A stretch of DNA of 64,000 bases from a virus: the IMG/VR virus record IMGVR_UViG_3300020377_000001, positions 1 through 64,000 of that record; one strand, 5' to 3'. The notes beneath the pieces were generated by a model that saw nothing but the letters and a program-made list of their open reading frames with translations, did not search any database and had not been told where the DNA came from. How positions within the stretch are numbered: the stretch's first letter is position 1; each line of letters begins with the position of its first letter. Shown here piece by piece: positions 1-64,000 of the stretch. A program made the translations under genes and the position numbers.

Positions 1-2242
1 GCAGAATAAGCAGTCTGTCATAGATATTGTTGCGGGTCGTTTACAGAATATGCCGCTAAGACTGTCGTTTGATAGGGGCATGTTTGCTTGGGATGCCGTT
101 TTCTGGCCTTCCTCCGACCAGAGCAGTGGGAATCGTGTCATATTTGAATCCAATGCCCTTCAGCGGGGTCCCGTGCAGATTACAGACACGCAGTCTATTG
201 CTAATAAGTTTCGATTCAAAATGTCTTTCGATGCTCGATTTCAGGAGTCATCCGAAACAAGGATGGTTGACCATACATCTAGCAACCTTCTTAATTTAAG
301 CAAGTCTCTGTTTGGAGAGACGTCGATTGAGGAGATTGATATTTCCGATGCTTCAGATAAGTCGGGCGCGGGTATTGCGATTGACAACATTATACGATCA
401 AGGTCTGTTCCAAGGCTTACGGTCTCTTATTCTGGTATGAGCCCCACCCTTCTCGACTCTGAGTTGGGCCAGCTTTGGAAGATTGATGACGCCGAGGCAG
501 GATTGAGGGACTCTCCTGCGGTTCTTGTCGGCGTCAAGCCGGAGGTCGAGACAGGCACGACATCTTTGTCATTTGTGACGCTTGAGGACTACTATACGAC
601 ACTCCGTAAATCTGCACAGGAGATTATTGAGGTGAGTGCGATTGCAGCCAGCAATCAGCAACAGGAAGAGCAGGAAGAGGAAGAACAGGAGCAAGAGACC
701 AAGCGGTACGGAGTCTATTTGCAACTGACAGACACCTATGGTGATGCAGCATCAGTCTTTCAGTCCGCCAGTTATATTGGAATACGCACCCATGTTACGA
801 ATAGCGGGGATCTCTCTGAAAGAGAAGGCTATGAGGTTATTCTTGAAAACGATGGCAGTTACTGGCAGATTTTAGAGTCTCATCCAACCCAAACCTCATC
901 AATCGCTAAATTTCAGTACATACATGCATCGCTAATACCCTTTGAATACACCAGTTTCAACATTGTCAAAGGTCAAAAGAAGAACGTCCTTATCAACATG
1001 CAGGTCTATCCGCTAGATCAGAACTTCGCCCGAATTGCCACCCCAAGATTTAATGTGAAGGGATTTATGCGTCTTGGTCAGACTGTTTTGGGGATAATGA
1101 ATGATGATGTTCAGATTTCAACAATGCTGGGTTCGCATAAAATTGGTTATGGGTACTTAAATGTTGCTGGTTCGGGTTACGGCTTTTCTTTCTTACCAAG
1201 AACCATTGATGGCGTTGAGAACCAAATCAGGTATTTCGAAGAAGGGCACAACATTATCTGGAGAAACCACACCGGACTTTGGCCCAGAGAAAAACTTGTT
1301 GGTGCTGCACTTGCTGCTTATGGATACCAGAACTACTGGACGACAGAGTTGCAGCTTTCAAACAGAACAATGATTACGACGGGGTTGCAGTATTTTACAG
1401 ACACATTTCCTGGCGCCGCCAACAATTCTAGACAGTTTAGCAGCCTGACAGACGAGGATATCTGGAAGAATGACGTTTACGGTCTAGACTATTATGGCAT
1501 GACTGAGGCGCAGAGGGATGCTCTGGCCAACCAGGGTAAGAGTTTTTCAGGCAGCAATAACGGACGGCAGGTTGCATCTGGTACAGTGTCAGGATCAACC
1601 TATACGGGCCCAGCCTCCTACTATGGCACTATTCAGGTAATTGGTTTTATTACTCCAAGCGTGTTGGAGAACCTTGGGTCGTCGCAGGCAATATTCAACG
1701 GACAGGAGGCGGTTCCGACCAGAAGAACAGAGCTTGTTCTTTTAAAGTTCGCAGATACCACATTTGTAAACGACATATTCAATTACCCGCAAAACTGGAG
1801 CTACATCGGCGAGTCTTTTAACTCAAACAATATGAAGTTTATTCACCAAGGGGGTGACACTGACAAGCCATACCTTGTTGCAGGCAAGCATGAGGACGCT
1901 TCTTCAACTTCGGAAAGGTGGTGGTTGTTTGTATCCAAGATTGGACACACAACAGAGCTCGACACGTCACAGTCAATGGTTATATCAACACGGTCCCGGG
2001 CCTATGAGCACACGATTACTCCACATTCGGCAGTTTCTGGGTATCACATCTGCGCCCCAGACACAGAGTTTACGTCCACAATATATAACTCTATTGTGGA
2101 TGGGACAACAGAACTAACGGACTCAAACGGGAACAAGTGGCTGGTTCAGAAAAAGAATAGCCAGACACATCCTGCCGTGAATCACGCTTTCGTAACGCCC
2201 GTAAATCATAGCGAGGATCCGGGCAACTTTGATTGGACATAA
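1..2242 (+). CDS. Large virion/tail-associated protein, 5' truncated by window
   Basis: Frame is open from position 2 to TAA at 2240-2242; S/T/G/N-rich beta-type composition, Q/E linker, followed by lysis-like genes. Confidence 0.6.
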   Translation, partial: QNKQSVIDIVAGRLQNMPLRLSFDRGMFAWDAVFWPSSDQSSGNRVIFESNALQRGPVQITDTQSIANKFRFKMSFDARFQESSETRMVDHTSSNLLNLSKSLFGETSIEEIDISDASDKSGAGIAIDNIIRSRSVPRLTVSYSGMSPTLLDSELGQLWKIDDAEAGLRDSPAVLVGVKPEVETGTTSLSFVTLEDYYTTLRKSAQEIIEVSAIAASNQQQEEQEEEEQEQETKRYGVYLQLTDTYGDAASVFQSASYIGIRTHVTNSGDLSEREGYEVILENDGSYWQILESHPTQTSSIAKFQYIHASLIPFEYTSFNIVKGQKKNVLINMQVYPLDQNFARIATPRFNVKGFMRLGQTVLGIMNDDVQISTMLGSHKIGYGYLNVAGSGYGFSFLPRTIDGVENQIRYFEEGHNIIWRNHTGLWPREKLVGAALAAYGYQNYWTTELQLSNRTMITTGLQYFTDTFPGAANNSRQFSSLTDEDIWKNDVYGLDYYGMTEAQRDALANQGKSFSGSNNGRQVASGTVSGSTYTGPASYYGTIQVIGFITPSVLENLGSSQAIFNGQEAVPTRRTELVLLKFADTTFVNDIFNYPQNWSYIGESFNSNNMKFIHQGGDTDKPYLVAGKHEDASSTSERWWLFVSKIGHTTELDTSQSMVISTRSRAYEHTITPHSAVSGYHICAPDTEFTSTIYNSIVDGTTELTDSNGNKWLVQKKNSQTHPAVNHAFVTPVNHSEDPGNFDWT

Positions 2243-2252
2243 GGAGAACCCA

Positions 2253-2468
2253 ATGAACAAACTACTATCTAGAAAACTATTCGTGTCTCTGGGCTCGATC
2301 GTAATGATCGTATCAAGCGCACTCCAGGGGTCCCTTGGATGGGCAGAGGCCATTCCTAGCATCGCTGCTGTTGCCATCGGCTACTGTGTTGCACAGGGGT
2401 GGGTAGACGCGAAGGAAATCGAGGCCGCAGCCTCACTGTCAGGACCAGATGTCGAAGAAGATAAGTAA
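2253..2468 (+). CDS. Holin-like small membrane protein
   Basis: AAGGAG RBS before ATG 2253; KLLSRKL start, two hydrophobic segments, acidic C-terminus. Confidence 0.6.
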   Translation: MNKLLSRKLFVSLGSIVMIVSSALQGSLGWAEAIPSIAAVAIGYCVAQGWVDAKEIEAAASLSGPDVEEDK

Positions 2469-2805
2469 CATATTGACCCTTTCGGTCCTAATAATCGTAT
2501 TTGTGGCGCTAGGGTACTGGCTTGGGTCTATTGGGCTTTTGGCTGGCGGTGCGGGCGTTGCTGTAGTGGCGAATCGTGCCAGGAAAAAGATAGACAAAGT
2601 CAGCAGCGTTGCGGATTCCGCCATTGCCGTGATTGATGGCTCAATTCAGGCGAGCAAAGAGAGGGTTTCAAGACTAGAGAAGTCCTCTGAGGAGTCTAAG
2701 AATGAAGCAAAGGCTGATCGTCTTGATGTTGATCCTTACGAGTCACTTGTCGTGGATCGACCAAGGTTACGCATTTCCAACGATGGGGAAGTGGACGAGG
2801 GGTGA
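2449..2805 (+). CDS. Membrane-anchored coiled-coil protein (spanin-like)
   Basis: N-terminal TM helices then helical charged region; directly after holin-like gene. Confidence 0.45.
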   Translation: MSKKISNILTLSVLIIVFVALGYWLGSIGLLAGGAGVAVVANRARKKIDKVSSVADSAIAVIDGSIQASKERVSRLEKSSEESKNEAKADRLDVDPYESLVVDRPRLRISNDGEVDEG

Positions 2806-3175
2806 TGGTGCAACGGTAGAGATACCTTGCCCAAACGAATTTGGAGATGTGACCATCTTTGCAGAAGGCTGCATCTTGAAGCTTCGCGGCGGCGGGATTG
2901 TTTATACCAAGGAGGCGGACGCAACCGTGTTTAGCGAGTTCGAGATGGCCAGCAAAATGATTGATGGACTGAAGCTCGAGGTCGGAACATTAAGGTCAGA
3001 CATGGAGGAGCTCAAGAAGACCCACCTTTTGCAAATCTCTGCCTTATCACAGTCGGCTCAAAAAGATATCGATGAATTACAGAAGGCGCACAGGCTTCAA
3101 TCGCTCAGGAACTCAATAACAACAGCGGCGATTGGCGCCGTCGTTGGAGCCCTGCTTCTTGCTTTAGCCCTCTAG
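2702..3175 (+). CDS. Signal peptide + coiled coil + C-terminal TM protein (spanin-like)
   Basis: MKQRLIVLMLIL signal-like start, coiled coil, AAIGAVVGALLLALAL tail; overlaps upstream ORF by 104 bp. Confidence 0.45.
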   Translation: MKQRLIVLMLILTSHLSWIDQGYAFPTMGKWTRGDGATVEIPCPNEFGDVTIFAEGCILKLRGGGIVYTKEADATVFSEFEMASKMIDGLKLEVGTLRSDMEELKKTHLLQISALSQSAQKDIDELQKAHRLQSLRNSITTAAIGAVVGALLLALAL

Positions 3176-3688
3176 ACCATAAAAGATCTTCTCTCGATTT
3201 GTTCTACTACAAATGTCGCGAAGGCACTCAATAAAAGTACACGGGTCTGACCCGGGTTCGTACAAAACCCTTTTTGACTCTACAGGTCGTTCTCGAGCCG
3301 ACTTCTCGTCGTTGGTCACATACGCATGGAACGAGCTCTTGATGCAGTCGCAACCCCTGAGCCCTCTTCTTGAGTCAATGGATATCGACGGATCCTCCTC
3401 AGTCATGCATACTGCGGCCCTCCCCTCGATTTGCCCGTACCACGGTATGACGGCGCCCCGAAAATACCCAGTAAAACTGTCCTCCCATCGGACCGCAGGG
3501 CCTATGCACACCAGCACATCTGGATTGAGGTCTCGCAAGATTCTTTTCAAAGGGTAATCTTTCGACTCCGGCTCCTCCCGTTCCACAAAGGACCTATAGT
3601 CATACCTCTCGTCGTAAATGACCTCAATACCGTCAACTTCCCTTAAAAGGGGAATGATAGAGTGCCACATCGTAAAGAATATTTTCAT
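3164..3688 (-). CDS. Hypothetical protein
   Basis: 174-aa ORF coupled to RuvC gene; no confident family. Confidence 0.55.
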   Translation of the reverse strand: MKIFFTMWHSIIPLLREVDGIEVIYDERYDYRSFVEREEPESKDYPLKRILRDLNPDVLVCIGPAVRWEDSFTGYFRGAVIPWYGQIEGRAAVCMTEEDPSISIDSRRGLRGCDCIKSSFHAYVTNDEKSARERPVESKRVLYEPGSDPCTFIECLRDICSRTNREKIFYGLEG

Positions 3689-4176
3689 GCCTTAATCCTG
3701 CCGATCTGCCTTCGTCCATACTCTGCTATAAGAAGAGCGTCCGCAATCCCGTCATGGGGCTTTCTCGCCCTCTCAGACTTGCGTAGGTCTGTCTTCGGAA
3801 ACAGCCTCTTTGCTGCAAGTATGTTCCTGTCCTTGCCGTCGCCAGGAACACCAGAAAGCATTTTAGATGTCCACGTCCTCGGGGATACCACGTTTAATGA
3901 AATTTCACACGACGTTATAACTCCGAGCCATATGCCGTATCCATACCCAGTCTTAAAAGTAGAGCTCACGCCCTGACCAGGTCTTGCACTCTGAGACTCT
4001 ATGAATACCCACTTTGCGTCACCCCTAGAAAGGATCTTCTTCATCTCCGCAATGTCGTAATCTCTTTTGGACTTGCCCACGGCGATTGTGGGCGTAGTGA
4101 TTGCGAAAGACACGTTGCCGTCCAGGTCCATGCATGCGACGCCTCCAGACAGGCCTGGGTCAATGCCTATTATCAA
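3685..4176 (-). CDS. ruvC: RuvC-like Holliday junction resolvase
   Basis: MIIGIDPG, VFIE, F-x-x-G-x-x-YG and DGIADALLIA motifs. Confidence 0.9.
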   Translation of the reverse strand: MIIGIDPGLSGGVACMDLDGNVSFAITTPTIAVGKSKRDYDIAEMKKILSRGDAKWVFIESQSARPGQGVSSTFKTGYGYGIWLGVITSCEISLNVVSPRTWTSKMLSGVPGDGKDRNILAAKRLFPKTDLRKSERARKPHDGIADALLIAEYGRRQIGRIKA

Positions 4177-5038
4177 GATTCTGCTCCTGTGAATTCGTCG
4201 GAAAGTATTTTAAATGCTGCTGCTGCCACGATTGGAACTTGTCCGTTTCCAATGGATTTAAGTCTGTCCACCCTATTGGCCAACCCATGAGCCACTCGAC
4301 CCAGTACGGGCTTAATGGACCACCAACTGTGTTGACCTCTGGAGGGTGCGACACCCATGCTCGACACCCCCGCCACTTCTGCATGTCTGGGGTCAATTGA
4401 TTGCCTGCTTCTGTTGGAGTCGCCAAAAGGTCCGGCCAATGGCCCTTCGCAGCCATGCTGCTCAAACTCATTTTGCCTTTTGTTGCATATGGCTGCCCCG
4501 TCCTTGGGCGTATCCCATTGTTCGTTGTGCCGTATTGGGATGCCGTTGGGGTCGGAAGCAAGTATCCAGAGCCTGTTTCTTCGATGTGGCGCACCGAGGT
4601 GCCAAGCTCCCAGCACGCACCATCGAACGTCATACCCCAGAGAGTTAAGTCCTTCGACGACGGTGCCGAGCCCATTGGCACGGAGATTCGGACTGTTTTC
4701 CGCGAACACAAACTTAGGCCGAGCCTCTCCAGCAACTCTGAGCATCTCGAACCAAAGCGCAGAACGGCTGTCGGCAAGTCCTTTGCGCGAACCCGCTGTG
4801 CTGATTCCTTGGCAGGGGAATCCTCCGGTAACAATGTCAATTGAGTCGGACCATGGTCGTCCATCAAAGGTTCTGATGTCGTCCCAGATTGGAAACCTTT
4901 CAAGGTGCCCATCTCTCTGTCTTTTAAGCAGTACGGACCTGCAGAAGGGATCAATTTCGACAGCGCATCTGGTGCGCCATCCAAGCATTCTTCCTCCCAG
5001 GATGCCTCCTCCTGCCCCTGCAAATAGTGCCAACTCAC
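4160..5038 (-). CDS. Overprinted alternative-frame MTase beta chain (motif IX)
   Basis: 292-codon ORF inside the MTase gene ending in PLSPYWVEWLMGWPIGWTD, a motif IX-like segment; real start uncertain. Confidence 0.65.
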   Translation of the reverse strand: MSWHYLQGQEEASWEEECLDGAPDALSKLIPSAGPYCLKDREMGTLKGFQSGTTSEPLMDDHGPTQLTLLPEDSPAKESAQRVRAKDLPTAVLRFGSRCSELLERLGLSLCSRKTVRISVPMGSAPSSKDLTLWGMTFDGACWELGTSVRHIEETGSGYLLPTPTASQYGTTNNGIRPRTGQPYATKGKMSLSSMAAKGHWPDLLATPTEAGNQLTPDMQKWRGCRAWVSHPPEVNTVGGPLSPYWVEWLMGWPIGWTDLNPLETDKFQSWQQQHLKYFPTNSQEQNLDNRH

Positions 5039-5042
5039 GCAT
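4173..5042 (-). CDS. C5 cytosine DNA methyltransferase, alpha chain
   Basis: Motif I LFAGAGG, IV GFPCQ, VI ENS, VIII HRRNR, X IGNGQVP; GGAGC RBS before ATG 5042 (the longer ORF call starting at 5447 overlaps SSB). Confidence 0.9.
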   Translation of the reverse strand: MRELALFAGAGGGILGGRMLGWRTRCAVEIDPFCRSVLLKRQRDGHLERFPIWDDIRTFDGRPWSDSIDIVTGGFPCQGISTAGSRKGLADSRSALWFEMLRVAGEARPKFVFAENSPNLRANGLGTVVEGLNSLGYDVRWCVLGAWHLGAPHRRNRLWILASDPNGIPIRHNEQWDTPKDGAAICNKRQNEFEQHGCEGPLAGPFGDSNRSRQSIDPRHAEVAGVSSMGVAPSRGQHSWWSIKPVLGRVAHGLANRVDRLKSIGNGQVPIVAAAAFKILSDEFTGAES

Positions 5043-5049
5043 TATGCTC

Positions 5050-5520
5050 CTAGAAAGGTATTGGGTCCTGTCCAGAGCCCCCACCTTGGTTGCCGCCCCA
5101 GTTGCCGCCCTGGTTTCCGCCCTGGTTTCCGCCCTGGTTTCCGCCCCAGTTGCTGCCCTGATTATTAGACTGTCCCCAGGAGCCCTGACCCTGAGATCCG
5201 CTAGAAGGCGACCCCTGCGAATCTTCGTCTCGACGTTTCTGTATAATCTTGAACATTTTACCGTCAAGCTGGGCGAATTTCTTTGTTTCTCCATCCTTTG
5301 TCCAAGACTTCTGGTACTCCTCTCCAGACGTTGTGACGATATCCCCCTTGGCGCAATACTGATGCACGAAGCTTGCGGTCTGTCCGTAAAGGCTAACCTT
5401 GTTCCAACTTGTCTCTTTCTGCCCTTTCCAAGTTCGGTCCGTTGCAATGCTCACGTTTACTATTGTCTCGGTTACCCGATCAACATTGCCAACTCTGCCT
5501 GTGATCGTAAATGTCTTCAT
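5050..5520 (-). CDS. ssb: Single-stranded DNA-binding protein
   Basis: OB-fold start ITGRVG, SIAT, G/N/Q-rich linker, DPIPF tip. Confidence 0.92.
   Translation of the reverse strand: MKTFTITGRVGNVDRVTETIVNVSIATDRTWKGQKETSWNKVSLYGQTASFVHQYCAKGDIVTTSGEEYQKSWTKDGETKKFAQLDGKMFKIIQKRRDEDSQGSPSSGSQGQGSWGQSNNQGSNWGGNQGGNQGGNQGGNWGGNQGGGSGQDPIPF
5105..5140. repeat. 3 x 12-bp tandem repeat encoding GGNQ linker of SSB
   Basis: CCGCCCTGGTTT x3 with degenerate flanking copies. Confidence 0.9.
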
Positions 5521-6275
5521 TTCTTGCTCCTAACAATTCCGAGTACCTCAGCCTCTTGGCAGAGGTCTTTATCCTTGGCCAAGTGTGCTATAAAAGCGTT
5601 CACTCGACCACCATATTTATTCATTAAGTCGTTAACGTCTTTGACCTTAGACTTGGGGTCCAATTTGTTCCAGGCTCGGACGCAGAGGGCGTCAAAGAGG
5701 TCTCCGTTTTGCTCGCTAAACTCTGAATTCAATTCAAATAGCTGCAAGTCAACAGCCGTGTCCAGCATGCTGGCCTCTAATGCAGACACTGTTTCGTCTT
5801 TGCCGCCATAGATGTCAATGCCTAGACCGTGTGTCGCAAGGTGTTTTACAAGGCACCTTACTTTTGCTGTATTCAAATCGTTTGCTGTCCACGAGTTGGT
5901 TACCTTGTGACCATATCCGTAAACAGGCAAATCCCAGGTTGAATCAATCTTAAATCCATCCTTTGAAATCCAAAGATTGCTCTGAACATAGGCAGTCCCG
6001 TCAGGCAACAAGCAATACTCATCAAGCTTGCCCTCGTTGTTCTCAAACCTGGTCCAATAAAACCCACTCAATGGAAATGTTTTACGCAACATCAAAATTG
6101 CGGTGGCCCACTTGATGTACACTATGAAGTCTTTGCCCTTTTTGATTCGCTCAAGATTGTCTTCTGAAAACTTAATCTTGGAAAAAGTTTCGAATACCTC
6201 TCTCGCCAAACCCTGCTCGCTTACGATTCTGGCCGGCTTATTTATTGTGTCCTGCTCCGTCTGTTTTTTAGGCAT
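5517..6275 (-). CDS. Sak3/DUF1071-like single-strand annealing protein
   Basis: YIKWATA and NTAKVRCLVKHLATHGLGIDIY motifs; lies between exonuclease and SSB. Confidence 0.75.
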   Translation of the reverse strand: MPKKQTEQDTINKPARIVSEQGLAREVFETFSKIKFSEDNLERIKKGKDFIVYIKWATAILMLRKTFPLSGFYWTRFENNEGKLDEYCLLPDGTAYVQSNLWISKDGFKIDSTWDLPVYGYGHKVTNSWTANDLNTAKVRCLVKHLATHGLGIDIYGGKDETVSALEASMLDTAVDLQLFELNSEFSEQNGDLFDALCVRAWNKLDPKSKVKDVNDLMNKYGGRVNAFIAHLAKDKDLCQEAEVLGIVRSKK

Positions 6276-7374
6276 TAGTGCCCTCCTCGTTGTTGGTTTT
6301 GAGTTTCTTTACCGTCATCGTCTGATATGGGGTCTTCATTGAAAATCGCTCCCAGATGTCTGGGTGGTCGCGTTTTAATGCTTCTTCACCGCCGAAATAC
6401 TTTACTGAAAGATGGGGGTCCCAATCATTAAAGGACTCCTTATCAAAAGACTTTCTGGATCTCTTGGAAAAGCTTATTCTGTACGAGTCCCCCTGGGCCA
6501 GTTTGTTGTCCTGCATCTTCAGCCTGATTTCATTGTTGAGCCTCGAGTATTCCTTTGTCCAAAACGACTTTTTCTCTTCAGCCTCAAACCTCTTATCACA
6601 GAGGGACCTTAAATCCTCTGTAAGGTCGACAACGTTATCACGGGCGCCATAAATTGAATCAATCGCCTTCTTACACTCTGCAGTGTGGTCGGCGGAATCT
6701 GGCGGGTTAACCTCGCGGACATGGTCAGACCACCATTTTTCCAGTATTGGAACGCAGGTTTCCTCGTACCAAGAGTTCTCAGACAGCTCGATGCACCAAA
6801 ACTCTACTACGCCTTCTGAAACTGCGTCAGCCATAGAGAGCTTGCCCTTGTTTACCAGGGACCAAATTCTTTCGCTGGCCTTAAATCCGGCGCAATAAAA
6901 CCCGTCCAAATCAGGACGACAGAACCAGTTGTGACGAGATTGGAGCTCTACCCTTAAAGGCAGACCGTGCTCCCAAGAGTCCCCATTGAAGCCCATGGTT
7001 TTTATCTCGAGCCCAAAGACCTTTCCGTCGACGACCCCCTCACCATCAATTGACCCATGAAGTTGTTCAAACCCGTCCCTTTTGTACATGTCCAAAAAAC
7101 ATTCGCCGAAACTGGCCCCAAGTACAGTAGACACATAGTCTCTGCAAATCGGCTCAGCTAAATGCCCTCTCTCAAAAACAGGGTTCGACTTCTGCTCCTT
7201 TATAGGCAGATCATAGAACATCCTTACGGGCTCCTTGGAGCTCCATATGTCCATTTCAGACCCCATCGACTTGAAGTCTGCAGCTATCCTCCCATGAAGT
7301 ATACATGGGGCATCACTGCCGCCAATCGATCTGCTCCGACGAACAATCCAAGAATCACTTTCGTTGTGTTGCAT
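6268..7374 (-). CDS. YqaJ/lambda-exonuclease family protein
   Basis: W-x-x-x-R-x-x-SIGGSD, GHLAE, SIDG, LEIKT motifs. Confidence 0.88.
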   Translation of the reverse strand: MQHNESDSWIVRRSRSIGGSDAPCILHGRIAADFKSMGSEMDIWSSKEPVRMFYDLPIKEQKSNPVFERGHLAEPICRDYVSTVLGASFGECFLDMYKRDGFEQLHGSIDGEGVVDGKVFGLEIKTMGFNGDSWEHGLPLRVELQSRHNWFCRPDLDGFYCAGFKASERIWSLVNKGKLSMADAVSEGVVEFWCIELSENSWYEETCVPILEKWWSDHVREVNPPDSADHTAECKKAIDSIYGARDNVVDLTEDLRSLCDKRFEAEEKKSFWTKEYSRLNNEIRLKMQDNKLAQGDSYRISFSKRSRKSFDKESFNDWDPHLSVKYFGGEEALKRDHPDIWERFSMKTPYQTMTVKKLKTNNEEGTNA

Positions 7375-7558
7375 ATGCACCAAGCCTTGCTCTTTCTTCC
7401 TTCTGGATTTCAATTTCAGCCTTCTCATAGTCTACGTCTGTCCTATGAAGGATCATTGTGGCTGCCGCAATCACGCTCTCTGCTGTAGAGAGGTCTTCGA
7501 GAACCTCCCTTGCCAGAGCAAAGGCCCATCGCACTTCTTCGCCAACCTTGTCACTCAT
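7355..7558 (-). CDS. Hypothetical protein
   Basis: Short ORF coupled between HTH and exonuclease genes. Confidence 0.5.
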   Translation of the reverse strand: MSDKVGEEVRWAFALAREVLEDLSTAESVIAAATMILHRTDVDYEKAEIEIQKEERARLGAYATQRK

Positions 7559-7814
7559 CGCCAAGTCTCCCAATGTCAAACGATTTCGAGAACATCACCC
7601 AAGAGGGGTCCACGCTCAACGCCTCGCAAATGTCCAAAAACTCAGAGACCATTATTGGTCTGTCTCGGAAAAACTCGCCGACTTGCCACTCTGAAAGCGA
7701 CACCGACTCGGCAAGGTCCTTTCTCGTCATACCTTTGAAGGACATGACGCATCTAAGCCTGCTCCTAATTCGCTGCTCCAAAAAGCCTCTTCTTTCGCTC
7801 TCCATATTCTCCAT
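7551..7814 (-). CDS. XRE/Cro-type HTH regulator
   Basis: MTRKDLAESVSLSEWQV...ICEALSVDPSW pattern; AGGAGG RBS; first gene of a divergent block. Confidence 0.8.
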   Translation of the reverse strand: MENMESERRGFLEQRIRSRLRCVMSFKGMTRKDLAESVSLSEWQVGEFFRDRPIMVSEFLDICEALSVDPSWVMFSKSFDIGRLGDE

Positions 7815-7835
7815 CGAGCCTCCTTTTCAGACTAG

Positions 7836-7864
7836 AATGTAGCATGCTGTATTGGTATAGACAA
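7836..7864 (-). promoter_or_regulatory. sigma70-like promoter for HTH/recombination block
   Basis: TTGTCT-17-TACATT with TG extension on minus strand. Confidence 0.55.
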
Positions 7865-7947
7865 TAATAAATGGTTAATGATGAAAACATTTTGGTTTTT
7901 CCAATTTCTTGTTGCAGGTTTTATTCTTTAGAGGTTACAAGAGGTTT

Positions 7948-8610
7948 ATGCCGAACCAAAATCGATGGATCAAGTTTCACATGAGTAATTTAGAGGACAA
8001 CTCAGACTGCTGGGTATTTGTGGCCTGGTTTCTGTCGATCGCAAAGGTAAAAGACTTTGGTGTTGTGTCGCATTCGCTTATTGATTGCAACAGGTTCGAG
8101 GCTCAGTCTGGGCTTTCTCATGCGAAGGCCAAGGATCAGGTTCGTGCAGCAATGCAGCGGGGGATTATTGTGTTTTGTGAGGTGACGGGCTCGATTGGCG
8201 GCAGGTCCCCAAAGGAGAAAATCGTACGCGGATGGAGGCACTTTGCCTGGGAGTCTGTTCTGCCAGACCAAAGGGTGAAGAAGCGTAAGGTAGAGCGACT
8301 AAAAGTGCCCCAATTTTCACACTACACTCGGGAATCGTCAAGCACTGGTCCAACGATTGTCGATGTTGTCGAGAAGGCAATATCGTGCATGTCTTTGGGC
8401 GGAAAGTCCACGAGGGTCATTTCGCTCGATGCGATATCTCTCGAGATAATAAAGGGCCTGGTATCAGAACACGGAGCAGAGTCTGTCATGGATGCTCTCG
8501 ATAAGTGTGGAGGAACTGCCAGACCGGCTTATATGTTAAAAAAGGTTCTATCCAAAGGTCGAAAGAAAAAGGGTGCAATTCCAACCAGAGAGGAGTGGCT
8601 AAAGGGATGA
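7948..8610 (+). CDS. Putative replication initiator
   Basis: RWIKFH start, DnaD-like C-terminus, directly upstream of DnaC/DnaB. Confidence 0.55.
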   Translation: MPNQNRWIKFHMSNLEDNSDCWVFVAWFLSIAKVKDFGVVSHSLIDCNRFEAQSGLSHAKAKDQVRAAMQRGIIVFCEVTGSIGGRSPKEKIVRGWRHFAWESVLPDQRVKKRKVERLKVPQFSHYTRESSSTGPTIVDVVEKAISCMSLGGKSTRVISLDAISLEIIKGLVSEHGAESVMDALDKCGGTARPAYMLKKVLSKGRKKKGAIPTREEWLKG

Positions 8611-9263
8611 CGTGTAAATTATGTAGAGGCATGTTGAAGATAATTCGTGTTGAGGAGGGCGAGGTGTTTGCAATCGACTGCCCAAACTGCAGGCAGGAGG
8701 TTGTGAGCGAAAAGATGACGAGAGCAAACTTGCCAAAGAGGTATTTGTCCGTACGGTTTACGAACTCAAAGATGCCTTCACCTGAGTATGAGAAATCCTG
8801 TAGGTCTTTATCTTATTGGTGTCAGTCGCCAGAAGGTTTTGTGACCATATCTGGTCCGCCCGGTAGCGGAAAGACGCACATGCTTGCCTGTATGGCCGCA
8901 CAAATGATCGACAGTGGTCTTGATGCTAGGTACCTGTCTCTTATAGATCTTTTTGATGACGAGAGAAGACGAATTGGAAAGCAGCCAGTCAGAGACCTAT
9001 ACTTGTTAGAATCGGCGCCGATCCTTCTGGTGGATGAGCTCGGTGCGGGCATCGGAACTGAATTCGAAAAGGACGTCATTCATCGACTGGTAGCCCGTCG
9101 TTATGACGATATGAGACCAACTGTGTTTGCTACGAACTTTAGGTTTTTCGGCTCGGGAGCGGCGAGCCTAGAGTCGAGCGGCAGGGTCAGCACGCACACC
9201 TTCTCGAGGCTATCCACTTCTACAAATTTTGAAACGATAGAATCTTTTAGAGGTGGTCAATGA
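8607..9263 (+). CDS. DnaC/IstB-like helicase loader
   Basis: CxxC zinc site, GPPGSGKT, LLVDELG, RYDDMRPTVFATN. Confidence 0.88.
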   Translation: MTCKLCRGMLKIIRVEEGEVFAIDCPNCRQEVVSEKMTRANLPKRYLSVRFTNSKMPSPEYEKSCRSLSYWCQSPEGFVTISGPPGSGKTHMLACMAAQMIDSGLDARYLSLIDLFDDERRRIGKQPVRDLYLLESAPILLVDELGAGIGTEFEKDVIHRLVARRYDDMRPTVFATNFRFFGSGAASLESSGRVSTHTFSRLSTSTNFETIESFRGGQ

Positions 9264-10537
9264 TGGACGCAATTTCTGCTGCAGAGAAAAGTGTTTTAGG
9301 GGTTTGTTTTCTTGCTGAGAGGTCTGTGGTCGCAGACATAAGCCAGAGGCTTGATGAGGATGACTTTCATCAACCGCAGAACAAAAGGCTATTTAGCTCC
9401 ATAAAGGCACTTATAAATAGCGGACAGGAGGTTAACTCCATAAAGGTGATTGAGCATGCAGAGTCCACTGGGTGTAATGAAGACACGTTTGGTCTGACAT
9501 TAGATTTTATACACTCAGTCGAGCAGTGCGTTGCCACCTCTTTATCCTACGGATCTTATATTGACATTGTGAAGCAGGGCTCAAAGAGACGATCAACCCA
9601 AACTTCTTTGGTAAGGGCGGTCACTGAACTGTCTGATCCGAGCTGTCCAGTAGATGATACAATCGATGCACTCGTAGCCAAGTTGAGTGCCAGAAGCCGT
9701 CCAGACGGGCTGCAGGTCACTAGCCTGTCCGATGCGATTGCAAAAGCCTTGAGAGAAACACAGGAGAGGTTTGAGTCTGGTAATGAAATAATCGGTATTA
9801 AGACAGGGCTTCGAGAGTTGGACGACCTCACAGGGGGACTTAAGCCGCAGAGGATGTATATTTTGATGGGTGGTACAGGCAGGGGTAAAACCTGTCTCGC
9901 GCTGAACATTGTAAATTCTGCTGTCATGGACAAATATCGAGTCCTCCACCTATCACTTGAAATGTCAGGATCCGATTTGGCAAAGCGCTTGATATCGATG
10001 CGGGCTCAGGTAGATGGAAAGCGAATTGATAATGGAAACTTGAGCTCAGATGAGCTTGATTCGATGGTTTACGCGGCAAGAGACTTAAAGGGCAACAGCG
10101 ATAATCTTAGTTTTGTGGAGGGTAGAGTGTCCACGTCGCAGTTGAGGATGGAGTTGATAAGAATGGGGGATGACAACACACCAGATCTAATCATTGTCGA
10201 TTATCTCCAACTTATTGTTGGTGAGTCTGCCCCAACGAGACAGCAGCAGATACAGAAGATCTCCTCAGACCTGCTTTCCATTGCCATTGAGTTTAACCTA
10301 GTCATCATAGCCCTATCTCAGCAGAACAAGCAGGGTGAGGCGCGGGAGTCTAAAGACATTGAGAATGATGCAAGTGGGATAATGAAGATTGAGTATGAGG
10401 ATGAGTCAGAGGGCCCATCTCAGCCTGCGCCAAACGTATTTATAAACATGACCAAACATCGATTTGGAGACATAGGAAAAGCAAGAGCGACCTTCTTTCG
10501 TAAGCATCAGCTTTTTGTTAATCGAAGGGATTATTGA
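9260..10537 (+). CDS. dnaB: DnaB-like replicative helicase
   Basis: AEKSVLG N-domain, GIKTGLRELD, GGTGRGKT, SLEM, IVDYLQL, LSQ, KHRFG. Confidence 0.93.
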   Translation: MMDAISAAEKSVLGVCFLAERSVVADISQRLDEDDFHQPQNKRLFSSIKALINSGQEVNSIKVIEHAESTGCNEDTFGLTLDFIHSVEQCVATSLSYGSYIDIVKQGSKRRSTQTSLVRAVTELSDPSCPVDDTIDALVAKLSARSRPDGLQVTSLSDAIAKALRETQERFESGNEIIGIKTGLRELDDLTGGLKPQRMYILMGGTGRGKTCLALNIVNSAVMDKYRVLHLSLEMSGSDLAKRLISMRAQVDGKRIDNGNLSSDELDSMVYAARDLKGNSDNLSFVEGRVSTSQLRMELIRMGDDNTPDLIIVDYLQLIVGESAPTRQQQIQKISSDLLSIAIEFNLVIIALSQQNKQGEARESKDIENDASGIMKIEYEDESEGPSQPAPNVFINMTKHRFGDIGKARATFFRKHQLFVNRRDY

Positions 10538-10539
10538 GA

Positions 10540-10989
10540 ATGATTCACTACTGTTTGATGGTTTTCTGTACTGCAATCGTGTCCTCCCAGACGAGCACGA
10601 TGGTGGAGCACAGGGTTTCCGTCTGTCATGATGTCGGTGTTGAGGCAATCATGCAGGACGTTGACCCCGTCTTGGCAATCGCTGTTGCCTGGAGAGAGTC
10701 GGCGTTCATTAGAACCGCAAGATCGAGTGCTGGTGCGGTTGGACCAATGCAGGTTTTGCCTCGTTTTTGGTGCAAGGGGTCTCCATGTAACTTGGTGAAG
10801 GCAGGCATAGACGCACTAAAACATTACACGTCTAAATACGGCATAAAGTCTGGACTGTGTGCTTATTTCAGCGGAAGACCGTGCAGCCGAGCTCCGAAGT
10901 CTGCTAATCGGTATCAAAAGTCGGTGCTTTCGATTGAGGATAAGTTTGAAAAGCATTGGGACGAACCTTGCGGAGACCTGGGTTGCTAG
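10540..10989 (+). CDS. SLT-family lytic transglycosylase
   Basis: AVAWRESAF catalytic Glu, SSAGAVGPMQV, AY motif; hydrophobic N-terminus. Confidence 0.8.
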   Translation: MIHYCLMVFCTAIVSSQTSTMVEHRVSVCHDVGVEAIMQDVDPVLAIAVAWRESAFIRTARSSAGAVGPMQVLPRFWCKGSPCNLVKAGIDALKHYTSKYGIKSGLCAYFSGRPCSRAPKSANRYQKSVLSIEDKFEKHWDEPCGDLGC

Positions 10990-11117
10990 TATTTACCCTT
11001 GCCTTCAGCGTAAGAGATGAACCGCCGTTGTGCCTCGATTCAATTCACGATTATCTTTGGATTGTCGTTCTGGTATTATGTGTAGTATCTGTTCTGTATA
11101 TTGCTAGGAGGTGAACG

Positions 11118-11585
11118 ATGAGTCGCGTAAAATCTGCGGTCAAGCAGAGAAGAGAGTACATCAAAGAACTTTTGCTCGGTTACGTCCCAGATAGGACGAT
11201 TGCAAGAAAGTGCGCTGACAGGTTCAATACCAACACCGCCACGATTTTCAGCGACCTTCGCATAATCAAGAAGCAGATGTCGGAGGACGCTGCTAGACTT
11301 GCAGACGCAGAGTTTGTGGATCGTCTGAAGATGCAACACGTTAGTAGCCTTCAACGCGCCATGGCAACAGCAATATCCAAAGATAATATAAATCAGTTCA
11401 TACGTGCATCAGCGCAATACATCCAGCTAATGGATTTTAATGGCAAAAGCTCAAATCAAAAGAAGTCTTCAGAGCCCGATGGGACCGCGATTAGCACGCT
11501 CACAGATGAAGAGTTGATGGAGATGATTAAAAAGTCTGGAGGAGCGTTTGACCTATCATCTAAAGACGGAAAGAAGATACACTGA
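11118..11585 (+). CDS. Terminase small subunit (putative)
   Basis: HTH-like start, LTDEEL tail, AGGAGG RBS, coupled to TerL. Confidence 0.65.
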   Translation: MSRVKSAVKQRREYIKELLLGYVPDRTIARKCADRFNTNTATIFSDLRIIKKQMSEDAARLADAEFVDRLKMQHVSSLQRAMATAISKDNINQFIRASAQYIQLMDFNGKSSNQKKSSEPDGTAISTLTDEELMEMIKKSGGAFDLSSKDGKKIH

Positions 11586-13042
11586 TGCCCGCCCAGGGTC
11601 GTGAGGGGCTCGAACTTGCGCTTCGCGAGCTCACCAAGAGAAACATGGAAAAGTCACTGTCGCTTTTCGCGCAGCACTGTTGGCACATTGTAGAGCCTGC
11701 GACCCCATACAAGCACGGGTGGCACATAGACGCCATCTGTGAACACCTCGAGGCTGTTACAGACGGACGCATTCGAAACCTTGTAATAAACATGCCGCCC
11801 CGCCACATGAAGTCGATGCTGGTTTGTGTGTTTTGGCCATGCTGGGTTTGGGCAACGAGACCCGAATCAAGGTGGCTCTATTCTTCCTATGCTCAAAGTC
11901 TAAGCATTCGAGACTCTTTGAAGTGTAGGCGAATCGTTGAGAGTAGGTGGTATCGAGAGCACTGGCCGGACGTAAAGCTCAACGTGGATCAAAACCAGAA
12001 GGCCAGATTTGAAAACACTCACACAGGATATCGAGTTTCTACCTCTGTTGGAGGCTCGGCCACTGGTGAAGGTGGGGATTTTATAGTCTGTGACGACCCT
12101 CACAAGGTCGGTGACGTTCCATCAGAGCGAATACGAGAGCAGGTAGTCAACTGGTGGAATGAAGAAATGAGCACTCGAGGCAATGACCCAAAGAAGGTTG
12201 CCAAGGTCATCGTCGCTCAGAGGGTGCATGAAAACGATTTGTGTGGATATGTTCTACAGCAAGGGGGCTATGAGCACCTTTGTCTTGCCGCAGAGTTTGA
12301 TGGACACAGATCGAAGACCGCACTCGGATGGAAGGACCCAAGGAAGGAAGAAGGTGATCTTCTTTGGTCAGACAGGTTTGGCAGGGACGAGCTCGATGAA
12401 CTGAAAAAACGTTTAGGTGCTTACGCGGCTGCGGCGCAACTCCAGCAGAGACCCGCCCCTGCTGGAGGCGGGTTGTTTCGGGAGGAGTGGTGGAAGTTTT
12501 GGGATGAGTTTCCAGCATCGATGGATGAAATTATCCAAAGCTGGGATATGGCCTTCAAGGGAACGAAGAAGGGATCTTTCGTGGTTTGTCAGGTGTGGGG
12601 TCGAATTGGTGCCGACTTTTACCTACTTGACCAGCTCAGGAAGCGCATGTCCTTTCCACAAACAATCAGCTCATTCAAAGAGATGTATGCGAGGTGGCCG
12701 ATGACTCAGGCTATTCTCGTAGAGGACAAGGCGAACGGACCGGCGATCATAGACACCCTCAAGGGGTCGATACCCGGTATAATCCCAGTACAGCCTGACG
12801 GTTCAAAGATCGCCAGAGCTTCTGCGATAAGTGCGTTAATTGAAGCTGGTGATGTTAAAATACCGAACCCAAAACACTACCCTTGGGTCGTAGACTTCTT
12901 AAGGGAATGTGGATCTTTTCCCGTTGGGCCTAACGACGATCAGGTAGACGCCATGAGTCAAGCACTCGAGAGGATGCGGAAATCAATTCAAAGTGGCTTG
13001 TTTCAGATTCGCGGCGGAAACCTGAAAAGGAGACTATCTTGA
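11585..13042 (+). CDS. terL: Terminase large subunit
   Basis: NMPPRHMKS, TGEGGDFIVCDDPH, QQRP, SWDMAFK, EDKANG, FPVGPNDDQVDAMSQA. Confidence 0.95.
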   Translation: MPAQGREGLELALRELTKRNMEKSLSLFAQHCWHIVEPATPYKHGWHIDAICEHLEAVTDGRIRNLVINMPPRHMKSMLVCVFWPCWVWATRPESRWLYSSYAQSLSIRDSLKCRRIVESRWYREHWPDVKLNVDQNQKARFENTHTGYRVSTSVGGSATGEGGDFIVCDDPHKVGDVPSERIREQVVNWWNEEMSTRGNDPKKVAKVIVAQRVHENDLCGYVLQQGGYEHLCLAAEFDGHRSKTALGWKDPRKEEGDLLWSDRFGRDELDELKKRLGAYAAAAQLQQRPAPAGGGLFREEWWKFWDEFPASMDEIIQSWDMAFKGTKKGSFVVCQVWGRIGADFYLLDQLRKRMSFPQTISSFKEMYARWPMTQAILVEDKANGPAIIDTLKGSIPGIIPVQPDGSKIARASAISALIEAGDVKIPNPKHYPWVVDFLRECGSFPVGPNDDQVDAMSQALERMRKSIQSGLFQIRGGNLKRRLS

Positions 13043-13062
13043 GACATTCGCCAGACTTTATC

Positions 13063-13179
13063 ATGAATCAATATGCTCAGTATCGAGAATTTGAACCACC
13101 GAATGACTACGCAGTTTTGGGTTGCATCATCCTGACAATCCTTTATTTGATCTATTTTGAACTAAAAAGATCGAATTGA
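13063..13179 (+). CDS. 38-aa membrane peptide (not in ORF track)
   Basis: ATG..TGA fills the gap; AVLGCIILTILYLIYF hydrophobic stretch. Confidence 0.35.
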   Translation: MNQYAQYREFEPPNDYAVLGCIILTILYLIYFELKRSN

Positions 13180-13205
13180 ACCCAACAAACTATCGAGGGA
13201 TTGCT

Positions 13206-13526
13206 ATGGACATGCTCCTTTATCAAGAAAAAGCCACCAGAACACTCAATCAAACTCTAGGCATGCAGGAATCTTTGACAAACCTGTGCATGGGCATTGC
13301 TGGCGAAAGCGGCGAGCTTATCGACTACTTTAAAAAGCATATTTTTCATGGCCACGAATTGAACCGTGAGCACGTTAAATCTGAGCTCGGAGACATTCTT
13401 TGGTATGTAGCATGCCTAGCAGACACCTTAGAAATATCTCTAGAGGACGTCTGTCTTTCAAACATTGAAAAGCTTGAGTCAAGGTATCCAGAGGGCTTCA
13501 GCAAAGAGATGAGCAAAAACAGATGA
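13206..13526 (+). CDS. MazG-like nucleotide pyrophosphohydrolase
   Basis: GIAGESGE, ELGDILWY, NIEKLESRYP. Confidence 0.9.
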   Translation: MDMLLYQEKATRTLNQTLGMQESLTNLCMGIAGESGELIDYFKKHIFHGHELNREHVKSELGDILWYVACLADTLEISLEDVCLSNIEKLESRYPEGFSKEMSKNR

Positions 13527-13708
13527 AGATAATGTTGGAGATTCATAGCGATATGGTTGACTGGATTGACAACCAGATCTTGGAGAAGGGTCTAGACGAA
13601 GATTGTGCTGATCGTAAAGCTCCCTACCTGAGGGGTCAAATCATTGAGTCTTTGATCGTCTCCGCTCGTGAAAGCTCCAGGAAGGATTTTCGAGGGTCAC
13701 GTAATTAG
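13523..13708 (+). CDS. Small hypothetical, ribbon-helix-helix-like
   Basis: 61 aa, ATGA-coupled to MazG. Confidence 0.45.
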   Translation: MKIMLEIHSDMVDWIDNQILEKGLDEDCADRKAPYLRGQIIESLIVSARESSRKDFRGSRN

Positions 13709-14272
13709 GTCCATAAGGTTTGACTCAGAGGCCGCAACCCAATACGCCTTATCAACCGATCCGATTGGCTGAAAGCTTCTAGAGCAGAACGACCCTAGTC
13801 GCGTGCCCGTCATCCTGCACGACGATTCGGACCACACGATAATCATGGATCCAACCACGTTTCCACCCACAGGCTTGCCTGTCGATGGGTTCAGAAAACC
13901 TACCCTGCCCTTCATGAACCACAATTCTGACGCCTTCCCAACCACGTATTTGTGAAACCATTTCACGTCTACCGTTGACGGCATGAGGGCCACAACCTCT
14001 TTCACCTCACCATCCCTCGCGGCATGCCAAGCCCTCGACATGAATTCTGCGCTTTTACTGTAAGGCGGGTTGATAAAAACGCGGTCTCCAAGCGAGGACC
14101 AGCTGTTGGCAAGCGCATTTGACTTATAGGTAAAGAAGCGAGCACAGAGTGCGTTTTTGGGATTGGCGCATGCATCGCCCGTAAATCTAAAACGACTGTT
14201 GAGACGCGCAAACAGCTCTGGAGGGGTTCTCCAATCGTCTTTCGAGTCCTCTCTGTGCTTCCTGTGGCTCAT
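13697..14272 (-). CDS. Phage (lambda-type) Dam N6-adenine methyltransferase
   Basis: DDWRTPPELF, DACA, VFINPPYS, GRVGF. Confidence 0.88.
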   Translation of the reverse strand: MSHRKHREDSKDDWRTPPELFARLNSRFRFTGDACANPKNALCARFFTYKSNALANSWSSLGDRVFINPPYSKSAEFMSRAWHAARDGEVKEVVALMPSTVDVKWFHKYVVGKASELWFMKGRVGFLNPSTGKPVGGNVVGSMIIVWSESSCRMTGTRLGSFCSRSFQPIGSVDKAYWVAASESNLMDLIT

Positions 14273-14583
14273 TGCGATATCACTGAGGGGTTATCCCTAG
14301 CATGTCTTAGCAAAGCGTCGTACAGACCCCCGTTCACGCCCCCCTGGATAGATCTGGTGAGGTGAACCCCGTTGGAGTCCGACTGAACATGCAATACTGA
14401 TGAGTCGCTCAACATAAAGACATGTGAGCACGGTATGCTCCTGTCTTCAACCTTGGATAGGAAAAACCTAACTCGACCTAGGATTTCATCGCGCATGTCA
14501 TCTGTTGCATGCATCTGAACCTTAAACCAAAACCGCTGTACCAGACGAAGAAAGTCGCTAATTATGTGTATAAAGACCCTCAT
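14269..14583 (-). CDS. Hypothetical protein
   Basis: ATGA-coupled on both sides. Confidence 0.55.
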   Translation of the reverse strand: MRVFIHIISDFLRLVQRFWFKVQMHATDDMRDEILGRVRFFLSKVEDRSIPCSHVFMLSDSSVLHVQSDSNGVHLTRSIQGGVNGGLYDALLRHARDNPSVISQ

Positions 14584-15296
14584 ACTAGTCCCTCCTGCAA
14601 TATCAGGCTTACCTTATCCTTGGCCTCGAGAACCTTGAGCCCCCCAGCGTAAATCTTGTGAATAGACATTTTCACAAAAGGCTTTCCTGCACGATTGACG
14701 TATCCCTTTTGGTTAACCTTATCACAGATCTTTTGGTACGACACCCCAGCGTCCCTCAGGCGCATAACCATCTTGAGAACCTTTGCTTCCTCTCGGTGGA
14801 CGTGCAGATTTCCATCCTCGTCAGCAAACATTCCCCAAGGGACCGTGCCGGCCCTCTTTCCGTTTCTTCGAAGCTGACGTAGCGCCGCTCGAGTTCTCAT
14901 TTTCGTTTTAGCGAGCTCAAACTCCGCGAAGGAATCCATGATTCGTCTCATGAGGACTGCGTTTGGATCGTCACTATGGTCGAGTCCATCTGCCGACATA
15001 ATCACTGCGCCGCGCTCCTTAACCAAGGTCTCAGCGGCAATGGCCTGAGAAACACCACGCGCAAGACGGTCACGCTTTGAGATGATGAGAATATCTCCCT
15101 CCCCTAGGTCATATATCGCATCCATCAGCACTTCGCGCTCATGAAGTGCAGCAGCGCCAGAGACACCCTTTTCAACATGAATTGCCTCTACAGAAAGACC
15201 CTTACGCTCGGCCATACCCCTGCACTCAAAGATCTGTGCATCTGGGCTAAGGTGTTGCTCATCGGTCGATACTCGTACGTAAATTACTGCACCCAT
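14580..15296 (-). CDS. Serine recombinase (resolvase/invertase family)
   Basis: YVRVSTDEQ catalytic Ser, GVSG, RDRLAR, FAEFE, PWG and short C-terminal DNA-binding domain. Confidence 0.92.
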   Translation of the reverse strand: MGAVIYVRVSTDEQHLSPDAQIFECRGMAERKGLSVEAIHVEKGVSGAAALHEREVLMDAIYDLGEGDILIISKRDRLARGVSQAIAAETLVKERGAVIMSADGLDHSDDPNAVLMRRIMDSFAEFELAKTKMRTRAALRQLRRNGKRAGTVPWGMFADEDGNLHVHREEAKVLKMVMRLRDAGVSYQKICDKVNQKGYVNRAGKPFVKMSIHKIYAGGLKVLEAKDKVSLILQEGLV

Positions 15297-15297
15297 A

Positions 15298-15477
15298 CTA
15301 CACGTCCTTTCGATCTGAAGAGTTTATAAACTGCATCGCAAGAAAGCGGATTACCTGAGACCTAGACATCCTAACGCCAATCTTGGACTCCGCCAGTATG
15401 GTGGACTGCTCTAGAAGAGACCGTATCTCTAGGTTTGGATCGTGAATTGAAAAGTTGGGTGATGATTTGTTAGACAT
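15298..15477 (-). CDS. Small RHH-like regulator upstream of recombinase
   Basis: AAGGAG RBS; MSRSQVIR helix pattern. Confidence 0.5.
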   Translation of the reverse strand: MSNKSSPNFSIHDPNLEIRSLLEQSTILAESKIGVRMSRSQVIRFLAMQFINSSDRKDV

Positions 15478-15505
15478 TTTCTGCTCCTTCTCTGTTGGTA
15501 AGACC

Positions 15506-15534
15506 AATCTACTGGAGCAAATAACTCAAGTCAA
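15506..15534 (-). promoter_or_regulatory. sigma70-like promoter for regulator-recombinase-Dam unit
   Basis: TTGACT-17-TAGATT on minus strand. Confidence 0.6.
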
Positions 15535-15553
15535 CACTATTTCTAGATATAAT

Positions 15554-16285
15554 CTATATAGATCCTGTGTAGGTGTAGATGTCGCCCGACTTTGTGATTA
15601 CGTCGAATCTTATTAGTTGATTGATTACGCTTCTGGATATTCGTCCATGTTTCGGTGTGAAGCACCCCGCCGGCGCAATCTTTGACAGGTCGTCAACTGT
15701 GAATGTGTCTCCGCTAGAATAGTGGAGCTCAATTTCATTGATGAGCTTCCTTGCCTCGAGTGTTGGGTTTCGGTCGTAGTTGAATACGCTCATGCTTGGT
15801 CCTTTCGGGTCGTATGTTGTACAGGATTCACATCCTGTGTATTTTTTGCTTCTTACGTTTTCGCATCGAGAAAAGCACCATCTGCAAACCTTATATCCAC
15901 CCTTCACTCTGGGTGATTCAGGTCCAACTCTATTGAATTCTGATCCACAGCACTTGCACTTGAACCAAATATCGTAAGTCACCTCAACATGATCTGCAAA
16001 CAGAAAGTCTGGTCGAATACGCGCCATTTCAGATCTTACGACTGACTCAACAGACCTCCAGATTGCACAAAGCTTCTGGTCGGTTTTGTCGAGATAGTGT
16101 CCGTGACTATCCGCAAGAGCAATGTTTATTAAAGTGGGCCAGTGCTTTTCATCAACGATTTCTCGAATCATGTCCAGAACCCGCTCTTGGACTTTCCTCT
16201 TGGTTCCGAGGTTGCAGCTTGCATAAAGGTTTTTGGATCGTTGCGATGTTTGATTCTGCCTTTTCTGGTGCCTACTGAACCCCAT
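15554..16285 (-). CDS. Cys-rich hypothetical protein
   Basis: Several CxxC pairs and a winged-helix-like C-terminus. Confidence 0.55.
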   Translation of the reverse strand: MGFSRHQKRQNQTSQRSKNLYASCNLGTKRKVQERVLDMIREIVDEKHWPTLINIALADSHGHYLDKTDQKLCAIWRSVESVVRSEMARIRPDFLFADHVEVTYDIWFKCKCCGSEFNRVGPESPRVKGGYKVCRWCFSRCENVRSKKYTGCESCTTYDPKGPSMSVFNYDRNPTLEARKLINEIELHYSSGDTFTVDDLSKIAPAGCFTPKHGRISRSVINQLIRFDVITKSGDIYTYTGSI

Positions 16286-17061
16286 TAGGCCGCACCAAGA
16301 TTGATGCTGTCTATTTCACCGTCGTCATCTAGATGGGCCATCTCAATAAGACCAATGTCTGTTTGCGTAATGCTCAGGAGTTTTGGCACTCTAGAGGGTG
16401 AACTATACGGAACCCCTAGCCTGTTCCAGATTTTTTCAAAATATGGGATTGCTGGGTTTATTTTGTACAAACCTGAGGTAAATGGTTCGAGCTCGTTCAG
16501 GTCGAAAGATACAGTGGTTCTTACATGCATAGAGTCGTCGCGAAAAACAAATAGCGGTGACAACCCCTTATTCAGAAGCTTCTTGGCCTTAATGATGTCA
16601 ACAAGGTCAATTCTCTTGATGTCTTCAGAGACAATGGAAAGCATCGCTTCAGCCAAAGAGCACATGGAGTTTGAGTTTTGAAGATACATCCAGTCTTGGC
16701 TCACAGGATCTCTCCACGTAAGAGATTTAAGCTGACCCCCCTCCTGATGGTGGCCCTTAATCACATCGCGTATAACGTCAGACCTAACCATGTCCAGGCA
16801 CGTAGTTTGATCGAGTTCCAAGTATCTCAGCTTCTCAAGTCGAATCTTGGCTAACGTAATCAAGTCAAGGTTTGCCTGAGGGTGCAACGGTCCAGATGGG
16901 GACTCTGTCGGGGTATGGATCAGCCCTCGATCATTTAGTCTGCGTAAAAACGATACCTCGCAATTCATGCGCTCTACGATTTCACTTTCCGTTATCGTCT
17001 TTTCCATCGGCTCTTCTGCTCTTGGGAACACCCGGGGCCCCCGTGTTTGCTTTGGTTTCAT
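16285..17061 (-). CDS. Hypothetical protein, possible MerR-like N-terminus
   Basis: GAAAGGACC RBS; LRRLNDRGLIHTP pattern. Confidence 0.55.
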   Translation of the reverse strand: MKPKQTRGPRVFPRAEEPMEKTITESEIVERMNCEVSFLRRLNDRGLIHTPTESPSGPLHPQANLDLITLAKIRLEKLRYLELDQTTCLDMVRSDVIRDVIKGHHQEGGQLKSLTWRDPVSQDWMYLQNSNSMCSLAEAMLSIVSEDIKRIDLVDIIKAKKLLNKGLSPLFVFRDDSMHVRTTVSFDLNELEPFTSGLYKINPAIPYFEKIWNRLGVPYSSPSRVPKLLSITQTDIGLIEMAHLDDDGEIDSINLGAA

Positions 17062-17165
17062 AATGGTCCTTTCTGTAACTTATTGGCAAACCCATGGGTC
17101 CGTATGGTGTTCCAGGCTTTGCCCTCATCTTTTTAAGTAGTTTACCTGTTTCATGAGTGGCCAAA

Positions 17166-17774
17166 CTACCTTCTCCTTAGTTGCTCTCTTAGTGAAAATT
17201 CACAGTTCAGTGCGTCAGTGACATGAATTCGATCACCATCATAGCCGCGCTCAACGTTTAGGTAAACATGGGCTTTCTTTGGGAGGGATATATTTCCGCT
17301 TATAAACTCCAAACCCTTTTGTGTTAGGCGCCACAAGCCGCTTGTAAGTTGTTCTTCCACAGAGTCCTCAATCGACTGCTCAATGAGCCCCCAGTACTTT
17401 GCTCGAGTGTAATGCCTCGAAGTCCTAAACTCCCTAGGTGCAGACTTGGATACACTTACCCACTTTGCCTCGACCAATATTGGTGTCTTCCCTGACCAAT
17501 CGATGACGCAGAAATTTTCTGCCATCCAGATTAACGGTTCGACGACGGTTCTTGTTAATGACTCGCTTCGCATCTTAACATGTTGTCCACAGCAGGGGCA
17601 GTACGACCCCTCTAAGAGGAAGGCACTTAGTCTTCTTTGGACATGCTCAATCGTTAACTGTTTTTCGGTGGGATCTAGCGTAGGTAAGTACCCAACCATC
17701 CTGTCAATTTCTGATCGTGGGTCAATCTCTAAATTTGTTGTCTCTGTATCAACAAATAATTCATACTGCTTCAT
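17166..17774 (-). CDS. Zn-ribbon/winged-helix hypothetical protein
   Basis: CPCCGQ, WGLIE, GLWRLTQKGLEF. Confidence 0.6.
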   Translation of the reverse strand: MKQYELFVDTETTNLEIDPRSEIDRMVGYLPTLDPTEKQLTIEHVQRRLSAFLLEGSYCPCCGQHVKMRSESLTRTVVEPLIWMAENFCVIDWSGKTPILVEAKWVSVSKSAPREFRTSRHYTRAKYWGLIEQSIEDSVEEQLTSGLWRLTQKGLEFISGNISLPKKAHVYLNVERGYDGDRIHVTDALNCEFSLREQLRRR

Positions 17775-17802
17775 TTACTGCTCCTTTGTGACGTTGGTCA
17801 GA

Positions 17803-18093
17803 TCACTTGATTTTGAAGTTTTTACAAAATTCCATACCCTTCTCGGTGAGCTCACAGTCAATAACATGCACAGTGGACCTCGTGCCAGACATCGAAACCT
17901 TTTTGTGCTCAAGTACCTTAACGAGACCCATGCGTTGCAGTCTCATCACGGCCCTAATTCTTGACGCCCCCCTTCTTTTCTTGGATGTCGGCTCAACCCG
18001 TACACTTTGTTGAATCCGAAATATAGGAAAGCTTTGACAGTTTGCCTGATAGATCTCGTCGAGAAGACCTCTAGCGTAGAGTCCTAGTCTCAT
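17803..18093 (-). CDS. Winged-helix-like hypothetical protein
   Basis: RAVMRLQRMGLV...ELTEKG; start moved to ATG 18093 to avoid long overlap. Confidence 0.5.
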   Translation of the reverse strand: MRLGLYARGLLDEIYQANCQSFPIFRIQQSVRVEPTSKKRRGASRIRAVMRLQRMGLVKVLEHKKVSMSGTRSTVHVIDCELTEKGMEFCKNFKIK

Positions 18094-18352
18094 TGACGAA
18101 CCTCCCTTCCATAATCTTCCTAAGCTCGTATTCAGCATACTCAGCAAGGATGTCCCAAACCTCATCCCAACCACTACCTCTTTCGGACCAGTAACGTGCG
18201 GCCCCTTCGCTATCTGCCCCGAGAGACTCCTGAATACACGCAATCGCGTTGAACATTGCCGATTTCGCGATTTCGTTTGAACGGGACTGAATTTCGTCAT
18301 TCATGTAATCGTTCACATAGACAACGGGCAAGTTTATGGTTTCTTTATGCAT
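18071..18352 (-). CDS. Acidic hypothetical protein
   Basis: GAGGTG RBS, 93 aa. Confidence 0.55.
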   Translation of the reverse strand: MHKETINLPVVYVNDYMNDEIQSRSNEIAKSAMFNAIACIQESLGADSEGAARYWSERGSGWDEVWDILAEYAEYELRKIMEGRFVNETRTLR

Positions 18353-18372
18353 ATCACACCTCGATTTAGACT

Positions 18373-18597
18373 CTAATTATAGATAAAAGCCACGAGCATG
18401 TCTTGAATGTCTTTCATACAAGCCTTACTCATGTCTTCGCTCACGCTTTGACCGTCATCTCTGTGGACTGAAATGATTCTGATGGTGTCCTTTTTTCTGG
18501 CGCCTCGAACTAGGTCACACTCATACTTTACGGTCAACGGGCACCCATAATCCTCTGACCAAAACCTAAAAAACTTAACTACTCCTACATTCTCCAT
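18373..18597 (-). CDS. Hypothetical protein
   Basis: 74-aa ORF in tightly packed array. Confidence 0.5.
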   Translation of the reverse strand: MENVGVVKFFRFWSEDYGCPLTVKYECDLVRGARKKDTIRIISVHRDDGQSVSEDMSKACMKDIQDMLVAFIYN

Positions 18598-18932
18598 CCC
18601 AAGATCCCTCGCTTGACCTCTCGGATCAGGCTTATAATCTCTATCTTCTCAATGTGACTGTCATATGCGGTGTGTGTAATATGAACGTCGGCACCATCAA
18701 CAAGCCTGCTGTAAAGCTTGATGGTTGCCCAGGGAAACATACGAGACAGCACGGTGCCAAAATTATCGAGATATTGCTCGAACTGTTCAGTAGACATTTT
18801 CAACTGAAGCAGCGTGTGCTCATCTGGACTACCGACAGACACCCGGATTTCAGGCTCATCCCCAACGGGTTCTGCTCTTTCTGGAAAGCTAAGAAGGTTT
18901 GCCATGCCCAAATCCTTTTTCATCTCTTCCAA
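18585..18932 (-). CDS. Hypothetical protein
   Basis: ORF downstream of leader motif copy at 18962. Confidence 0.5.
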   Translation of the reverse strand: MEEMKKDLGMANLLSFPERAEPVGDEPEIRVSVGSPDEHTLLQLKMSTEQFEQYLDNFGTVLSRMFPWATIKLYSRLVDGADVHITHTAYDSHIEKIEIISLIREVKRGILGWRM

Positions 18933-19045
18933 TTTTCCTGAAAAGCTCCCGAAAGTTCATGAAAGGTTTTCTGTGTTGGCCGTAATTCTGTGCAAACCAA
19001 CCGCAAAAGTTGAAGTGATCGCGAATAACAAAGATCGGTGGGCGC

Positions 19046-19381
19046 CTAGCTTGGGGCCGGAAGGCTCAGTGTAACGCGACCACGCTGCATCCCAAATATG
19101 GACAGTCCACCCTTTGTTGTAAAGCATTCGTCTAACACAAACATCGACTGGTCTATGATGGTCTGTACACGCCTGGACTCACGACCGAGCGTTCTGCTGC
19201 CAGGTGTCAATTCGCTATGGGCCAGCCTTAAGGTCTGGCGCTCAACAAGCATGAGCTTATCCCAGACGTAGCAAATCGACTTTTGCCTATCTTGCTCTGT
19301 CTTGTATCCATGAACCACCAGCTCAAAAAGTAGTCCCTTCACGTCCAAAGTCGCAATGTATATCGGATTGTCGAAGATCAT
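19046..19381 (-). CDS. Hypothetical protein
   Basis: ORF downstream of leader motif copy at 19401. Confidence 0.5.
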   Translation of the reverse strand: MIFDNPIYIATLDVKGLLFELVVHGYKTEQDRQKSICYVWDKLMLVERQTLRLAHSELTPGSRTLGRESRRVQTIIDQSMFVLDECFTTKGGLSIFGMQRGRVTLSLPAPS

Positions 19382-19695
19382 GTGACAGGCCGTCCATGCT
19401 CTATAAAGGTTTTTTGATCTTGACGTAATTTGCGCTGTTTCTCGGTAGTTTCTTCGAGTAGCTCAGACCACTTTTCTCTCGTGTCTAGGTGATCTGAGGC
19501 CGCACGGAAGTCATCAAGAAACTCCATCAACTGGTGGTCCTTGATTGACTCGGCGATTTGATAGATTTTCTCGCAGGTCTGCTCTGTCCAGATCATGCAT
19601 GGATCGCACCCGCCATCTGCCTGAGTATAGACGTACCCACACTCGGTGCAGGTGATGTCATCACCCTCTGTGATCCAGTTGTCGTAAGATTTCAT
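19378..19695 (-). CDS. Zn-finger hypothetical protein
   Basis: AGGAG RBS; CTEC..CDPC. Confidence 0.55.
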   Translation of the reverse strand: MKSYDNWITEGDDITCTECGYVYTQADGGCDPCMIWTEQTCEKIYQIAESIKDHQLMEFLDDFRAASDHLDTREKWSELLEETTEKQRKLRQDQKTFIEHGRPVT

Positions 19696-19898
19696 GTTGT
19701 CGCTCCTGGCCTGCCAAAGTACCCTTGGCAGCCTGTACACCTGAGAGCTGACCACCCACCAAAGGACACCTTGTGGACCTCCTTACAATGCGGGCATACG
19801 ACTATACACATGTACATGGTTCTGTCGGCATGATTGTTATACACCAGCCACTTTTGAAGCATGACTGATTGTTCAGGTTTTGATTGTTGGATATTCAT
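19692..19898 (-). CDS. Zn-ribbon hypothetical protein
   Basis: GGAGG RBS; CPHC..CTGC. Confidence 0.55.
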   Translation of the reverse strand: MNIQQSKPEQSVMLQKWLVYNNHADRTMYMCIVVCPHCKEVHKVSFGGWSALRCTGCQGYFGRPGATT

Positions 19899-20191
19899 CT
19901 GATCCTCCGAATGTGAATCGAGGAGACGCCACAGCCTGGCAGGATGCCGCTGTGCTTCCCGTTGCCTGTGCCAAAGCGATTGACATGGACAGCGAAGTTC
20001 TCTGTAAGTTGGTCTGCTAGGTCCTCGCGTTGCCGGTGGCCAAGCCATTTCATGTCGGCATGAGTAACGAGCTTTGAGCCCTTGATGAGACGGTTTAGTG
20101 TTGCGACGAAGTCGTCAACCGTGTTGAGGAAAGTATAGTCGAATTTATTAGTCTGAGTATCTTCATATGCATCGATAAAATCTTTGAACAT
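19895..20191 (-). CDS. Hypothetical protein
   Basis: GAAAGGACC RBS directly after leader motif. Confidence 0.55.
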   Translation of the reverse strand: MFKDFIDAYEDTQTNKFDYTFLNTVDDFVATLNRLIKGSKLVTHADMKWLGHRQREDLADQLTENFAVHVNRFGTGNGKHSGILPGCGVSSIHIRRIR

Positions 20192-20260
20192 CGTTGGTCC
20201 TTTCAAAGGTCTATAAAGGTTTTTCTATTGTTCCGTAATTAAAGGGTTATGTCAAAAGTG

Positions 20261-20827
20261 TCATGCGTTATATAAGCCTTGCTCGTCTATAGGAATTTTA
20301 CTCACCGAGTCAATAAACTCTTCAAATTGAAGCCTGACCTCCTTAAGGGTTTCAGCATCGTGAACCTGGCACAGGTAAACGCAATCACCATATTTGTACT
20401 CAAGGTCGCCTTCAAAGTATCCATGAGAATCCCCAGACACATGTCCTGCAAGGATGCCATCGCAAAAGACCAGAAAACGGCGTGGTTCAAGCGCAGGTAA
20501 GGGATTCGATTGGACCTCGATCTGGATCTTGATCTTGTTTTTATCCCAGTCAAAGGTAGGTAGTGCAATGTTGACAAATGCATCAGAGTCAAAGACGATC
20601 ATATCAAAGCCATTCTTGTGTGCGTATGAGAGCACCTTCGTTATCCATTCTGGCTCGCTTGAGTAGTCTTCGTATGGATCGAAGGATACGTACATGAAGT
20701 AGCCGTATAGAAACTTATACGCTGAGTGTGTGCCAAAGCTTGGCTCAGACGAAGGCATGTGTGCGGTGCTGATATGTAGTGTTCTAAATTCTGTTCGACA
20801 GGCGTTCTTAGGTCTTTGGTTATTCAT
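20261..20827 (-). CDS. DUF5983-like protein with C-terminal extension
   Basis: ISTAHM...YGY...IVFDSDA...LPTFDW pattern. Confidence 0.6.
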   Translation of the reverse strand: MNNQRPKNACRTEFRTLHISTAHMPSSEPSFGTHSAYKFLYGYFMYVSFDPYEDYSSEPEWITKVLSYAHKNGFDMIVFDSDAFVNIALPTFDWDKNKIKIQIEVQSNPLPALEPRRFLVFCDGILAGHVSGDSHGYFEGDLEYKYGDCVYLCQVHDAETLKEVRLQFEEFIDSVSKIPIDEQGLYNA

Positions 20828-20878
20828 GATGATAATGCTCCGTTGATTTCTATAAAGGTTTTCTGAGAGTGACGTAAT

Positions 20879-21067
20879 TTAGTCTTCCACATCCTCGGCA
20901 TCGCAATCGCAGTATGAGCATGTAAAACACGCTGCATCTACGAAGTGCCTGTCAACCGACTCGACAAGCCTGCGACGGTCATCTAAAGACACGGTTATAT
21001 GAAAGTATGCCTCTGTCTTTGGGCATGTTCTGCTTTCGCATTCTGGGTTACTACATCGTAACCTCAT
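20879..21067 (-). CDS. Small Cys-rich protein
   Basis: CSNPEC and CSYC; ATGA coupling. Confidence 0.5.
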   Translation of the reverse strand: MRLRCSNPECESRTCPKTEAYFHITVSLDDRRRLVESVDRHFVDAACFTCSYCDCDAEDVED

Positions 21068-21291
21068 TGGTCTACCCTGCTTTCAATCTCGTGAACAACC
21101 TCACCAGAATCATGTGACCATGCCACCACGCGCAGTGCGCCATCCGCGTAATAGACACCGAACCGCTCAACGCCGTCGTCGTCCATGATCACCAGGGCGC
21201 CACCCTGCATCTCAATGGAGATGTCTGCACAGTCAACAGTGCCATCCCCGTTTGCGTCGTCACTAAGCCTTAAATCAATTCGCTGAATCAT
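21064..21291 (-). CDS. Acidic hypothetical protein
   Basis: GGGGGTG RBS; coupled. Confidence 0.5.
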   Translation of the reverse strand: MIQRIDLRLSDDANGDGTVDCADISIEMQGGALVIMDDDGVERFGVYYADGALRVVAWSHDSGEVVHEIESRVDQ

Positions 21292-21419
21292 CGCGCACCC
21301 CCAGTCATTTTTTCTAGCCATTCGTTTGCCTCAACCTTGCAGACAAAGAGTCTGATCAGCTGATCGTTCCATAACCCCAACCAGCACTGATTTATCTCTG
21401 AGTACTTAACACTAATCAT
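21288..21419 (-). CDS. 43-aa protein (not in ORF track)
   Basis: MISVKYSEINQCWLG...; ATGA overlaps at both ends. Confidence 0.5.
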   Translation of the reverse strand: MISVKYSEINQCWLGLWNDQLIRLFVCKVEANEWLEKMTGGAR

Positions 21420-21586
21420 GAGTAGTCCCTTTCAATGTAGGCCCAAACCTGGCCCATTTTGACCTCGCCGTGCTCGCAGGCAAGATCGTATGCCATCCTG
21501 TCTATCTCGTCTTTACAATCCTCTCGACTCCGAGCGACATACTCTACGGTCGAGTTTAAGTTGAAGTTAACAATCACCACTTTCAT
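21416..21586 (-). CDS. 56-aa protein (not in ORF track)
   Basis: MKVVIVNF...; GGAG RBS, start 15 nt after leader motif. Confidence 0.55.
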   Translation of the reverse strand: MKVVIVNFNLNSTVEYVARSREDCKDEIDRMAYDLACEHGEVKMGQVWAYIERDYS

Positions 21587-21649
21587 ATCTGCTCCAATGC
21601 TCTATAAAGGTTTTTTAATCTTGACGTAATTAAGCTAACCGCAACATAA

Positions 21650-22003
21650 CTATACACTTCTCTGAATTGACTTGATTTGGTACACCACCGTGTACTCGAA
21701 GTCACAAGACGTACAGAATAATTGAGAATAAAACAGGGTAAGGCCGGCACAGTACCGTTCACCATCTGCCTCGATATTATCGCACCCACACTTTGGGCAC
21801 GTACTTAACGCTCTATGAATAAGAGATTGCTCGTCTGTGGTCCTCTCAACCACTTTGACCACATTACGATTCTTGGATTTCAGGTGAGCGACGGTCTGAT
21901 CACGAAAGTCATCGCCCCAGACCTCATCCACAACCGTGTACCCATCGGCACCCTGGTGATAAACCGCGTAGCTTTTCTGTCTCTCTTCTATCTGATAGCT
22001 CAT
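21650..22003 (-). CDS. Zn-ribbon hypothetical protein
   Basis: CPKC..CTSC; first gene of leftward array. Confidence 0.55.
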   Translation of the reverse strand: MSYQIEERQKSYAVYHQGADGYTVVDEVWGDDFRDQTVAHLKSKNRNVVKVVERTTDEQSLIHRALSTCPKCGCDNIEADGERYCAGLTLFYSQLFCTSCDFEYTVVYQIKSIQRSV

Positions 22004-22259
22004 TCTGCCACCTTTCATTTTGCTCTCGGAAGTTCCAGAGCCGTTTTTGAGATCTGACGTAATCGCCGATCCCCAGGAAAAGTTTTTTCACTCTAGCCGC
22101 CCAAGTTCCACAAAGGTTTTTGGGATCGGCCGTAATTTCACCCCCTATACGCGGGCGGGCGCACGCCCGCATCACCCGCGTCATGAGGAAATTTTCGGCA
22201 CTGCTCAAATGTTCAGCAATGAACGGATGTTCAGCACCAACTATTTGCCCACATGAGAC

Positions 22260-22356
22260 CACATCGGATCACATTGTTGCCTCGAGAACCTACACGGGAT
22301 CACATCGGATCACATTGTCGCCTCGAGCACCTACACAGGATCACACAGGATCACAC
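22260..22356. repeat. 41-bp tandem repeat x2.3 containing five GGATCACA units
   Basis: 22260-22300 and 22301-22341 nearly identical, then a partial unit. Confidence 0.9.
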
Positions 22357-22670
22357 TATGGCACCGTGTAAGCGCACCGCCTACACACATGGCACCATTG
22401 CCACTATCTAAGGCTATTGGGTACGACCAAGGCGATCCAGTGCTCTACGGTGGCCAATATGTGAACAAAAGGCGCCCCACCTAGTAGAAAAATGTGATTT
22501 TTTTTAAGGTACTTTTATTAGTAAAAAGCCAATGATTGCAAACACTTAGAGTCCGTCGCTCTGTTTCTGTTGTTTGTTTTTGTGATCATGTGGGTTGTGT
22601 TCCGTTGTTTATGGTGTACCATGTAGGGGTAACCGCTGGAGAGTTACGGAACAAAACGAAGGGAAATCAA

Positions 22671-22892
22671 ATGTTGGCACTTTTCACAATAATCGGAGCT
22701 TTCGCAGTAGTCGCCACCATCGGCGCCACCATCGGGACCAAGGGCCGACAGGTTGACGTTGGATGTACTCGACTGGTTGCGGACGAAGTCATCACGCTAA
22801 CCGACGCCGAGATCTACCACCTACTAGACGACACCCAAGAAATCGACGCAATCACCGACACACAAGAGATCACAGCTTTGGGAGGTTTCTAG
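22671..22892 (+). CDS. Small membrane protein with acidic tail
   Basis: AAGGGA RBS; N-terminal TM; DDTQEI/TDTQEI duplication. Confidence 0.6.
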   Translation: MLALFTIIGAFAVVATIGATIGTKGRQVDVGCTRLVADEVITLTDAEIYHLLDDTQEIDAITDTQEITALGGF

Positions 22893-22896
22893 ACCG

Positions 22897-22992
22897 ATGT
22901 TTAAAGATCTTGTTTTAGCTTTCATCATTTTGTCGTTGGTCGTCATGGCTGACGGAATTGTCAACGCATTGCTTGGGGGACCTATCCAATGA
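22897..22992 (+). CDS. 31-aa hydrophobic peptide (not in ORF track)
   Basis: GGAGG RBS; MFKDLVLAFIILSLVVMADGIVNALLGGPIQ; ATGA overlap with next gene. Confidence 0.55.
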   Translation: MFKDLVLAFIILSLVVMADGIVNALLGGPIQ

Positions 22993-23324
22993 ACACCGCA
23001 CAGACCACCACACCGCCCGCGCGACGTATTGCGCAGATTTTGAAGGGTTCAGCATTGATCGCCCTTGGGCCTTTCATTCTTGTCGCTTGTCCCGAAAACA
23101 TCACGGCCGCGGCCCTAACCTTTTTAGGCTGCACCATTGTCTTCATCTTGATCGATCTGGTTTTCGGTGGAGATCTAAACCACGCGATTCGGACCCGATA
23201 CGCTACCCAGATCGCCAAGGTTAAGAAGGCGCTAGGAGACTCAGACTTCCATGCACTAATCACACTTCCGGCCGTATGCCTGGCCGGCTTCATCATCATG
23301 ACCGTTTTCGCGGTCTCACAATAG
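22989..23324 (+). CDS. Three-TM membrane protein
   Basis: Three hydrophobic segments. Confidence 0.6.
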   Translation: MNTAQTTTPPARRIAQILKGSALIALGPFILVACPENITAAALTFLGCTIVFILIDLVFGGDLNHAIRTRYATQIAKVKKALGDSDFHALITLPAVCLAGFIIMTVFAVSQ

Positions 23325-23336
23325 GAGCACACAACC

Positions 23337-23834
23337 ATGAACAAAGTAATTCAGACACAGGCGCCAGTCGGAGAGATAACCAGCGCGGGACACCGTCGCT
23401 TTTTAGTCGGTGAACTACTCAGCGCATTGATCAAGATTGATGATCGATGCCACCACAGAAACGACAAGATCGACGAAACGGCCGCGATCTTTGCTGAGGC
23501 CGCCGCATGGGGGATTGAATACGATCTGGTGCTTGCCTATGGCCGAGCCATGGCAGACCAGGCGAAAGAGGACGCACGCCGACACATGCCCAGGACCGAG
23601 ATTAACGGCATGCCGATCGTAGAGATGCGAAGAATCACAGAGGGACAGTGGATCTGTGCCGTTGACCGTTCGACCGTCAAAGATGTCTGTCACCCTAGAT
23701 GGAGAGAAGGGGGCCGGACTTTCTGCGTCGTTAAGTGGGACGGGATCGGAGACTCTTGGCACTATGCGATCGAGTATGACTTAACGCGAGACGAAGCGGT
23801 CAAGCTACTAAGGGAAAGGGTAGAAACAAGATGA
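23337..23834 (+). CDS. Hypothetical protein
   Basis: AGGAG RBS, 165 aa. Confidence 0.6.
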   Translation: MNKVIQTQAPVGEITSAGHRRFLVGELLSALIKIDDRCHHRNDKIDETAAIFAEAAAWGIEYDLVLAYGRAMADQAKEDARRHMPRTEINGMPIVEMRRITEGQWICAVDRSTVKDVCHPRWREGGRTFCVVKWDGIGDSWHYAIEYDLTRDEAVKLLRERVETR

Positions 23835-24148
23835 GCAGTTTATATCGCTTCGAATATATCGTTGATAGTCGGCACGCCTGGTTGAAAGTCCGCGCGGACC
23901 TGCTAGATCGTCTCGGTATCGCTTCGCAGATCTCGAACTGTTCAAGAGTTTCACACGCTGAACGATGGATCTACCTGGACAAGACCACCGACGCGCCGAC
24001 TTTCGATCGGGCGCTTCGAACTCTTCTAGGTCTCAATGAGTCGCAATATCTCGAATTTATGCGAGAGCGCACCCAGCTAAAGACGCCCGCGAAAGCGAGC
24101 CTTCGAAATTATGACCGCTACACCACCGCCGAAAGGATCACAAAATGA
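23831..24148 (+). CDS. Conserved-looking phage hypothetical protein
   Basis: HAWLKV...LGI...IS...YLD..DA..F resembles the phage DPGHGWL-type family. Confidence 0.55.
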   Translation: MSSLYRFEYIVDSRHAWLKVRADLLDRLGIASQISNCSRVSHAERWIYLDKTTDAPTFDRALRTLLGLNESQYLEFMRERTQLKTPAKASLRNYDRYTTAERITK

Positions 24149-25089
24149 AGAAGGCACCGAAGAAGGGGATCAAAATTCCGGTCATCCTCGACAAGTGGGC
24201 CACCAGTAGAGCCCGCGCAACTCAGCAGCTTGACGGAACATTCCAAGTGACGAAGATCGATCGGAAGACAAAGAAAGAGATCACGTACACGCAGAAGCCG
24301 AGCGATGCGACGATCTCAACCTGTACCGATAGCAGCGGGAACGCAAAGCTGCGAAAAACGCTTGCCATCCTTCGCGATGTTTACGGATGGATTGACCCGG
24401 TGATCGGATCGTTTGCCTTGCCCGCGTACAGTGACGGCAACGGGGGAAAGATCTGTCACGGGGCGTCAGACTGTTTGGTATACTGCTATGCGATGCAAAC
24501 TAGATACGTCATGCCCCAGGCAAGCGATCTCAGATTCCGCAACTTGATCACGCTAGAACGCGCCCAGGAACGCGGCGGAGTTGAAGCTATGACCGCCGAG
24601 CTAGTGAGAATTTTCAAGCACTGGATCAAATACAAGACGGGGCGATCGCGGAATATCGCGCTCCGCTTGCACGACTCAGGCGATTTTTTCAGTCAAGACT
24701 ATGTCGACGCCATGGCCGCAGCGGTCACCCAGGTGAGGCAATGGGCACGCGATGAAATGGGAATCACTCGGTTTGTTCCGTACGCCTACACAAAAAGCCT
24801 ACACCTCAACCTTGAGCCACTTTGGAACGCAGGCGTCCAGCTTGTCCAAAGTCACGGCGGAAAGTTTGACAAGCTGATCGACCCACGGAAACCGATTGCA
24901 CAGGTGGCAGGCAAGGGCCAGCCGATGCCGAAGGGATGGAAAAGCGGAAACAGTGACGAGCACCTAGAATGCCTAGCCATCACAGGCTACCCGCGGATCT
25001 GGTTACCGTACCACGGCAACCACTCAGAACCTAAATCCTTAACGGCTCGCCGCGTTGAATTATTCCAAATCACCGAAAGGAGCGCATAA
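24145..25089 (+). CDS. GP88-like radical-SAM-related protein
   Basis: GNAKL, CHGASDCLVYCYA, RLHDSGDF, YAYTK motifs. Confidence 0.75.
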   Translation: MKKAPKKGIKIPVILDKWATSRARATQQLDGTFQVTKIDRKTKKEITYTQKPSDATISTCTDSSGNAKLRKTLAILRDVYGWIDPVIGSFALPAYSDGNGGKICHGASDCLVYCYAMQTRYVMPQASDLRFRNLITLERAQERGGVEAMTAELVRIFKHWIKYKTGRSRNIALRLHDSGDFFSQDYVDAMAAAVTQVRQWARDEMGITRFVPYAYTKSLHLNLEPLWNAGVQLVQSHGGKFDKLIDPRKPIAQVAGKGQPMPKGWKSGNSDEHLECLAITGYPRIWLPYHGNHSEPKSLTARRVELFQITERSA

Positions 25090-25090
25090 G

Positions 25091-25315
25091 ATGAACCGCG
25101 AACAAACCAGGATCGAAAATTATGGCCGGTGTGTGGCTGAACTTATCCAAGCCCAGCGCCGAGCATACGAAAATGGCCGGTTTACCTTCGAAGAGATGCG
25201 GAAAGCAAACCTCGCGATTTGGAAGGGCGCCGAGGAGATAGATCCAAGAATCACCGATCGGGCCGTTCAGTTGATCGGCGAGTATCGATGCACACGGACG
25301 GAGGCTATCAAGTGA
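25091..25315 (+). CDS. Hypothetical protein
   Basis: AAGGAG RBS. Confidence 0.55.
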   Translation: MNREQTRIENYGRCVAELIQAQRRAYENGRFTFEEMRKANLAIWKGAEEIDPRITDRAVQLIGEYRCTRTEAIK

Positions 25316-25569
25316 AATTCTACATTCTTTACGGCAAAGGGCCGACACATAAGCAATTCAGGCCGATCGACTGTACAACGGGAAAACGGGAGATCAATTT
25401 CCTAAACGTCACCGTGTTCGATGAAAACGAAGCCCAGGCCGTCCGCGAAGACTTCGGCCAGATGCACGCAGAAAACCCCGGGTGGTGTTTTGAGTTACGG
25501 CATCGGTTCAGCATGGACGAAAAGAAACTAGATGAAGCGGTGCAAACCGTGAAGGAGCGCAACAAATGA
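25312..25569 (+). CDS. Hypothetical protein
   Basis: GGAGG RBS, GTGA overlap. Confidence 0.55.
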   Translation: MKFYILYGKGPTHKQFRPIDCTTGKREINFLNVTVFDENEAQAVREDFGQMHAENPGWCFELRHRFSMDEKKLDEAVQTVKERNK

Positions 25570-25823
25570 ACACCACAACCAAACCACAACCGCGAATCGT
25601 TCGCGCTTATTACGTCGCACGCTATCGGCTCGCAGCCTGGATCGCCTCATGGGCTTTTGTTCAGCTTGTCACAGACTTGGCGATCGAGAAGGTGACCGAA
25701 GACCAAGACGATCGGATCGTTGAGTGTGAAGAAGCGATCGAACAATGGGATGACCGACTGACCGCAGTTGAAGAACTAGCCGAAGCAAACGATCGGACTT
25801 TGGACGAGATGGCCAACGGTTGA
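25566..25823 (+). CDS. Acidic coiled-coil hypothetical protein
   Basis: AAGGAG RBS, ATGA overlap. Confidence 0.55.
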   Translation: MNTTTKPQPRIVRAYYVARYRLAAWIASWAFVQLVTDLAIEKVTEDQDDRIVECEEAIEQWDDRLTAVEELAEANDRTLDEMANG

Positions 25824-25847
25824 CCCAGGACCACCACCAAGCAAACG

Positions 25848-25872
25848 AGCCGGCCACATGGTCGGTTTTTTT
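25848..25872 (+). terminator. Intrinsic terminator of plus-strand island
   Basis: AGCCGGCC-ACAT-GGTCGGTT hairpin followed by T run. Confidence 0.75.
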
Positions 25873-26953
25873 GTGTCTACCGTTCGACAATTCAACACGG
25901 CCTCGAGGACCGCAGACACACCAACACACCACACAGCAGACGAAGCCGAGATCGGCGATTTAAGCGACGCAAAGCAAAAGCACCACCGCAGACACGCAAA
26001 GACAGCCGAAACGGCAGCAGACGCCAAGCACGGCACACACACGGACAAACGAACCACCGACCACCGACGCAAGATCAAACGATGCACTCGGAGCGATTGA
26101 GCCCAGGACCACGATCCACGGTTCGAGCTGAGTAGGAGACCGCGCCCCGATGCACTCGGAGAAGGTGACCACGGGTTACCATCGACCGGCGAAGACCACC
26201 ACTACCGATCGCGATTGCTCGCCACTGGTACACATTGCCACGTCTATCGATTGATCCAAACTTGATCCCTTTGCAAGGTGAACACGTACCGAGAACAAGG
26301 CCCACAGATACCCAGTAGAGCCCGAAAACGACCGTATAAGCGATTGAATACCACTAAAGGCTAGCCCAGGACCTAAAGAGACCACAGCGGAGCATAGGCG
26401 CCCAATGTGCAAACCTTCGCGGGATATGCTGGCGGACTGGTTGAGGTTTGGCGGATGTGTCGGGTTTGGTTTGGGGTTATTGTGGGTTTGATGGATGGCA
26501 GCGGAAGGCCGATCGAGGCTGCCGAGGTAACCGCCCTTTAGTGGGTCACCGCCTCGGAGAGTATCGGCACAGCCTCGGAGATTGTCGGAGACTGTGAACG
26601 GATGCCCAGTTTATCGGGTTGGATGGTGCTTTGTTTCGCATATCGTAAACAACCGACCGATCGGTTACTGGTGAAGCCTACCCTATACGCACACAATCAG
26701 GCACCCCGTGGGGACTGGAAAGGGGTTTTAACATAGCGGACAACCCCCATGACAGCGAGATCTGAAAATTGGATTCCAATGCACTGTTATGAACCAAATG
26801 CCAGCCTTCTGAGCGACGTTATGACCCAAACATGAGCCGATGTATAGGTTCACCTATCTAAATTGAATACAGAGGAGTTCTCAGCCTTCTAAGGTGATTT
26901 GTGTCACCTAGTTTTGGCTACCTTCTTTGTCGAGCTCTAAATATATCTTGATT

Positions 26954-27028
26954 GGAAAGTAGGGAGTCCCCATGAAAGGACCAACAAACCTGAGGACTCC
27001 CAATGTCACAACGGAGCAGTTGATGACT
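26954..27028 (-). ncRNA. Candidate two-hairpin sRNA with anti-SD loops
   Basis: Hairpins 27005-27027 (loop UGCUCC) and 26962-27001 (loop GGUUUGUUGGUCCUUUCA); upstream TTGAAA-16-TACAAC at 27035-27062. Confidence 0.5.
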
Positions 27029-27099
27029 CACTCAGTTGTACCAGCAAATCAGATTCTTTCAACCAATCAATTCTGAGCCCCATCTCGATTGAGCACTGA

Positions 27100-27240
27100 A
27101 GGGGGGTTTGGGGGGTAGTAATGTTTAGTAGTTTTTTAAGTAATAGATTTAGAGAGTATACACCTAATTGGTTTACTTAGTTATAAACAACTAAGTTAGT
27201 TATATATATATATATATATTATTATACTAATTAGTTAGGG
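27100..27240. other. AT-rich origin-like tract with (TA)9 and inverted repeat
   Basis: G runs then ~80% AT; ACTTAGTT/AACTAAGT at 27175-27196; TA x9 at 27201-27218. Confidence 0.5.
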
Positions 27241-27351
27241 GCGCTAAGTGTCTGAAAGCAAAGGGGAATACGCTCAGTATCTATTAAATGGATACAGGAT
27301 GCAAAAGGATTGAATACAGGATCAATTCTTTCCTCAAGTGATTACAGGTGC

Positions 27352-27858
27352 TTACGCTATCTGGATGCCGATTTGTAGCCATTGATTACAATCGGGGTTT
27401 TTGGGCATAAATTTAGGATCAAGTCGCCGCTTTTCGGACTCTGTTATGAGTCGGAGGTTTTTGCGTTCGAGAGCATACTCGAGCTCATCGACAGACTTGG
27501 CTCCGATGCCCGGTTTCTCGAGCAACTCACGTCTTGTAAATTGAACGACGTCTCGGACCTTGCCTGCCTGTATGCACGTCGCAATTCGGTTTGCGGTCTT
27601 GGTGCTGATTTCGAGTCGATGGATTCCGCTTTCAAGGATTGAGTCTTTGTCAATTCCTCGAACATTCGCTTCAAAGGTTCTGCCGTTGGGCGACATTCCT
27701 GTAATCTTCGATTTGGCTGCGTGATAGTTCAACTTCAAAACTTCAGATCCGTCCTCAGAGTAGAAAATGAGCCCCTCACCAGTTTGCTGCCCATAGCAAA
27801 CGAGCTCTTCACTCGTTAAGGGATCAAAGACAGTAATTGTCTGTGTCGGCCTCGTCAT
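27352..27858 (-). CDS. Protein with RNA polymerase alpha-CTD domain
   Basis: IHRLEISTKTAN...VRDVVQFTRRELLEKPGIGAKSVDELEYAL matches alpha-CTD pattern. Confidence 0.75.
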   Translation of the reverse strand: MTRPTQTITVFDPLTSEELVCYGQQTGEGLIFYSEDGSEVLKLNYHAAKSKITGMSPNGRTFEANVRGIDKDSILESGIHRLEISTKTANRIATCIQAGKVRDVVQFTRRELLEKPGIGAKSVDELEYALERKNLRLITESEKRRLDPKFMPKNPDCNQWLQIGIQIA

Positions 27859-28024
27859 CGGTCGTTCGTCTCAAAATGTTTTTGGATTAACCGATTATAG
27901 GCATGGTTATGCTCAGTTTTGGAAAAAAAGGCGCATTTTGGGGACATGGTTGTGATAAAAACAAAAAAATCCCACTTTTCGCGGACGCATGATATCGGTA
28001 TTTGTTTTACTTAAAGGAGTTTAA

Positions 28025-28669
28025 GTGTCTTTTGAAATTAGATCGATAACCAGAACCGAGGCTTTGCCGTTATTTCAAAGGTATCACGGGTATAAGTCAA
28101 TGGGGGGCGTCTGTACATATCTATTCGGAGTATTAGAGCGCGGTTCTGTTGTCGCTGCGTTCGCCTGGCAGCCTCCAGCGGCAGGTTGTGCCAGATCTGT
28201 GCTTCCTGATGCCAGTTACGGTGTTTTATGCTTATCTAGAATGGTGGCTGTCCCAAAGGAAGAGCGTAATCTACGACACCTGTCAAAGCCTCTGCGATTT
28301 CAAGTGCGAAATTTAATAGATAGGGGGCGATGGCCTGCTTTGGTCACATTCTCAGATGAAGGCTTGGGGCACACAGGGCACGTATACAAGTGCTCTGGAT
28401 GGAAAAAAACCTCTCGAAAGAAGCGCTCACAGTTCATGGACAAAGAAGGCAGAAGGACTGCACCGTATAGTGACGGAAAAAAGGTAGAAGGGCTGATTAA
28501 GGTAGGGGCAGCCTATATTCAGCGGTGGGAGAAGCATGCTGTTCCACCTGAAGAGGCTGCAGGCTGGATTGAGGCAAACGGTTGGCGGCGTGAAGCGATC
28601 CCAGGAAAGTTCTGGTCATCAGGCAACCAGGCTTATCGGATGTCAAAACAGCAATCCATGCCATTTTAG
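28025..28669 (+). CDS. Mom-like (GNAT fold) DNA modification protein
   Basis: LSRMV, VTFSDEGLGHTGHVYKCSGW motif; AAAGGAG RBS. Confidence 0.7.
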   Translation: MSFEIRSITRTEALPLFQRYHGYKSMGGVCTYLFGVLERGSVVAAFAWQPPAAGCARSVLPDASYGVLCLSRMVAVPKEERNLRHLSKPLRFQVRNLIDRGRWPALVTFSDEGLGHTGHVYKCSGWKKTSRKKRSQFMDKEGRRTAPYSDGKKVEGLIKVGAAYIQRWEKHAVPPEEAAGWIEANGWRREAIPGKFWSSGNQAYRMSKQQSMPF

Positions 28670-28742
28670 CCTCTTGGAATCATTAGGAAAATCCGATCGA
28701 GTGTGGCATACAGATTCTTGTGCCGCTACAGAAAGGACCGAC

Positions 28743-29564
28743 ATGAAATACACAGGCAAAAGCGTTCTGCGATACCCGGGTGGCAAGACAAGGGCAGTCT
28801 CTCTGATTATGCCATTTCTTACTCGATTCGAGGCAAAGGTGCTGGTGTCCCCGTTTTTTGGTGGTGGGTCGATAGAGTTTGCTTGGGCTCAGCAAAAGCC
28901 GAGTTGTCGTGTTGAGGGGTATGATATCTATCCACCGCTTGTGGCGTTTTGGAGGGAGGCTCTGTCAAACCCAGGACCTCTAAGCAACAAGGTTGACGCC
29001 TATCGACCAATGGACAAGGATTTGTTCTTATCACTACAGAAGAAGCTCCCAAGCCTTTCTGGGCGGGATGCTGCTGCAGCGTTCTATGCCCTTAACAGGT
29101 CTAGCTTTTCGGGCGCCACAATGAGTGGAGGGATGTCTCCAGGCGTAAAGAGGTTTACAGAGAGCTCAATACAAAGACTTGCCGATTTCCATGCGCCGAA
29201 TGTGAAGGTTCGACTAGGCGACGTGTTTGACGTTGTCGAAGACCTCATTGACTCAGACCCTGAAGACTCGGTGATATATCTGGACCCCCCATACAAGATT
29301 GATGACTCGGCTTTATATGGACACAAAGGAAACGCACACCGAGGATTCGAGCACGAAAGGCTGGCCGAGCTAGTGCATAGACTGAACGGTAAAGGATTTC
29401 GTCTGGTTTTAAGTTACAATGACAGTGATTCAATACGAGCGCTGTATAGCCGCTATTTGATCACTCCGTTGTCTTGGTCATACGGGATGAAGAATGTGGC
29501 AGGAGGCTCGATGGGCTCATCTTCTGAGCTTTTAATTTTGTCGGAACCCTTCAGTACCCAATAA
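28743..29564 (+). CDS. D12-class (Dam-like) N6-adenine methyltransferase
   Basis: LRYPGGK, PFFGGGS, YLDPPY, VLSYND; GAAAGGACC RBS. Confidence 0.9.
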   Translation: MKYTGKSVLRYPGGKTRAVSLIMPFLTRFEAKVLVSPFFGGGSIEFAWAQQKPSCRVEGYDIYPPLVAFWREALSNPGPLSNKVDAYRPMDKDLFLSLQKKLPSLSGRDAAAAFYALNRSSFSGATMSGGMSPGVKRFTESSIQRLADFHAPNVKVRLGDVFDVVEDLIDSDPEDSVIYLDPPYKIDDSALYGHKGNAHRGFEHERLAELVHRLNGKGFRLVLSYNDSDSIRALYSRYLITPLSWSYGMKNVAGGSMGSSSELLILSEPFSTQ

Positions 29565-29652
29565 AATGTAAAGTGAGCACTAAATAGTAGTCGTTATGAC
29601 TATTATATTTTTCGGTTTGCTCGTTTATGTTATCAAGCGTTCAGGGGGAGTG

Positions 29653-29760
29653 ATGTATAAAGAAATATTCAAGGAGATATTTTTTGGGTGTGCTGTGTAT
29701 ATGTTTGGACTTGCGGTTACCGTAGGGACGATTGCATATGTTTTCTATGAGGGCCGGTAG
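29653..29760 (+). CDS. 35-aa membrane peptide (not in ORF track)
   Basis: GGGGGAG RBS; single TM. Confidence 0.45.
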   Translation: MYKEIFKEIFFGCAVYMFGLAVTVGTIAYVFYEGR

Positions 29761-29765
29761 CAAAA

Positions 29766-30134
29766 GTGTCGTTTCCAATTTTTTTCGAAAATAGTCGCTT
29801 TGCGACTATCCTTTACAAGATTTCTCCTGGGGAGCTATATGCGTTCAGCTTTGGTCCCTGGGTCTGGTCTCGAGGGCCAATGTCAGATCGGCTGCGCCTC
29901 CATGAAACGATTCACTGGAAACAGCAACTCGAGCTCCTGTTTTTGGGTCAATGGGCATTAGTAATCTTGTTCTATATATTCAATATCGTCCGATACAGAT
30001 CCGCGTTTCACGCATATAGGAATTCGCCATTCGAACGAGAGTCATATGATAATGACAGGAACGAAAATTACCTTTCTGAGAGAAGGAATTACGCATGGTT
30101 GAGATACCTTAAGAGGTCAACTCATGACTTCTAA
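29766..30134 (+). CDS. HExxH-containing membrane-associated phage protein
   Basis: LHETIH..QQLE, AYRNSPFERESY. Confidence 0.6.
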   Translation: MSFPIFFENSRFATILYKISPGELYAFSFGPWVWSRGPMSDRLRLHETIHWKQQLELLFLGQWALVILFYIFNIVRYRSAFHAYRNSPFERESYDNDRNENYLSERRNYAWLRYLKRSTHDF

Positions 30135-30327
30135 GGGGATCTCGGCGCCGCGATGGTTTGCCTTGCGGAGCAATGAAAAGAAAAAGGCTAACACCCAAAA
30201 AACAATGACGACGAATAGAAGGGTCGCTTTGAGGGAGGTGCCGATGTGCGCTGAATGTGGGGCTAGAATGTCTGCAACACCAGATGGGTTGGTATGCTAT
30301 GAGTGTGGGTCTACCCATGTTTCATAG
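30124..30327 (+). CDS. Small Zn-ribbon protein
   Basis: CAECG..CYECG. Confidence 0.5.
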   Translation: MTSKGISAPRWFALRSNEKKKANTQKTMTTNRRVALREVPMCAECGARMSATPDGLVCYECGSTHVS

Positions 30328-30388
30328 ACTTCAAGGAATCTTATCTGTGGTTATTCAGGCGACAATATCTTGCATCGAGGGGTGGAAG

Positions 30389-30700
30389 ATGTCGGATGGC
30401 GGATTTATAGGCGGAGGTGTTTATGCCTTGCCTGAGTCTGCCTTTTCTGATTGCGATACGCAGATGATTGAATATCGGAACCTCATCGTTGAGTACATGA
30501 ACAATACCGGTATCCAAACATCTCGTGGCGGTTGGCTGTGTTGTCAGGCAAACTTCCCTAGTAGAAAGAGCGGATTTAGCCCTGAGCTCATATGGTTTGC
30601 TCGATGGTTGCCGATAAATGATGGGGGTGGGCTCATAGTCGTCACCCCAGGTAAGGACCGTGTCTATGAAAATGTTAAAGAAGCAGAAGTATATAAATAA
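30389..30700 (+). CDS. Hypothetical protein
   Basis: GAGGGG RBS. Confidence 0.45.
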   Translation: MSDGGFIGGGVYALPESAFSDCDTQMIEYRNLIVEYMNNTGIQTSRGGWLCCQANFPSRKSGFSPELIWFARWLPINDGGGLIVVTPGKDRVYENVKEAEVYK

Positions 30701-31079
30701 ATGCCTGCACCTCGGGCAGAGCCTGTACGCCAAGTTGGTTAGAAGCGCCGACTATCATAGGCGCAGCATATCGCAGGAAGCGTGCTTCTTGATGGAGCTG
30801 GGCATGAGCGCCCCTCTTCCTCCCGACATGTCCGACACCCAGATAGATGATATTAACGGGCGGTTTCAGTGCTATTTAGACCCAGGTCTATGTAAGAGGC
30901 TTGAATCGCTCGCAGCAGGCATGCAGCCGCACCTGAAGAGACCAAGAATAAGCCCAGTGGCTCGAGCGTACATACGTGTGGGTTTTGCAATGCAACACAA
31001 ACTGTTTCACAGTTCAGACACTGGGCACCTGTGGCCAAACGATAAATACAAGCGGGAAATAGTTGGACCGCAAAGATGA
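30666..31079 (+). CDS. Tandem RHH-like DNA-binding protein
   Basis: Two strand-helix-helix patterns (RRSISQEA; ISPVARAYI). Confidence 0.5.
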   Translation: MKMLKKQKYINKCLHLGQSLYAKLVRSADYHRRSISQEACFLMELGMSAPLPPDMSDTQIDDINGRFQCYLDPGLCKRLESLAAGMQPHLKRPRISPVARAYIRVGFAMQHKLFHSSDTGHLWPNDKYKREIVGPQR

Positions 31080-31906
31080 AAGGATCAAAAATGGGTGAAT
31101 TACAAATTAGGACATTCAGAGACCAGTCTACGGACAGGACCGAGGTTTACGAGCTTTGCGCTAGGTTTGCGTGTGACGTCCTAAGCATGATTGATGATGC
31201 AACTGGGACAGATCCAGAGAATGGATCGCCAGAGGTGGCCGAAGAATATCTTCGATTTAGAAATTGGTTAGGTCCCAACATTGTTCAAATGACGCAATCT
31301 TCTGTAGTCGGACCCCTTTTGAGCGGGTTGACTGTTTTTGATGATGGGAGCGCTTCGTTTGTGGGCGGCAATTTTACATCCAGAAAGCATAAAGATGTAG
31401 CCATGGGCACGGAAGGAAGGATTCGGTGGATCTGTTCAGAGGTGCCTTCGTTAATAGATGCTTACGGTGAGCTTTATGAAGAAGAGGTAGAGCCAGCAAT
31501 CAAGCTTGTTGAGCGTGCATCTTTTATGGTTGAGAATGGCGCAAACCCAGAGGACCTGTATGAGATTGTGGAAGAGCTTGAGACACTGTACCTGCACTGC
31601 TCCCCTGGTGCTAGGTTGGTGAGAGGTGATGAGAAGGCTATTGCGTCTGCAAGGGACACTTGTATTGAAGCGGTTGCATTTATCAACAAGGAGTATGAGA
31701 GAAGGTCCAAAATTCAGTGTCAAATTGACGCTGGCGAGGTGGAAGGCGAGACCTCTGAGGAGAAGATATCAAACGCAAAGCGTATGCTCGAGTTCACCGA
31801 GGACCATATCGAAGAGACTTCTCGTCGCCTAGAAGCGCTCAACTCAAACCGCAAAGCAATCCTTGCGGAAATCAAGGAGTACGAGAGGATCAGGGATGGC
31901 AGCTAG
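31076..31906 (+). CDS. Hypothetical protein with coiled-coil C-terminus
   Basis: 276-aa acidic ORF. Confidence 0.6.
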   Translation: MKGSKMGELQIRTFRDQSTDRTEVYELCARFACDVLSMIDDATGTDPENGSPEVAEEYLRFRNWLGPNIVQMTQSSVVGPLLSGLTVFDDGSASFVGGNFTSRKHKDVAMGTEGRIRWICSEVPSLIDAYGELYEEEVEPAIKLVERASFMVENGANPEDLYEIVEELETLYLHCSPGARLVRGDEKAIASARDTCIEAVAFINKEYERRSKIQCQIDAGEVEGETSEEKISNAKRMLEFTEDHIEETSRRLEALNSNRKAILAEIKEYERIRDGS

Positions 31907-32456
31907 ACCGCTTGGGATATACTGTGCCGTGGAGCCTTTGGAGCAGGGTCAGGATTTAGTAAAGTCGGGCTCTATTTTTAAGCCTATAGGCTCTGCGTCT
32001 GTTGCGTTCGTGTATGGAAAAGTACTTGCATGTGGGCGAGATGTAAGAGACATTCAGCCCGGAGACGTTGTTGTCTACGAGGTTGGCAGTGGTCATCCTG
32101 GGTTAAGCTGGGTTATGGACGCCGATACGTTCGGTGGTCAAGAGGGCAAGTACGCTACGCTCGTGCCCTGCTATCAGAGACCTTTGAGGGTGATGTCTGA
32201 GGATATGGAGGAACTCCAGAAGAGGGAGTCTCGAATCAAGGTTCTGCAGGAGCTCGATGAGAATTTTGGATTAAAGCCTGAGCATCAGGATGAGTTGATT
32301 AGACACAGTATTGCCGCCAACAGGATTATGAAAAGCCATGAATCTTCTGCGACAAATCGTCAGTACTTTACCAAGAGATACAAGGATCCTGGCAAGGGAC
32401 GGGGCATCATAGGGGTTGTGGAAGTTGCGGAGGAAGGTACCATTCTGGATCAGTGA
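31896..32456 (+). CDS. GroES-like co-chaperonin with large insertion
   Basis: RPLG..AVE, GSIF, GKVLACG, IQPGDVVVY and terminal IIGVVE. Confidence 0.7.
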   Translation: MAARPLGIYCAVEPLEQGQDLVKSGSIFKPIGSASVAFVYGKVLACGRDVRDIQPGDVVVYEVGSGHPGLSWVMDADTFGGQEGKYATLVPCYQRPLRVMSEDMEELQKRESRIKVLQELDENFGLKPEHQDELIRHSIAANRIMKSHESSATNRQYFTKRYKDPGKGRGIIGVVEVAEEGTILDQ

Positions 32457-32787
32457 GTCGGAGTGGATGTGTCCTCGGCACATGAACGTCAAATTTCCAT
32501 CTGTCGCCACCACATGTTATTTCAACGACTGTGAGAAGAGTTGCACTGGACGACCCTCTAAACTGTGTAAGGTGCCAGAGCGGGCCTTTCCATTTCAGCC
32601 GCCCCCACAGAAGGTTTACCTTAAAGTATCACCAAAGAAAAAGAGCCCCGTTAAGGTTTGTGCTTGGCACAGATGCAATGAGCTAGCGCTGCCGAAAAGA
32701 AAGTACTGCTCCAAGGCGTGCAGTAATAAGAATGCCCGAAAGGCGTATAGAGAGCGAAAGAAGCTAGAAAGAAAGGACGACCAATGA
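32416..32787 (+). CDS. Cys-rich Zn-finger protein
   Basis: CAWHRC...YCSKAC pattern. Confidence 0.55.
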   Translation: MWKLRRKVPFWISESEWMCPRHMNVKFPSVATTCYFNDCEKSCTGRPSKLCKVPERAFPFQPPPQKVYLKVSPKKKSPVKVCAWHRCNELALPKRKYCSKACSNKNARKAYRERKKLERKDDQ

Positions 32788-33452
32788 GAAGAGAAGAATA
32801 CTTTTTGGACAAGCTTGATGATGGTCTAATTCACCCGTCAATGCTGGTGAAGATGACGGAGCTTTGGCAAGAGACCCACGGCCTAGAGGCTGATGGGTAT
32901 TTTGGTCCGTTGACGGCAGAATCTTTTGCAGTGTCAGAGCCTACGACGATGCACCCTTTCGGGCTGTCTGTTCTTATGGCTGCGATTGCAGATCTAGGCA
33001 GGGGTGAAGAGGGTGGAAACAATAGTGGGGAGTACGTTGAGATGCTCCTCGGCAAGGAGTTTGACGGTGACGATGACAATGATGGGGCTTGGTGCGCCGC
33101 AGCGGTAACGCATTGGCTTTCAGTTGCTGCAGAGTCAGACAACGTCAGCTTGCAATTCAATACCAGCTTTGGCGCCAAGGCCCTGTATGGAAACATTTTG
33201 CGATCTGGGGTTGAGGCGTCTGAGCCCTGTGCAGGCGACATCGTTTGCTGGGACAGAGGCACCCCAGGCTCTTGGCAAGGGCACATTGGTGTAGTTGAAA
33301 GATTTGAGGGCGGCATCCTGCACACCATCGAGGGCAACAAGGGCGGGTTTCCAAGCAAGGTAAGAAGGTTTCGATATGATCTGTCAAAAGAATCCAGACT
33401 GGAAGGGTTCGCAAGGTTTACAGATGCAAGCGTGAGATCCAACGATGCCTAA
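32784..33452 (+). CDS. Endolysin: PG-binding + CHAP domain
   Basis: WQ..HGLEADGYFGPLT; WCAAAV, GHIGVV, TIEGN. Confidence 0.85.
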   Translation: MRREEYFLDKLDDGLIHPSMLVKMTELWQETHGLEADGYFGPLTAESFAVSEPTTMHPFGLSVLMAAIADLGRGEEGGNNSGEYVEMLLGKEFDGDDDNDGAWCAAAVTHWLSVAAESDNVSLQFNTSFGAKALYGNILRSGVEASEPCAGDIVCWDRGTPGSWQGHIGVVERFEGGILHTIEGNKGGFPSKVRRFRYDLSKESRLEGFARFTDASVRSNDA

Positions 33453-33651
33453 ATACAAGTATACATGCAGCGAATGCGGTAATAGCTTTCTTGTTGTTCA
33501 AGGTATCAATGATGAACCCGTATCTACTTGTTACTTGCGAGTAGATGAGTCCTCCGATAGCGACGAAAGATGTACGGGGTCTGTCCGCAGAGTCCCCGCG
33601 TCTGTGGGTTTCACGTTAAAAGGGAACGGGTGGTTTAAAGATGGCTACTAA
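33445..33651 (+). CDS. FmdB-family Zn-ribbon protein
   Basis: MPKYKYTCSECG...LKGNGWFKDGY. Confidence 0.8.
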   Translation: MPKYKYTCSECGNSFLVVQGINDEPVSTCYLRVDESSDSDERCTGSVRRVPASVGFTLKGNGWFKDGY

Positions 33652-34258
33652 GGGTAAGGTTATTTGGAGCGGAACCAGGGAGCTCGAGACGTCATTGGTA
33701 AAGATCTCAGACCTAAACCCAGATCCCGACAATCTCAACTTCCACCCAGAAGTAAGTTACGAGGTTCTCTCTCAAGTCATCTCTCGGTTTGGGCAACATA
33801 AGCCAATTACAGTACACAATGGGACGGTGATTTGCGGAAATGGCGTGTTTGAGGCTTGTAAGCGACTGAAGTTTACCCATGTGGCAATCAGCACCTTTGA
33901 GGGGACCGATGACGAAGCAAAGGCCCTGGCGATTGCAGACAACAAGACAAAGTCCTTGAGCTACTTCAATTCCGACGTGGGAAGCATTGTTCAAGATTTG
34001 ATGCCCACATTTAGCCCAGAGGAGCTCGGAGGCTGGGGTAGCCTCGACATCGACATACCTGACATAGATCTTGATGAGGACGATGAGTTGGACGAGCTCA
34101 TGGAGTCTCCACCAGAGCAAAAGACTGTGAGGTTGACGTCTGAGCAGTGGGAGGTGGTAGGGTCTGCGATTCAAAAGCTTAGGGAGATCAACGGTCAGGC
34201 GATCTCCGAGGGGAGATGTATCGAATTGATATCAGCGGACTATCTATCAGGTTCTTGA
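33641..34258 (+). CDS. ParB N-terminal domain protein
   Basis: LNPDPDN, FGQHKPI, ICGNG, LAIADNK. Confidence 0.8.
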   Translation: MATKGKVIWSGTRELETSLVKISDLNPDPDNLNFHPEVSYEVLSQVISRFGQHKPITVHNGTVICGNGVFEACKRLKFTHVAISTFEGTDDEAKALAIADNKTKSLSYFNSDVGSIVQDLMPTFSPEELGGWGSLDIDIPDIDLDEDDELDELMESPPEQKTVRLTSEQWEVVGSAIQKLREINGQAISEGRCIELISADYLSGS

Positions 34259-34365
34259 TTTGTGTCGATTCGATTGTAAGAATACTTTGCCGATAGTGTC
34301 GTTTTTCGCCAATATATAGGTACATCCAACGATAGAATCGGTGGTGAGAGTCTTAAGGTGTCATT

Positions 34366-34629
34366 TTGAGTTTCGAGCATATCAATTCTGGTTTAGCTAT
34401 TCTTGTCGCCGTCTGTGGCGCTGTTTGGTCAATTGGAAGCGTCTCATCGAAAGCGGACGTTGCGCTAGAGAAGGCTGCATCGTCTGAAGAGAGTATGGTT
34501 CGTCTCGATGACAAGCTAGATCGACTGATTGAAGAGGTTGGAAAGATTAAGACCAATGTCGCGGTCGTCAGAGCAAAGGTCGAATCCATCGATTCTGTCG
34601 TTACCCCTATTAAGAACTCAGAAGACTAG
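34366..34629 (+). CDS. Small TM + coiled-coil protein (holin/XhlA-like)
   Basis: N-terminal TM, RLDDKLDRL. Confidence 0.5.
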   Translation: MSFEHINSGLAILVAVCGAVWSIGSVSSKADVALEKAASSEESMVRLDDKLDRLIEEVGKIKTNVAVVRAKVESIDSVVTPIKNSED

Positions 34630-35663
34630 AGTTCTTGTATTACCTTTTTCTCTGGCCCCTTTATTCCCCGTGATATGCAATAGATAACAGGCTCAGATAT
34701 GGTTGGGTCTTCGTAGATGCCTTTATGAAGATAGCCTCCTCGAAGTTGCGTGAGAACCATCTGCAGGCCGGATTCAAGGTTTTCAAAGAACATCTCGTTG
34801 GTCTCAAAGACCTCTGTGGGAACCTTAATGATTATGCCAAAACTCTGTTGTGACACGTCCGATTCGGAGTGTGAAAACAGGGTGCTCGAAAACAACTGAA
34901 AAACACAGTTCTTGATGGACTGCGCTGAGCAGTCTGCATTGATTGATACTTTCCCAAACGAAACGCAGCCGGGCTTGAGCATAATTGTCTCGAGGTCAGA
35001 CTTGTCCATACACTCGAAGTCGCTGGGTGTTTGGGTTATGGTATTAAACTCCTCAAACAGTCCCGCTACGTGCTCGTTGGCGAGACTCCACATGTTCTTC
35101 ATTGTCGCTTTTGGTATGACATTCTTGATTCTGCGATTGTTTAGAATCATCAAAGGTGAGATTTGTCCATCGCCGCACATTTTGCAAACAGCCTGCAGGA
35201 GGTCTTTGGCGTTCTTTTTAACAATCGTACTAGAGCACTCAAGCTTTCTGGGGCTCGTAATAATCAAGCCCACAGAGTCCGGCTTTTTTCTTCCCTCAGA
35301 CATGAACTTCTTGGACAGTTCAATTAAGGGTATTGCGCCACCCGTGCCAGTGCCACCACCGGCTCCAGCGCAAACGATGATTCTGTCAACGTCCCCAAAG
35401 AACTCCTCCATCATCAACTCAATCATGTCTTCGGAGTCGTTGACGGCCTGCTCTGCAATCTTAGGCTGTTTGCCAGCACCGTCTTCAGACTTCCCAACTA
35501 TAAGCCTTCTTTCGATGCCTACATTTAATGCTTCCAGATCGATTCTGGCAGTATTCAGGTAAATGCTCTCGTAGCCCAGGTCTGCAAAGGATTTTGCTAT
35601 CTTGCATCCCCCTTGACCAATGCCAACAAACCCAACATTGAATGATCTTTTTGGCGTACCCAT
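34626..35663 (-). CDS. Tubulin/FtsZ-family GTPase (PhuZ/TubZ-like)
   Basis: VGIGQGGCKIA, LNT..D, GAGK, GAGGGTGTGG signature, T7 loop MDKSD; AAGGAG RBS. Confidence 0.9.
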   Translation of the reverse strand: MGTPKRSFNVGFVGIGQGGCKIAKSFADLGYESIYLNTARIDLEALNVGIERRLIVGKSEDGAGKQPKIAEQAVNDSEDMIELMMEEFFGDVDRIIVCAGAGGGTGTGGAIPLIELSKKFMSEGRKKPDSVGLIITSPRKLECSSTIVKKNAKDLLQAVCKMCGDGQISPLMILNNRRIKNVIPKATMKNMWSLANEHVAGLFEEFNTITQTPSDFECMDKSDLETIMLKPGCVSFGKVSINADCSAQSIKNCVFQLFSSTLFSHSESDVSQQSFGIIIKVPTEVFETNEMFFENLESGLQMVLTQLRGGYLHKGIYEDPTISEPVIYCISRGIKGPEKKVIQEL

Positions 35664-35665
35664 GA

Positions 35666-36997
35666 CTACTCCTTCGAACTTGGCTCTATATCTCTTCCCA
35701 CATAAACTTTCCCGTTGTAAACACATTTACCGTCGTTGATGTGCAGCAACTGCATATGGTTTACGCCATCAGAGTCTCGAATCACTAAGCCGATCCCGTG
35801 TTGCCAATCTTGGTCTGGTCTACCCTTCCCAGTTGGAACAAGTCTCGGTTTGACAGAGCACAGGGTGCCAGGACTCATGGCTGAAATTGTGACATGCTCA
35901 TCCTGCCCATTCTTTCCTGGGACAGTTCTTGTCGAGCAGGCGATCTCTCTTCGGTGTATGTGTCCAACAATTTGACTGTGTCTTGCTCCAGACAAAATTG
36001 AGCTGACCGTCTGCCCCCCTTTGGGTCTAACGATGTGTCCGTGATGAACTTTAATATCGTTAAATAGCCAGTAGACCTTCCCGTATGGCTTAATGTAAGA
36101 AATGCCCAGCTTGTCGAGGCAAAGCAATCTTTCCACCGATAGCATTGGTGGACCCAGAATGTCATCGATTGGACGAAGTACTGCAGCCTCTTGAACATTC
36201 TGCAGTTGCTTCGACAGCCTAAGCTCGTGATTGCCTTCGCAGAGAGTGACCTTGCCGTTGGTTGTACCTACTAAAACCCTTAGCCATTCACCGAGTTCTT
36301 GTAGCGCTGGCTGGATCAGGTACTTTGCGTCCGGTTCAAGAGGAAAGGTGGATAACCCTCCAAAGTCGATCATGTCACCAAGTAACACGATTTCGTCAGG
36401 CTGAATGTCCGCGCTGATTTGCGTTACGACATCACATGCTCGCCGATCGTGCATTGGTATTAGCTCTTGAATCACTTTACCTGTTTTCTCGCAGGTTCTC
36501 TTGACTGACCTAAAACCATGCTGGCTGTCGGGCACAATCAAGGCAATTTTTTTAGCATTCTTTACATGCTTTTTACCTTTTGGCTTTTTTAGGTTTCTAC
36601 CGAGCGTTATGGGCTTGATCCAGTAGTCTGGTTTGCGCTCTAGCCAAGCCTTGACCTGCCACATTTCTGTTGGACCTTCTTTGCCCATCTGGTCCCATTT
36701 GTTGACCACCTTTTTTACAACAACCCACTCGTCGAGGTCCACATTCGCCTCGATCATGAGTTGCTCTACGCTTCTAACACCCTTTCCAGTCAGAACTCGA
36801 CGTCCCGATTCTGAGGTTTCTTGAATCTTGTTGTTTTCAGAAAAAAGTAGTCCGTTCTGTTTTGCCCACTTTAAAATCCGATGAAGCCTGCTTCTGCTAA
36901 TGCCTAAGGATTCAGCAGCAGCGGTCTTGCTGCCGTGCTCCTCAACCGCTTTTTTTATTTGCTTGAGCTCATCGGGAGAGTTTGTTGGTTTTCGCAT
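35666..36997 (-). CDS. HTH-fused calcineurin-like metallophosphoesterase
   Basis: TAAAESLGISRSRLHR HTH; PDSQH, LGDMID, GNHE, HHGH, GHIHR. Confidence 0.85.
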   Translation of the reverse strand: MRKPTNSPDELKQIKKAVEEHGSKTAAAESLGISRSRLHRILKWAKQNGLLFSENNKIQETSESGRRVLTGKGVRSVEQLMIEANVDLDEWVVVKKVVNKWDQMGKEGPTEMWQVKAWLERKPDYWIKPITLGRNLKKPKGKKHVKNAKKIALIVPDSQHGFRSVKRTCEKTGKVIQELIPMHDRRACDVVTQISADIQPDEIVLLGDMIDFGGLSTFPLEPDAKYLIQPALQELGEWLRVLVGTTNGKVTLCEGNHELRLSKQLQNVQEAAVLRPIDDILGPPMLSVERLLCLDKLGISYIKPYGKVYWLFNDIKVHHGHIVRPKGGQTVSSILSGARHSQIVGHIHRREIACSTRTVPGKNGQDEHVTISAMSPGTLCSVKPRLVPTGKGRPDQDWQHGIGLVIRDSDGVNHMQLLHINDGKCVYNGKVYVGRDIEPSSKE

Positions 36998-37131
36998 ACA
37001 CCCTCCGCGTATCTGTATGTAAATGTAGGTGATCGAACCAATGCTTTGCAAAGTGTTCTCTATGAATTAGTTGAAACATCGTGTAAAAGTGGTCTTAATC
37101 TTGGTAGACGCCACATATAAAGGAGCTTAAG

Positions 37132-37797
37132 ATGGCAAAAAAAGATCGACACGTAGTGCCAGAAACCCTCGGTTCATTCAATTTGGCGCCGCCAACAATA
37201 CCCAACATGACGGCGGAAGAGCGTAAGGCGTTTATGGGCGGCGAAGGCAAGTCTGATGACAATGAGCTTGCACAGGTTATAAACGTGACAATGACTACTA
37301 ATCAGGTTGATATCCCGCAAGGCATGGGGATTAGTCCATATAAGATTGGGCCGTTCGATATTAGCCCACCTGTTGCCATAGAGTGGGCGGAGAGCATTCT
37401 TCGACACAGCACAAACAGGGTGACGGCACGAGGGCCGGATCGAAGGTTGGGTGAAACAGGTAAGCCAACACTGATGATCGTTCAGCCGGCGCAGCCAACA
37501 AACTTCAAAATGAAGGAGTGGAAAGATCCCAACACAAATCGGATCTACACCATTAACACATATAGACCAAAGTTTGGGACTCTTAGACCAGATGGCCGAC
37601 CAATGTACCATAGCGAGGAACAAGCGTTTTTCGTTATCAGCAAGATGCTAACCGTCGAGGCGATTCAGAGATATGTTCAGGACTTTGACAATCGTCCGAA
37701 TGTTGTAAATTTCGCTCACACGGTGATAAACTATCGACAGGAGCAACAACTTGCTAGAGTTGGTGTAACTTCAAGAGTAAGCAGGGCGGTGAACTAA
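37132..37797 (+). CDS. Hypothetical virion-module protein
   Basis: AAGGAG RBS; first gene of neck/tail operon. Confidence 0.55.
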   Translation: MAKKDRHVVPETLGSFNLAPPTIPNMTAEERKAFMGGEGKSDDNELAQVINVTMTTNQVDIPQGMGISPYKIGPFDISPPVAIEWAESILRHSTNRVTARGPDRRLGETGKPTLMIVQPAQPTNFKMKEWKDPNTNRIYTINTYRPKFGTLRPDGRPMYHSEEQAFFVISKMLTVEAIQRYVQDFDNRPNVVNFAHTVINYRQEQQLARVGVTSRVSRAVN

Positions 37798-38528
37798 TGC
37801 CTTTGATTGGTACCCAGGCAGAGCAGAGAGCGTTTTTACGTCGTTCGGTTGGGCACCAGCAGGACACCGCTTTGGTTACAGACGATCTTCTCGATGATTG
37901 CCTTAAAGATTCGTTGCGTGAGGTTAACCTGACATTCCCGCTTGTCGGTGTTGGCTTTTTTGAAACTGTGGCAGACCAGCAGAAGTATGACAATGTGCTC
38001 CCAGCAGGCTCATACAGGCTACGGAGGGCATTTTGGCCTAACGAAAGCACCCAGAGGCTGCCTGACAGCTTTCCTGTGCATCTGGACCCCATTGTGGAGT
38101 CGGGGACGCAGTACTACAGCAGCAAGTACACCTTCAGCCCCGCGGCCACGCTTGCAATGGAGCGTCACTCGGAATACCTCAAGAGATGGTTTGAGGGAGG
38201 GGCAAAGATCTTTCTGCCTGGGACCGTATACCTGATGCCAGTCCCATCGGAGGCAGGCAAGAAGGTTTACTTTACTTTTTCATCTCCCCGCTTCGCAGGA
38301 CCAGCGGACGTTTTGGATCAATACGGTCCAGCGTACTTCGCTTGGGCAAAGAAGTGTCTTCATGAAGCCCTCGCCGCTGGCCGTGGCGCTGTTGAGAGCA
38401 TTACCTCTCCAGCAGGAGTGACGATGCGGACTGGAGCCCGGAGCAGCCACCTCGAGCTCGCAAATCGGGAGCACAAAAGGTGGCTTGACCTTATACCACC
38501 AATCGCGACCGCCAGAAGCTGGCCTTAG
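37797..38528 (+). CDS. Putative head-tail adaptor
   Basis: Helical start/end with TVADQQKYD beta insertion; position. Confidence 0.5.
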   Translation: MPLIGTQAEQRAFLRRSVGHQQDTALVTDDLLDDCLKDSLREVNLTFPLVGVGFFETVADQQKYDNVLPAGSYRLRRAFWPNESTQRLPDSFPVHLDPIVESGTQYYSSKYTFSPAATLAMERHSEYLKRWFEGGAKIFLPGTVYLMPVPSEAGKKVYFTFSSPRFAGPADVLDQYGPAYFAWAKKCLHEALAAGRGAVESITSPAGVTMRTGARSSHLELANREHKRWLDLIPPIATARSWP

Positions 38529-38534
38529 TCCAAA

Positions 38535-40793
38535 ATGTCTGGCAACGTGTTGCCTCTGCAGCAGAGGCCGCCAAGGGGCACAATTACGCTAATAGGTCCT
38601 GACCAAGACATGATTGATGTCGCAGATGCAGGCAGCGGATTAACCTGCGTGCACGTTCTGTCTGAATCGGTGGACACTTCGCGTGTCTGCACAGATGCGT
38701 TTGCGTTTGTTGATGAGTATTTGGACCATGGTTGGTTGGATTCGCAGATTAAGTCTGATCCCAGGTGGAATGAGAAGAGATATAAGCACGGTCATTCATC
38801 AAATTCGATTCATTTAAAAAGCCCCATTCCCTCTACGCCAAACTCGTTGTCTGTCTCCATACTCGTAAACCTAGAAAAGGGATCGGCCGAAGGCGTAAGA
38901 TGTATAGAGTCCATCAAAGAGAGGACCATCTATCCATACAGAAACCTAGTTATTACATGCGATTCGTCTGATGACCTTGTTTACTCCACAATAAAGGCAC
39001 AGGAGGACAGGCGAGACCTTGTTGAGGAGATAAGCAGCAACATATCAGACCTCGACAGGATGATAGTCGGCGTTAGCACCGCGTTTTCAAGGGGCGCAGA
39101 TATGGTCTGCGTAGTGGATGAGGGATGCTTGGTCACCCATGGGTGGCTAACAAGGATGGTTCAGTGTCAATACCTCACGGAGTCTTCTGCTGTTTCGCCA
39201 ATGATGAACGAGTCGTTTGACATGCCTCTACCAATGGGGTTGTCACCAAAGTGCGGATCTCACAACCTGTCTGGACCTCATAGCTATCTAGATGTCGCTC
39301 GGGGTCTTTCCGTTATCAATCCAGACTTCCCCCCTCTAACGATGATGTCTGACGACTGCGTAATGTTCACCGCAGAGTCTTGGTCTGAGAACGGATTTAG
39401 CGTTGGAGAGACAAATCGTTGGACGGCCCTGGCGTCGATGTGGGCATCAATCAGAGAGTCGGGCGGAAGGTGTCTTGTTGCAGATCATTCTTATGTATTC
39501 AAAAGGAATGACCCCAAGACGACAAGAATAGGCAATCGCTTGAGGGCTGGGCTTTCTTCGCTGTATTCAGACCTTATAGACTCCGATAGCAAGTGGTCCG
39601 CCACATCGACCACAAACAGGCATAGGGCTCATGTCTCCAGCGTCAAGCCCGCATCTGTGCCTGTGGCAATGACCATGACAAGCATTGGACACTGGGGCGG
39701 CATCATCGCGCCGTTGAGGATTTGTCAGGAGCTAAACGAGCTCGGCTTCTCGGCGTCTGCCGCATACTTGAAGACTTCTGGTGAAGCCTCGATGCCAAGA
39801 GAGTGGTGCCTTCCGTTCACTCCAAGAAGATTTAACACGATGCAGTCTCTCGAGGATTGGAAAGTCTCTATGGGGTGGGATCGAGGGTTTGTTGTTTCGT
39901 CTCATGTTTTCTCTGCATCAATAACTGAATCTGTGAAGTCTGTCTGCCCTGAGGTTTCCACTGTTTCGTTTTGGCAGGATCGAGAAGACCTGTTCGACGG
40001 GTCGGAAAGAAACACTCAGATGAAAAAGTCTCATGTGGATCGATTTCTGGAGTCTGACTTTCATGTCTTTAACTCGTCTTGGGTCTCGGATTCCGTTTTG
40101 ACCGACTTTGGCTCCCTTGGCAAGAATGCGACGATACCGATAGGTGTAGATACCTTAATGTTCAGGCCGAGCGTTCGACAGAAGGGTGGTAAGGTCAGAA
40201 TTATATCCATGTGGAGACCTCACACGTCCAGAAGGGGACACGAGCACCTAATGGCTCTTTATAGGCTCATAAGGCGTGAGTACGGAAACACTGTGTCGTT
40301 AGAGGTGTATGGTGAGAAATCCCCAGGACATGAAATACACTCGATCGTTGATTGTCATCACGGGTGGTTAAACAGGCGTGAACTGTCTCAGGTTGTGCCG
40401 TCTTGCGACATTGTTGTGGAGCCAAGCCAGTTCCAGGGCTTTGGCATGCCTGGGCTAGAGGCGATGTCCTCTGGGTGTGCCTTGGTCAGCACCGATAATA
40501 TGGGAATACATGAGTATGGTGTTCATGGGGAGAACTGTCTCATAGGGGGTTCGATAGAGGCAATGCATGGTCACACTAAAAGGCTGATCGATGATTCGGT
40601 CCTTCGAGAGTCTATTAGCCACAATGGAAGGGTACGCGCACTCAACTTCGACTGGGCAACGGTCGGCGCCAGATGGGGCATGTTTTTGCTTTCTGCAGAC
40701 AAAGACTTGGGCAGATCCTATAGGCAGTCAACCCAGAGGATACTTGATAATATAAGCAAGGTCCGAGAGAAGTGGACCGGCCCTGCTGAGTAA
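38535..40793 (+). CDS. Bifunctional GT-A (GT2-like) + GT-B (GT4-like) glycosyltransferase
   Basis: CLVTHGWLTRM..VSP; GVDT..F; PSQFQGFGMPGLEAMSSG..VSTDNMG. Confidence 0.8.
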   Translation: MSGNVLPLQQRPPRGTITLIGPDQDMIDVADAGSGLTCVHVLSESVDTSRVCTDAFAFVDEYLDHGWLDSQIKSDPRWNEKRYKHGHSSNSIHLKSPIPSTPNSLSVSILVNLEKGSAEGVRCIESIKERTIYPYRNLVITCDSSDDLVYSTIKAQEDRRDLVEEISSNISDLDRMIVGVSTAFSRGADMVCVVDEGCLVTHGWLTRMVQCQYLTESSAVSPMMNESFDMPLPMGLSPKCGSHNLSGPHSYLDVARGLSVINPDFPPLTMMSDDCVMFTAESWSENGFSVGETNRWTALASMWASIRESGGRCLVADHSYVFKRNDPKTTRIGNRLRAGLSSLYSDLIDSDSKWSATSTTNRHRAHVSSVKPASVPVAMTMTSIGHWGGIIAPLRICQELNELGFSASAAYLKTSGEASMPREWCLPFTPRRFNTMQSLEDWKVSMGWDRGFVVSSHVFSASITESVKSVCPEVSTVSFWQDREDLFDGSERNTQMKKSHVDRFLESDFHVFNSSWVSDSVLTDFGSLGKNATIPIGVDTLMFRPSVRQKGGKVRIISMWRPHTSRRGHEHLMALYRLIRREYGNTVSLEVYGEKSPGHEIHSIVDCHHGWLNRRELSQVVPSCDIVVEPSQFQGFGMPGLEAMSSGCALVSTDNMGIHEYGVHGENCLIGGSIEAMHGHTKRLIDDSVLRESISHNGRVRALNFDWATVGARWGMFLLSADKDLGRSYRQSTQRILDNISKVREKWTGPAE

Positions 40794-40923
40794 AGGTGGT
40801 CGCCCGTGAGACGGAAGGTGCGTAGGCTGTGTGATTCGGCTATAATTGAATCGTTGGCGGCAGGCATCACTGTCGTCGCTGTCTCTGTGGGTATCTCAAT
40901 CGCTTTATGGAGGGCTTCTACTC

Positions 40924-41418
40924 ATGCCAAAGACAACAACGGGTCTACACTCTTGGATGGGTGAGACTGGCACCAATTACTTCCACGAGCTCACTCGACA
41001 GGCATTTAGGCTTGCAGAGGAGATCACTGAGGAGGCTGTGGGCAACAACCAGATTCCGAGAACGGTTTCGATTATAAGGAAAACAGAGACTGTTGCCGCC
41101 AATACTGCGCTTGGTGTTAAGGCTACTTGGGCAACTGTCCCAGGGCTTGATTCTGTAGAAGCTTTGATTCACTACCCAAGAAGCTGGAACGAGTCACAGC
41201 AGCAGGAGATCAAGCTTCTTGCGGGAGAGAGGGTGGTCGTTTTGGTTGACGTCCCATCTGGTGGGGGCGTTTCTGCAGACAAGATCTCTTTGACAGACAG
41301 GCTCAAGTACAACGATCCGACTTATGGAGAGTCTTATTGGGAAATCGTAGAAGTTCTTCCGATTCAGGGACCCGGGATGGTTAGGACGAGGGTTAGGTTC
41401 GATAGGCAAGACTCCTGA
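40924..41418 (+). CDS. Putative head closure/stopper protein
   Basis: Beta-rich, DRL..YWEIVEV pattern; position. Confidence 0.5.
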   Translation: MPKTTTGLHSWMGETGTNYFHELTRQAFRLAEEITEEAVGNNQIPRTVSIIRKTETVAANTALGVKATWATVPGLDSVEALIHYPRSWNESQQQEIKLLAGERVVVLVDVPSGGGVSADKISLTDRLKYNDPTYGESYWEIVEVLPIQGPGMVRTRVRFDRQDS

Positions 41419-42203
41419 TGCAGCACTTGAACACAAACCGAGGCAAGCTGCCAACTATGGGGTTTAGGCTTGGCATAGCCAAGCTTCCAAACCTATCCAA
41501 GGCTGCGGACATTGGTCCTGGAAGAGAAGAAGTACATCTAGGTGGCGTAAAGTCCATGTTCTTGTTTGACATGAGGCTTAAGTCTATTAGCCACACGATT
41601 CGCGCCATCGGCGAGATTGACTCTGCCACTAAATCGTTTGCACATAATTTGGTGGCAAACGCTGCAATGCATGCGACCCAGACCTTCAGGGGCAACTCGA
41701 GGGAAATCAAGGGCGGGTTTAGAGACTCTTGGCACCATTTCTTCAAGCCTGGAAAGGCGCCTGCCCACACTGGGAACCCTTTTGCCAAAAAAATGACGTT
41801 CTACTTCGGTGTCAGTGCGGGTGACAAATATTACAAACCTATGGGTGATAAGGGTGGAACCATCATTGAGTGGCTAGAGTATGGCACCAAGCCTCACAAT
41901 ATTTTTCTGAAAACGGCGCCAGCGTTCTTCTTTCATTGGCCTCCAAACCCAAGGACGGGCAGCCCTGGCTCAGATTACGTTTTTCCAATAAAAGGAACGA
42001 ACGTGTTCCATGGGTTGCCGCCAACAAAAAACTATCTGGCTCACCCAGGCATCAAGCCTTATGGATTCATTAGAAAAACATTTGGTGAAATGGTATCTGT
42101 GTTCGAGGGTGGCGTTGTAGGTCCGATTGAGAGGTTGAGGTTTTTTGTCGGCGTAAGCTGGAAGGGGTCTCAGAAGGGATCGCCTGCCGGTAGGGTCATG
42201 TAG
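41418..42203 (+). CDS. HK97 gp10-like neck/tail completion protein
   Basis: LEYGTKPH...HPGIKP motif. Confidence 0.65.
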   Translation: MQHLNTNRGKLPTMGFRLGIAKLPNLSKAADIGPGREEVHLGGVKSMFLFDMRLKSISHTIRAIGEIDSATKSFAHNLVANAAMHATQTFRGNSREIKGGFRDSWHHFFKPGKAPAHTGNPFAKKMTFYFGVSAGDKYYKPMGDKGGTIIEWLEYGTKPHNIFLKTAPAFFFHWPPNPRTGSPGSDYVFPIKGTNVFHGLPPTKNYLAHPGIKPYGFIRKTFGEMVSVFEGGVVGPIERLRFFVGVSWKGSQKGSPAGRVM

Positions 42204-42214
42204 GATTTTGTTTT

Positions 42215-42775
42215 ATGGATGCATCTAGAACATCGAAAAACATAAGAATTACGATTCAAGATAAGATCGGCAACGATGTGACGGTGGATGGCATAACCTA
42301 CCCAATTTATCACAATTACGTTTTCGCTGACCCCGATGACAAGAGGAGTCCAGACGCCAGGACGCAAAGCCCAGCCTGGGTTGAGAGCACATTTGTCTCA
42401 CAAACCGCAGGAAGGAGGGGCTTTTCTCTGCTTCAGCTTGACGTGTTTTCTAAGGTTGGGGGAGAGTCTGAAGACGACAACGATCCCTTTGGAATGCGTG
42501 CGGAGGACATTGCAGACGCTCTAGAGGATCTTTTTTCTGGATTAAATAATCAGGGACGACACAAAAGTCGATTTCATGTGAAAAACTATCAAAACCCCTT
42601 TAATCCTATAGACACAGGGGTTTGCATGTTATGCAAGAACTCTCGAGGAGACCTCGGTATGGTTGAAGAGAGAAGAATAAGTAGTAGCGAAGAAGGTCTT
42701 CGCAGGATTACAATAACGATGAGATTCCAGTTGCTGCAAGATGCTTCTGGTCCGGCAGCGTTTTACATAGACTAG
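42215..42775 (+). CDS. Putative tail terminator
   Basis: LQLDVF..AEDIADAL pattern; immediately upstream of tail tube. Confidence 0.55.
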   Translation: MDASRTSKNIRITIQDKIGNDVTVDGITYPIYHNYVFADPDDKRSPDARTQSPAWVESTFVSQTAGRRGFSLLQLDVFSKVGGESEDDNDPFGMRAEDIADALEDLFSGLNNQGRHKSRFHVKNYQNPFNPIDTGVCMLCKNSRGDLGMVEERRISSSEEGLRRITITMRFQLLQDASGPAAFYID

Positions 42776-42786
42776 GAGGATAGAGC

Positions 42787-43446
42787 ATGCCAATTTCAGG
42801 AAAACAGTCCGTTGGTTCAGTATCGAACCTTTTTCAAGGCTACTGGAGCCAAGTTCAATTCAGACCAGGGAACACGGCCGCCGGTAACGCCTACAAGTAT
42901 TTAGGTGTCGTTCAAGAGGGCGCTCTGGAGATTTCTCGTGAGGATGCGGAGTACATGGGTACAACCTTCCCTCGAGTTATGGAGGTTATCGCTCCGTCTC
43001 AAGCAGGCATGTCGTTCTCAGGTCAAATGGATGAGCTTCACCATCGAAACCTTCAGGTCTCTGCAGGCATTGGCATGGCTCCAACCTCTAAGGCGATTGC
43101 AGACGACAATGATCCAGCAACTCTTGACGATCCAGGCGATTACATCTTCCCTGGCGCAAGCTGTGCGTTTGACAACGCCTTCGGCACTCTTAAGTGCGCT
43201 CGAGAGCGATGCGACGGATTCAAGATGGAGGCAGTTCTTTGGAAGGCTCTTTCAACTGGCTCAATTTCAATCGGTGGCAACGACAACGTAATCGGAACGC
43301 CTGTTGAGTTTACCGCACTTGATGATAGCAATGGCGAATATCACAGCACTCAAGCTCCTAACAACGGTCAAGAGCACTTTGGCTCTCTGGCGCCTCTTGG
43401 TTACCTATATGCTCCGCTTCCTGCAGCAGGCAGTGATGTGGTCTAA
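42787..43446 (+). CDS. Major tail (tube) protein
   Basis: Strong AGGAGG RBS; LGVVQEG, PVEFTAL motifs; position. Confidence 0.7.
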   Translation: MPISGKQSVGSVSNLFQGYWSQVQFRPGNTAAGNAYKYLGVVQEGALEISREDAEYMGTTFPRVMEVIAPSQAGMSFSGQMDELHHRNLQVSAGIGMAPTSKAIADDNDPATLDDPGDYIFPGASCAFDNAFGTLKCARERCDGFKMEAVLWKALSTGSISIGGNDNVIGTPVEFTALDDSNGEYHSTQAPNNGQEHFGSLAPLGYLYAPLPAAGSDVV

Positions 43447-43901
43447 GAGTTAGCTTTCATAAAGCTACTCTTCATCGTAGAGACGTTCTCCCTATATGCT
43501 CTCTGGTCGGCCACGTCGAGGTTGACCAGAGAGTACCTTCTTCCAGCCACCTTTCGTTTCCATCCATAAATACGTTGAGCTCGTCTCTCTCTTTCAATCT
43601 GTTTCGGATCTGCGCTCACGTTTGGTCGTGACCGATTTTCAATCTGAGGTGACGGCGGTGGAGCGTCTGATCCGTCTCCAACAAAAGACTTTGCAACCTG
43701 ATTGATTGGATAGAATAGGGAGGTTGCCCATCCTTGGACATCGGAGGCAAATTCTGCACGAGTTCGACGGCGCATATATGCGTCTGGCGTCATGCCGCAC
43801 TTGTGCGCGACAACGCTAAGAAGCGAATCGACCGATGGAAGATCTACACCCCCGTCAGAATTAGAGTCGGACTCTACTCCCCCGCTGCCAGGGGCACGAG
43901 G
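43443..43901 (-). CDS. Tail assembly chaperone T portion (-1 frame, GT fusion ~329 aa)
   Basis: -1 frame from the slippery site is open and joins MTPDAY ORF to TAG at 43443. Confidence 0.7.
   Translation of the reverse strand, partial: PRAPGSGGVESDSNSDGGVDLPSVDSLLSVVAHKCGMTPDAYMRRRTRAEFASDVQGWATSLFYPINQVAKSFVGDGSDAPPPSPQIENRSRPNVSADPKQIERERRAQRIYGWKRKVAGRRYSLVNLDVADQRAYRENVSTMKSSFMKANS
43445..43472. terminator. Hairpin at convergent tube/chaperone junction
   Basis: AAGAG-T-TAGCTTT-CAT-AAAGCTA-CTCTT. Confidence 0.4.
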
Positions 43902-44431
43902 TTTCCCAGGGCGGCCACATACTCGTTCAACTCAAAGGCTTTGTTGATGATATAGGTGGATTGTACGAGACTGATTTCGTCACGTATATAAGCCCTGACC
44001 TCTTTGCATCCCACATAAATATGGTCTTCATCTCGCTCTTCTTCGGCCCCATCTGGTATAATTCCAGCATCCAATAGGATTTTTCTGTTTGTGGGGGTGT
44101 CTAGAAGGATGACTGCACTCTTTACCATCGCTGGCGACAACTGCTTTCCCAGCACAGTTCTTGCCGCAGACCAAAGCTCTGGTCCCTTCTCAGCAACCTT
44201 CGGTATGATGTCTAAGGCTGAAGTGTCGGTGGTGTCGGCGTTGATAGAAAGTATTTCACCAAGAGGCTTAAATACCGATCCCACGTCCAATTCAGACAAT
44301 GCTTCAAGCAGGGCGGTCTCTTGGTGCATTTTTGATGTCGATAAGGTAAAAGTACTTGTACCTACAGGCACCTCGGTCTTCTTTGGTCGAAGGTGCTTAA
44401 AGGCGTCTGTGGCTCTTTTTTTGGTGGCCAT
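43874..44431 (-). CDS. Tail assembly chaperone G (inverted orientation)
   Basis: Between tube and tape-measure genes; G GGA AAC slippery site near 3' end; AGGAG RBS. Confidence 0.75.
   Translation of the reverse strand: MATKKRATDAFKHLRPKKTEVPVGTSTFTLSTSKMHQETALLEALSELDVGSVFKPLGEILSINADTTDTSALDIIPKVAEKGPELWSAARTVLGKQLSPAMVKSAVILLDTPTNRKILLDAGIIPDGAEEERDEDHIYVGCKEVRAYIRDEISLVQSTYIINKAFELNEYVAALGNLVPLAAGE
43901..43907 (-). promoter_or_regulatory. -1 programmed frameshift site G GGA AAC
   Basis: In-phase X XXY YYZ, 6-nt spacer, then CCCCTG-GCAG-CGGGGG hairpin. Confidence 0.8.
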
Positions 44432-44509
44432 GTTTTGCTCCTAGTGAAGTGTGTGGTTTAGTCTTAGCATATACTGGGGGCGCTGTGAATCAACTTTGTG
44501 AGGTTTTCT

Positions 44510-47500
44510 ATGGCAAGTAGAACTAATAACTTGACCCTTGTTTTGGGTGTCGCGGATAGAAACTTTTCCGCAGGTCTTAAGAAGGCTCAGACTAACCTCG
44601 CGACGTTTGCGGCTGGATTTAGCCGCGCATTCGGAAAGAAGAAAAGGGGTGGTGTCGACGGGATGGCGTCGAGCATCCTTAATCTTGCCACCGCCATCGA
44701 GAGGCTCAATGCCGCAGTTGCGAAAAGCCCTCTTCATGGATTTTCTGCGAAGGTGAGAAGAACATCGGTTGCAATGAACGGCGCCCGAAAGGCCACTCGC
44801 AGGCTCAATCGTAGGCTTTCTAGAACTCGTGCTGCTGCCGCTGCTGCAGGAAAGGGCGCAGACAGGGCGGCGCTTAGCATGGGTAGACTAAGGAAGTCTA
44901 CAGCAAGAACCGCAGAGGCGATTCGGAGTACTGCCGTCAATCTCAAGTTTATGATTGCCACAATGGTTGGTGGAGCAGCGGCAATAGGGGTCGTTAAGTT
45001 TGGCGCCGACTTTGAGAAGAGGCTTGGTGAAATAGACACCCTTCTCGATGCGAACACGGTCAGCATACAAAGGTATCAAGAGCAGTTAATCAAGCTGTCC
45101 CAGTCTACGCCAAAAACACTTATGGACCTGTCTGGTGCACTCTATCAGATTATATCTGCAGGCATACCAGCGGTCGAGGGCGCAGGTGGCGCATTCGACA
45201 TATTGACACAATCACAGAAGCTTGCTGTTGGTTCGATTTCAGAAACAAAGCAGTCGGCAGACCTTCTAATCACAACGATGGCTGCATTCAAGCACGAGAA
45301 CCTTGGTTCCGCAGAGGCAGCAGACAAGCTCACAGCGATCTATCAAAAGGGTAGGACGACTATACCTCAACTTAGTAAGGCGTTTGGTAGGGCTGCTCCG
45401 ATCGCGGCGCAATTTGGCGTTAGTCTAGATGAGTTGGGTGGGTTGTTGATTGGGTTGACCCGCGCAGGTCTGAACACAAACGAGGCCGTGACAGGCATTC
45501 GAGCAATGATGAGCAGTCTTGCAAAGCCAACCAATAAAACTCGCGAGTTGCTTGAGTTGTTGAATATTGAGTTTGGTGAAAACGCGATCCAGACTAAGGG
45601 ATTTAGCGGAGTCTTGGAAGATCTGATAGCAAAGACCGGTGGATCGGTTGAAGTCCTCTCACAACTGTTCCCAAACATTCGAGCGTTGCTTCCGGCGGTT
45701 ATTGCTGCTGGTGATGGGTTTGGTGGGTTTCAGGCTAATGTTGATAGCGTCACCGACTCTATCGGTGCGTCAGATCAGGCTGTACTTAAGCAGCAGAAGA
45801 GGTTCTTCTTCGCCGCTGAGTTGCTAAAATCAAATTTTCAGGGCGTCATTCAACAGATTGCTGAAAAGACGCTGCCTGGGCTTACGATTATGCTCTCTCG
45901 ATTGGGTGGATTTCTATCAGATAACAGGGAAGAGATTGTATCGTTTGGTGTCCAGGCGATGAAATTTTTTGGCATGATTGGTTCTGCTGGGGGGCAGGCT
46001 CTTTTCAAGACGCTGAAGACTATTATTGAATTCCTGAGTAGCGGGTTCGGAAAAGCAGTCGCGTTGATTGCGGTTGTGAGCAAGCTTGGGCTCGTCTTCT
46101 TTGGCATGGGTAAGGCCGCTGTGTTGTCTCTGGGTAAAGCCTTACATTTATTTTTCCCCGCTGTGTTCACTGAGGCGGGGGCTTTGGCTGCGGGCGCATT
46201 CAATGGCGCATTCGAGAGTGCCTCCAACTCAAGGATGGGTCGTTTTTTTGGTGGTGCTGGCCCGTTTATAAGGGGAATCCTTGGGTTTCTCGGGCCGCTT
46301 GCCATTGGCGCGATGATTGCCAAGGCATTATTTGACGGATTTAGTGCGGCTGCAGATGAGGAGGCGGCGCAGGCTGGGGAAGAGCTCGCAAGAAAGCTCA
46401 AAGAGGCTGTTCAGAAGGCTGTTTCGGAAGCAGCCGCAGAGTTTAGAAGGCTGCAAGGTATTGACGCCAAGGATGTGGAGAAGACTCAGGAAAAAGTCGA
46501 CCGAGGCACGCTTTTTGTAGATGAAGGTGAGGGCATCGGCAAAGCAAGGACACTTCAAAAAGACCTTGACCTTATGCTTAGAAGCGCAATCAACAAAAGG
46601 AGGATGGACTTAATTGAGGCAAAGAAGAAAGAACTGAAGGTCACCGTCCTCACCGCAAAGCAGGCTGGAGAGGTAGAGAACGCACTGCAGGAGGAGAATG
46701 CACAAATAAGGACTCGGGTTGTTGCAGAGCATGCAGAGAAGCATATGAAAATCATTGAGGCTAGAGCCGAAAAGGATGAAAAGCTGTCTAAAGCGGTTAC
46801 AGAGAACCTAAATAAAGACATAGAACGCCAAAACAAACTCCTGCAAGACGCGAAGTCTAAACAGGAAAAGGGTTTTGATGCGGCGACAACCCATGTTGGC
46901 AGGCAGGTGGCAAAAATGTTTACAGGCTCAAGGGAAGAAATGCTGGGTATGGCTCGACGCTTTAGAACGATTCTGGCAGGGGAGACCGAAGCAGAGCGAG
47001 CAGAGGCTGAAAAGGTTATCAATGAATTCATTGAGAAGATAAGTAAGTTGGAGAGTGATAGGGCAGCCAAAGACCAAGACGTAAAAAATCAAGCTAAATT
47101 CATTGCAGGTATGAATGCGGAACGGCGAAGTGGAGTAGATTCGGTAACCGGAAAACCGTTTACCGAAGAAAGCGCTAGGCGATTTGATAAAGGTATAGAG
47201 AGAAACATTGAATTCCAAAAAACGCAACAAGAAGACTTAAGAGTCTTAGAGACCATGTTGGCTAAAAGGCGGCAGGAGTTTGCGGCTGAATTTCCTAGAT
47301 TGCAGGGATCCTTTCTTAAAATGGCTAATGCATTGGCTCAACAAGTTATGCCAGATCAGATTGAGAAAACTACCGCTCAGATCACAGAATCGTTTGGTGA
47401 ACAGTTCACTCAGATCGCCAAGCAGATCTCTCAAGATACCGATTTTGGAAAAATCGATCTTATTGACGAAAGTACCGTTAACAAGGTTGCTGAAGCAAGG

Positions 47501-50500
47501 GCAGAACTGAAAAAGCTTGAAACAATTAAGGCAGCGATTCAGGGAGGGGATTTTACAGGTTTTTTCACAACATCATACTGGGCAAGCCTGGGCAAAGGGG
47601 TTCGAGAACTGGGTCGTGACATAATAAACCTTTCATTTATTCCAGAGCGATTAAGGCAGCTCGGACAGATAGGCGCAAGAGAAGCTGCGAAGACGAAGAC
47701 AAAAGATAAGCGTGATAAGGATAAAGAGCCTAAGGTCAGAAAGCCGCCTAAAGCAAATTTTGATTCTCTCCTTAACAGACTTCGCAAGCAAAGGATTCGC
47801 CTAGAGGACAAGCTCCAGAAGATGGCGATTAAGACGCTCAAGATTGCCAATCAGCGTTTTCAGGTTGAGTCAAAGATCAATGCAACAGTTAAGGATCGGT
47901 CAGACACCGGCGAATTCAACGCTGAAAACAAAAGGCTTCTACAGGAGGCTTTAAAGATTCGTCAAGATGCGGACATGAAGTCTCTAAACGATCGTCATAA
48001 AGCAGAGATGGACAACCTTAATCGTGAGATTGAAACAAGGAGAAAGGCGCACGAAGAGCAGAGGCGGAAGAATAGGGAAGACTTTGAGAAGGAGACCAAG
48101 AAGCGGTTCGGTCGTTCTGCCAAAAACAAGGTCATCAGGGGTGATATCGAAAATGAATTGAGGCTGATTGACGATGCGACAGAGTCTGAGATCAGTGAGG
48201 CGGCAAAGAAAAGAATCAAGGGTCGTATGAAGGAAACAGACCCAAAAAAGCAGGAAGAGGCGCTTCAAGTCCTGTTGGAAAAGCGCAGGTCTATGCTTGT
48301 TGATGAAGGCAAGCTTGGTGAGGAGATTGCTAAAGAGCGCAGGGCTCGAGAGGAAAAATTTCAGAGCGAAAGAAGGCTTAAAGAGTTACAGCATCATCAA
48401 CAGCAGGAGAAGTTGGAAAAAGACTTTTTTAAGAGGGGGCAAGATCACTTAAAGCGGCAGGAGTCTGAAAGAAAGGCGGCCAGGGATCGAGCGTTTGACG
48501 CTTTAAAGAGGAACCTTGAACTCTCGGGTGGAGATTTCCAAGTAGGCGCATTGAAGGCGCAGCAGGAGCTTCAAAGGGAGTCTAATCATCTTGCCGAGCA
48601 GCATAGGTCAATTCAGGACCGACTTAATCAGATATTAAAAAATCGGACAAGGATGGATGGTTTGCATAACGCAGACCTGAAAGAGCAGAACGAGCTTCTT
48701 AGACAGCAGGCTGAGATAAGGAGAAAGCAGGCCGAGACGAAGCGGGCGCAGGAGTTTGCCCAGAAGTTTGGGGCAGGGGCGGGTGGTCAGCAAGGGTCTG
48801 TTATGCGTCTAGCGAGGCGCGGACTCGAGTTTCTTGGCGTCCCATCCTTCGATACGAAAGATTCAGCGAAGATTTTCGATCAAGCTACGGCAATGTCTGA
48901 GGCTTTTAAGAACGAAATCGCTGCAGCGTCCAAGGATCCTGAAACGAAGAAGAGGCTCGAAGCAATGGGTCTTTCTGCAGACCCCAAGAAGCGGGCAGCG
49001 TTTGCCAGAAAGGAGGCGACCGGCTCGGCGATTGAAATGGGTCCTGGCATGGAAAAGGAGATGCGGGCGTTTGCTCTCGCCGAGAAGTTCACAGGTAGCG
49101 ACATTGCGAAAGCGGGACTGGATGTCGCCATCCCAGGCATGGGCGCCCAAATTGACAAGTTAAAGCAAGAGCTTTTCGACAATGAGCCTCACATGAAGAT
49201 GTTTGAGGCTGCTGCTGAGGCCTCAGCAGAGTTTGCCAAGGGTAACGTGGGCGGACTGTTCGAGATGGTAAACAAGTTTGCCCAGAAGTTCTCTGATGAG
49301 TTGGTGAATCAGGTCTCTGGTGTCGCAACCAAGCTTGGTAGCTTGATAGGTGATTCGTTTGGAAAGTTTGCCGGAGATGTTTTCGGTAAGACTGTGGGTC
49401 CACTTTTGAACGCATCCTTGTCGTTCTTTGCAGAACATGTTGCAGGCAACATAGCGAGTGCGCTCGGCTCCTCGATGTCTATCATGACGGGTGGTGTCGC
49501 GGACGCATTTGGCTCTGTGAGCTCAGAGGACCGTCTCCAGTCCGTACAGATGGAGGCCAGGGATGCTGCGAAGAGAAACCTTTCTGAGGGCAATGAGGAT
49601 GTCAGGAGCGCCGCAGGGAAGCGTGTGGCTGAATTAGATCGAGAGATTGCCTCAACTACAGACGCACAGAAAAAGCAAGACCTTATCAATCAGCGCAGAG
49701 AGGTTCTTGCCACCATGGAGGAGCAACTTCTCGAAAACAAAAGGCAGTTTGCAGATTCGGAGCGTCAAAGAGTAGAAGACGAGCGTGAAAACAACCCGAT
49801 GAATCAGCTAGACAATGCCTTTAGCAGATCTATTGAAATGGCAGACAAGTTGGTTTTCGATCTTCCAAACTTGGCGTCTGCGGCAATCGACGGACTGATT
49901 CAAAACTTGCCTGTCTTGTTGGATAAGATGGCCGAGGGTCTGATGAGGACGGTTGACGCTATCGCTGACAAGATTCCCACTCTGCTGACCACCTTCGTCA
50001 CATCAATCATAAACGTCATCCCCAAGCTTGCTTCAACATTAGGAAAGCTTATTCCAGCTTTGATCAAGGGGATCCTCAAGGCGCTAACAGAGATATTGAA
50101 AAACCTTGGTTCAATTATAGGACCCCTGGTGGAGATGGCTGTTACAGCCATAATCGATAGTCTAATAGAGCTCATAACTCAGTTGCCAGACATAGCGGTT
50201 GCTTTGGTTGAGGGCGTCATTACCGCTGTGGAGGTGCTTGCCGAGCAGGCGCCAAGGTTAATCTCTGCGCTTATTACAGCCTTGCCAATGTTGACGCTGG
50301 CTTTAATTTCAGCCATTCCAAGAATACTGGATGCGATAATTATGGGTCTTCCAGACATCTTTGTTGCCTTCGGCAGGGGCATGTTCAGGGCGGCCATAGA
50401 CTTTGGAAAGATGATCGGAAGGACGTTCACAAGGTTCGCAAGCTTTCAGAAGATTACCGACTCACCGGCTGGGCTTGGTGCGGGTCTCGGAGCCGCGATA

Positions 50501-51073
50501 GGGTTTGGTGCCTCTTTCATTCCTGGGATTGGGCTTGGTGCTACCGCTTTAAGTATCGGGGGCGCACTTTTAGGTGGAGGCATTGGCTCACTCTTTAAGC
50601 ATGATGGTGCTGTCGTTAAGAAAGGTCAAAGAAACCCTGCGATGGCATCACTTATGAGAGGTCTCGGTGCGGCACAGTATGCGGATGGTGGCATGGTGGA
50701 AATGATGAGTAGATCTCTTTCGTCAAACCCTCTTAGCGGGATGAAGCGTGCTGTCGATGATGTCCCAGCAGTTCTTCAGGCTGGCGAGGCTGTCTTAAAT
50801 CGTCAGGCGACAGCGGTCCTTGGGGAGGACACAATCAACATGCTTAACGCTGGAGGTGCGCTCCAGGCAGGAGACACGAGCGTGACCCTCAACATCGTCC
50901 CGAATGCTAATGGTGTTAAGAATGCTGCGGCAGCACTGCTTCCTATGTTAATCGGTGGTGTTAACGCAGAAGTTGACCGTCCAGGATCTAAGCTAAGGTC
51001 AGCTATTAACTCGTCATCTGGTCGTCCTATTGGTAGTATGGGCGTGCCCATGTCGAAGAGAATTAAAGTATAG
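44510..51073 (+). CDS. Tape measure protein (2187 aa)
   Basis: TP901-like core (DFEKRLGEI..), Ala/Gly helical repeats, C-terminal DGG..DDVPAVLQAGEAVLN. Confidence 0.92.
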   Translation: MASRTNNLTLVLGVADRNFSAGLKKAQTNLATFAAGFSRAFGKKKRGGVDGMASSILNLATAIERLNAAVAKSPLHGFSAKVRRTSVAMNGARKATRRLNRRLSRTRAAAAAAGKGADRAALSMGRLRKSTARTAEAIRSTAVNLKFMIATMVGGAAAIGVVKFGADFEKRLGEIDTLLDANTVSIQRYQEQLIKLSQSTPKTLMDLSGALYQIISAGIPAVEGAGGAFDILTQSQKLAVGSISETKQSADLLITTMAAFKHENLGSAEAADKLTAIYQKGRTTIPQLSKAFGRAAPIAAQFGVSLDELGGLLIGLTRAGLNTNEAVTGIRAMMSSLAKPTNKTRELLELLNIEFGENAIQTKGFSGVLEDLIAKTGGSVEVLSQLFPNIRALLPAVIAAGDGFGGFQANVDSVTDSIGASDQAVLKQQKRFFFAAELLKSNFQGVIQQIAEKTLPGLTIMLSRLGGFLSDNREEIVSFGVQAMKFFGMIGSAGGQALFKTLKTIIEFLSSGFGKAVALIAVVSKLGLVFFGMGKAAVLSLGKALHLFFPAVFTEAGALAAGAFNGAFESASNSRMGRFFGGAGPFIRGILGFLGPLAIGAMIAKALFDGFSAAADEEAAQAGEELARKLKEAVQKAVSEAAAEFRRLQGIDAKDVEKTQEKVDRGTLFVDEGEGIGKARTLQKDLDLMLRSAINKRRMDLIEAKKKELKVTVLTAKQAGEVENALQEENAQIRTRVVAEHAEKHMKIIEARAEKDEKLSKAVTENLNKDIERQNKLLQDAKSKQEKGFDAATTHVGRQVAKMFTGSREEMLGMARRFRTILAGETEAERAEAEKVINEFIEKISKLESDRAAKDQDVKNQAKFIAGMNAERRSGVDSVTGKPFTEESARRFDKGIERNIEFQKTQQEDLRVLETMLAKRRQEFAAEFPRLQGSFLKMANALAQQVMPDQIEKTTAQITESFGEQFTQIAKQISQDTDFGKIDLIDESTVNKVAEARAELKKLETIKAAIQGGDFTGFFTTSYWASLGKGVRELGRDIINLSFIPERLRQLGQIGAREAAKTKTKDKRDKDKEPKVRKPPKANFDSLLNRLRKQRIRLEDKLQKMAIKTLKIANQRFQVESKINATVKDRSDTGEFNAENKRLLQEALKIRQDADMKSLNDRHKAEMDNLNREIETRRKAHEEQRRKNREDFEKETKKRFGRSAKNKVIRGDIENELRLIDDATESEISEAAKKRIKGRMKETDPKKQEEALQVLLEKRRSMLVDEGKLGEEIAKERRAREEKFQSERRLKELQHHQQQEKLEKDFFKRGQDHLKRQESERKAARDRAFDALKRNLELSGGDFQVGALKAQQELQRESNHLAEQHRSIQDRLNQILKNRTRMDGLHNADLKEQNELLRQQAEIRRKQAETKRAQEFAQKFGAGAGGQQGSVMRLARRGLEFLGVPSFDTKDSAKIFDQATAMSEAFKNEIAAASKDPETKKRLEAMGLSADPKKRAAFARKEATGSAIEMGPGMEKEMRAFALAEKFTGSDIAKAGLDVAIPGMGAQIDKLKQELFDNEPHMKMFEAAAEASAEFAKGNVGGLFEMVNKFAQKFSDELVNQVSGVATKLGSLIGDSFGKFAGDVFGKTVGPLLNASLSFFAEHVAGNIASALGSSMSIMTGGVADAFGSVSSEDRLQSVQMEARDAAKRNLSEGNEDVRSAAGKRVAELDREIASTTDAQKKQDLINQRREVLATMEEQLLENKRQFADSERQRVEDERENNPMNQLDNAFSRSIEMADKLVFDLPNLASAAIDGLIQNLPVLLDKMAEGLMRTVDAIADKIPTLLTTFVTSIINVIPKLASTLGKLIPALIKGILKALTEILKNLGSIIGPLVEMAVTAIIDSLIELITQLPDIAVALVEGVITAVEVLAEQAPRLISALITALPMLTLALISAIPRILDAIIMGLPDIFVAFGRGMFRAAIDFGKMIGRTFTRFASFQKITDSPAGLGAGLGAAIGFGASFIPGIGLGATALSIGGALLGGGIGSLFKHDGAVVKKGQRNPAMASLMRGLGAAQYADGGMVEMMSRSLSSNPLSGMKRAVDDVPAVLQAGEAVLNRQATAVLGEDTINMLNAGGALQAGDTSVTLNIVPNANGVKNAAAALLPMLIGGVNAEVDRPGSKLRSAINSSSGRPIGSMGVPMSKRIKV

Positions 51074-51082
51074 GAGCAAGGC

Positions 51083-54000
51083 GTGAAATACAGCAGAAGA
51101 ATACTTATCATCCCAGACGCCGACATTACCCCTGATGTTGTCAAAAGCGCCAGTGTGGTTAGCGATGCAGGTGGTTCTAGTGTTTTAGCTGACGCTCAAA
51201 AGAAGAGGTCTGTGTCTCAGCCTATCAGGGGGGCAAGGTACCGTCATTACCAGAGAGAAAACATTATAGACAACGTCGCTGCAGGTAGAGCTCGATCTGT
51301 GACGATGGTCTTAAACAGGCTCGGCGACAGTGCGGGATCGTCTGACACAAAGCTGTTTAGGGATGATAGCATTCAGCAGTATGTGTCTAGACCAAGGGAG
51401 GCGCACCAGTTTGATCCATCTACCGCTTTTGGGGCAAGGGGTGAAGGTGAGCTCGTGCCAAGGACAAGCGGCGAGCCCTCTGCGGACTTCAAGGGAAACG
51501 CATTTATTACTTCGTCTGGAGGCGTCGGTGGCGCAAGGTTTTCTTGGAACACTGCGTCTGAGTCAAGGGGCGGACACAAGGTTCCCGGAGACACTCAGTT
51601 TCGCCAGTCCCCAAACGTGTTTGGCAAGTATGCGTCTGTCTTGCACACGACCGAGGGCTCTAGCAGTCCTGGCGGAGCCAACCTGACGTCAGACTCTTCA
51701 TTCAGCTCTGCAGATCCGAATTGCAGGTACCTTTGTCGGCCAAAGGCAGTGGAGCTCGAGAACGGGGAGATTCTGTGTTTTTATTTATCTACAAGCCTGC
51801 CGCCTCATCACTGGCAACTGTCCTCCAATAGAAGCTTGACAGAAAACACTGTGTCTACAAAAAGCCCCGCCCTCAAATGCAAGGCGTTTGTTCAAAGGAG
51901 AAACAGTGACGGTGTTTGGCAGCCGCCGATTGAATTAACTAACGACTCACAGTACCCAGGACTGTTACTTTCATCCCATGATGAATATTCCACAGAAGAG
52001 ATCGCTTTCATTGACGCGGTCATCGAGCCCGTTACTGGAGATGTTATTTGTTTCATCGGAAAAAACACTCCAGAAGTGCAGAGTGAAGACCTTTTTGTAA
52101 GGTCCGTTTATAACGGATCCCACAATTCGGACGCATCCATAAGCGTATCATCGTTTGGCAGCGCAAAGGTGGCACGGTCAAGGTCGATTGTGACTATCAC
52201 CTCAACGGACAACGGGATGTCTTGGCAGAAACGCTCTGAGTCATCCATGGAGTCAGATGGTGCTGGTGTCGGAACATCTGCTGTAACCTCTGGCGTACCT
52301 GGCATGCCGTCTTCAGACATTGGACTAATTCTGGGCGGCAGTTGCGAGATCATGGATAGTGGTCGAATAGTTTTGTCGCTTGTGACTGGCGAGGCAGTTT
52401 ACTTAGTTAGTACTGATGATCTGGGCTTCACTTTCAGATGCAGCCTGGCTCGAGAGATTGCTGTTGGAAGCGATGGTATGTCAGCAGAGGGCATATCGGC
52501 CAGACCACCTGAAGAGGGGCTGAAGGATGGAGACACCTACATAGTTGATAGTGTAGAGATGAAATCCATACACGGGATCTTTAACACAAACCCTGCCCCT
52601 CGCGGAGTCTTTCAAAACTTTAATATGACGTCTCCAGACGGCAGGCATTTCTACGCAGGCGACAACGTGTCGCCACTCGGATGGGATCTTGTCGTCGAGG
52701 AGATGAGGAATGAGCCTCCAACGCTCGAAGAGATTGAGGCAAACCCAGGCGCGATTGGCAAGCTTAGAAACGCAATATATTCTAAAGTATACGCAATCGG
52801 AGACAATCCAACCGGCGCATGGTCCGAGTTTGCTGGGTGCTTTACCATCTGTTGCTTTAATAATGCGGACACGACCAGTTTTGACAACGGAAGGGTTTCT
52901 TTTGGGTTCTGTGAGTACCTTGGCGTATCCCTGGGGACAACCTTTGGATCCGGTGGGAATGTAACAGTTAACAGGATCGCGAACGGAGGCTGGCACAGGG
53001 CTATACCAATAAGTGTGTCAAGCCCAAACGGTGACTCGGATACCGACTTTCCTGCAGCACAGGCCCAGCCATGGGACTGCACTGTCGATGCAGGGTTTAG
53101 TACTGATGGACTGCCATGGAGGTGGTTTATCGTCAGACCTGGGGGTGGTTTTGCGTTTAGGCGTGACGCTGCGGATACAAGTTTTGGTACTACTGCGATT
53201 GATGATAGAACCGGCTTTGCCACCCCGACACCGGGGAGGTACTTCTTCGTAAAAAACGGCAAATACGCTGGACGTAGAATTTTTATTGAGGGAGAAGCGG
53301 AGCGGGACGAGTCTCTCGAGGAGGTTAGGGAGGTCCCAACCCAGCTGACAGCGGGGGAGCGGTACCTTGTCGGACCATTTGGATCGGGGGACTTTGGTAA
53401 CAAGTTCGGCGCAATCGCACAATATGATGGCTCCTCTTGGTCTTACAGCATAAACAACACCAGATTCACTCCTGATGGTTATGGAATCGTTATTGTTGGA
53501 AACTCGCCTTTCGACACTGACGATTTTGCCACCAGGGAAAACCAGATTGCTTTGCTGGCCACCGGATTTACTCGTGATGCTACGATAGACGACCTTGGTG
53601 GGGTCCAACTCATGGAGACGTGTGTCGGTTCATGGTCTAGGTTTTCGGACCCCGTTGACGGTCAGGTTATTGTGGTTTCCAATGTGCAGGGGCAGCCGGA
53701 GCCAGCCATGGGCAGCACTAACTCATACAGAGACCCGTCTGAATCTAGGACAAGGGCCCAGGCTTCTGAGGTCGCCTCTACAATTCCAATGGTTTGCGTT
53801 GACGGTGTTTGGGTGGAGGATGATACGCTCGGAGAGTTTGCTGCAAGGGGCGGCGAAATAGCTGTATACGATGAGAGCGCGAGCAAGTTTGTTTTTGAAA
53901 AGCCTTTGGAGGGACAGTTTGTAAGAATTAAGGGAGAGGGTCTTTACAAGTACGACGCAGGCAGGAATGTTTGGAATTTGGTTGAAAATGAAGAGTCTGA

Positions 54001-57000
54001 CGTTGACTTGGCCTTGTCTAGGAGGACCAAGTGCCGTGAGACGATTGCAAACACGTCGATGACGAAGTCTGATAGCGGTCAAGTTTTCTTTGCAGTTTCT
54101 TTCACCGACTTCAATGATACGTCTCCAATAAACTCGATGACCAACATCTACATACAGGACGAACTGCTTGGAACAGACATATCTTCCAGAAACATAACTG
54201 GAGACGCGACGTTTGTGTATCCGTTCTATATGGAGGACCCAAGAGAGATCTCCGTAGAATATGCGTCTAGAAGACTTGAGGTGTTTGAGACCACAGACGG
54301 CGAGTCCTGTGTGCTTGTTGACGGGTGGGTTAACAGCGTAAACGTAGAAGACAGGATGGCCTATGCATCAAACAAGGCTGGGTATGATGGAGAGCTAAGG
54401 TATAACGTCAGGTATGGATCTGTGGTTGGTGTTGATGAAGAGCTCCCATACGGTCCATGTGTAATAGAGCCGTGTATTGTGATTCGTCCAGACGGGTTTC
54501 TTCAAATTTATGGGGCTTCACACAACTGGCTGCCTCCGCAATATGAGGGGTTGCAGAATGACACTAATTTGAACTCAGGATACATATCCTCTGTGTCTGG
54601 AACAAAGGGCGGGTCTGGCTTTGAGAGCATGCATGCTGCGGTTATTAACGGAATCGCTTCCGCCACAATAGACGTTTCGTCGTCCGTTGGAAGCATGCAT
54701 CCGTCAGTTAACTCTGTTACAGAAAAGAATGCGGTTGCTACCGACTTGGAATACAGGGATGACCAATTTGCAAGTGCGGCCATAGCAATAAGCGAGAACG
54801 GTCTCAAAGAGGATGACTCTGTATCTGGGTCAAACTCTGACTCTTTGACAAACAATCACCTTCGCATCAAGAGTCACATGAGGAGGTTTGACAGCAGAAG
54901 GGCAACCGCTGCCTTTATGTGTAGCCCAATATCGAGCGGGTTGGGCAAGGGGTTGATCTCTCCAGGCAAGATCACGATTCGGGGCGCCAACGCAATTTCA
55001 TACAGGCTCTCTTTCATGTGGGGGCTTTTCCCAGAGACTGTTTCGAGCTACAGGACTGCAAGCGTTACGCCGTCGCACTACGGAGCCGCAACAACATGTG
55101 TTGCCCACTCTAGAACAGAAAAGCTTTCTTCTGATGTTTTGGGTGGAATTGATTTCGTTGTCAGGGACAGGGTGACAAGCCCCCCTAACAAGATTTCTGT
55201 TGGTGACTTGTTTTTAGTAAAGCCAAACGCGACAGGCGTTTTTCTTGGCAAAGATAATAACATTGCGTGTTATGAGGTTAAGTCTGACGGGACTCTGGGG
55301 TGGACATTCAGAGACAGGTTTTCCTCAGACCAAAAGCTAATCATATCTGGCGCCCCGTTCGGGCTAAATAATCAACACGCTGTTTTCAAGTCTACAATCA
55401 CCTCCGCGAGCTCTGGTGCGAATATCTCAAGTTGGGTTCTGACGTCCACATACGCACTCTACGATCTGGAAGGGGGCGTATACAACAACGTGCAGATTCA
55501 GCATGATGGTTTTAGTCAGGAGGTTTATTGGTACGCGGATGGAGCGGGGAGGGCCACACAACTTCCAGCGTCTCAATTTGCTGGTTTCATAGGGGGGTAT
55601 AGCGGACTCGATGCGATATCGACCGGCAACGAGATGCTGGTCGTTAGCAGTAAGATCTATCAGCAGTCTTTGGGCAATGCGACCCCGATGAGAATACGAA
55701 TCCGCCCCCAGCTTGGAGAGACGATACCTTCTGCTTTTTGCTCTGTTCTTGTTTCGTCTTCAGTTGGCGGTGAGGAGGTTCTGGTTTACTTGAATGGCAA
55801 GTTCTTGTTTTCAGGCGTCACCAGGGCGGGTGTTTTTAACCCACACACCACAGGGATACATGTTGATGTCAACGACACCTCAAGCGTTTGCCCTGTTTCT
55901 CTGACTGGCATTGAGTCTGGTCTTGAGGTGTTTTTAAGGAGCGGTACATCGGGGGTAGTCCCATCTTCTGCGACCGGGGACTCCTTTGTGTCTGGAGAGG
56001 TTGAGGTTATTAAATACTTTGGTGGTGTGCGTAGGTTTTCACGTCCACTTTCTGGCTACGATCAGGTTGATGAGCTCGGCTCGCCCTTCCCTATGAGGAT
56101 GGCGGACAGTTCTTCTATTACCTCTAACAGGTCATTTTATTGGCATCCAATCCGAGAGAATCTTGGTCGTACTGATGCCGCTTCGAGTGTTGGCGGACAC
56201 TGCCACTGGGAAGAAACAGTCATGTCTGACGGTAAATACATAAACCATCCGTCAATAGAGCAAGCGTCACCAGACATATTGGACGCATACCAGAGGAGAT
56301 TTCGTCTGATCGGTGGAAGGTATTACGCCCTGAACTTTTTCGGAGACAGTTCACCAACGTCTGCAGGCTTTGACGTGATAAAGGGCAAGGATGGCAGCTC
56401 TCACTCTGGTGGCATATCGATTGTGGATGCTGGCAACCCCTTCGGAGACGATATGGTTGACCTCTTTCAGTCGAATGTGTCTCAGAGCAGACCTCAGTTG
56501 TCAGGAGGCTCAGACTTCACCATCAGCGACATAAAACAGAGCAACAGGTTTGCGATTGAGGCACCCTCTGGCGCAAACGAGACAGACGTTAAGACTTTCG
56601 ACACCTTCTCTGTGGGAGGCACAGTAAGAACAATCACAGTCGGACCCACTCACAATCAGGCGATTGTGCCTGGAACTATAAGCTCAATAGTAATTGTCGA
56701 GGTTACCTCGAGTAGTCCATATTTTGCGGGATATGCTTTAGACGGAACATCTTCAAGAGTTCAAATTACAGGAATACTGAAGAGCTCTGCTGTTAATGCA
56801 GGGGTGCTTGCATCCCAAATAAAGCGTCGGGACGCCTTGAGACTTACAGAGACAGGACCTCTTTTTGAAATTGCAGAGGCGTTTGCTTTTGGTGATAGTG
56901 TGTTCTCTTTAATTGTAGACAAGGCTTATGTCGCTCTATCACTTGGTGGAGTTACTAGTCAAGCCCTGGCTCCAAATGTTCTAAATCTTACTACTACGCC

Positions 57001-60000
57001 CAGCGATGTTGACCCAATACATGTTCTTCCAACAATGGAAGTTGATTATGGAAATACACCGTCCATTTCCCTTACAAACCATGACATCACAGTGCCGATT
57101 GAAAGCGCAGAGGTGGCGCCGACGTTTGGTTCGTATACGGCTTTAAGTGGATTTACGATTGACCCAAATGGTCGTACAAACCTAAATAGCTCAACAACTA
57201 CAGAAATACATTACTCAGCCGCGCCCGCATCGACAACACTGCCAAGCTTGGGCGTCATAAAGATAACCGGTACCAATGTGACTACTCAGGGTGGCAGCAC
57301 TGTCACCAAAACAAGGAGTGTTGCATACAGGCTTGCCGATAACCAGCAGGAGCTTTCGACCAGCGGTGGTGTTATTGAGCTTGTCGCAGACGACCCTTTT
57401 GTGCAAACCGAGTCTTCGGAACAGGTGCCGATGGATGATGGAAGCGTCAACCTTCTTCCAAACACTTTACTGTACTTTGATTCTAATAATGACGGAAGCT
57501 CTGACATAACCACGGTTGAGTTTGCTAGTCTTACACTCGAGGCGTCTGGAACATTGCTGAGCGCAGGTAGAATTGCGGTAGACGCATCCTCACTCACGGT
57601 TTCGTCTGCGATTGTTGGGTATTATATTGTGCCAAGACTGCCAAGCGGTACGTCTAGCAACAGGTTTTATAAGATAACAGCAATCAGTTCAAGCTTTACC
57701 AACTCAATTGTCGTGTCTCTAACGTCTACGAACGGAGACTTGCTTACCAGTGAGCAAAAGGGGTTCTCGTTTGACCTGTACAAAACCACTACGGTTAACG
57801 AGATCTCCAAGCTGTCCTCTGCAAATGGTGGCGCACTCCTGTTTACAAAGACAGGTTCGTATTCAACGGTATCCGTTGGTCTTAGGAAGAACGGAGACGG
57901 AGGACAGCACGGGACTAGGCTCCCATTCCCTAAGGGGTATGGGTGCTCGCCAGTACACAGCAATCTCGCAAAAACTCACCATGCTGATCCGTTTGCTGGA
58001 GGCTTTAGGGCAATCTTTGCACCATATCATGGTGTGGGCGACGTTTTCGACAGCTCGACCAGCGGTATAGATGACAAAATTTTCTTTAGTTTAATGCTTC
58101 AAGGCAGCGGATGGGATATCCCAAACTCTTGCGGCGTCATACTCAAAGCGATGGTTGATGAAACCACACCAAACAACAAGGTGATTCTGGAGTTGATTGA
58201 TGGTGTGCAGCTATTCGATCTAAGCGCACTTGAGGAACCCACCGTTTTGGGAAGGGTTGAGATAGACTTCTCGCCTGCATCGACAGACTCAGATACTCGT
58301 CCGCTAGACCTGAAGTTTGTCGAGGTCCTTGTTGGAATGGAGTCTGCCATCAACGTCTCTGACCCATCAGGACAGCCACAGGCATCGATAGTTCACGCCT
58401 TCGCGAGAGCCGTGTCTCCGTCAGGCGATTCGCACGGGTCTTTCCATACCATCTGTAACTATAAAAGGCTTCAGCACGGTCCGACGTTTTCGAGAAAACT
58501 AATCGCCGACAGACAGTCTCAAGACATCGATGCTGGCATGGAGCATTTCCTCTTTGGTGTTAGTCATCATGGGCTGAGCTCCCTTTCAACAGATACGTCT
58601 GTTACGACAAACCTCGGCATGGCAGTTAAGCAGGTCAGTGTACACAGGCCTGGAAGCAGGATATCTGGAAGCGGACTCACAGCAATAAACTGTGATTTAG
58701 ATCGAAGGGTCGAAACAATAACTGGGCCGATTTATGACAAGAGGGCATACGGAACACAGTTTACAGAAATCGACGGCATTCAGGTCACCACAGGATCTGA
58801 TCCGAATTTCTCTGTTGGCGACATCTTTACAAGGGGTGAGAACCTGAGCCTTCAGGCGTGCGGAATCAATCCAACCTCCTTAACAGAGGATGGCGATTCA
58901 TGTGTTGACCTTATGGGTCTTCCGTTTTTCGATGGCTCATTTGGAACTCGACTGTCCTTGGTCGATGCAGGGGTTGTGAACCCAAACAGAACGGGCAAGT
59001 GTTCTCCGTTTGATCAAGAGATTGCGAGCGGCATCAATATTAGTTGGTCAGGAAGCACGGCATCAAAGTCCTGTTACTCCATAGAGACATATTACCACTA
59101 TGCTTTTTCAAACTCATTCGAGCAAAACCTATCTAAGGTTTGGATGACTGGGACCCCGCCAGAAAACACAGACATGCAGGCAAAGTTTAAGTCTGGCAAG
59201 GAGTCTACCGGTAGGTCTTATAGGTCTAGGTCTCCCGTATACACCGTTCCATCGATTGAGGTGGTACTAGACTCTCAGGGGGACAGCGGAGACGCAGCCT
59301 CTGGGGATCTTGTTATGGATGTCGAGCATCAGATTAGATCGCGTAAGAATTTTGTTCCAGACGGGATAGCAGTGTTTGGGAGGAACTGGCCTAGTTGCAA
59401 GATAGAGTTTTGCGATTCCGAGGAGTTCAGCGATTCCTCGAGCTCGTACAGATGCTATAAAATTGGACAGCCTGGTGATTCGTGGGCATTGTCCCCGGCG
59501 TCCAACAGTTTATCCGACGACCCCGAAAGGTACACGCACCTCTGGGCTTGGACAAATAGAACAGATGAAAGACCCAGCCCAAACAGGTCGCCCGTCGCGG
59601 ACCCGTCTTCTGGGGCTCACGTCAAGTTTGGGGATCGTACATTTAGCTATATGGTGGATTCGTCCAGCTTTCTTGCGTCCGCGCCAAAGGCTGCTTGGCA
59701 CCCTCATCAGTTTCGCAGCGCAGGCACAAGCGGCAACTACTACCTTCAAGTTATAGGTAGAAGGCTGAGCACCGGCCCGAATGCTGGCACCTCAAACAGG
59801 TTTGTCTTTAAGATCATTGATAACACGGAGTACACTCTTATATTGGACTCAAACCCATTGAAGGTGTTTGACGAAAGCCCAAGCACGGATGCCACATCTG
59901 GGGTCTCGTCATCTATGCCGTGGCACACTGTGTCTATCTACTCAGATCGATTCGCGATGCAGCTTTACAACTGGAACAACTCCACGGCGGCCCAATCTGC

Positions 60001-60778
60001 TGCCCAGGGTAAGACAACTTCGCAGTCTCACCATTTGCCAGGGGTTGGCTTCAGGTACATGAAGATCACCATCAACGGGTGCTCTAGGCTGGTGCAGGAG
60101 GAGTCGCATTCATCTTTGGGTAGGATTGTTTTGGGCGAAGTCAAGAATCTTGCTGCTCCTGACTTTGAGTGGGGGTGGTCTAGGTCTGAAATGTCGGGAA
60201 CAAACCTAACTACATACAGTGGTGGTCAAAGGGTCGCGAAAAAGCTTCATGAGCCAAGAAGAAAGTTTCAGGTTTCCCATGCTCCCCTGATGCCGAAAGA
60301 CAGATATAATGTTGGAGATCGTAGTCCATGGGAGTCGGTTTCTCGAGGACCCAATCATGTAAGTGTGGATGCGGAGGGGTATAGACATACCAAGAGGACT
60401 TGGCAGGAGATCTTGGATCTGTTTAGGAAGATGGGGATGGGGTCTGTTCAGGCGGCATTGATATTCGATGATGCTTCAAACGCTCTAACGTGCTCAGTTG
60501 AGGGTCATGCTTATGAGAGTCATAGTGGGTATTCAGAGTCTAGCAGCCATCACATTTCAACCGTGACTGTGCCGTCTGACCCTCAGTCTCTTATGCTGGT
60601 AAGGCTGGTTTCCGTAGGCGAACTAGGGCACGAGGGGTATGTTTGTAAGGATGTTCTGGTCCAAAAGGAGTCATCCATATCAGACTTGCCGCTGCCTGCA
60701 AGCCCGTTTGGTTCAGTTGTTTCTCGTCCGGCTCCAGTATTCAGTATTGCGTCAATCACTTTTGAGGAGGATCTGTAG
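51083..60778 (+). CDS. Giant tail-tip protein (3231 aa)
   Basis: Follows TMP; Asp-box STDNGMSW, DUF2793-like repeats, Dit-like C-terminus. Confidence 0.7.
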   Translation: MKYSRRILIIPDADITPDVVKSASVVSDAGGSSVLADAQKKRSVSQPIRGARYRHYQRENIIDNVAAGRARSVTMVLNRLGDSAGSSDTKLFRDDSIQQYVSRPREAHQFDPSTAFGARGEGELVPRTSGEPSADFKGNAFITSSGGVGGARFSWNTASESRGGHKVPGDTQFRQSPNVFGKYASVLHTTEGSSSPGGANLTSDSSFSSADPNCRYLCRPKAVELENGEILCFYLSTSLPPHHWQLSSNRSLTENTVSTKSPALKCKAFVQRRNSDGVWQPPIELTNDSQYPGLLLSSHDEYSTEEIAFIDAVIEPVTGDVICFIGKNTPEVQSEDLFVRSVYNGSHNSDASISVSSFGSAKVARSRSIVTITSTDNGMSWQKRSESSMESDGAGVGTSAVTSGVPGMPSSDIGLILGGSCEIMDSGRIVLSLVTGEAVYLVSTDDLGFTFRCSLAREIAVGSDGMSAEGISARPPEEGLKDGDTYIVDSVEMKSIHGIFNTNPAPRGVFQNFNMTSPDGRHFYAGDNVSPLGWDLVVEEMRNEPPTLEEIEANPGAIGKLRNAIYSKVYAIGDNPTGAWSEFAGCFTICCFNNADTTSFDNGRVSFGFCEYLGVSLGTTFGSGGNVTVNRIANGGWHRAIPISVSSPNGDSDTDFPAAQAQPWDCTVDAGFSTDGLPWRWFIVRPGGGFAFRRDAADTSFGTTAIDDRTGFATPTPGRYFFVKNGKYAGRRIFIEGEAERDESLEEVREVPTQLTAGERYLVGPFGSGDFGNKFGAIAQYDGSSWSYSINNTRFTPDGYGIVIVGNSPFDTDDFATRENQIALLATGFTRDATIDDLGGVQLMETCVGSWSRFSDPVDGQVIVVSNVQGQPEPAMGSTNSYRDPSESRTRAQASEVASTIPMVCVDGVWVEDDTLGEFAARGGEIAVYDESASKFVFEKPLEGQFVRIKGEGLYKYDAGRNVWNLVENEESDVDLALSRRTKCRETIANTSMTKSDSGQVFFAVSFTDFNDTSPINSMTNIYIQDELLGTDISSRNITGDATFVYPFYMEDPREISVEYASRRLEVFETTDGESCVLVDGWVNSVNVEDRMAYASNKAGYDGELRYNVRYGSVVGVDEELPYGPCVIEPCIVIRPDGFLQIYGASHNWLPPQYEGLQNDTNLNSGYISSVSGTKGGSGFESMHAAVINGIASATIDVSSSVGSMHPSVNSVTEKNAVATDLEYRDDQFASAAIAISENGLKEDDSVSGSNSDSLTNNHLRIKSHMRRFDSRRATAAFMCSPISSGLGKGLISPGKITIRGANAISYRLSFMWGLFPETVSSYRTASVTPSHYGAATTCVAHSRTEKLSSDVLGGIDFVVRDRVTSPPNKISVGDLFLVKPNATGVFLGKDNNIACYEVKSDGTLGWTFRDRFSSDQKLIISGAPFGLNNQHAVFKSTITSASSGANISSWVLTSTYALYDLEGGVYNNVQIQHDGFSQEVYWYADGAGRATQLPASQFAGFIGGYSGLDAISTGNEMLVVSSKIYQQSLGNATPMRIRIRPQLGETIPSAFCSVLVSSSVGGEEVLVYLNGKFLFSGVTRAGVFNPHTTGIHVDVNDTSSVCPVSLTGIESGLEVFLRSGTSGVVPSSATGDSFVSGEVEVIKYFGGVRRFSRPLSGYDQVDELGSPFPMRMADSSSITSNRSFYWHPIRENLGRTDAASSVGGHCHWEETVMSDGKYINHPSIEQASPDILDAYQRRFRLIGGRYYALNFFGDSSPTSAGFDVIKGKDGSSHSGGISIVDAGNPFGDDMVDLFQSNVSQSRPQLSGGSDFTISDIKQSNRFAIEAPSGANETDVKTFDTFSVGGTVRTITVGPTHNQAIVPGTISSIVIVEVTSSSPYFAGYALDGTSSRVQITGILKSSAVNAGVLASQIKRRDALRLTETGPLFEIAEAFAFGDSVFSLIVDKAYVALSLGGVTSQALAPNVLNLTTTPSDVDPIHVLPTMEVDYGNTPSISLTNHDITVPIESAEVAPTFGSYTALSGFTIDPNGRTNLNSSTTTEIHYSAAPASTTLPSLGVIKITGTNVTTQGGSTVTKTRSVAYRLADNQQELSTSGGVIELVADDPFVQTESSEQVPMDDGSVNLLPNTLLYFDSNNDGSSDITTVEFASLTLEASGTLLSAGRIAVDASSLTVSSAIVGYYIVPRLPSGTSSNRFYKITAISSSFTNSIVVSLTSTNGDLLTSEQKGFSFDLYKTTTVNEISKLSSANGGALLFTKTGSYSTVSVGLRKNGDGGQHGTRLPFPKGYGCSPVHSNLAKTHHADPFAGGFRAIFAPYHGVGDVFDSSTSGIDDKIFFSLMLQGSGWDIPNSCGVILKAMVDETTPNNKVILELIDGVQLFDLSALEEPTVLGRVEIDFSPASTDSDTRPLDLKFVEVLVGMESAINVSDPSGQPQASIVHAFARAVSPSGDSHGSFHTICNYKRLQHGPTFSRKLIADRQSQDIDAGMEHFLFGVSHHGLSSLSTDTSVTTNLGMAVKQVSVHRPGSRISGSGLTAINCDLDRRVETITGPIYDKRAYGTQFTEIDGIQVTTGSDPNFSVGDIFTRGENLSLQACGINPTSLTEDGDSCVDLMGLPFFDGSFGTRLSLVDAGVVNPNRTGKCSPFDQEIASGINISWSGSTASKSCYSIETYYHYAFSNSFEQNLSKVWMTGTPPENTDMQAKFKSGKESTGRSYRSRSPVYTVPSIEVVLDSQGDSGDAASGDLVMDVEHQIRSRKNFVPDGIAVFGRNWPSCKIEFCDSEEFSDSSSSYRCYKIGQPGDSWALSPASNSLSDDPERYTHLWAWTNRTDERPSPNRSPVADPSSGAHVKFGDRTFSYMVDSSSFLASAPKAAWHPHQFRSAGTSGNYYLQVIGRRLSTGPNAGTSNRFVFKIIDNTEYTLILDSNPLKVFDESPSTDATSGVSSSMPWHTVSIYSDRFAMQLYNWNNSTAAQSAAQGKTTSQSHHLPGVGFRYMKITINGCSRLVQEESHSSLGRIVLGEVKNLAAPDFEWGWSRSEMSGTNLTTYSGGQRVAKKLHEPRRKFQVSHAPLMPKDRYNVGDRSPWESVSRGPNHVSVDAEGYRHTKRTWQEILDLFRKMGMGSVQAALIFDDASNALTCSVEGHAYESHSGYSESSSHHISTVTVPSDPQSLMLVRLVSVGELGHEGYVCKDVLVQKESSISDLPLPASPFGSVVSRPAPVFSIASITFEEDL

Positions 60779-61236
60779 TGTCAAGTTGGCTGCAGTCTAT
60801 TAAGGGTGGCGTAAAGTCTCCCTCATCCAAGGGTTCCTCTGGAAGGTCTTGGGCAAGGTCTCTATTGAGGAGTCCAAGATCTACATCTGCTGTCGTTTTA
60901 GCGAATTTTAGGGATACTGACTCAGGCTCAGAAGTCGCGAAAATAACTGTAAATCTAACAGCTTCCCAGTCTCCCTATAGTGTTCCAGAGTTTCAGGACA
61001 TGCTGATATCCGTGGACTCAACTGCGGGGGCGATTACAATTAACTTGCCGGCGATCGGTACGGTTGCGGCAGGGTCTCAGGTCTTCATAAAGGACGCAGT
61101 TGGGCAATCACCTGCGAACGCAATCACCGTTGTTCCTGACAGTGGAACAATCGAAGGCTTATCCTCTGTCGTCATCGACAACCCCTTCGCAGGACTGTTT
61201 ATTTATTCTGATGGGAGCAGGTGGCTCTCTAACTAA
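60778..61236 (+). CDS. Small tail fibre-repeat protein
   Basis: VDSTAGAITINLP..G..VFIKD..NAITV pattern. Confidence 0.6.
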   Translation: MSSWLQSIKGGVKSPSSKGSSGRSWARSLLRSPRSTSAVVLANFRDTDSGSEVAKITVNLTASQSPYSVPEFQDMLISVDSTAGAITINLPAIGTVAAGSQVFIKDAVGQSPANAITVVPDSGTIEGLSSVVIDNPFAGLFIYSDGSRWLSN

Positions 61237-61240
61237 ACCT

Positions 61241-61263
61241 GCCCTGAGGACAACCCTTAGGGC
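61241..61263 (+). promoter_or_regulatory. 9-bp hairpin upstream of fibre RBS
   Basis: GCCCTGAGG-ACAAC-CCTTAGGGC, no U tail. Confidence 0.45.
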
Positions 61264-61284
61264 CCAAGCCTTAAGGAGAGAAAT

Positions 61285-64000
61285 ATGGCCCAAGGGTTAT
61301 TTCTTCACAAGTATGATACAAAAGCCAAGTTGTACAGTGTTACAGAATCTGGCGGGTTAACGAACGACGACAACAAGATTGCCAATGAAGCCAGAGTAAA
61401 GGCTCTGGCTTTAGTAAAGGCGAGCAACCTGTCTGACCTGGCTGACGCAGCCACCGCCAGAACAAATCTTGGTGTTGCCATCGGCAGTGATGTTCAGGCG
61501 CATGATGCGGAACTTGACGCTCTTGCAGCACTGACAAGTGCGGCTGACAAGGGTATTCAGTTTACTGGGTCCGGCAGTGCCGCAACTTACGATCTTACCG
61601 CTGCTGGTAAGGCGCTTCTTGACGATGCCGATGCGGCTGCTCAGCGTGTTACGATGGGTGTTGAGATCGGTGTTGATGTTCAGGCATATGATGCACAGCT
61701 CGCTGACATCGCGGGGCTTTCTCCAACAGACTCCAACTTTATTGTCGGCGATGGTTCAAACTTCGTTCTAGAGTCAGGCGCCACAGCACGAAGCTCTCTA
61801 GGCTTGGGCTCAATGGCTACGCAAAACAGTGGCAGTGTTTCTATTTCAGGTGGTGCCATCGCCGGGATTACAGACCTCGCGGTTGCAGACGGTGGTACAG
61901 GCGCAAGCTCTGCAGCGGACGCCAGAACCAATTTAGGTCTCGCCATCGGATCTGACGTTCAGGCGTATGACGCTCAACTTGCTGACATCGCAGCGCTCAC
62001 GCCAACTGACGGACACATCATCGTTGGTGACGGAAGCAACTTTGTCCAAGAGAGTGGTGCTACGGCAAGAGCTTCGCTTGGTTTAACAATTGGCACTGAC
62101 GTTCAAGCGTTCGACGACCAATTGGCTGATATTGCCGCACTAAGTCTTTCTGACGGAGACTTCTTGGTCGGCGACGGCAGCGGAGCAATCGTCGCAGAGA
62201 GTGGCGCCACAGTAAGAACCTCTTTGGGTCTTGGCACTGGCGATAGCCCAGCCTTCACGAGCATTTCTCTTTCTGGTCAGTCTGCCGCCTTGGCGATGAA
62301 CTCCCAGAAGATCACTGGTCTCGCAGACCCAACTGCAGACCAAGATGCTGCGACGAAGGCTTACGTTGACTCCACCAAGGCCGGTCTCGATGTTAAGGAG
62401 TCTGTGCGAGTTGCTTCGACGGCACACATTTCCGCGTCTTACAATTCTAGCGCGAAGACACTCACCGCTTCATCTGCTGGCGTTTTCTCTGTCGATGGCG
62501 TCGAGACCGCCCTCAACGACCGCATCTTGGTGAAGGACCAGAGCACGGGATCCAACAACGGCATCTACAAGGTGACCACTGCTGGTGCTGCTGGTTCAGG
62601 GACGGGACCTAATACCAGTTCGGCTTTCACCGACGGTGATTATCAGTACAACTCGTTTGTAAGCACCAATATCAGCACGACGAACTTTAACACGTCGGCC
62701 GGTTTCGACGCGAGTACCACGTCTTTGACTTGGTCGAGCTATTCGGGCGCGAGTTTTCAGATCGACCACAGGTCGATTATCGTTATCAAGTCCGGTGGCG
62801 GCAACGTCGCGTACCGCATGACGGCGGACCCAGCGGGGTTCTCCTTTAGCGGTGGATCAGCTGCGACCCTACCTCTCGACGGCAAGGGGCTGGTCGCTTC
62901 GCACTCTACGACATCGGCAATCAGCATCGGTGCTTATATTTCTGGCATTGATGTATACGAGCCGAAGAGCGCAGGCCCAGAGTTTTCCCTCGACGACGTT
63001 TTGACTGGAACGCTTGACCAAAATACGACGAGCATTAGCATCAAGACGTCGAGCTCTCCAATCTCATATTCGGGATGGGAAGGCGGCACTTTGAGCGCAC
63101 CCTTCTATATCGAGGTCGCGGACTCCTCCAGCAATAAATGGTACTGGAAAGTTACTGCCGACGTTAATAACTTCGACACTTCAATTACTGTTGAATTTGA
63201 CGAAGACGATTCACACAACGCGACTCCGTCCTTCAACCTTGGATCGGACTTTGGTTCGGCTCACAGTGCTGGGGACATTGACTTCTTCGCCTCTGGTTCT
63301 GGTGGATCTCCCGTGGCTGCGGTATTGACTCGTGCTGATGACTTTGATAGCAGCGACAAGATCACGGCAGGTGCTTTTACCTTCGTCGCAGAAGGCACCA
63401 GCAACTCTGACGCTGGGTTTGTATTAACAACCAACGATGCAATCACCCTAGACAGCACAGCCCTGTCTTTCACGCAGTTCTCTGGCGCAGGTCAACTTAC
63501 TGCTGGTGACGGTATTCAGAAGAGCGGCAACACCATCTCCGCAGACCTTAAGGCTAACGGTGGTGTTGTAATTGAGTCTTCAGAGCTTGCTGTTGACCTT
63601 GGTGCTAGTTCAATCACAGGTACTCTTGCAGTTGGCGATGGTGGTACTGGTGCCACAAGCGCATCTGCTGCACGCACCGCCCTCGGTCTTGCCATTGGTA
63701 GTGACGTTCAGGCTTACGATGCACAACTTGCAGATATCGCTGCTCTGAGCCCAACTGATGCTAACTTCATTGTTGGCGATGGCAGCAATTTTGTTTTGGA
63801 GTCTGGCGCAACAGCTCGTTCGTCTCTCGGTCTTGTTATCGGAACTGACGTTCAGGCTTATGATGCTCAGTTAGCAGACGTGGCCGGGCTAACTCCAGCA
63901 GATGGCGCGTTCATCGTTGGTGATGGCAGCAACTTTGTTGCAGAGTCTGGTTCTGACGCGAGAGCATCTCTTGGTCTTAATAAGGGCAAGGCTTCAGACA
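61285..64000 (+). CDS. Tail fibre protein, 3' truncated (not in ORF track)
   Basis: AAGGAG RBS; open to window end; ARTNLG..GSDVQAYDAQLADIA repeats, ITGLADP..QDAATKAYVD, DRILVKDQ..NGIY. Confidence 0.88.
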   Translation, partial: MAQGLFLHKYDTKAKLYSVTESGGLTNDDNKIANEARVKALALVKASNLSDLADAATARTNLGVAIGSDVQAHDAELDALAALTSAADKGIQFTGSGSAATYDLTAAGKALLDDADAAAQRVTMGVEIGVDVQAYDAQLADIAGLSPTDSNFIVGDGSNFVLESGATARSSLGLGSMATQNSGSVSISGGAIAGITDLAVADGGTGASSAADARTNLGLAIGSDVQAYDAQLADIAALTPTDGHIIVGDGSNFVQESGATARASLGLTIGTDVQAFDDQLADIAALSLSDGDFLVGDGSGAIVAESGATVRTSLGLGTGDSPAFTSISLSGQSAALAMNSQKITGLADPTADQDAATKAYVDSTKAGLDVKESVRVASTAHISASYNSSAKTLTASSAGVFSVDGVETALNDRILVKDQSTGSNNGIYKVTTAGAAGSGTGPNTSSAFTDGDYQYNSFVSTNISTTNFNTSAGFDASTTSLTWSSYSGASFQIDHRSIIVIKSGGGNVAYRMTADPAGFSFSGGSAATLPLDGKGLVASHSTTSAISIGAYISGIDVYEPKSAGPEFSLDDVLTGTLDQNTTSISIKTSSSPISYSGWEGGTLSAPFYIEVADSSSNKWYWKVTADVNNFDTSITVEFDEDDSHNATPSFNLGSDFGSAHSAGDIDFFASGSGGSPVAAVLTRADDFDSSDKITAGAFTFVAEGTSNSDAGFVLTTNDAITLDSTALSFTQFSGAGQLTAGDGIQKSGNTISADLKANGGVVIESSELAVDLGASSITGTLAVGDGGTGATSASAARTALGLAIGSDVQAYDAQLADIAALSPTDANFIVGDGSNFVLESGATARSSLGLVIGTDVQAYDAQLADVAGLTPADGAFIVGDGSNFVAESGSDARASLGLNKGKASD

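Follow-up and report, generated by a model that had tools for sequence, protein, structure and literature searches.

A conserved two-hairpin element of an uncultured marine phage is a candidate small RNA with complementarity to phage ribosome-binding sites

A short element at positions 26954-27062 in the genome of an uncultured marine phage can be drawn on the minus strand as two hairpins whose loops are complementary to ribosome-binding sites elsewhere in the same genome. The question raised by this locus is whether it encodes a small RNA and whether such an RNA might act on the matching genes. An earlier note had proposed a trans-acting RNA that shuts off the translation of two classes of ribosome-binding site. 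The observation on which that proposal was built is confirmed, and the reading as a trans-acting switch is partly supported.

The window, meaning the whole 64,000-nt stretch that was analyzed, comprises bases 1-64000 of a 75,141-bp phage genome with 49% GC, whose 55-bp end overlap indicates a circular assembly. The sequences come from marine metagenomes of several studies. The genome is that of a tailed phage (siphophage) and encodes a large terminase, a tape-measure protein, a 3231-aa tail protein, a DnaB-like helicase, a RecE-like exonuclease and several methyltransferases. The element occupies non-coding DNA within a stretch of roughly 1.4 kb without convincing genes (25875-27350), which contains repeats, indels of 25 and 16 nt, and no conserved ORF. 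This stretch is bordered on the left by the terminator of a plus-strand operon (Table 1) and on the right by the end of a minus-strand gene for a 168-aa protein that matches the C-terminal domain of the RNA polymerase alpha subunit (PF03118). The AT content of the 75-kb genome peaks at 27111-27250 (up to 82% AT), approximately 80 nt from the element in the upstream direction of the minus strand. The sequence there is an extensive imperfect palindrome that contains a (TA)9 run and repeats of ACTAA/TTAGT.

The minimum-energy fold of an 85-nt minus-strand RNA consists of hairpins 1 and 2 (-28.3 kcal/mol, z -2.0), so that the two minus-strand hairpins with UGCUCC and 18-nt loops that had been described earlier are borne out by sequence and fold. 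The corresponding plus-strand RNA folds with -24.6 kcal/mol (z -1.8) and has a mismatch in hairpin 2. Hairpin 2 alone is stronger on the minus strand (-18.8 versus -14.7 kcal/mol) because the plus-strand counterpart of its U-G pair is a C-A mismatch, and the earlier statement that this pair favors the minus strand therefore holds. In the predicted folds, the seed motif of loop 2 is 77% unpaired whatever the 5' end of the RNA. The UGCUCC sequence of loop 1 is predicted to be fully unpaired when the RNA begins at or after 27034, and in RNAs that start further upstream it is hidden by an alternative hairpin, 1', which leaves it 8-37% unpaired. Hairpin 1' forms in folds of 216 nt and 123 nt. The 216-nt folds of either strand (z approximately 0) do not point to a larger structured RNA. 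No Rfam family reaches its gathering score anywhere in the 64-kb window, and the sole match in a permissive search of 25800-27400, with E values up to 10, is a chance similarity to a snoRNA.

Table 1. Features of the element, its surroundings and its candidate targets
Feature	Coordinates	Strand	Description
Promoter-like element	27062-27035	minus	-35 TTGAAA (27062-27057), 16-nt spacer, extended -10 TGG-TACAAC (27043-27035)
Alternative hairpin 1' (predicted)	27039-27008	minus	12 bp, loop CAUCA; -9.4 kcal/mol in the window
Hairpin 1	27027-27005	minus	GUCA-U-CAAC / loop UGCUCC (27018-27013) / GUUG-UGAC; -6.3 kcal/mol
Linker between hairpins 1 and 2		minus	AUU
Hairpin 2	27001-26962	minus	11-bp GC-rich stem with one U-G pair; 18-nt loop GGUUUGUUGGUCCUUUCA (26990-26973)
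Loop 2 seed	26985-26973	minus	GUUGGUCCUUUCA
Tail 3' of hairpin 2	26961-26954	minus	UACUUUCC, U-rich, 4 U in 8 nt
Gene remnant	26942-26908	minus	last ~12 codons and stop; rest deleted in the window phage
Intrinsic terminator of plus-strand operon	25847-25875		left border of the gene-poor stretch
Best candidate target of loop 2	20205-20193	minus	leader UGAAAGGACCAAC, gene start 20191; 13-nt match TGAAAGGACCAAC; duplex -23.4 kcal/mol
Candidate target of loop 2	17073-17064	minus	ribosome-binding site GAAAGGACCA, gene start 17061; duplex -22.3 kcal/mol
Candidate target of loop 2	28731-28739	plus	ribosome-binding site GAAAGGACC, Dam-like methyltransferase gene start 28743; -22.2 kcal/mol
Candidate target of loop 2	15806-15796	minus	ribosome-binding site GAAAGGACCAA, gene start 15793; 11-nt match; -19.9 kcal/mol
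Best candidate target of loop 1	20845-20836	minus	leader CAACGGAGCA, gene start 20827; 10-nt match; -12.4 kcal/mol

Relatives of this phage are scarce. Searches of a phage collection with blastn and tblastn found no similar DNA, and the closest match of the large terminase is just 46% identical. Protein and pattern scans of IMG/VR gave no relative, and neither did scans of a prokaryote genome collection. The single relative with usable DNA that emerged from a metagenome scan is a JGI contig of 4872 bp, here called L002. It spans the region of the element and has a gene for the 168-aa protein whose product is 82% identical. Three other candidate relatives (L001, L003 and L004) were dismissed as chance matches. 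Protein homologues P0001 and P0003 were also noted, the latter being 65% identical and located on a 15-kb ENA contig.

At the DNA level, the flanking genes of L002 are 74-90% identical to those in the window, and the region 26800-27280 is 92-100% identical. Both hairpins (63 nt, stems and loops) are 100% identical. All five substitutions in the span 27062-26954, at 27044 (the promoter spacer), 27030, 27003 (the linker), 26959 and 26954, fall within the 46 nt outside the hairpins (p=0.012, from a single relative), and two further differences, at 26952 and 26951, lie just beyond the span. Because the hairpins are identical, in their loops as much as in their stems, L002 gives no covariation. The substitution at 27030 (U to C) turns a U-G pair of hairpin 1' into a C-G pair, giving this hairpin -11.4 kcal/mol in L002, which may count as a small point in favor of longer transcripts. 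The AT-rich palindrome at 27111-27250 is 98-100% identical in L002 and ranks as the best conserved stretch of the genome. The inverted repeat that flanks the element in the window, TTGATTGG / CCAATCAA, is not conserved there.

Two contigs of the X11 metagenome add to this comparison. One is 97% identical over 26946-27575 and carries about 214 extra nt at 26942/26946. The other is much more diverged and aligns over 26974-27024 only. On the minus strand, the diverged contig reads CGTGGTACAACTGGGGTGGCT upstream and UGUGGGGCUCCCAGUUUUUUCC downstream of the aligned segment, which means that the 11-mer TGGTACAACTG, containing the extended -10 motif, survives amid changed surroundings. One arm of each hairpin is altered in this contig, with GUCA changed to GCUA in the 5' arm of hairpin 1 and UGGGGACUCCC changed to GUGGGGCUCCC in the 3' arm of hairpin 2. 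Six consecutive U residues come directly after this 3' arm. The sequence comparison supports the view that the element is under fine-scale constraint. However, the local near-identity could also result from recent recombination or from a role at the DNA level.

The promoter that had been suggested, TTGAAA-16-TACAAC, is present as a sequence, and its -35 and -10 hexamers match the sigma-70 consensus at five of six and four of six positions. Its 16-nt spacer lies within the 16-18 nt of sigma-70 promoters, whose -10 hexamer has A at position 2 and T at position 6. A sigma-70 promoter scan did not call this element because the -10 hexamer does not have its most conserved final T. The TGn of an extended -10 promoter is present and is conserved in three variants (the window, L002 and the diverged X11 contig). 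In L002, the promoter region differs from that of the window only by the spacer change at 27044. The proposal of a promoter at this position is weaker than the assignment of the strand.

The RNA that had been proposed would end in a hairpin followed by UACUUU. Hairpin 2 resembles a terminator, and the tail that follows it has 4 U in 8 nt in the window (UACUUUCC), 6 in 8 nt in L002 (UAUUUUCU) and a run of six in the diverged X11 contig (AGUUUUUUCC). However, a terminator scan that admits loops of 3-8 nt did not call hairpin 2, whose loop is 18 nt. The loops of intrinsic terminators are typically short, about 3-8 nt, and a loop of 18 nt is atypical.

On the plus strand, no promoter or terminator flanks the element and no T-tract follows it. 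Just before the element on that strand, at 26892-26917, there is a hairpin resembling a terminator. The plus-strand sequence adjoining the element in L002 is the antisense of an inserted gene, and there is consequently no conserved adjacent plus-strand promoter. The G-U pair and its energetic effect, the U-richer tail in relatives, the orientation of both neighboring genes and the features missing from the plus strand favor the minus strand as the one that would be transcribed. No RNA data set was found to contain the stretch, and the one metatranscriptome contig matched to the genome lies at 24241-24398, off the element, and so does not bear on its expression. We consider the odds somewhat better than even that a short leader-type RNA is made from the minus strand, with its 3' end at hairpin 2.

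The inserted gene indicates what the element may lead into. L002 has 208 extra nt at 26942/26946 that complete a minus-strand ORF of 78 aa (L002:2417-2653), which matches phrog_8676 (E=2e-23), and the ribosome-binding site of this gene starts about 20 nt after hairpin 2. Because the last 12 codons and the stop of the phrog_8676 gene remain in the window, it is the window phage that carries a deletion. By inference, the X11 contig with 97% identity would have the same gene placement after hairpin 2. No promoter fits between hairpin 2 and the phrog_8676 gene, so the minus strand of L002 must be transcribed across the element, and hairpin 2 must let some of this transcription pass. A cis-acting leader or terminator would fit this position upstream of a gene in relatives equally well as a trans-acting RNA.

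Leaders were analyzed for 82 gene starts from a crude gene caller, and among these called starts the minus-strand element has complementarity of at least 8 nt to 10 leaders and of at least 10 nt to 4. Only 0.07-0.1% of all 85-nt windows of the genome, on either strand, equal the element in this respect, and these are mostly antisense to real ribosome-binding sites or to Shine-Dalgarno-like runs inside genes. The second-best window, at 66.3 kb, was set aside because it reflects only Shine-Dalgarno-like runs within a coding gene. All of the ribosome-binding-site matches listed in the earlier note are present, including the 13-nt match (20193-20205), the matches of 10 nt (20836-20845 and at gene 17061) and the match to the Dam gene at 28743. 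The sequence TGAAAGGACCAAC at 20205-20193 is the sole 13-nt complementary match in the 75-kb genome.

Comparison with shuffled anti-Shine-Dalgarno controls, which had been named as a check, separates the two loops. With the UCCUUU core of loop 2 kept in the shuffled sequences, its best duplex of -23.4 kcal/mol compares with a mean of -18.1 kcal/mol and is reached by 2% of shuffles, and no shuffle attains its mean energy for the top five duplexes. For loop 1, 42-52% of core-keeping shuffles do as well, and this loop does not surpass any other that contains CUCC. Thus, loop 2 has a seed that is predicted to be accessible and is complementary beyond the level of its shuffles, and loop 1 fails the shuffle test.

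The ribosome-binding sites matched by the loops are themselves unusual. The sequence GGAGCA occurs 9-14 nt before the starts at 4176, 5520, 15477, 20827, 21586, 23337, 44431, 51083 and 68492; copies at 5050 and 17784 stand where the earlier note placed the sites for starts at 5042 and 17774, which the crude gene caller does not include. GGAGCA accounts for 9 of 36 GGAG sites in gene leaders versus 9% genome-wide (p=0.004). We used the marine Roseobacter phage CRP-901, with its annotated starts, as a control that may not share the host's ribosome, and GGAGCA there accounts for 0 of 42 such sites (p=0.0005). With the same reservation about the ribosome of the control's host, AGGAC is found in 12 of 53 cases here and in 1 of 43 in CRP-901 (p=0.005). 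Six of the nine genomic copies of GAAAGGAC are located at ribosome-binding sites. In L002, the ribosome-binding site of the Dam gene reads AGAAAGGACCA, with the GAAAGGACC type (AGAAAGGACC) retained and both flanks diverged.

The canonical 16S tail, ending in CCUCCUUUCU, would pair neither with the CA that follows GGAG nor with the CC that follows AAGGA. Because these nucleotides are outside the 16S pairing, something else may select for them. The loops of the element would fit as the selecting agent, and a protein would fit equally. As for the two classes of ribosome-binding site that had been proposed, both GGAGCA and AGGAC are over-represented relative to CRP-901, but the genes with GGAGCA (those for SSB and a resolvase, early genes and a tail-fiber gene) mix early and late functions and therefore do not form one temporal class or a clean switch class.

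The best targets of the two loops, in the leaders of the genes starting at 20191 and 20827, lie directly behind copies of a dispersed motif, as had been noted before. Nine copies of this motif, AATTACG-N10-AAAACCTTTATAGA, occur between 13.6 and 22.1 kb, every one of them on the minus strand, and no copy of AATTACG...TATAGA was found near the element. Should the dispersed motif act as a promoter, the 13-nt target could in part precede the 5' end of the mRNA; polycistronic read-through would nevertheless include it. In the minus strand downstream of the element, from 26950 to 25800, neither GGAGCA nor AAGGACC occurs. The corresponding part of L002 has one complementary site, the 8-nt AAGGACCA within the downstream coding region (L002:2541).

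Our preferred reading, to which we assign a probability of about 0.38, is that the element gives rise to a terminated leader-type RNA of approximately 74 nt that also acts in trans on GAAAGGACC sites of the phage, and perhaps on GGAGCA sites, in the manner of c4 RNA. An extended -10 promoter (27062-27035) would start the RNA near 27028, and the RNA would fold into hairpin 1, with its UGCUCC loop, and hairpin 2. Together with the U-rich tail, hairpin 2 would serve as an intrinsic terminator and set the length of the RNA. In relatives, this RNA would be the leader of the small phrog_8676 gene, which would have to be reached by read-through of the terminator; in the window phage, the gene would have been lost and the leader kept intact. 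By analogy with the c4 RNA of P1 and the CI RNA of P4, the released leader RNA may act in trans, with the 18-nt loop 2, and possibly loop 1, pairing with the extended Shine-Dalgarno sequences of phage genes and so hindering the binding of 30S subunits. The main candidate targets would be the GAAAGGACC sites of the genes at 20191, 17061 and 15793 and of the Dam gene at 28743. In this scheme the structure, its conservation, the complementarity and the excess of the two ribosome-binding-site variants are observed, and promoter, start site, termination and action in trans are inferred.

A more ambitious version of this reading is that the RNA is an anti-Shine-Dalgarno mimic. Its loops would copy two registers of the 16S 3' tail (CUCC and UCCUUUC) with phage-specific flanks, and the ribosome-binding sites of the phage would have co-evolved (as GGAGCA and GAAAGGACC) to favor pairing with the RNA over pairing with the ribosome, so that one small RNA could retune the translation of about twenty phage genes during infection. 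We think this version unlikely.

A possible but in our view doubtful alternative is that the element works only in cis, as a leader, attenuator or terminator. RNA polymerase that starts at the extended -10 promoter, or arrives from the upstream gene for the 168-aa protein, would meet hairpin 2 and the U-tract, and the element would set the level of read-through to the small gene in relatives. In the window phage, it would be an orphan left by a recent deletion of 208 bp, and the complementarity to ribosome-binding sites would be without function. In favor of this alternative, the element of L002, and by inference that of the X11 contig, directly precedes the ribosome-binding site of a real gene. 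Further points for it are the run of six U in the tail of the diverged variant, the generic complementarity of loop 1, and hairpin 1', which is favored in longer transcripts and strengthened by a substitution in L002. However, a plain terminator needs no specific loop sequence, and the 18-nt loop is fully conserved. The complementarity of loop 2 beyond core-keeping shuffles and the over-representation and conservation of the matched ribosome-binding-site variant likewise count against it, and the element is intact despite the loss of the downstream gene, although that deletion may be recent. Action at the level of DNA, next to a probable origin, is rather unlikely, though it deserves to be taken seriously, as does the cis-acting reading. 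In that case, the hairpins would be protein-binding or single-strand structures belonging to a replication origin or regulatory region, and no functional RNA would be made. The adjacent AT-rich, palindromic and highly conserved 27111-27250 region is suggestive of such a role, and the 1.4-kb stretch has repeats and indels and is without a conserved ORF. However, the G-U asymmetry and the U-tract are features of RNA, in relatives the hairpins are separated from the left-hand repeats by an entire gene, and loops that mirror ribosome-binding sites would be left unexplained.

It is improbable that the element has no specific function and is simply recently exchanged or slowly drifting DNA in which hairpins and complementarity were recognized post hoc by chance. 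Mosaic phage genomes often contain near-identical blocks, only one relative is involved in the comparison, the z-scores of the folds are modest (about -2), and those of larger folds of the region are near 0. Against this stand the avoidance of the hairpins by substitutions at a scale of 10-20 nt (p=0.012), the status of the element as a genome-wide outlier for leader complementarity, and the persistence of TGGTACAACTG and of a stem followed by a U-tract in a much more diverged variant. Both loops of the opposite strand contain GGA, and a plus-strand RNA displaying GGAGCA and AAGGACC could act as a decoy that binds CsrA/RsmA or some translational repressor reading the ribosome-binding-site variants, whose over-representation would suit such a protein. 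This possibility, which had been raised as a GGA-loop sponge, is disfavored and seems quite improbable, given the weaker fold with its C-A mismatch, the missing T-tract, the terminator-like hairpin just upstream and the lack of a flanking or conserved adjacent plus-strand promoter; moreover, a sponge of the CsrB/RsmZ type would be expected to have many GGA loops rather than merely two. A small protein gene is very improbable. The ORFs in question are a plus-strand ORF of 34 aa (26972-27076) and a minus-strand ORF of 25 aa (27083-27006). The former, which the earlier note had offered as an alternative, has GGGAG 5 nt before the ATG at 26972 and GGAG 7 nt before an in-frame ATG at 27023, and it is intact in L002. 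However, all three of its substitutions in L002 are nonsynonymous (N11S, H20R and A25T), and in the diverged X11 contig the two start codons read CAG (26972) and ATA (27023), the nearest upstream ATG being out of frame. Seven of the 10 comparable codons of the 25-aa ORF are changed in the same contig. The small ORF peptide is not hydrophobic and in this does not resemble a type I toxin. With such a substitution pattern, lost start codons and scrambled codons in relatives, a coding role was rejected for both ORFs.

Returning to the preferred reading of a leader-type RNA that also acts in trans, the nearest known systems by mechanism would be the leader-derived c4 RNA of P1 and P7 and CI RNA of P4, with multi-loop RNAs of the RNAIII type also close. 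CI RNA of the satellite phage P4 is derived from a leader, and the Rfam accession of the C4 family is RF01695. The covariance model of this family matches neither the 64-kb window nor, in the permissive search, 25800-27400. The likeness is one of plan, a phage RNA of about 75-80 nt from an operon leader with loops complementary to sequences around ribosome-binding sites, here as a prediction. The c4 RNA blocks a ribosome-binding site through complementary sequences that are thought to be located in loops (PMC12197685). Its targets are downstream in its own transcript and belong to one antirepressor operon, whereas here the candidate targets are ribosome-binding sites scattered at distances of 6-12 kb, and the element's own transcript (minus strand, 26950-25800) showed no downstream site of the C4 type. 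Also, in contrast to the setting of c4 and CI, there is no sign that this phage is temperate.

The RNAIII of Staphylococcus aureus (hairpins 7, 13 and 14) and RNAs of the RsaE type use C-rich anti-Shine-Dalgarno loops on several mRNA targets, and the terminator hairpin of RNAIII, H14, acts as a seed. The candidate RNA resembles them in having multiple hairpin loops with an anti-Shine-Dalgarno motif. However, those RNAs are host-encoded, are larger or have another architecture, and carry a UCCC motif, whereas the candidate is phage-encoded and has two different loop motifs. A short promoter-proximal transcript with hairpins, at a terminator just upstream of genes, also recalls the 6S leader of lambda PR'-tR' and the put element of HK022. 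The put element is a pair of adjacent stem-loops, about 70 nt altogether, and both put and lambda 6S act in cis on RNA polymerase; unlike the element described here, in which no Q-like or put-like features were seen, they are without loops complementary to ribosome-binding sites. The P22 sar and lambda OOP RNAs are phage antisense RNAs of about 70-77 nt, each with its own promoter and intrinsic terminator, that are cis-antisense to an overlapping gene. The candidate shares their small size and, putatively, a promoter and terminator of its own, but the only ORFs that overlap it are not conserved.

Regulatory RNAs of lytic and uncultured marine phages are, to our knowledge, almost unknown. The phage small RNAs that have been described come mostly from temperate phages of enteric bacteria (PMC12197685). 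The element is a compact and testable small-RNA candidate in an uncultured marine phage. If it proves to be merely a leader or terminator, it would still be a conserved regulatory module beside a probable origin and a gene for an alpha-CTD-like phage protein. If the trans-acting reading is true, the phage would mark a subset of its genes with a private variant of the Shine-Dalgarno sequence, and one small RNA would control them.

Relative to L002, a 4872-bp metagenome contig that is the only relative with usable DNA over this region, this phage has a 208-bp deletion at 26942/26946 of the window (L002:2408-2618). The deletion took out the greater part of a gene (78 aa, family phrog_8676) that in L002 lies on the minus strand directly downstream of the two-hairpin element. 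The gene appears to be present also on a contig from metagenome run X11, and its last 12 codons remain in the window at 26942-26908. Directly after its stop codon is a plus-strand terminator-like hairpin that is 100% conserved in L002. Because this hairpin and hairpin 2 (the second of the two-hairpin element; 26962-27001, minus strand) face each other, they may form a convergent terminator pair.

Features in and around the region, by window position
Feature	Position	Strand	Remarks
Bipartite motif AATTACG-N10-AAAACCTTTATAGA	13667-22142	minus	9 copies
Terminator-like hairpin	26892-26917	plus	AGGTGATTTGTGTCACCT, then AGTTTTGG
AT-rich palindromic block	27141-27286		flanked by CCCCCCAAACCCCCC
168-aa protein gene	27352-27858	minus	adjoins AT-rich block
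Mom-like gene (phrog_1384)	28025-28669		beside conserved Dam gene

L002 lacks the Mom-like gene, as does a contig of metagenome run X13, in which position 27929 is linked to 28675 by 18 other letters. On the basis of these two absences, the gene is a variable cassette (27929-28675). Another indel of small-gene size separates the window phage from L002 at about 25560, where L002 has ~206 extra nucleotides (L002:3942-4147) separating two ORFs of the plus-strand operon, one of 116 aa and one of 85 aa.

The ~1-kb stretch at 25875-26900 is conserved (82-100% identity) and is apparently non-coding DNA. Its indels relative to L002 are 25 and 16 nucleotides long, neither a multiple of three. Up to ~26400 its plus strand is rich in C and A, with tracts poor in thymine, and from there on it is G/T-rich; the stretch includes short direct repeats (CGATGCACTCGGAG and AGCCCAGGACC, two copies each) and a 21-nucleotide tandem pair (26547-26588).

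All nine copies of the bipartite motif are on one strand and within the early region, and most stop 5-25 nucleotides upstream of a ribosome-binding site. The motif is promoter-like, but with TATAGA as the -10 element the start site would overlap the Shine-Dalgarno sequence.

The 168-aa protein has homologues in marine metagenomes at 96%, 82% and 65% identity, and its C-terminal half matches PF03118, the alpha-subunit C-terminal domain of RNA polymerase, at E=2.6e-5, slightly above the Pfam cut-off. Directly 3' of its stop codon, 27291-27335 is only 54% identical to L002:2020-2075, and its ATCCTGTAT-type units occur there as the reverse complement (GGATACAGGAT), a difference that could have arisen by inversion of a short segment or by remodelling of a hairpin. 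The AT-rich block, where the genome's AT-richness peaks, is a large imperfect palindrome centred on a (TA)9 run, with a 25-nucleotide inverted repeat as its outer part and recurring ACTAA/TTAGT units. The block, a possible origin of replication or operator/promoter cluster, is 98-100% identical to L002, as against ~85% for the neighboring genes.

Follow-up and report, generated by a model that had tools for sequence, protein, structure and literature searches.

The order of the tail tube gene, G, T and the tape measure gene on a single strand is among the most conserved gene orders in tailed phages, and annotators rely on it to locate tail assembly chaperones and their frameshifts. Conserved frameshifted chaperone genes of long-tailed phages were reportedly described by Xu and colleagues in 2004 in Mol Cell. 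The window analysed here, i.e. the whole stretch of 64,000 nucleotides at positions 1-64,000 of the IMG/VR virus record IMGVR_UViG_3300020377_000001, presents this slot in an unusual form: both the tube gene and the tape measure gene lie on the plus strand, and the space between them is filled with two minus-strand ORFs, which we call G and T. Is this pair the chaperone of the phage, and if so, is its backward orientation an accident of this genome or a property of a lineage? We consider it highly probable that the pair is a lambda-type G/GT tail assembly chaperone placed on its own leftward transcription unit, and that this arrangement is an old trait of the lineage.

The gene pair and its neighbours

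The elements reported in the preliminary description of this region, namely the minus-strand ORFs, a G product of 185 aa, a GT product of 329 aa, the hairpin and the divergent gap, were all found in place. The tail tube (major tail) protein gene (42787-43446, plus strand, 219 aa) has 48 homologues, and its AlphaFold model (pLDDT 61) is matched by Foldseek mostly to siphophage tail tube proteins and Hcp, the best match being 8zdj_S (E 1.6e-4). On the other side, the tape measure protein gene (44510-51073, plus strand) has its ATG at 44510, with a GAGG Shine-Dalgarno sequence; the ORF listing begins at GTG 44498, giving 2191 aa, and the protein matches the Pfam family PF10145 (PhageMin_Tail, E 3.8e-27). 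G occupies 43874-44431 on the minus strand (185 aa in the ORF listing, stop TAG at 43876-43874), and a GGAG Shine-Dalgarno sequence (44441-44438, minus strand) lies upstream of its ATG at 44431. Comparison with L007, a relative that is 91% identical, places 66 of the 86 substitutions in G at codon position 3. Two plus-strand ORFs in the same slot (44091-44444 and 43734-43955) were rejected, as the substitution pattern and the conservation of the family fit the minus-strand frames.

The pair shows the hallmarks of lambda-type G/GT genes: it occupies the tube/tape measure slot, its -1 slippery site is conserved and accompanied by a hairpin, and its T part is devoid of its own start. The slippery site of lambda is G_GGA_AAG. 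Like lambda gpG/gpGT, the pair is flanked by the major tail (tube) gene and the tape measure gene, carries towards the 3' end of its first ORF a G_GGA_AAx heptamer that would yield a short product and a long -1 fusion, lacks a separate start for T, and encodes proteins of similar sizes. The differences concern the orientation (V, G, T and H are co-oriented in lambda, whereas here the cassette runs counter to the tube and tape measure genes and needs its own promoter), the length of G (185 aa compared to 140 aa in lambda), the long helical hairpin in the G protein of the window, and its sequence, which has no detectable similarity to the lambda gpG family of Pfam (PF06894, Phage_TAC_2) in the profile search.

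The sequence searches place G in a family of 66 representatives. Neither G nor T has a sequence match in Pfam, PHROGs or the PDB; Pfam gave no match for 60 members of the G family either, and the Pfam and PHROG searches were equally negative for the tube and neck genes. None of 50,697 phage records matched the region, G or the tube in blastn and tblastn searches, a profile search of genome contigs with the G alignment returned nothing, and in the PDB the sequence profiles of G and the tube retrieved only spurious helical designs. The comparison of G with lambda G by hhalign gave a probability of 0.3%, with a non-significant match of 17 columns over the N-terminal hairpin motif, the lambda G alignment being shallow (all rows at least 87% identical).

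The AlphaFold model of G is confident (pLDDT 91.8) and comprises an N-terminal beta hairpin followed by helices, including a long helical hairpin. The solved tail assembly chaperones HK97 gp13 (2OB9), YqbN (3KLU) and Rbstp2171 (3FGX) have been grouped together (PMC9603447). The G model resembles them in having the N-terminal beta hairpin before the helices, and 3FGX is the only PDB match that covers nearly the whole of it (Z 5.2, rmsd 4.3, 84 residues aligned across residues 15-185, a score within the chance range for helical proteins); 2OB9 and 3KLU were absent from the lists of structure matches for G. Weak matches were obtained to annotated tail assembly chaperones in BFVD (E 0.035-0.17) and to a Phage_TAC_2 cluster in the ESM Atlas (TM 0.45/0.56), and the Foldseek search against the PDB and VIA-align yielded only long helical hairpins and no chaperone. 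Both the short and the long chaperone product of Arthrobacter phage Kitkat are also among the weak Foldseek matches (E 0.16-0.17, TM 0.3-0.4). The tail assembly chaperone genes of actinobacteriophages, the group of Kitkat, usually have G_GGA_AAx slippery sites and share the orientation of the genes around them. None of the structural matches of G to chaperones rises above the noise expected of helical proteins, and we regard the links of G to the known chaperone families, in fold as well as in sequence, as weak.

The absence of a sequence match to any known chaperone family and the weakness of the fold matches would also agree with a different identity of the pair, i.e. accessory (moron-like) frameshifted genes lodged backwards in the junction, with the real chaperone encoded elsewhere or dispensable. 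We assign this possibility a low probability. Morons are typically patchy in distribution, whereas the pair is present in all 29 relatives that have the junction; it carries the -1 frameshift architecture that defines the chaperone genes, nothing else is encoded between the tube and the tape measure, no second copy of G was found within the genome, and a tape measure protein of 2191 aa should need a chaperone.

The slippery site, the hairpin and the -1 extension

The slippery heptamer G_GGA_AAC (43901-43907, minus strand) conforms to the X_XXY_YYZ pattern and is read in the phase CTG GGA AAC, in frame with G. The heptamer and its in-phase reading stand as previously proposed, but it lies 8 codons before the G stop and not, as the earlier wording suggests, at the very end of the first ORF. 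An in-phase GGGAAAC or GGGAAAA is present in all 29 related loci. At the slippery site, glycine is encoded by GGA in 27 of 27 cases, compared to 24% of the glycine codons elsewhere in the same genes, and in-phase X_XXY_YYZ heptamers occur elsewhere in these genes only 13 times in 6251 codons. Given its presence in every locus and the codon-usage control, the arrangement of the heptamer is far beyond chance.

Downstream of the heptamer, after a spacer of 6 nt, the window contains a stem-loop (CCCCTG/CGGGGG with a GCAG loop; 43879-43894, minus strand) of six pairs, five of them G-C and one G-U. A longer alternative pairing is possible for this segment. In the relatives the position of the hairpin after the heptamer is conserved while its sequence varies, and a stable hairpin at the same distance is kept in most of the 29 loci; in 20 of the 26 distinct loci, the 45 nt downstream of the heptamer fold better than 95% of the control windows from the same cassette. 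An Rfam search over 42500-45000 returned nothing.

The -1 frame extension, i.e. the T part (43443-43907, minus strand), is open from the heptamer to the stop TAG at 43445-43443, and an open -1 frame of 140-199 codons is found in 29 of the 29 loci, encoding a peptide with motifs conserved across them. When the window is compared to L007, third-position substitutions are in excess in the zero frame up to the heptamer and in the -1 frame from there on. The T part by itself gave a poor model in the ESM Atlas (pLDDT 0.54), and the Atlas yielded no useful information on it. From these features we propose that most ribosomes would translate G and stop, while a minority, aided by the hairpin, would slip by -1 on G_GGA_AAC and read on in the -1 frame to make GT. 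The fusion would consist of G residues 1-177 and the T part, and a slip on the heptamer predicts the junction peptide ...ALGNPRAPGSGG... (minus strand), i.e. ...ALGN-PRAPG... across the junction. In analogy to lambda, G and GT would cover the tape measure protein, which is very long, and bring in the tube subunits.

It could be argued that G and T are simply two independent genes read without any ribosomal frameshift, as the T ORF of the window contains an ATG at 43793 from which a protein of 116 aa could be made. This ATG, however, is not preceded by a Shine-Dalgarno sequence, and in all loci the 38 codons that lie ahead of it in the -1 frame are free of stops and conserved (GKPxAP...LPxxDxL). 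Moreover, in five of the relatives the -1 frame has no Met for 126-150 codons, so there is no ATG able to start T alone. Together with the conservation of the heptamer and the hairpin, these observations make independent genes very improbable.

Orientation across the relatives

The orientation of the cassette was judged on 29 metagenomic or viral loci, which were gathered with the G alignment and by way of the tube gene. In every one of them G runs antisense to the tube gene, and in all 25 that extend to the tape measure gene, whose homologues adjoin G, it is antisense to that gene too; no locus examined has the genes co-oriented. As this uniformity extends down to 31% identity of G to the window, we conclude that the antisense orientation is an old trait, fixed throughout a broad clade of siphovirus-like phages that are marine and uncultured. 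The preliminary description envisaged a cassette inverted in place. As an event in this genome, such an inversion does not agree with the common orientation of the relatives, and no recombination scars are visible; the absence of flanking inverted repeats, on the other hand, was correctly noted, as none was seen when the borders of the cassette were searched.

The orientation is neither an assembly error nor a recent flip. Misassembly was rejected on the grounds that 29 independently assembled contigs from many samples show this orientation and never the other, and an invertible segment for the same lack of a second state and of border repeats; a 26-nt imperfect inverted repeat (43404-43429 and 44841-44866, 81% complementary) does exist, but it lies within the coding regions of the tube and the tape measure and is centred on the palindromic CTGCAG, so chance explains it, and there is no recombinase gene nearby, which leaves both ideas with a negligible probability.

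This lineage departs stably from a gene arrangement that ranks among the most conserved in phages. We found no precedent for an inverted tail assembly chaperone in the open-access literature searched, which is not proof of its absence. A flip that is shared by a whole lineage and retains the frameshift would mean that the function of the chaperone does not require co-transcription with its neighbours. From the practical point of view, pipelines for annotation or frameshift prediction that assume co-oriented neighbours, as well as naming based on synteny, could misread the slot, and the G family constitutes a protein group that has no existing Pfam or PHROG profile. The antisense cassette also offers a natural system in which to study how the amounts of chaperone, tube and tape measure are balanced.

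Transcription of the cassette

Since G/GT is antisense to both neighbours, it must be transcribed separately, as had been proposed before. The accompanying idea of antisense control of the tape measure gene finds no support in the geometry, as the pair points away from that gene and towards the tube gene. We infer that the leftward unit starts in the divergent region of about 78 bp that it has in common with the tape measure operon, and stops where it meets the tube operon head-on; with the cassette as a unit of its own between them, the tube and tape measure operons would be separate units as well. One control region shared by both may switch on the chaperone and the tape measure, which is its client.

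The divergent intergenic region spans 78 bp in the window (44432-44509, from the G ATG at 44431 to the tape measure ATG at 44510), and its length is 76-80 bp in 19 of the 23 distinct loci. On the minus strand it contains TTGATT (44493-44488), a 16-nt spacer and TATGCT (44471-44466), overlapping TGCTAAGAC. This element is present as originally described, but it is weak as a promoter, agreeing with the consensus at 8 of 12 positions, and a consensus promoter scan called no site. A TGnTA element is found on the G strand in 21 of the 23 distinct loci. Elsewhere in the genome the candidate promoter words recur at chance level only, and no promoter motif recurs.

At the other end, the stops of the tube gene (43444-43446) and T (43445-43443) overlap convergently, as had been claimed. 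In the gap where tube and T converge, most relatives have a strong hairpin, often with a run of T after it; no terminator was found between the converging genes in the window itself. In one relative (L013), a terminator lies at the end of the tube gene and unrelated genes come after it, which fits a tube gene that closes a transcription unit.

It is tempting to regard the backward cassette as a regulatory design favoured by selection and not as a neutral rearrangement, although taken as a whole, with the control region, the insulation and the leaderless mRNA considered jointly, this idea appears to us possible but rather doubtful. Under such a design, the length-conserved region of about 78 bp would act as a bidirectional control element that turns on the tape measure operon and the chaperone together, and the head-on meeting at a bidirectional terminator, in most relatives, would insulate the heavily expressed tube unit from the low-copy tape measure/tail-tip unit. 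The third component is a tape measure mRNA that may be leaderless in many relatives, a possibility suggested by the TGnTAnnnT element that many of them carry 15 nt ahead of the tape measure ATG.

The antisense cassette and its orientation

In the window, which comprises the first 64 kb of a virus record of 75,141 bp with direct terminal repeats, two minus-strand ORFs separate the plus-strand tail tube gene (42787-43446, 219 aa) from the plus-strand tape measure gene (44498/44510-51073, 2191 aa). The long gene is identified as that of the tape measure protein by its match to the Pfam family PhageMin_Tail (PF10145, E 3.8e-27). The 219-aa tube protein has no match in Pfam or PHROG, and its AlphaFold model, built with 39 homologues as input, reaches pLDDT 61 and pTM 0.57; in Foldseek searches siphophage tail tube proteins and Hcp prevail among the matches of this model, which include Douge (8zdj_S, E 1.6e-4), the SPR tube, Bxb1 and YSD1. 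Together, the tape measure match and the tube fold matches identify the slot as a classical tube/tape-measure junction.

The first of the two ORFs, G (44431->43874, minus, 185 aa), contains the heptamer GGGAAAC (43907-43901, minus), read CTG GGA AAC, in the X_XXY_YYZ phase that is required for -1 slippage. From the heptamer down to 43443 the -1 frame has no stop, which predicts a fusion (GT) of 329 aa whose extension, T, takes in the second ORF of the slot (43793->43443, minus, 116 aa). Starting 6 nt past the heptamer is a six-pair stem (43894-43879, minus), five of whose pairs are G-C and one G-U. The stop codons of tube and T overlap, and the starts of G and of the tape measure gene are spaced by 78 bp, with TTGATT-16-TATGCT on the G strand. 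All the elements listed in the preliminary description are thus found in the window, the only correction being that the heptamer lies within G rather than at its end, as the stop follows 8 codons later. In comparison with the 91% identical G of L007, a related locus, 66 of the 86 substitutions fall at zero-frame third codon positions, while past the G stop 50 of 97 fall at third positions of the -1 frame; this pattern indicates that both ORFs are coding in the frames described.

The related loci were collected from viral contigs (one G-based and one tube-based scan) and from metagenome contigs (a tube-based scan). In 29 of 29 loci G and the tube gene are on opposite strands, and so are G and the tape measure gene in all 25 that extend that far. 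Over these loci the tube protein is 42-95% identical to that of the window; the identity of G goes down to 31% among four viral-contig relatives in which it was measured. The cassette had been described as inverted in place. The inverted orientation is borne out; an event in this particular genome is not, since all 29 relatives share the layout. The inversion is instead old and fixed, because a single orientation is retained in all 29 loci, down to 31% identity of G.

A segment that flips between two orientations is very unlikely, because the co-oriented state was never seen among the 29 loci. As stated in the preliminary description, there are no inverted repeats at the borders of the cassette in the window; the only repeat is an imperfect one of 26 nt (43404-43429 and 44841-44866, 81% complementary, centred on the palindromic CTGCAG), the arms of which sit within the tube and tape measure coding regions, and which is probably due to chance. 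Misassembly is excluded by the presence of the antisense layout on contigs from many samples and assemblers.

In the open-access literature we found no paper on a chaperone pair antisense to tube and tape measure. We regard the antisense G/GT as real and as a new, lineage-wide variant of a system already known, not as a new mechanism; it is of value to annotation and offers a natural experiment on how tail genes are expressed.

Predicted frameshift signal and relationship to known chaperones

The frameshift signal was evaluated in the 29 loci that carry a G homologue; since these are related, the counts do not represent independent events. All 29 contain an in-phase heptamer (G_GGA_AAC in 22, G_GGA_AAA in seven) located 8-24 codons from the G stop, and in all of them the -1 frame is open for 140-199 codons and terminated by a stop. 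Among the 27 distinct sequences, every one has GGA and a third-base G at the heptamer site, compared to 24% of glycine codons and 25% of third bases, respectively, elsewhere in the G genes, where other in-phase heptamers occur 13 times in 6251 codons. The -1 peptide is conserved right from its first codons (GKPxAP, then LPxxDxL and RTRxxF) and again near its end (YxWxR...YNVxNLD). In five loci it lacks methionine over 126-150 codons, so that T cannot start from an ATG of its own in these. Compared with control windows taken from the cassette itself, the 45 nt after the heptamer fold more favourably than 95% of them in 20 of 26 distinct loci (median rank 0.023). The stems start 4-7 nt past the heptamer and vary in sequence and loop length among lineages. 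This combination of heptamer, open -1 frame and stem is as predicted for a functional -1 frameshift site.

The G family comprises 66 representative proteins. Neither the single sequence nor a 60-member family of G gave any match in Pfam, PHROG or PDB, and comparison of the G profile with lambda G yielded a probability of 0.3%; by sequence, G would not be placed in any known chaperone family. Its structural model is of high confidence (pLDDT 91.8, pTM 0.81) and shows a beta hairpin at the N terminus and helices thereafter, a long helical hairpin among them. A Foldseek search of PDB with this model found nothing, matches in BFVD are weak (E 0.01-0.3; several are annotated as tail assembly chaperones), and a search of the structures in ESM Atlas brought up a Phage_TAC_2 cluster (TM 0.45/0.56). 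In an exhaustive PDB alignment only 3FGX, which PMC9603447 places alongside HK97 gp13 among the tail assembly chaperones, covers nearly the whole model, at a Z-score of 5.2 that is common for helical proteins. As sequence membership is lacking and the structural matches are weak, the assignment of G/GT as a putative tail assembly chaperone rests on position and frameshift architecture. Tail assembly chaperones are a very diverse class, normally recognised by these same two features.

Transcription of the slot

A minus-strand gene amid plus-strand neighbours needs a promoter of its own. Of 23 distinct loci, 19 have a gap of 76-80 bp between the divergent starts of G and the tape measure gene, and this tight conservation of length suggests a control region common to both genes. 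Every locus has a GGAG-type Shine-Dalgarno sequence ahead of G, and 21 of the 23 carry a TGnTA element on the G strand, 34-50 nt upstream of its ATG. On the other side, 14 of 23 (L004, L006, L010, L018, L020 and L021 among them) have TGnTAnnnT, similar to an extended -10 element, exactly 15 nt upstream of the tape measure ATG; the window has GAGG there instead. TGnTAnnnT could drive a leaderless mRNA, or could merely be a Shine-Dalgarno-like purine block; both this element and TGnTA are pattern matches only. A consensus promoter scan of the window called no promoter, and the candidate promoter words do not recur in the genome.

At the convergent side, the tube and T stops are separated in most relatives by 31-63 bp that hold a GC-rich hairpin of 9-15 bp (-16 to -27 kcal/mol), frequently accompanied by a T run. 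Such a hairpin is absent from the window, L007 and L005, in which the two stops overlap. In two loci, L013 and L017, neither a chaperone nor a tape measure gene is found within 4 kb of the tube gene. Past the tube homologue of L013 (3971-5500; identity 51%) there is a hairpin that has a T run, then a small ORF, the methyltransferase gene (phrog_3382) and genes on the minus strand, and in this lineage the tail module is thus physically split after the tube gene. These arrangements suggest separate transcription units, one ending with the tube gene and another beginning with the tape measure gene; the cassette lies between them and points away from its putative client gene. The antisense control of the tape measure that was proposed in the preliminary description is at odds with the direction of the cassette transcript, which heads away from the tape measure gene and toward the tube gene.

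Ahead of the neck operon lies another divergent intergenic region (37052-37131), which at 80 bp is close in size to that between G and the tape measure gene; it holds TGGTAGACG, which resembles TGCTAAGAC upstream of G.

Genomic surroundings

The layout of the genome is unconventional, with several strand switches. The large terminase gene (11585-13042) is followed by neck and tube genes at 37-43 kb and by tape-measure and tail-tip genes at 44.5-64 kb, while an S80-like prohead protease (a weak match) and a Gp23-like major capsid protein are encoded downstream of the tail genes (67073-69716 of the record; L045:6074-8716), so that the head, neck and tail modules are out of their usual order. No homologue of tube or G was detectable in cultured phages; the terminases of Aeromonas phage 56 and Roseobacter phages CRP-901/902 share 45-46% identity with that of this genome, and one tube homologue carries an Actinomycetota MAG label. 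Directly 3' of the tape measure gene lies an ORF of 3231 aa (51083-60778) whose sole Pfam match is a DUF2793 segment; it presumably encodes a giant protein of the tail tip or of a fibre. On the minus strand, immediately upstream of the neck genes (34626-37051), the gene for a Tubulin/TubZ-like protein (PF00091 at 4e-10, with a C-terminal domain of TubZ type) adjoins one for an HTH-metallophosphoesterase, and among the neck genes one (38535-40793) encodes a protein of 752 aa that contains a GT-B glycosyltransferase domain (PF13692, PF00534).
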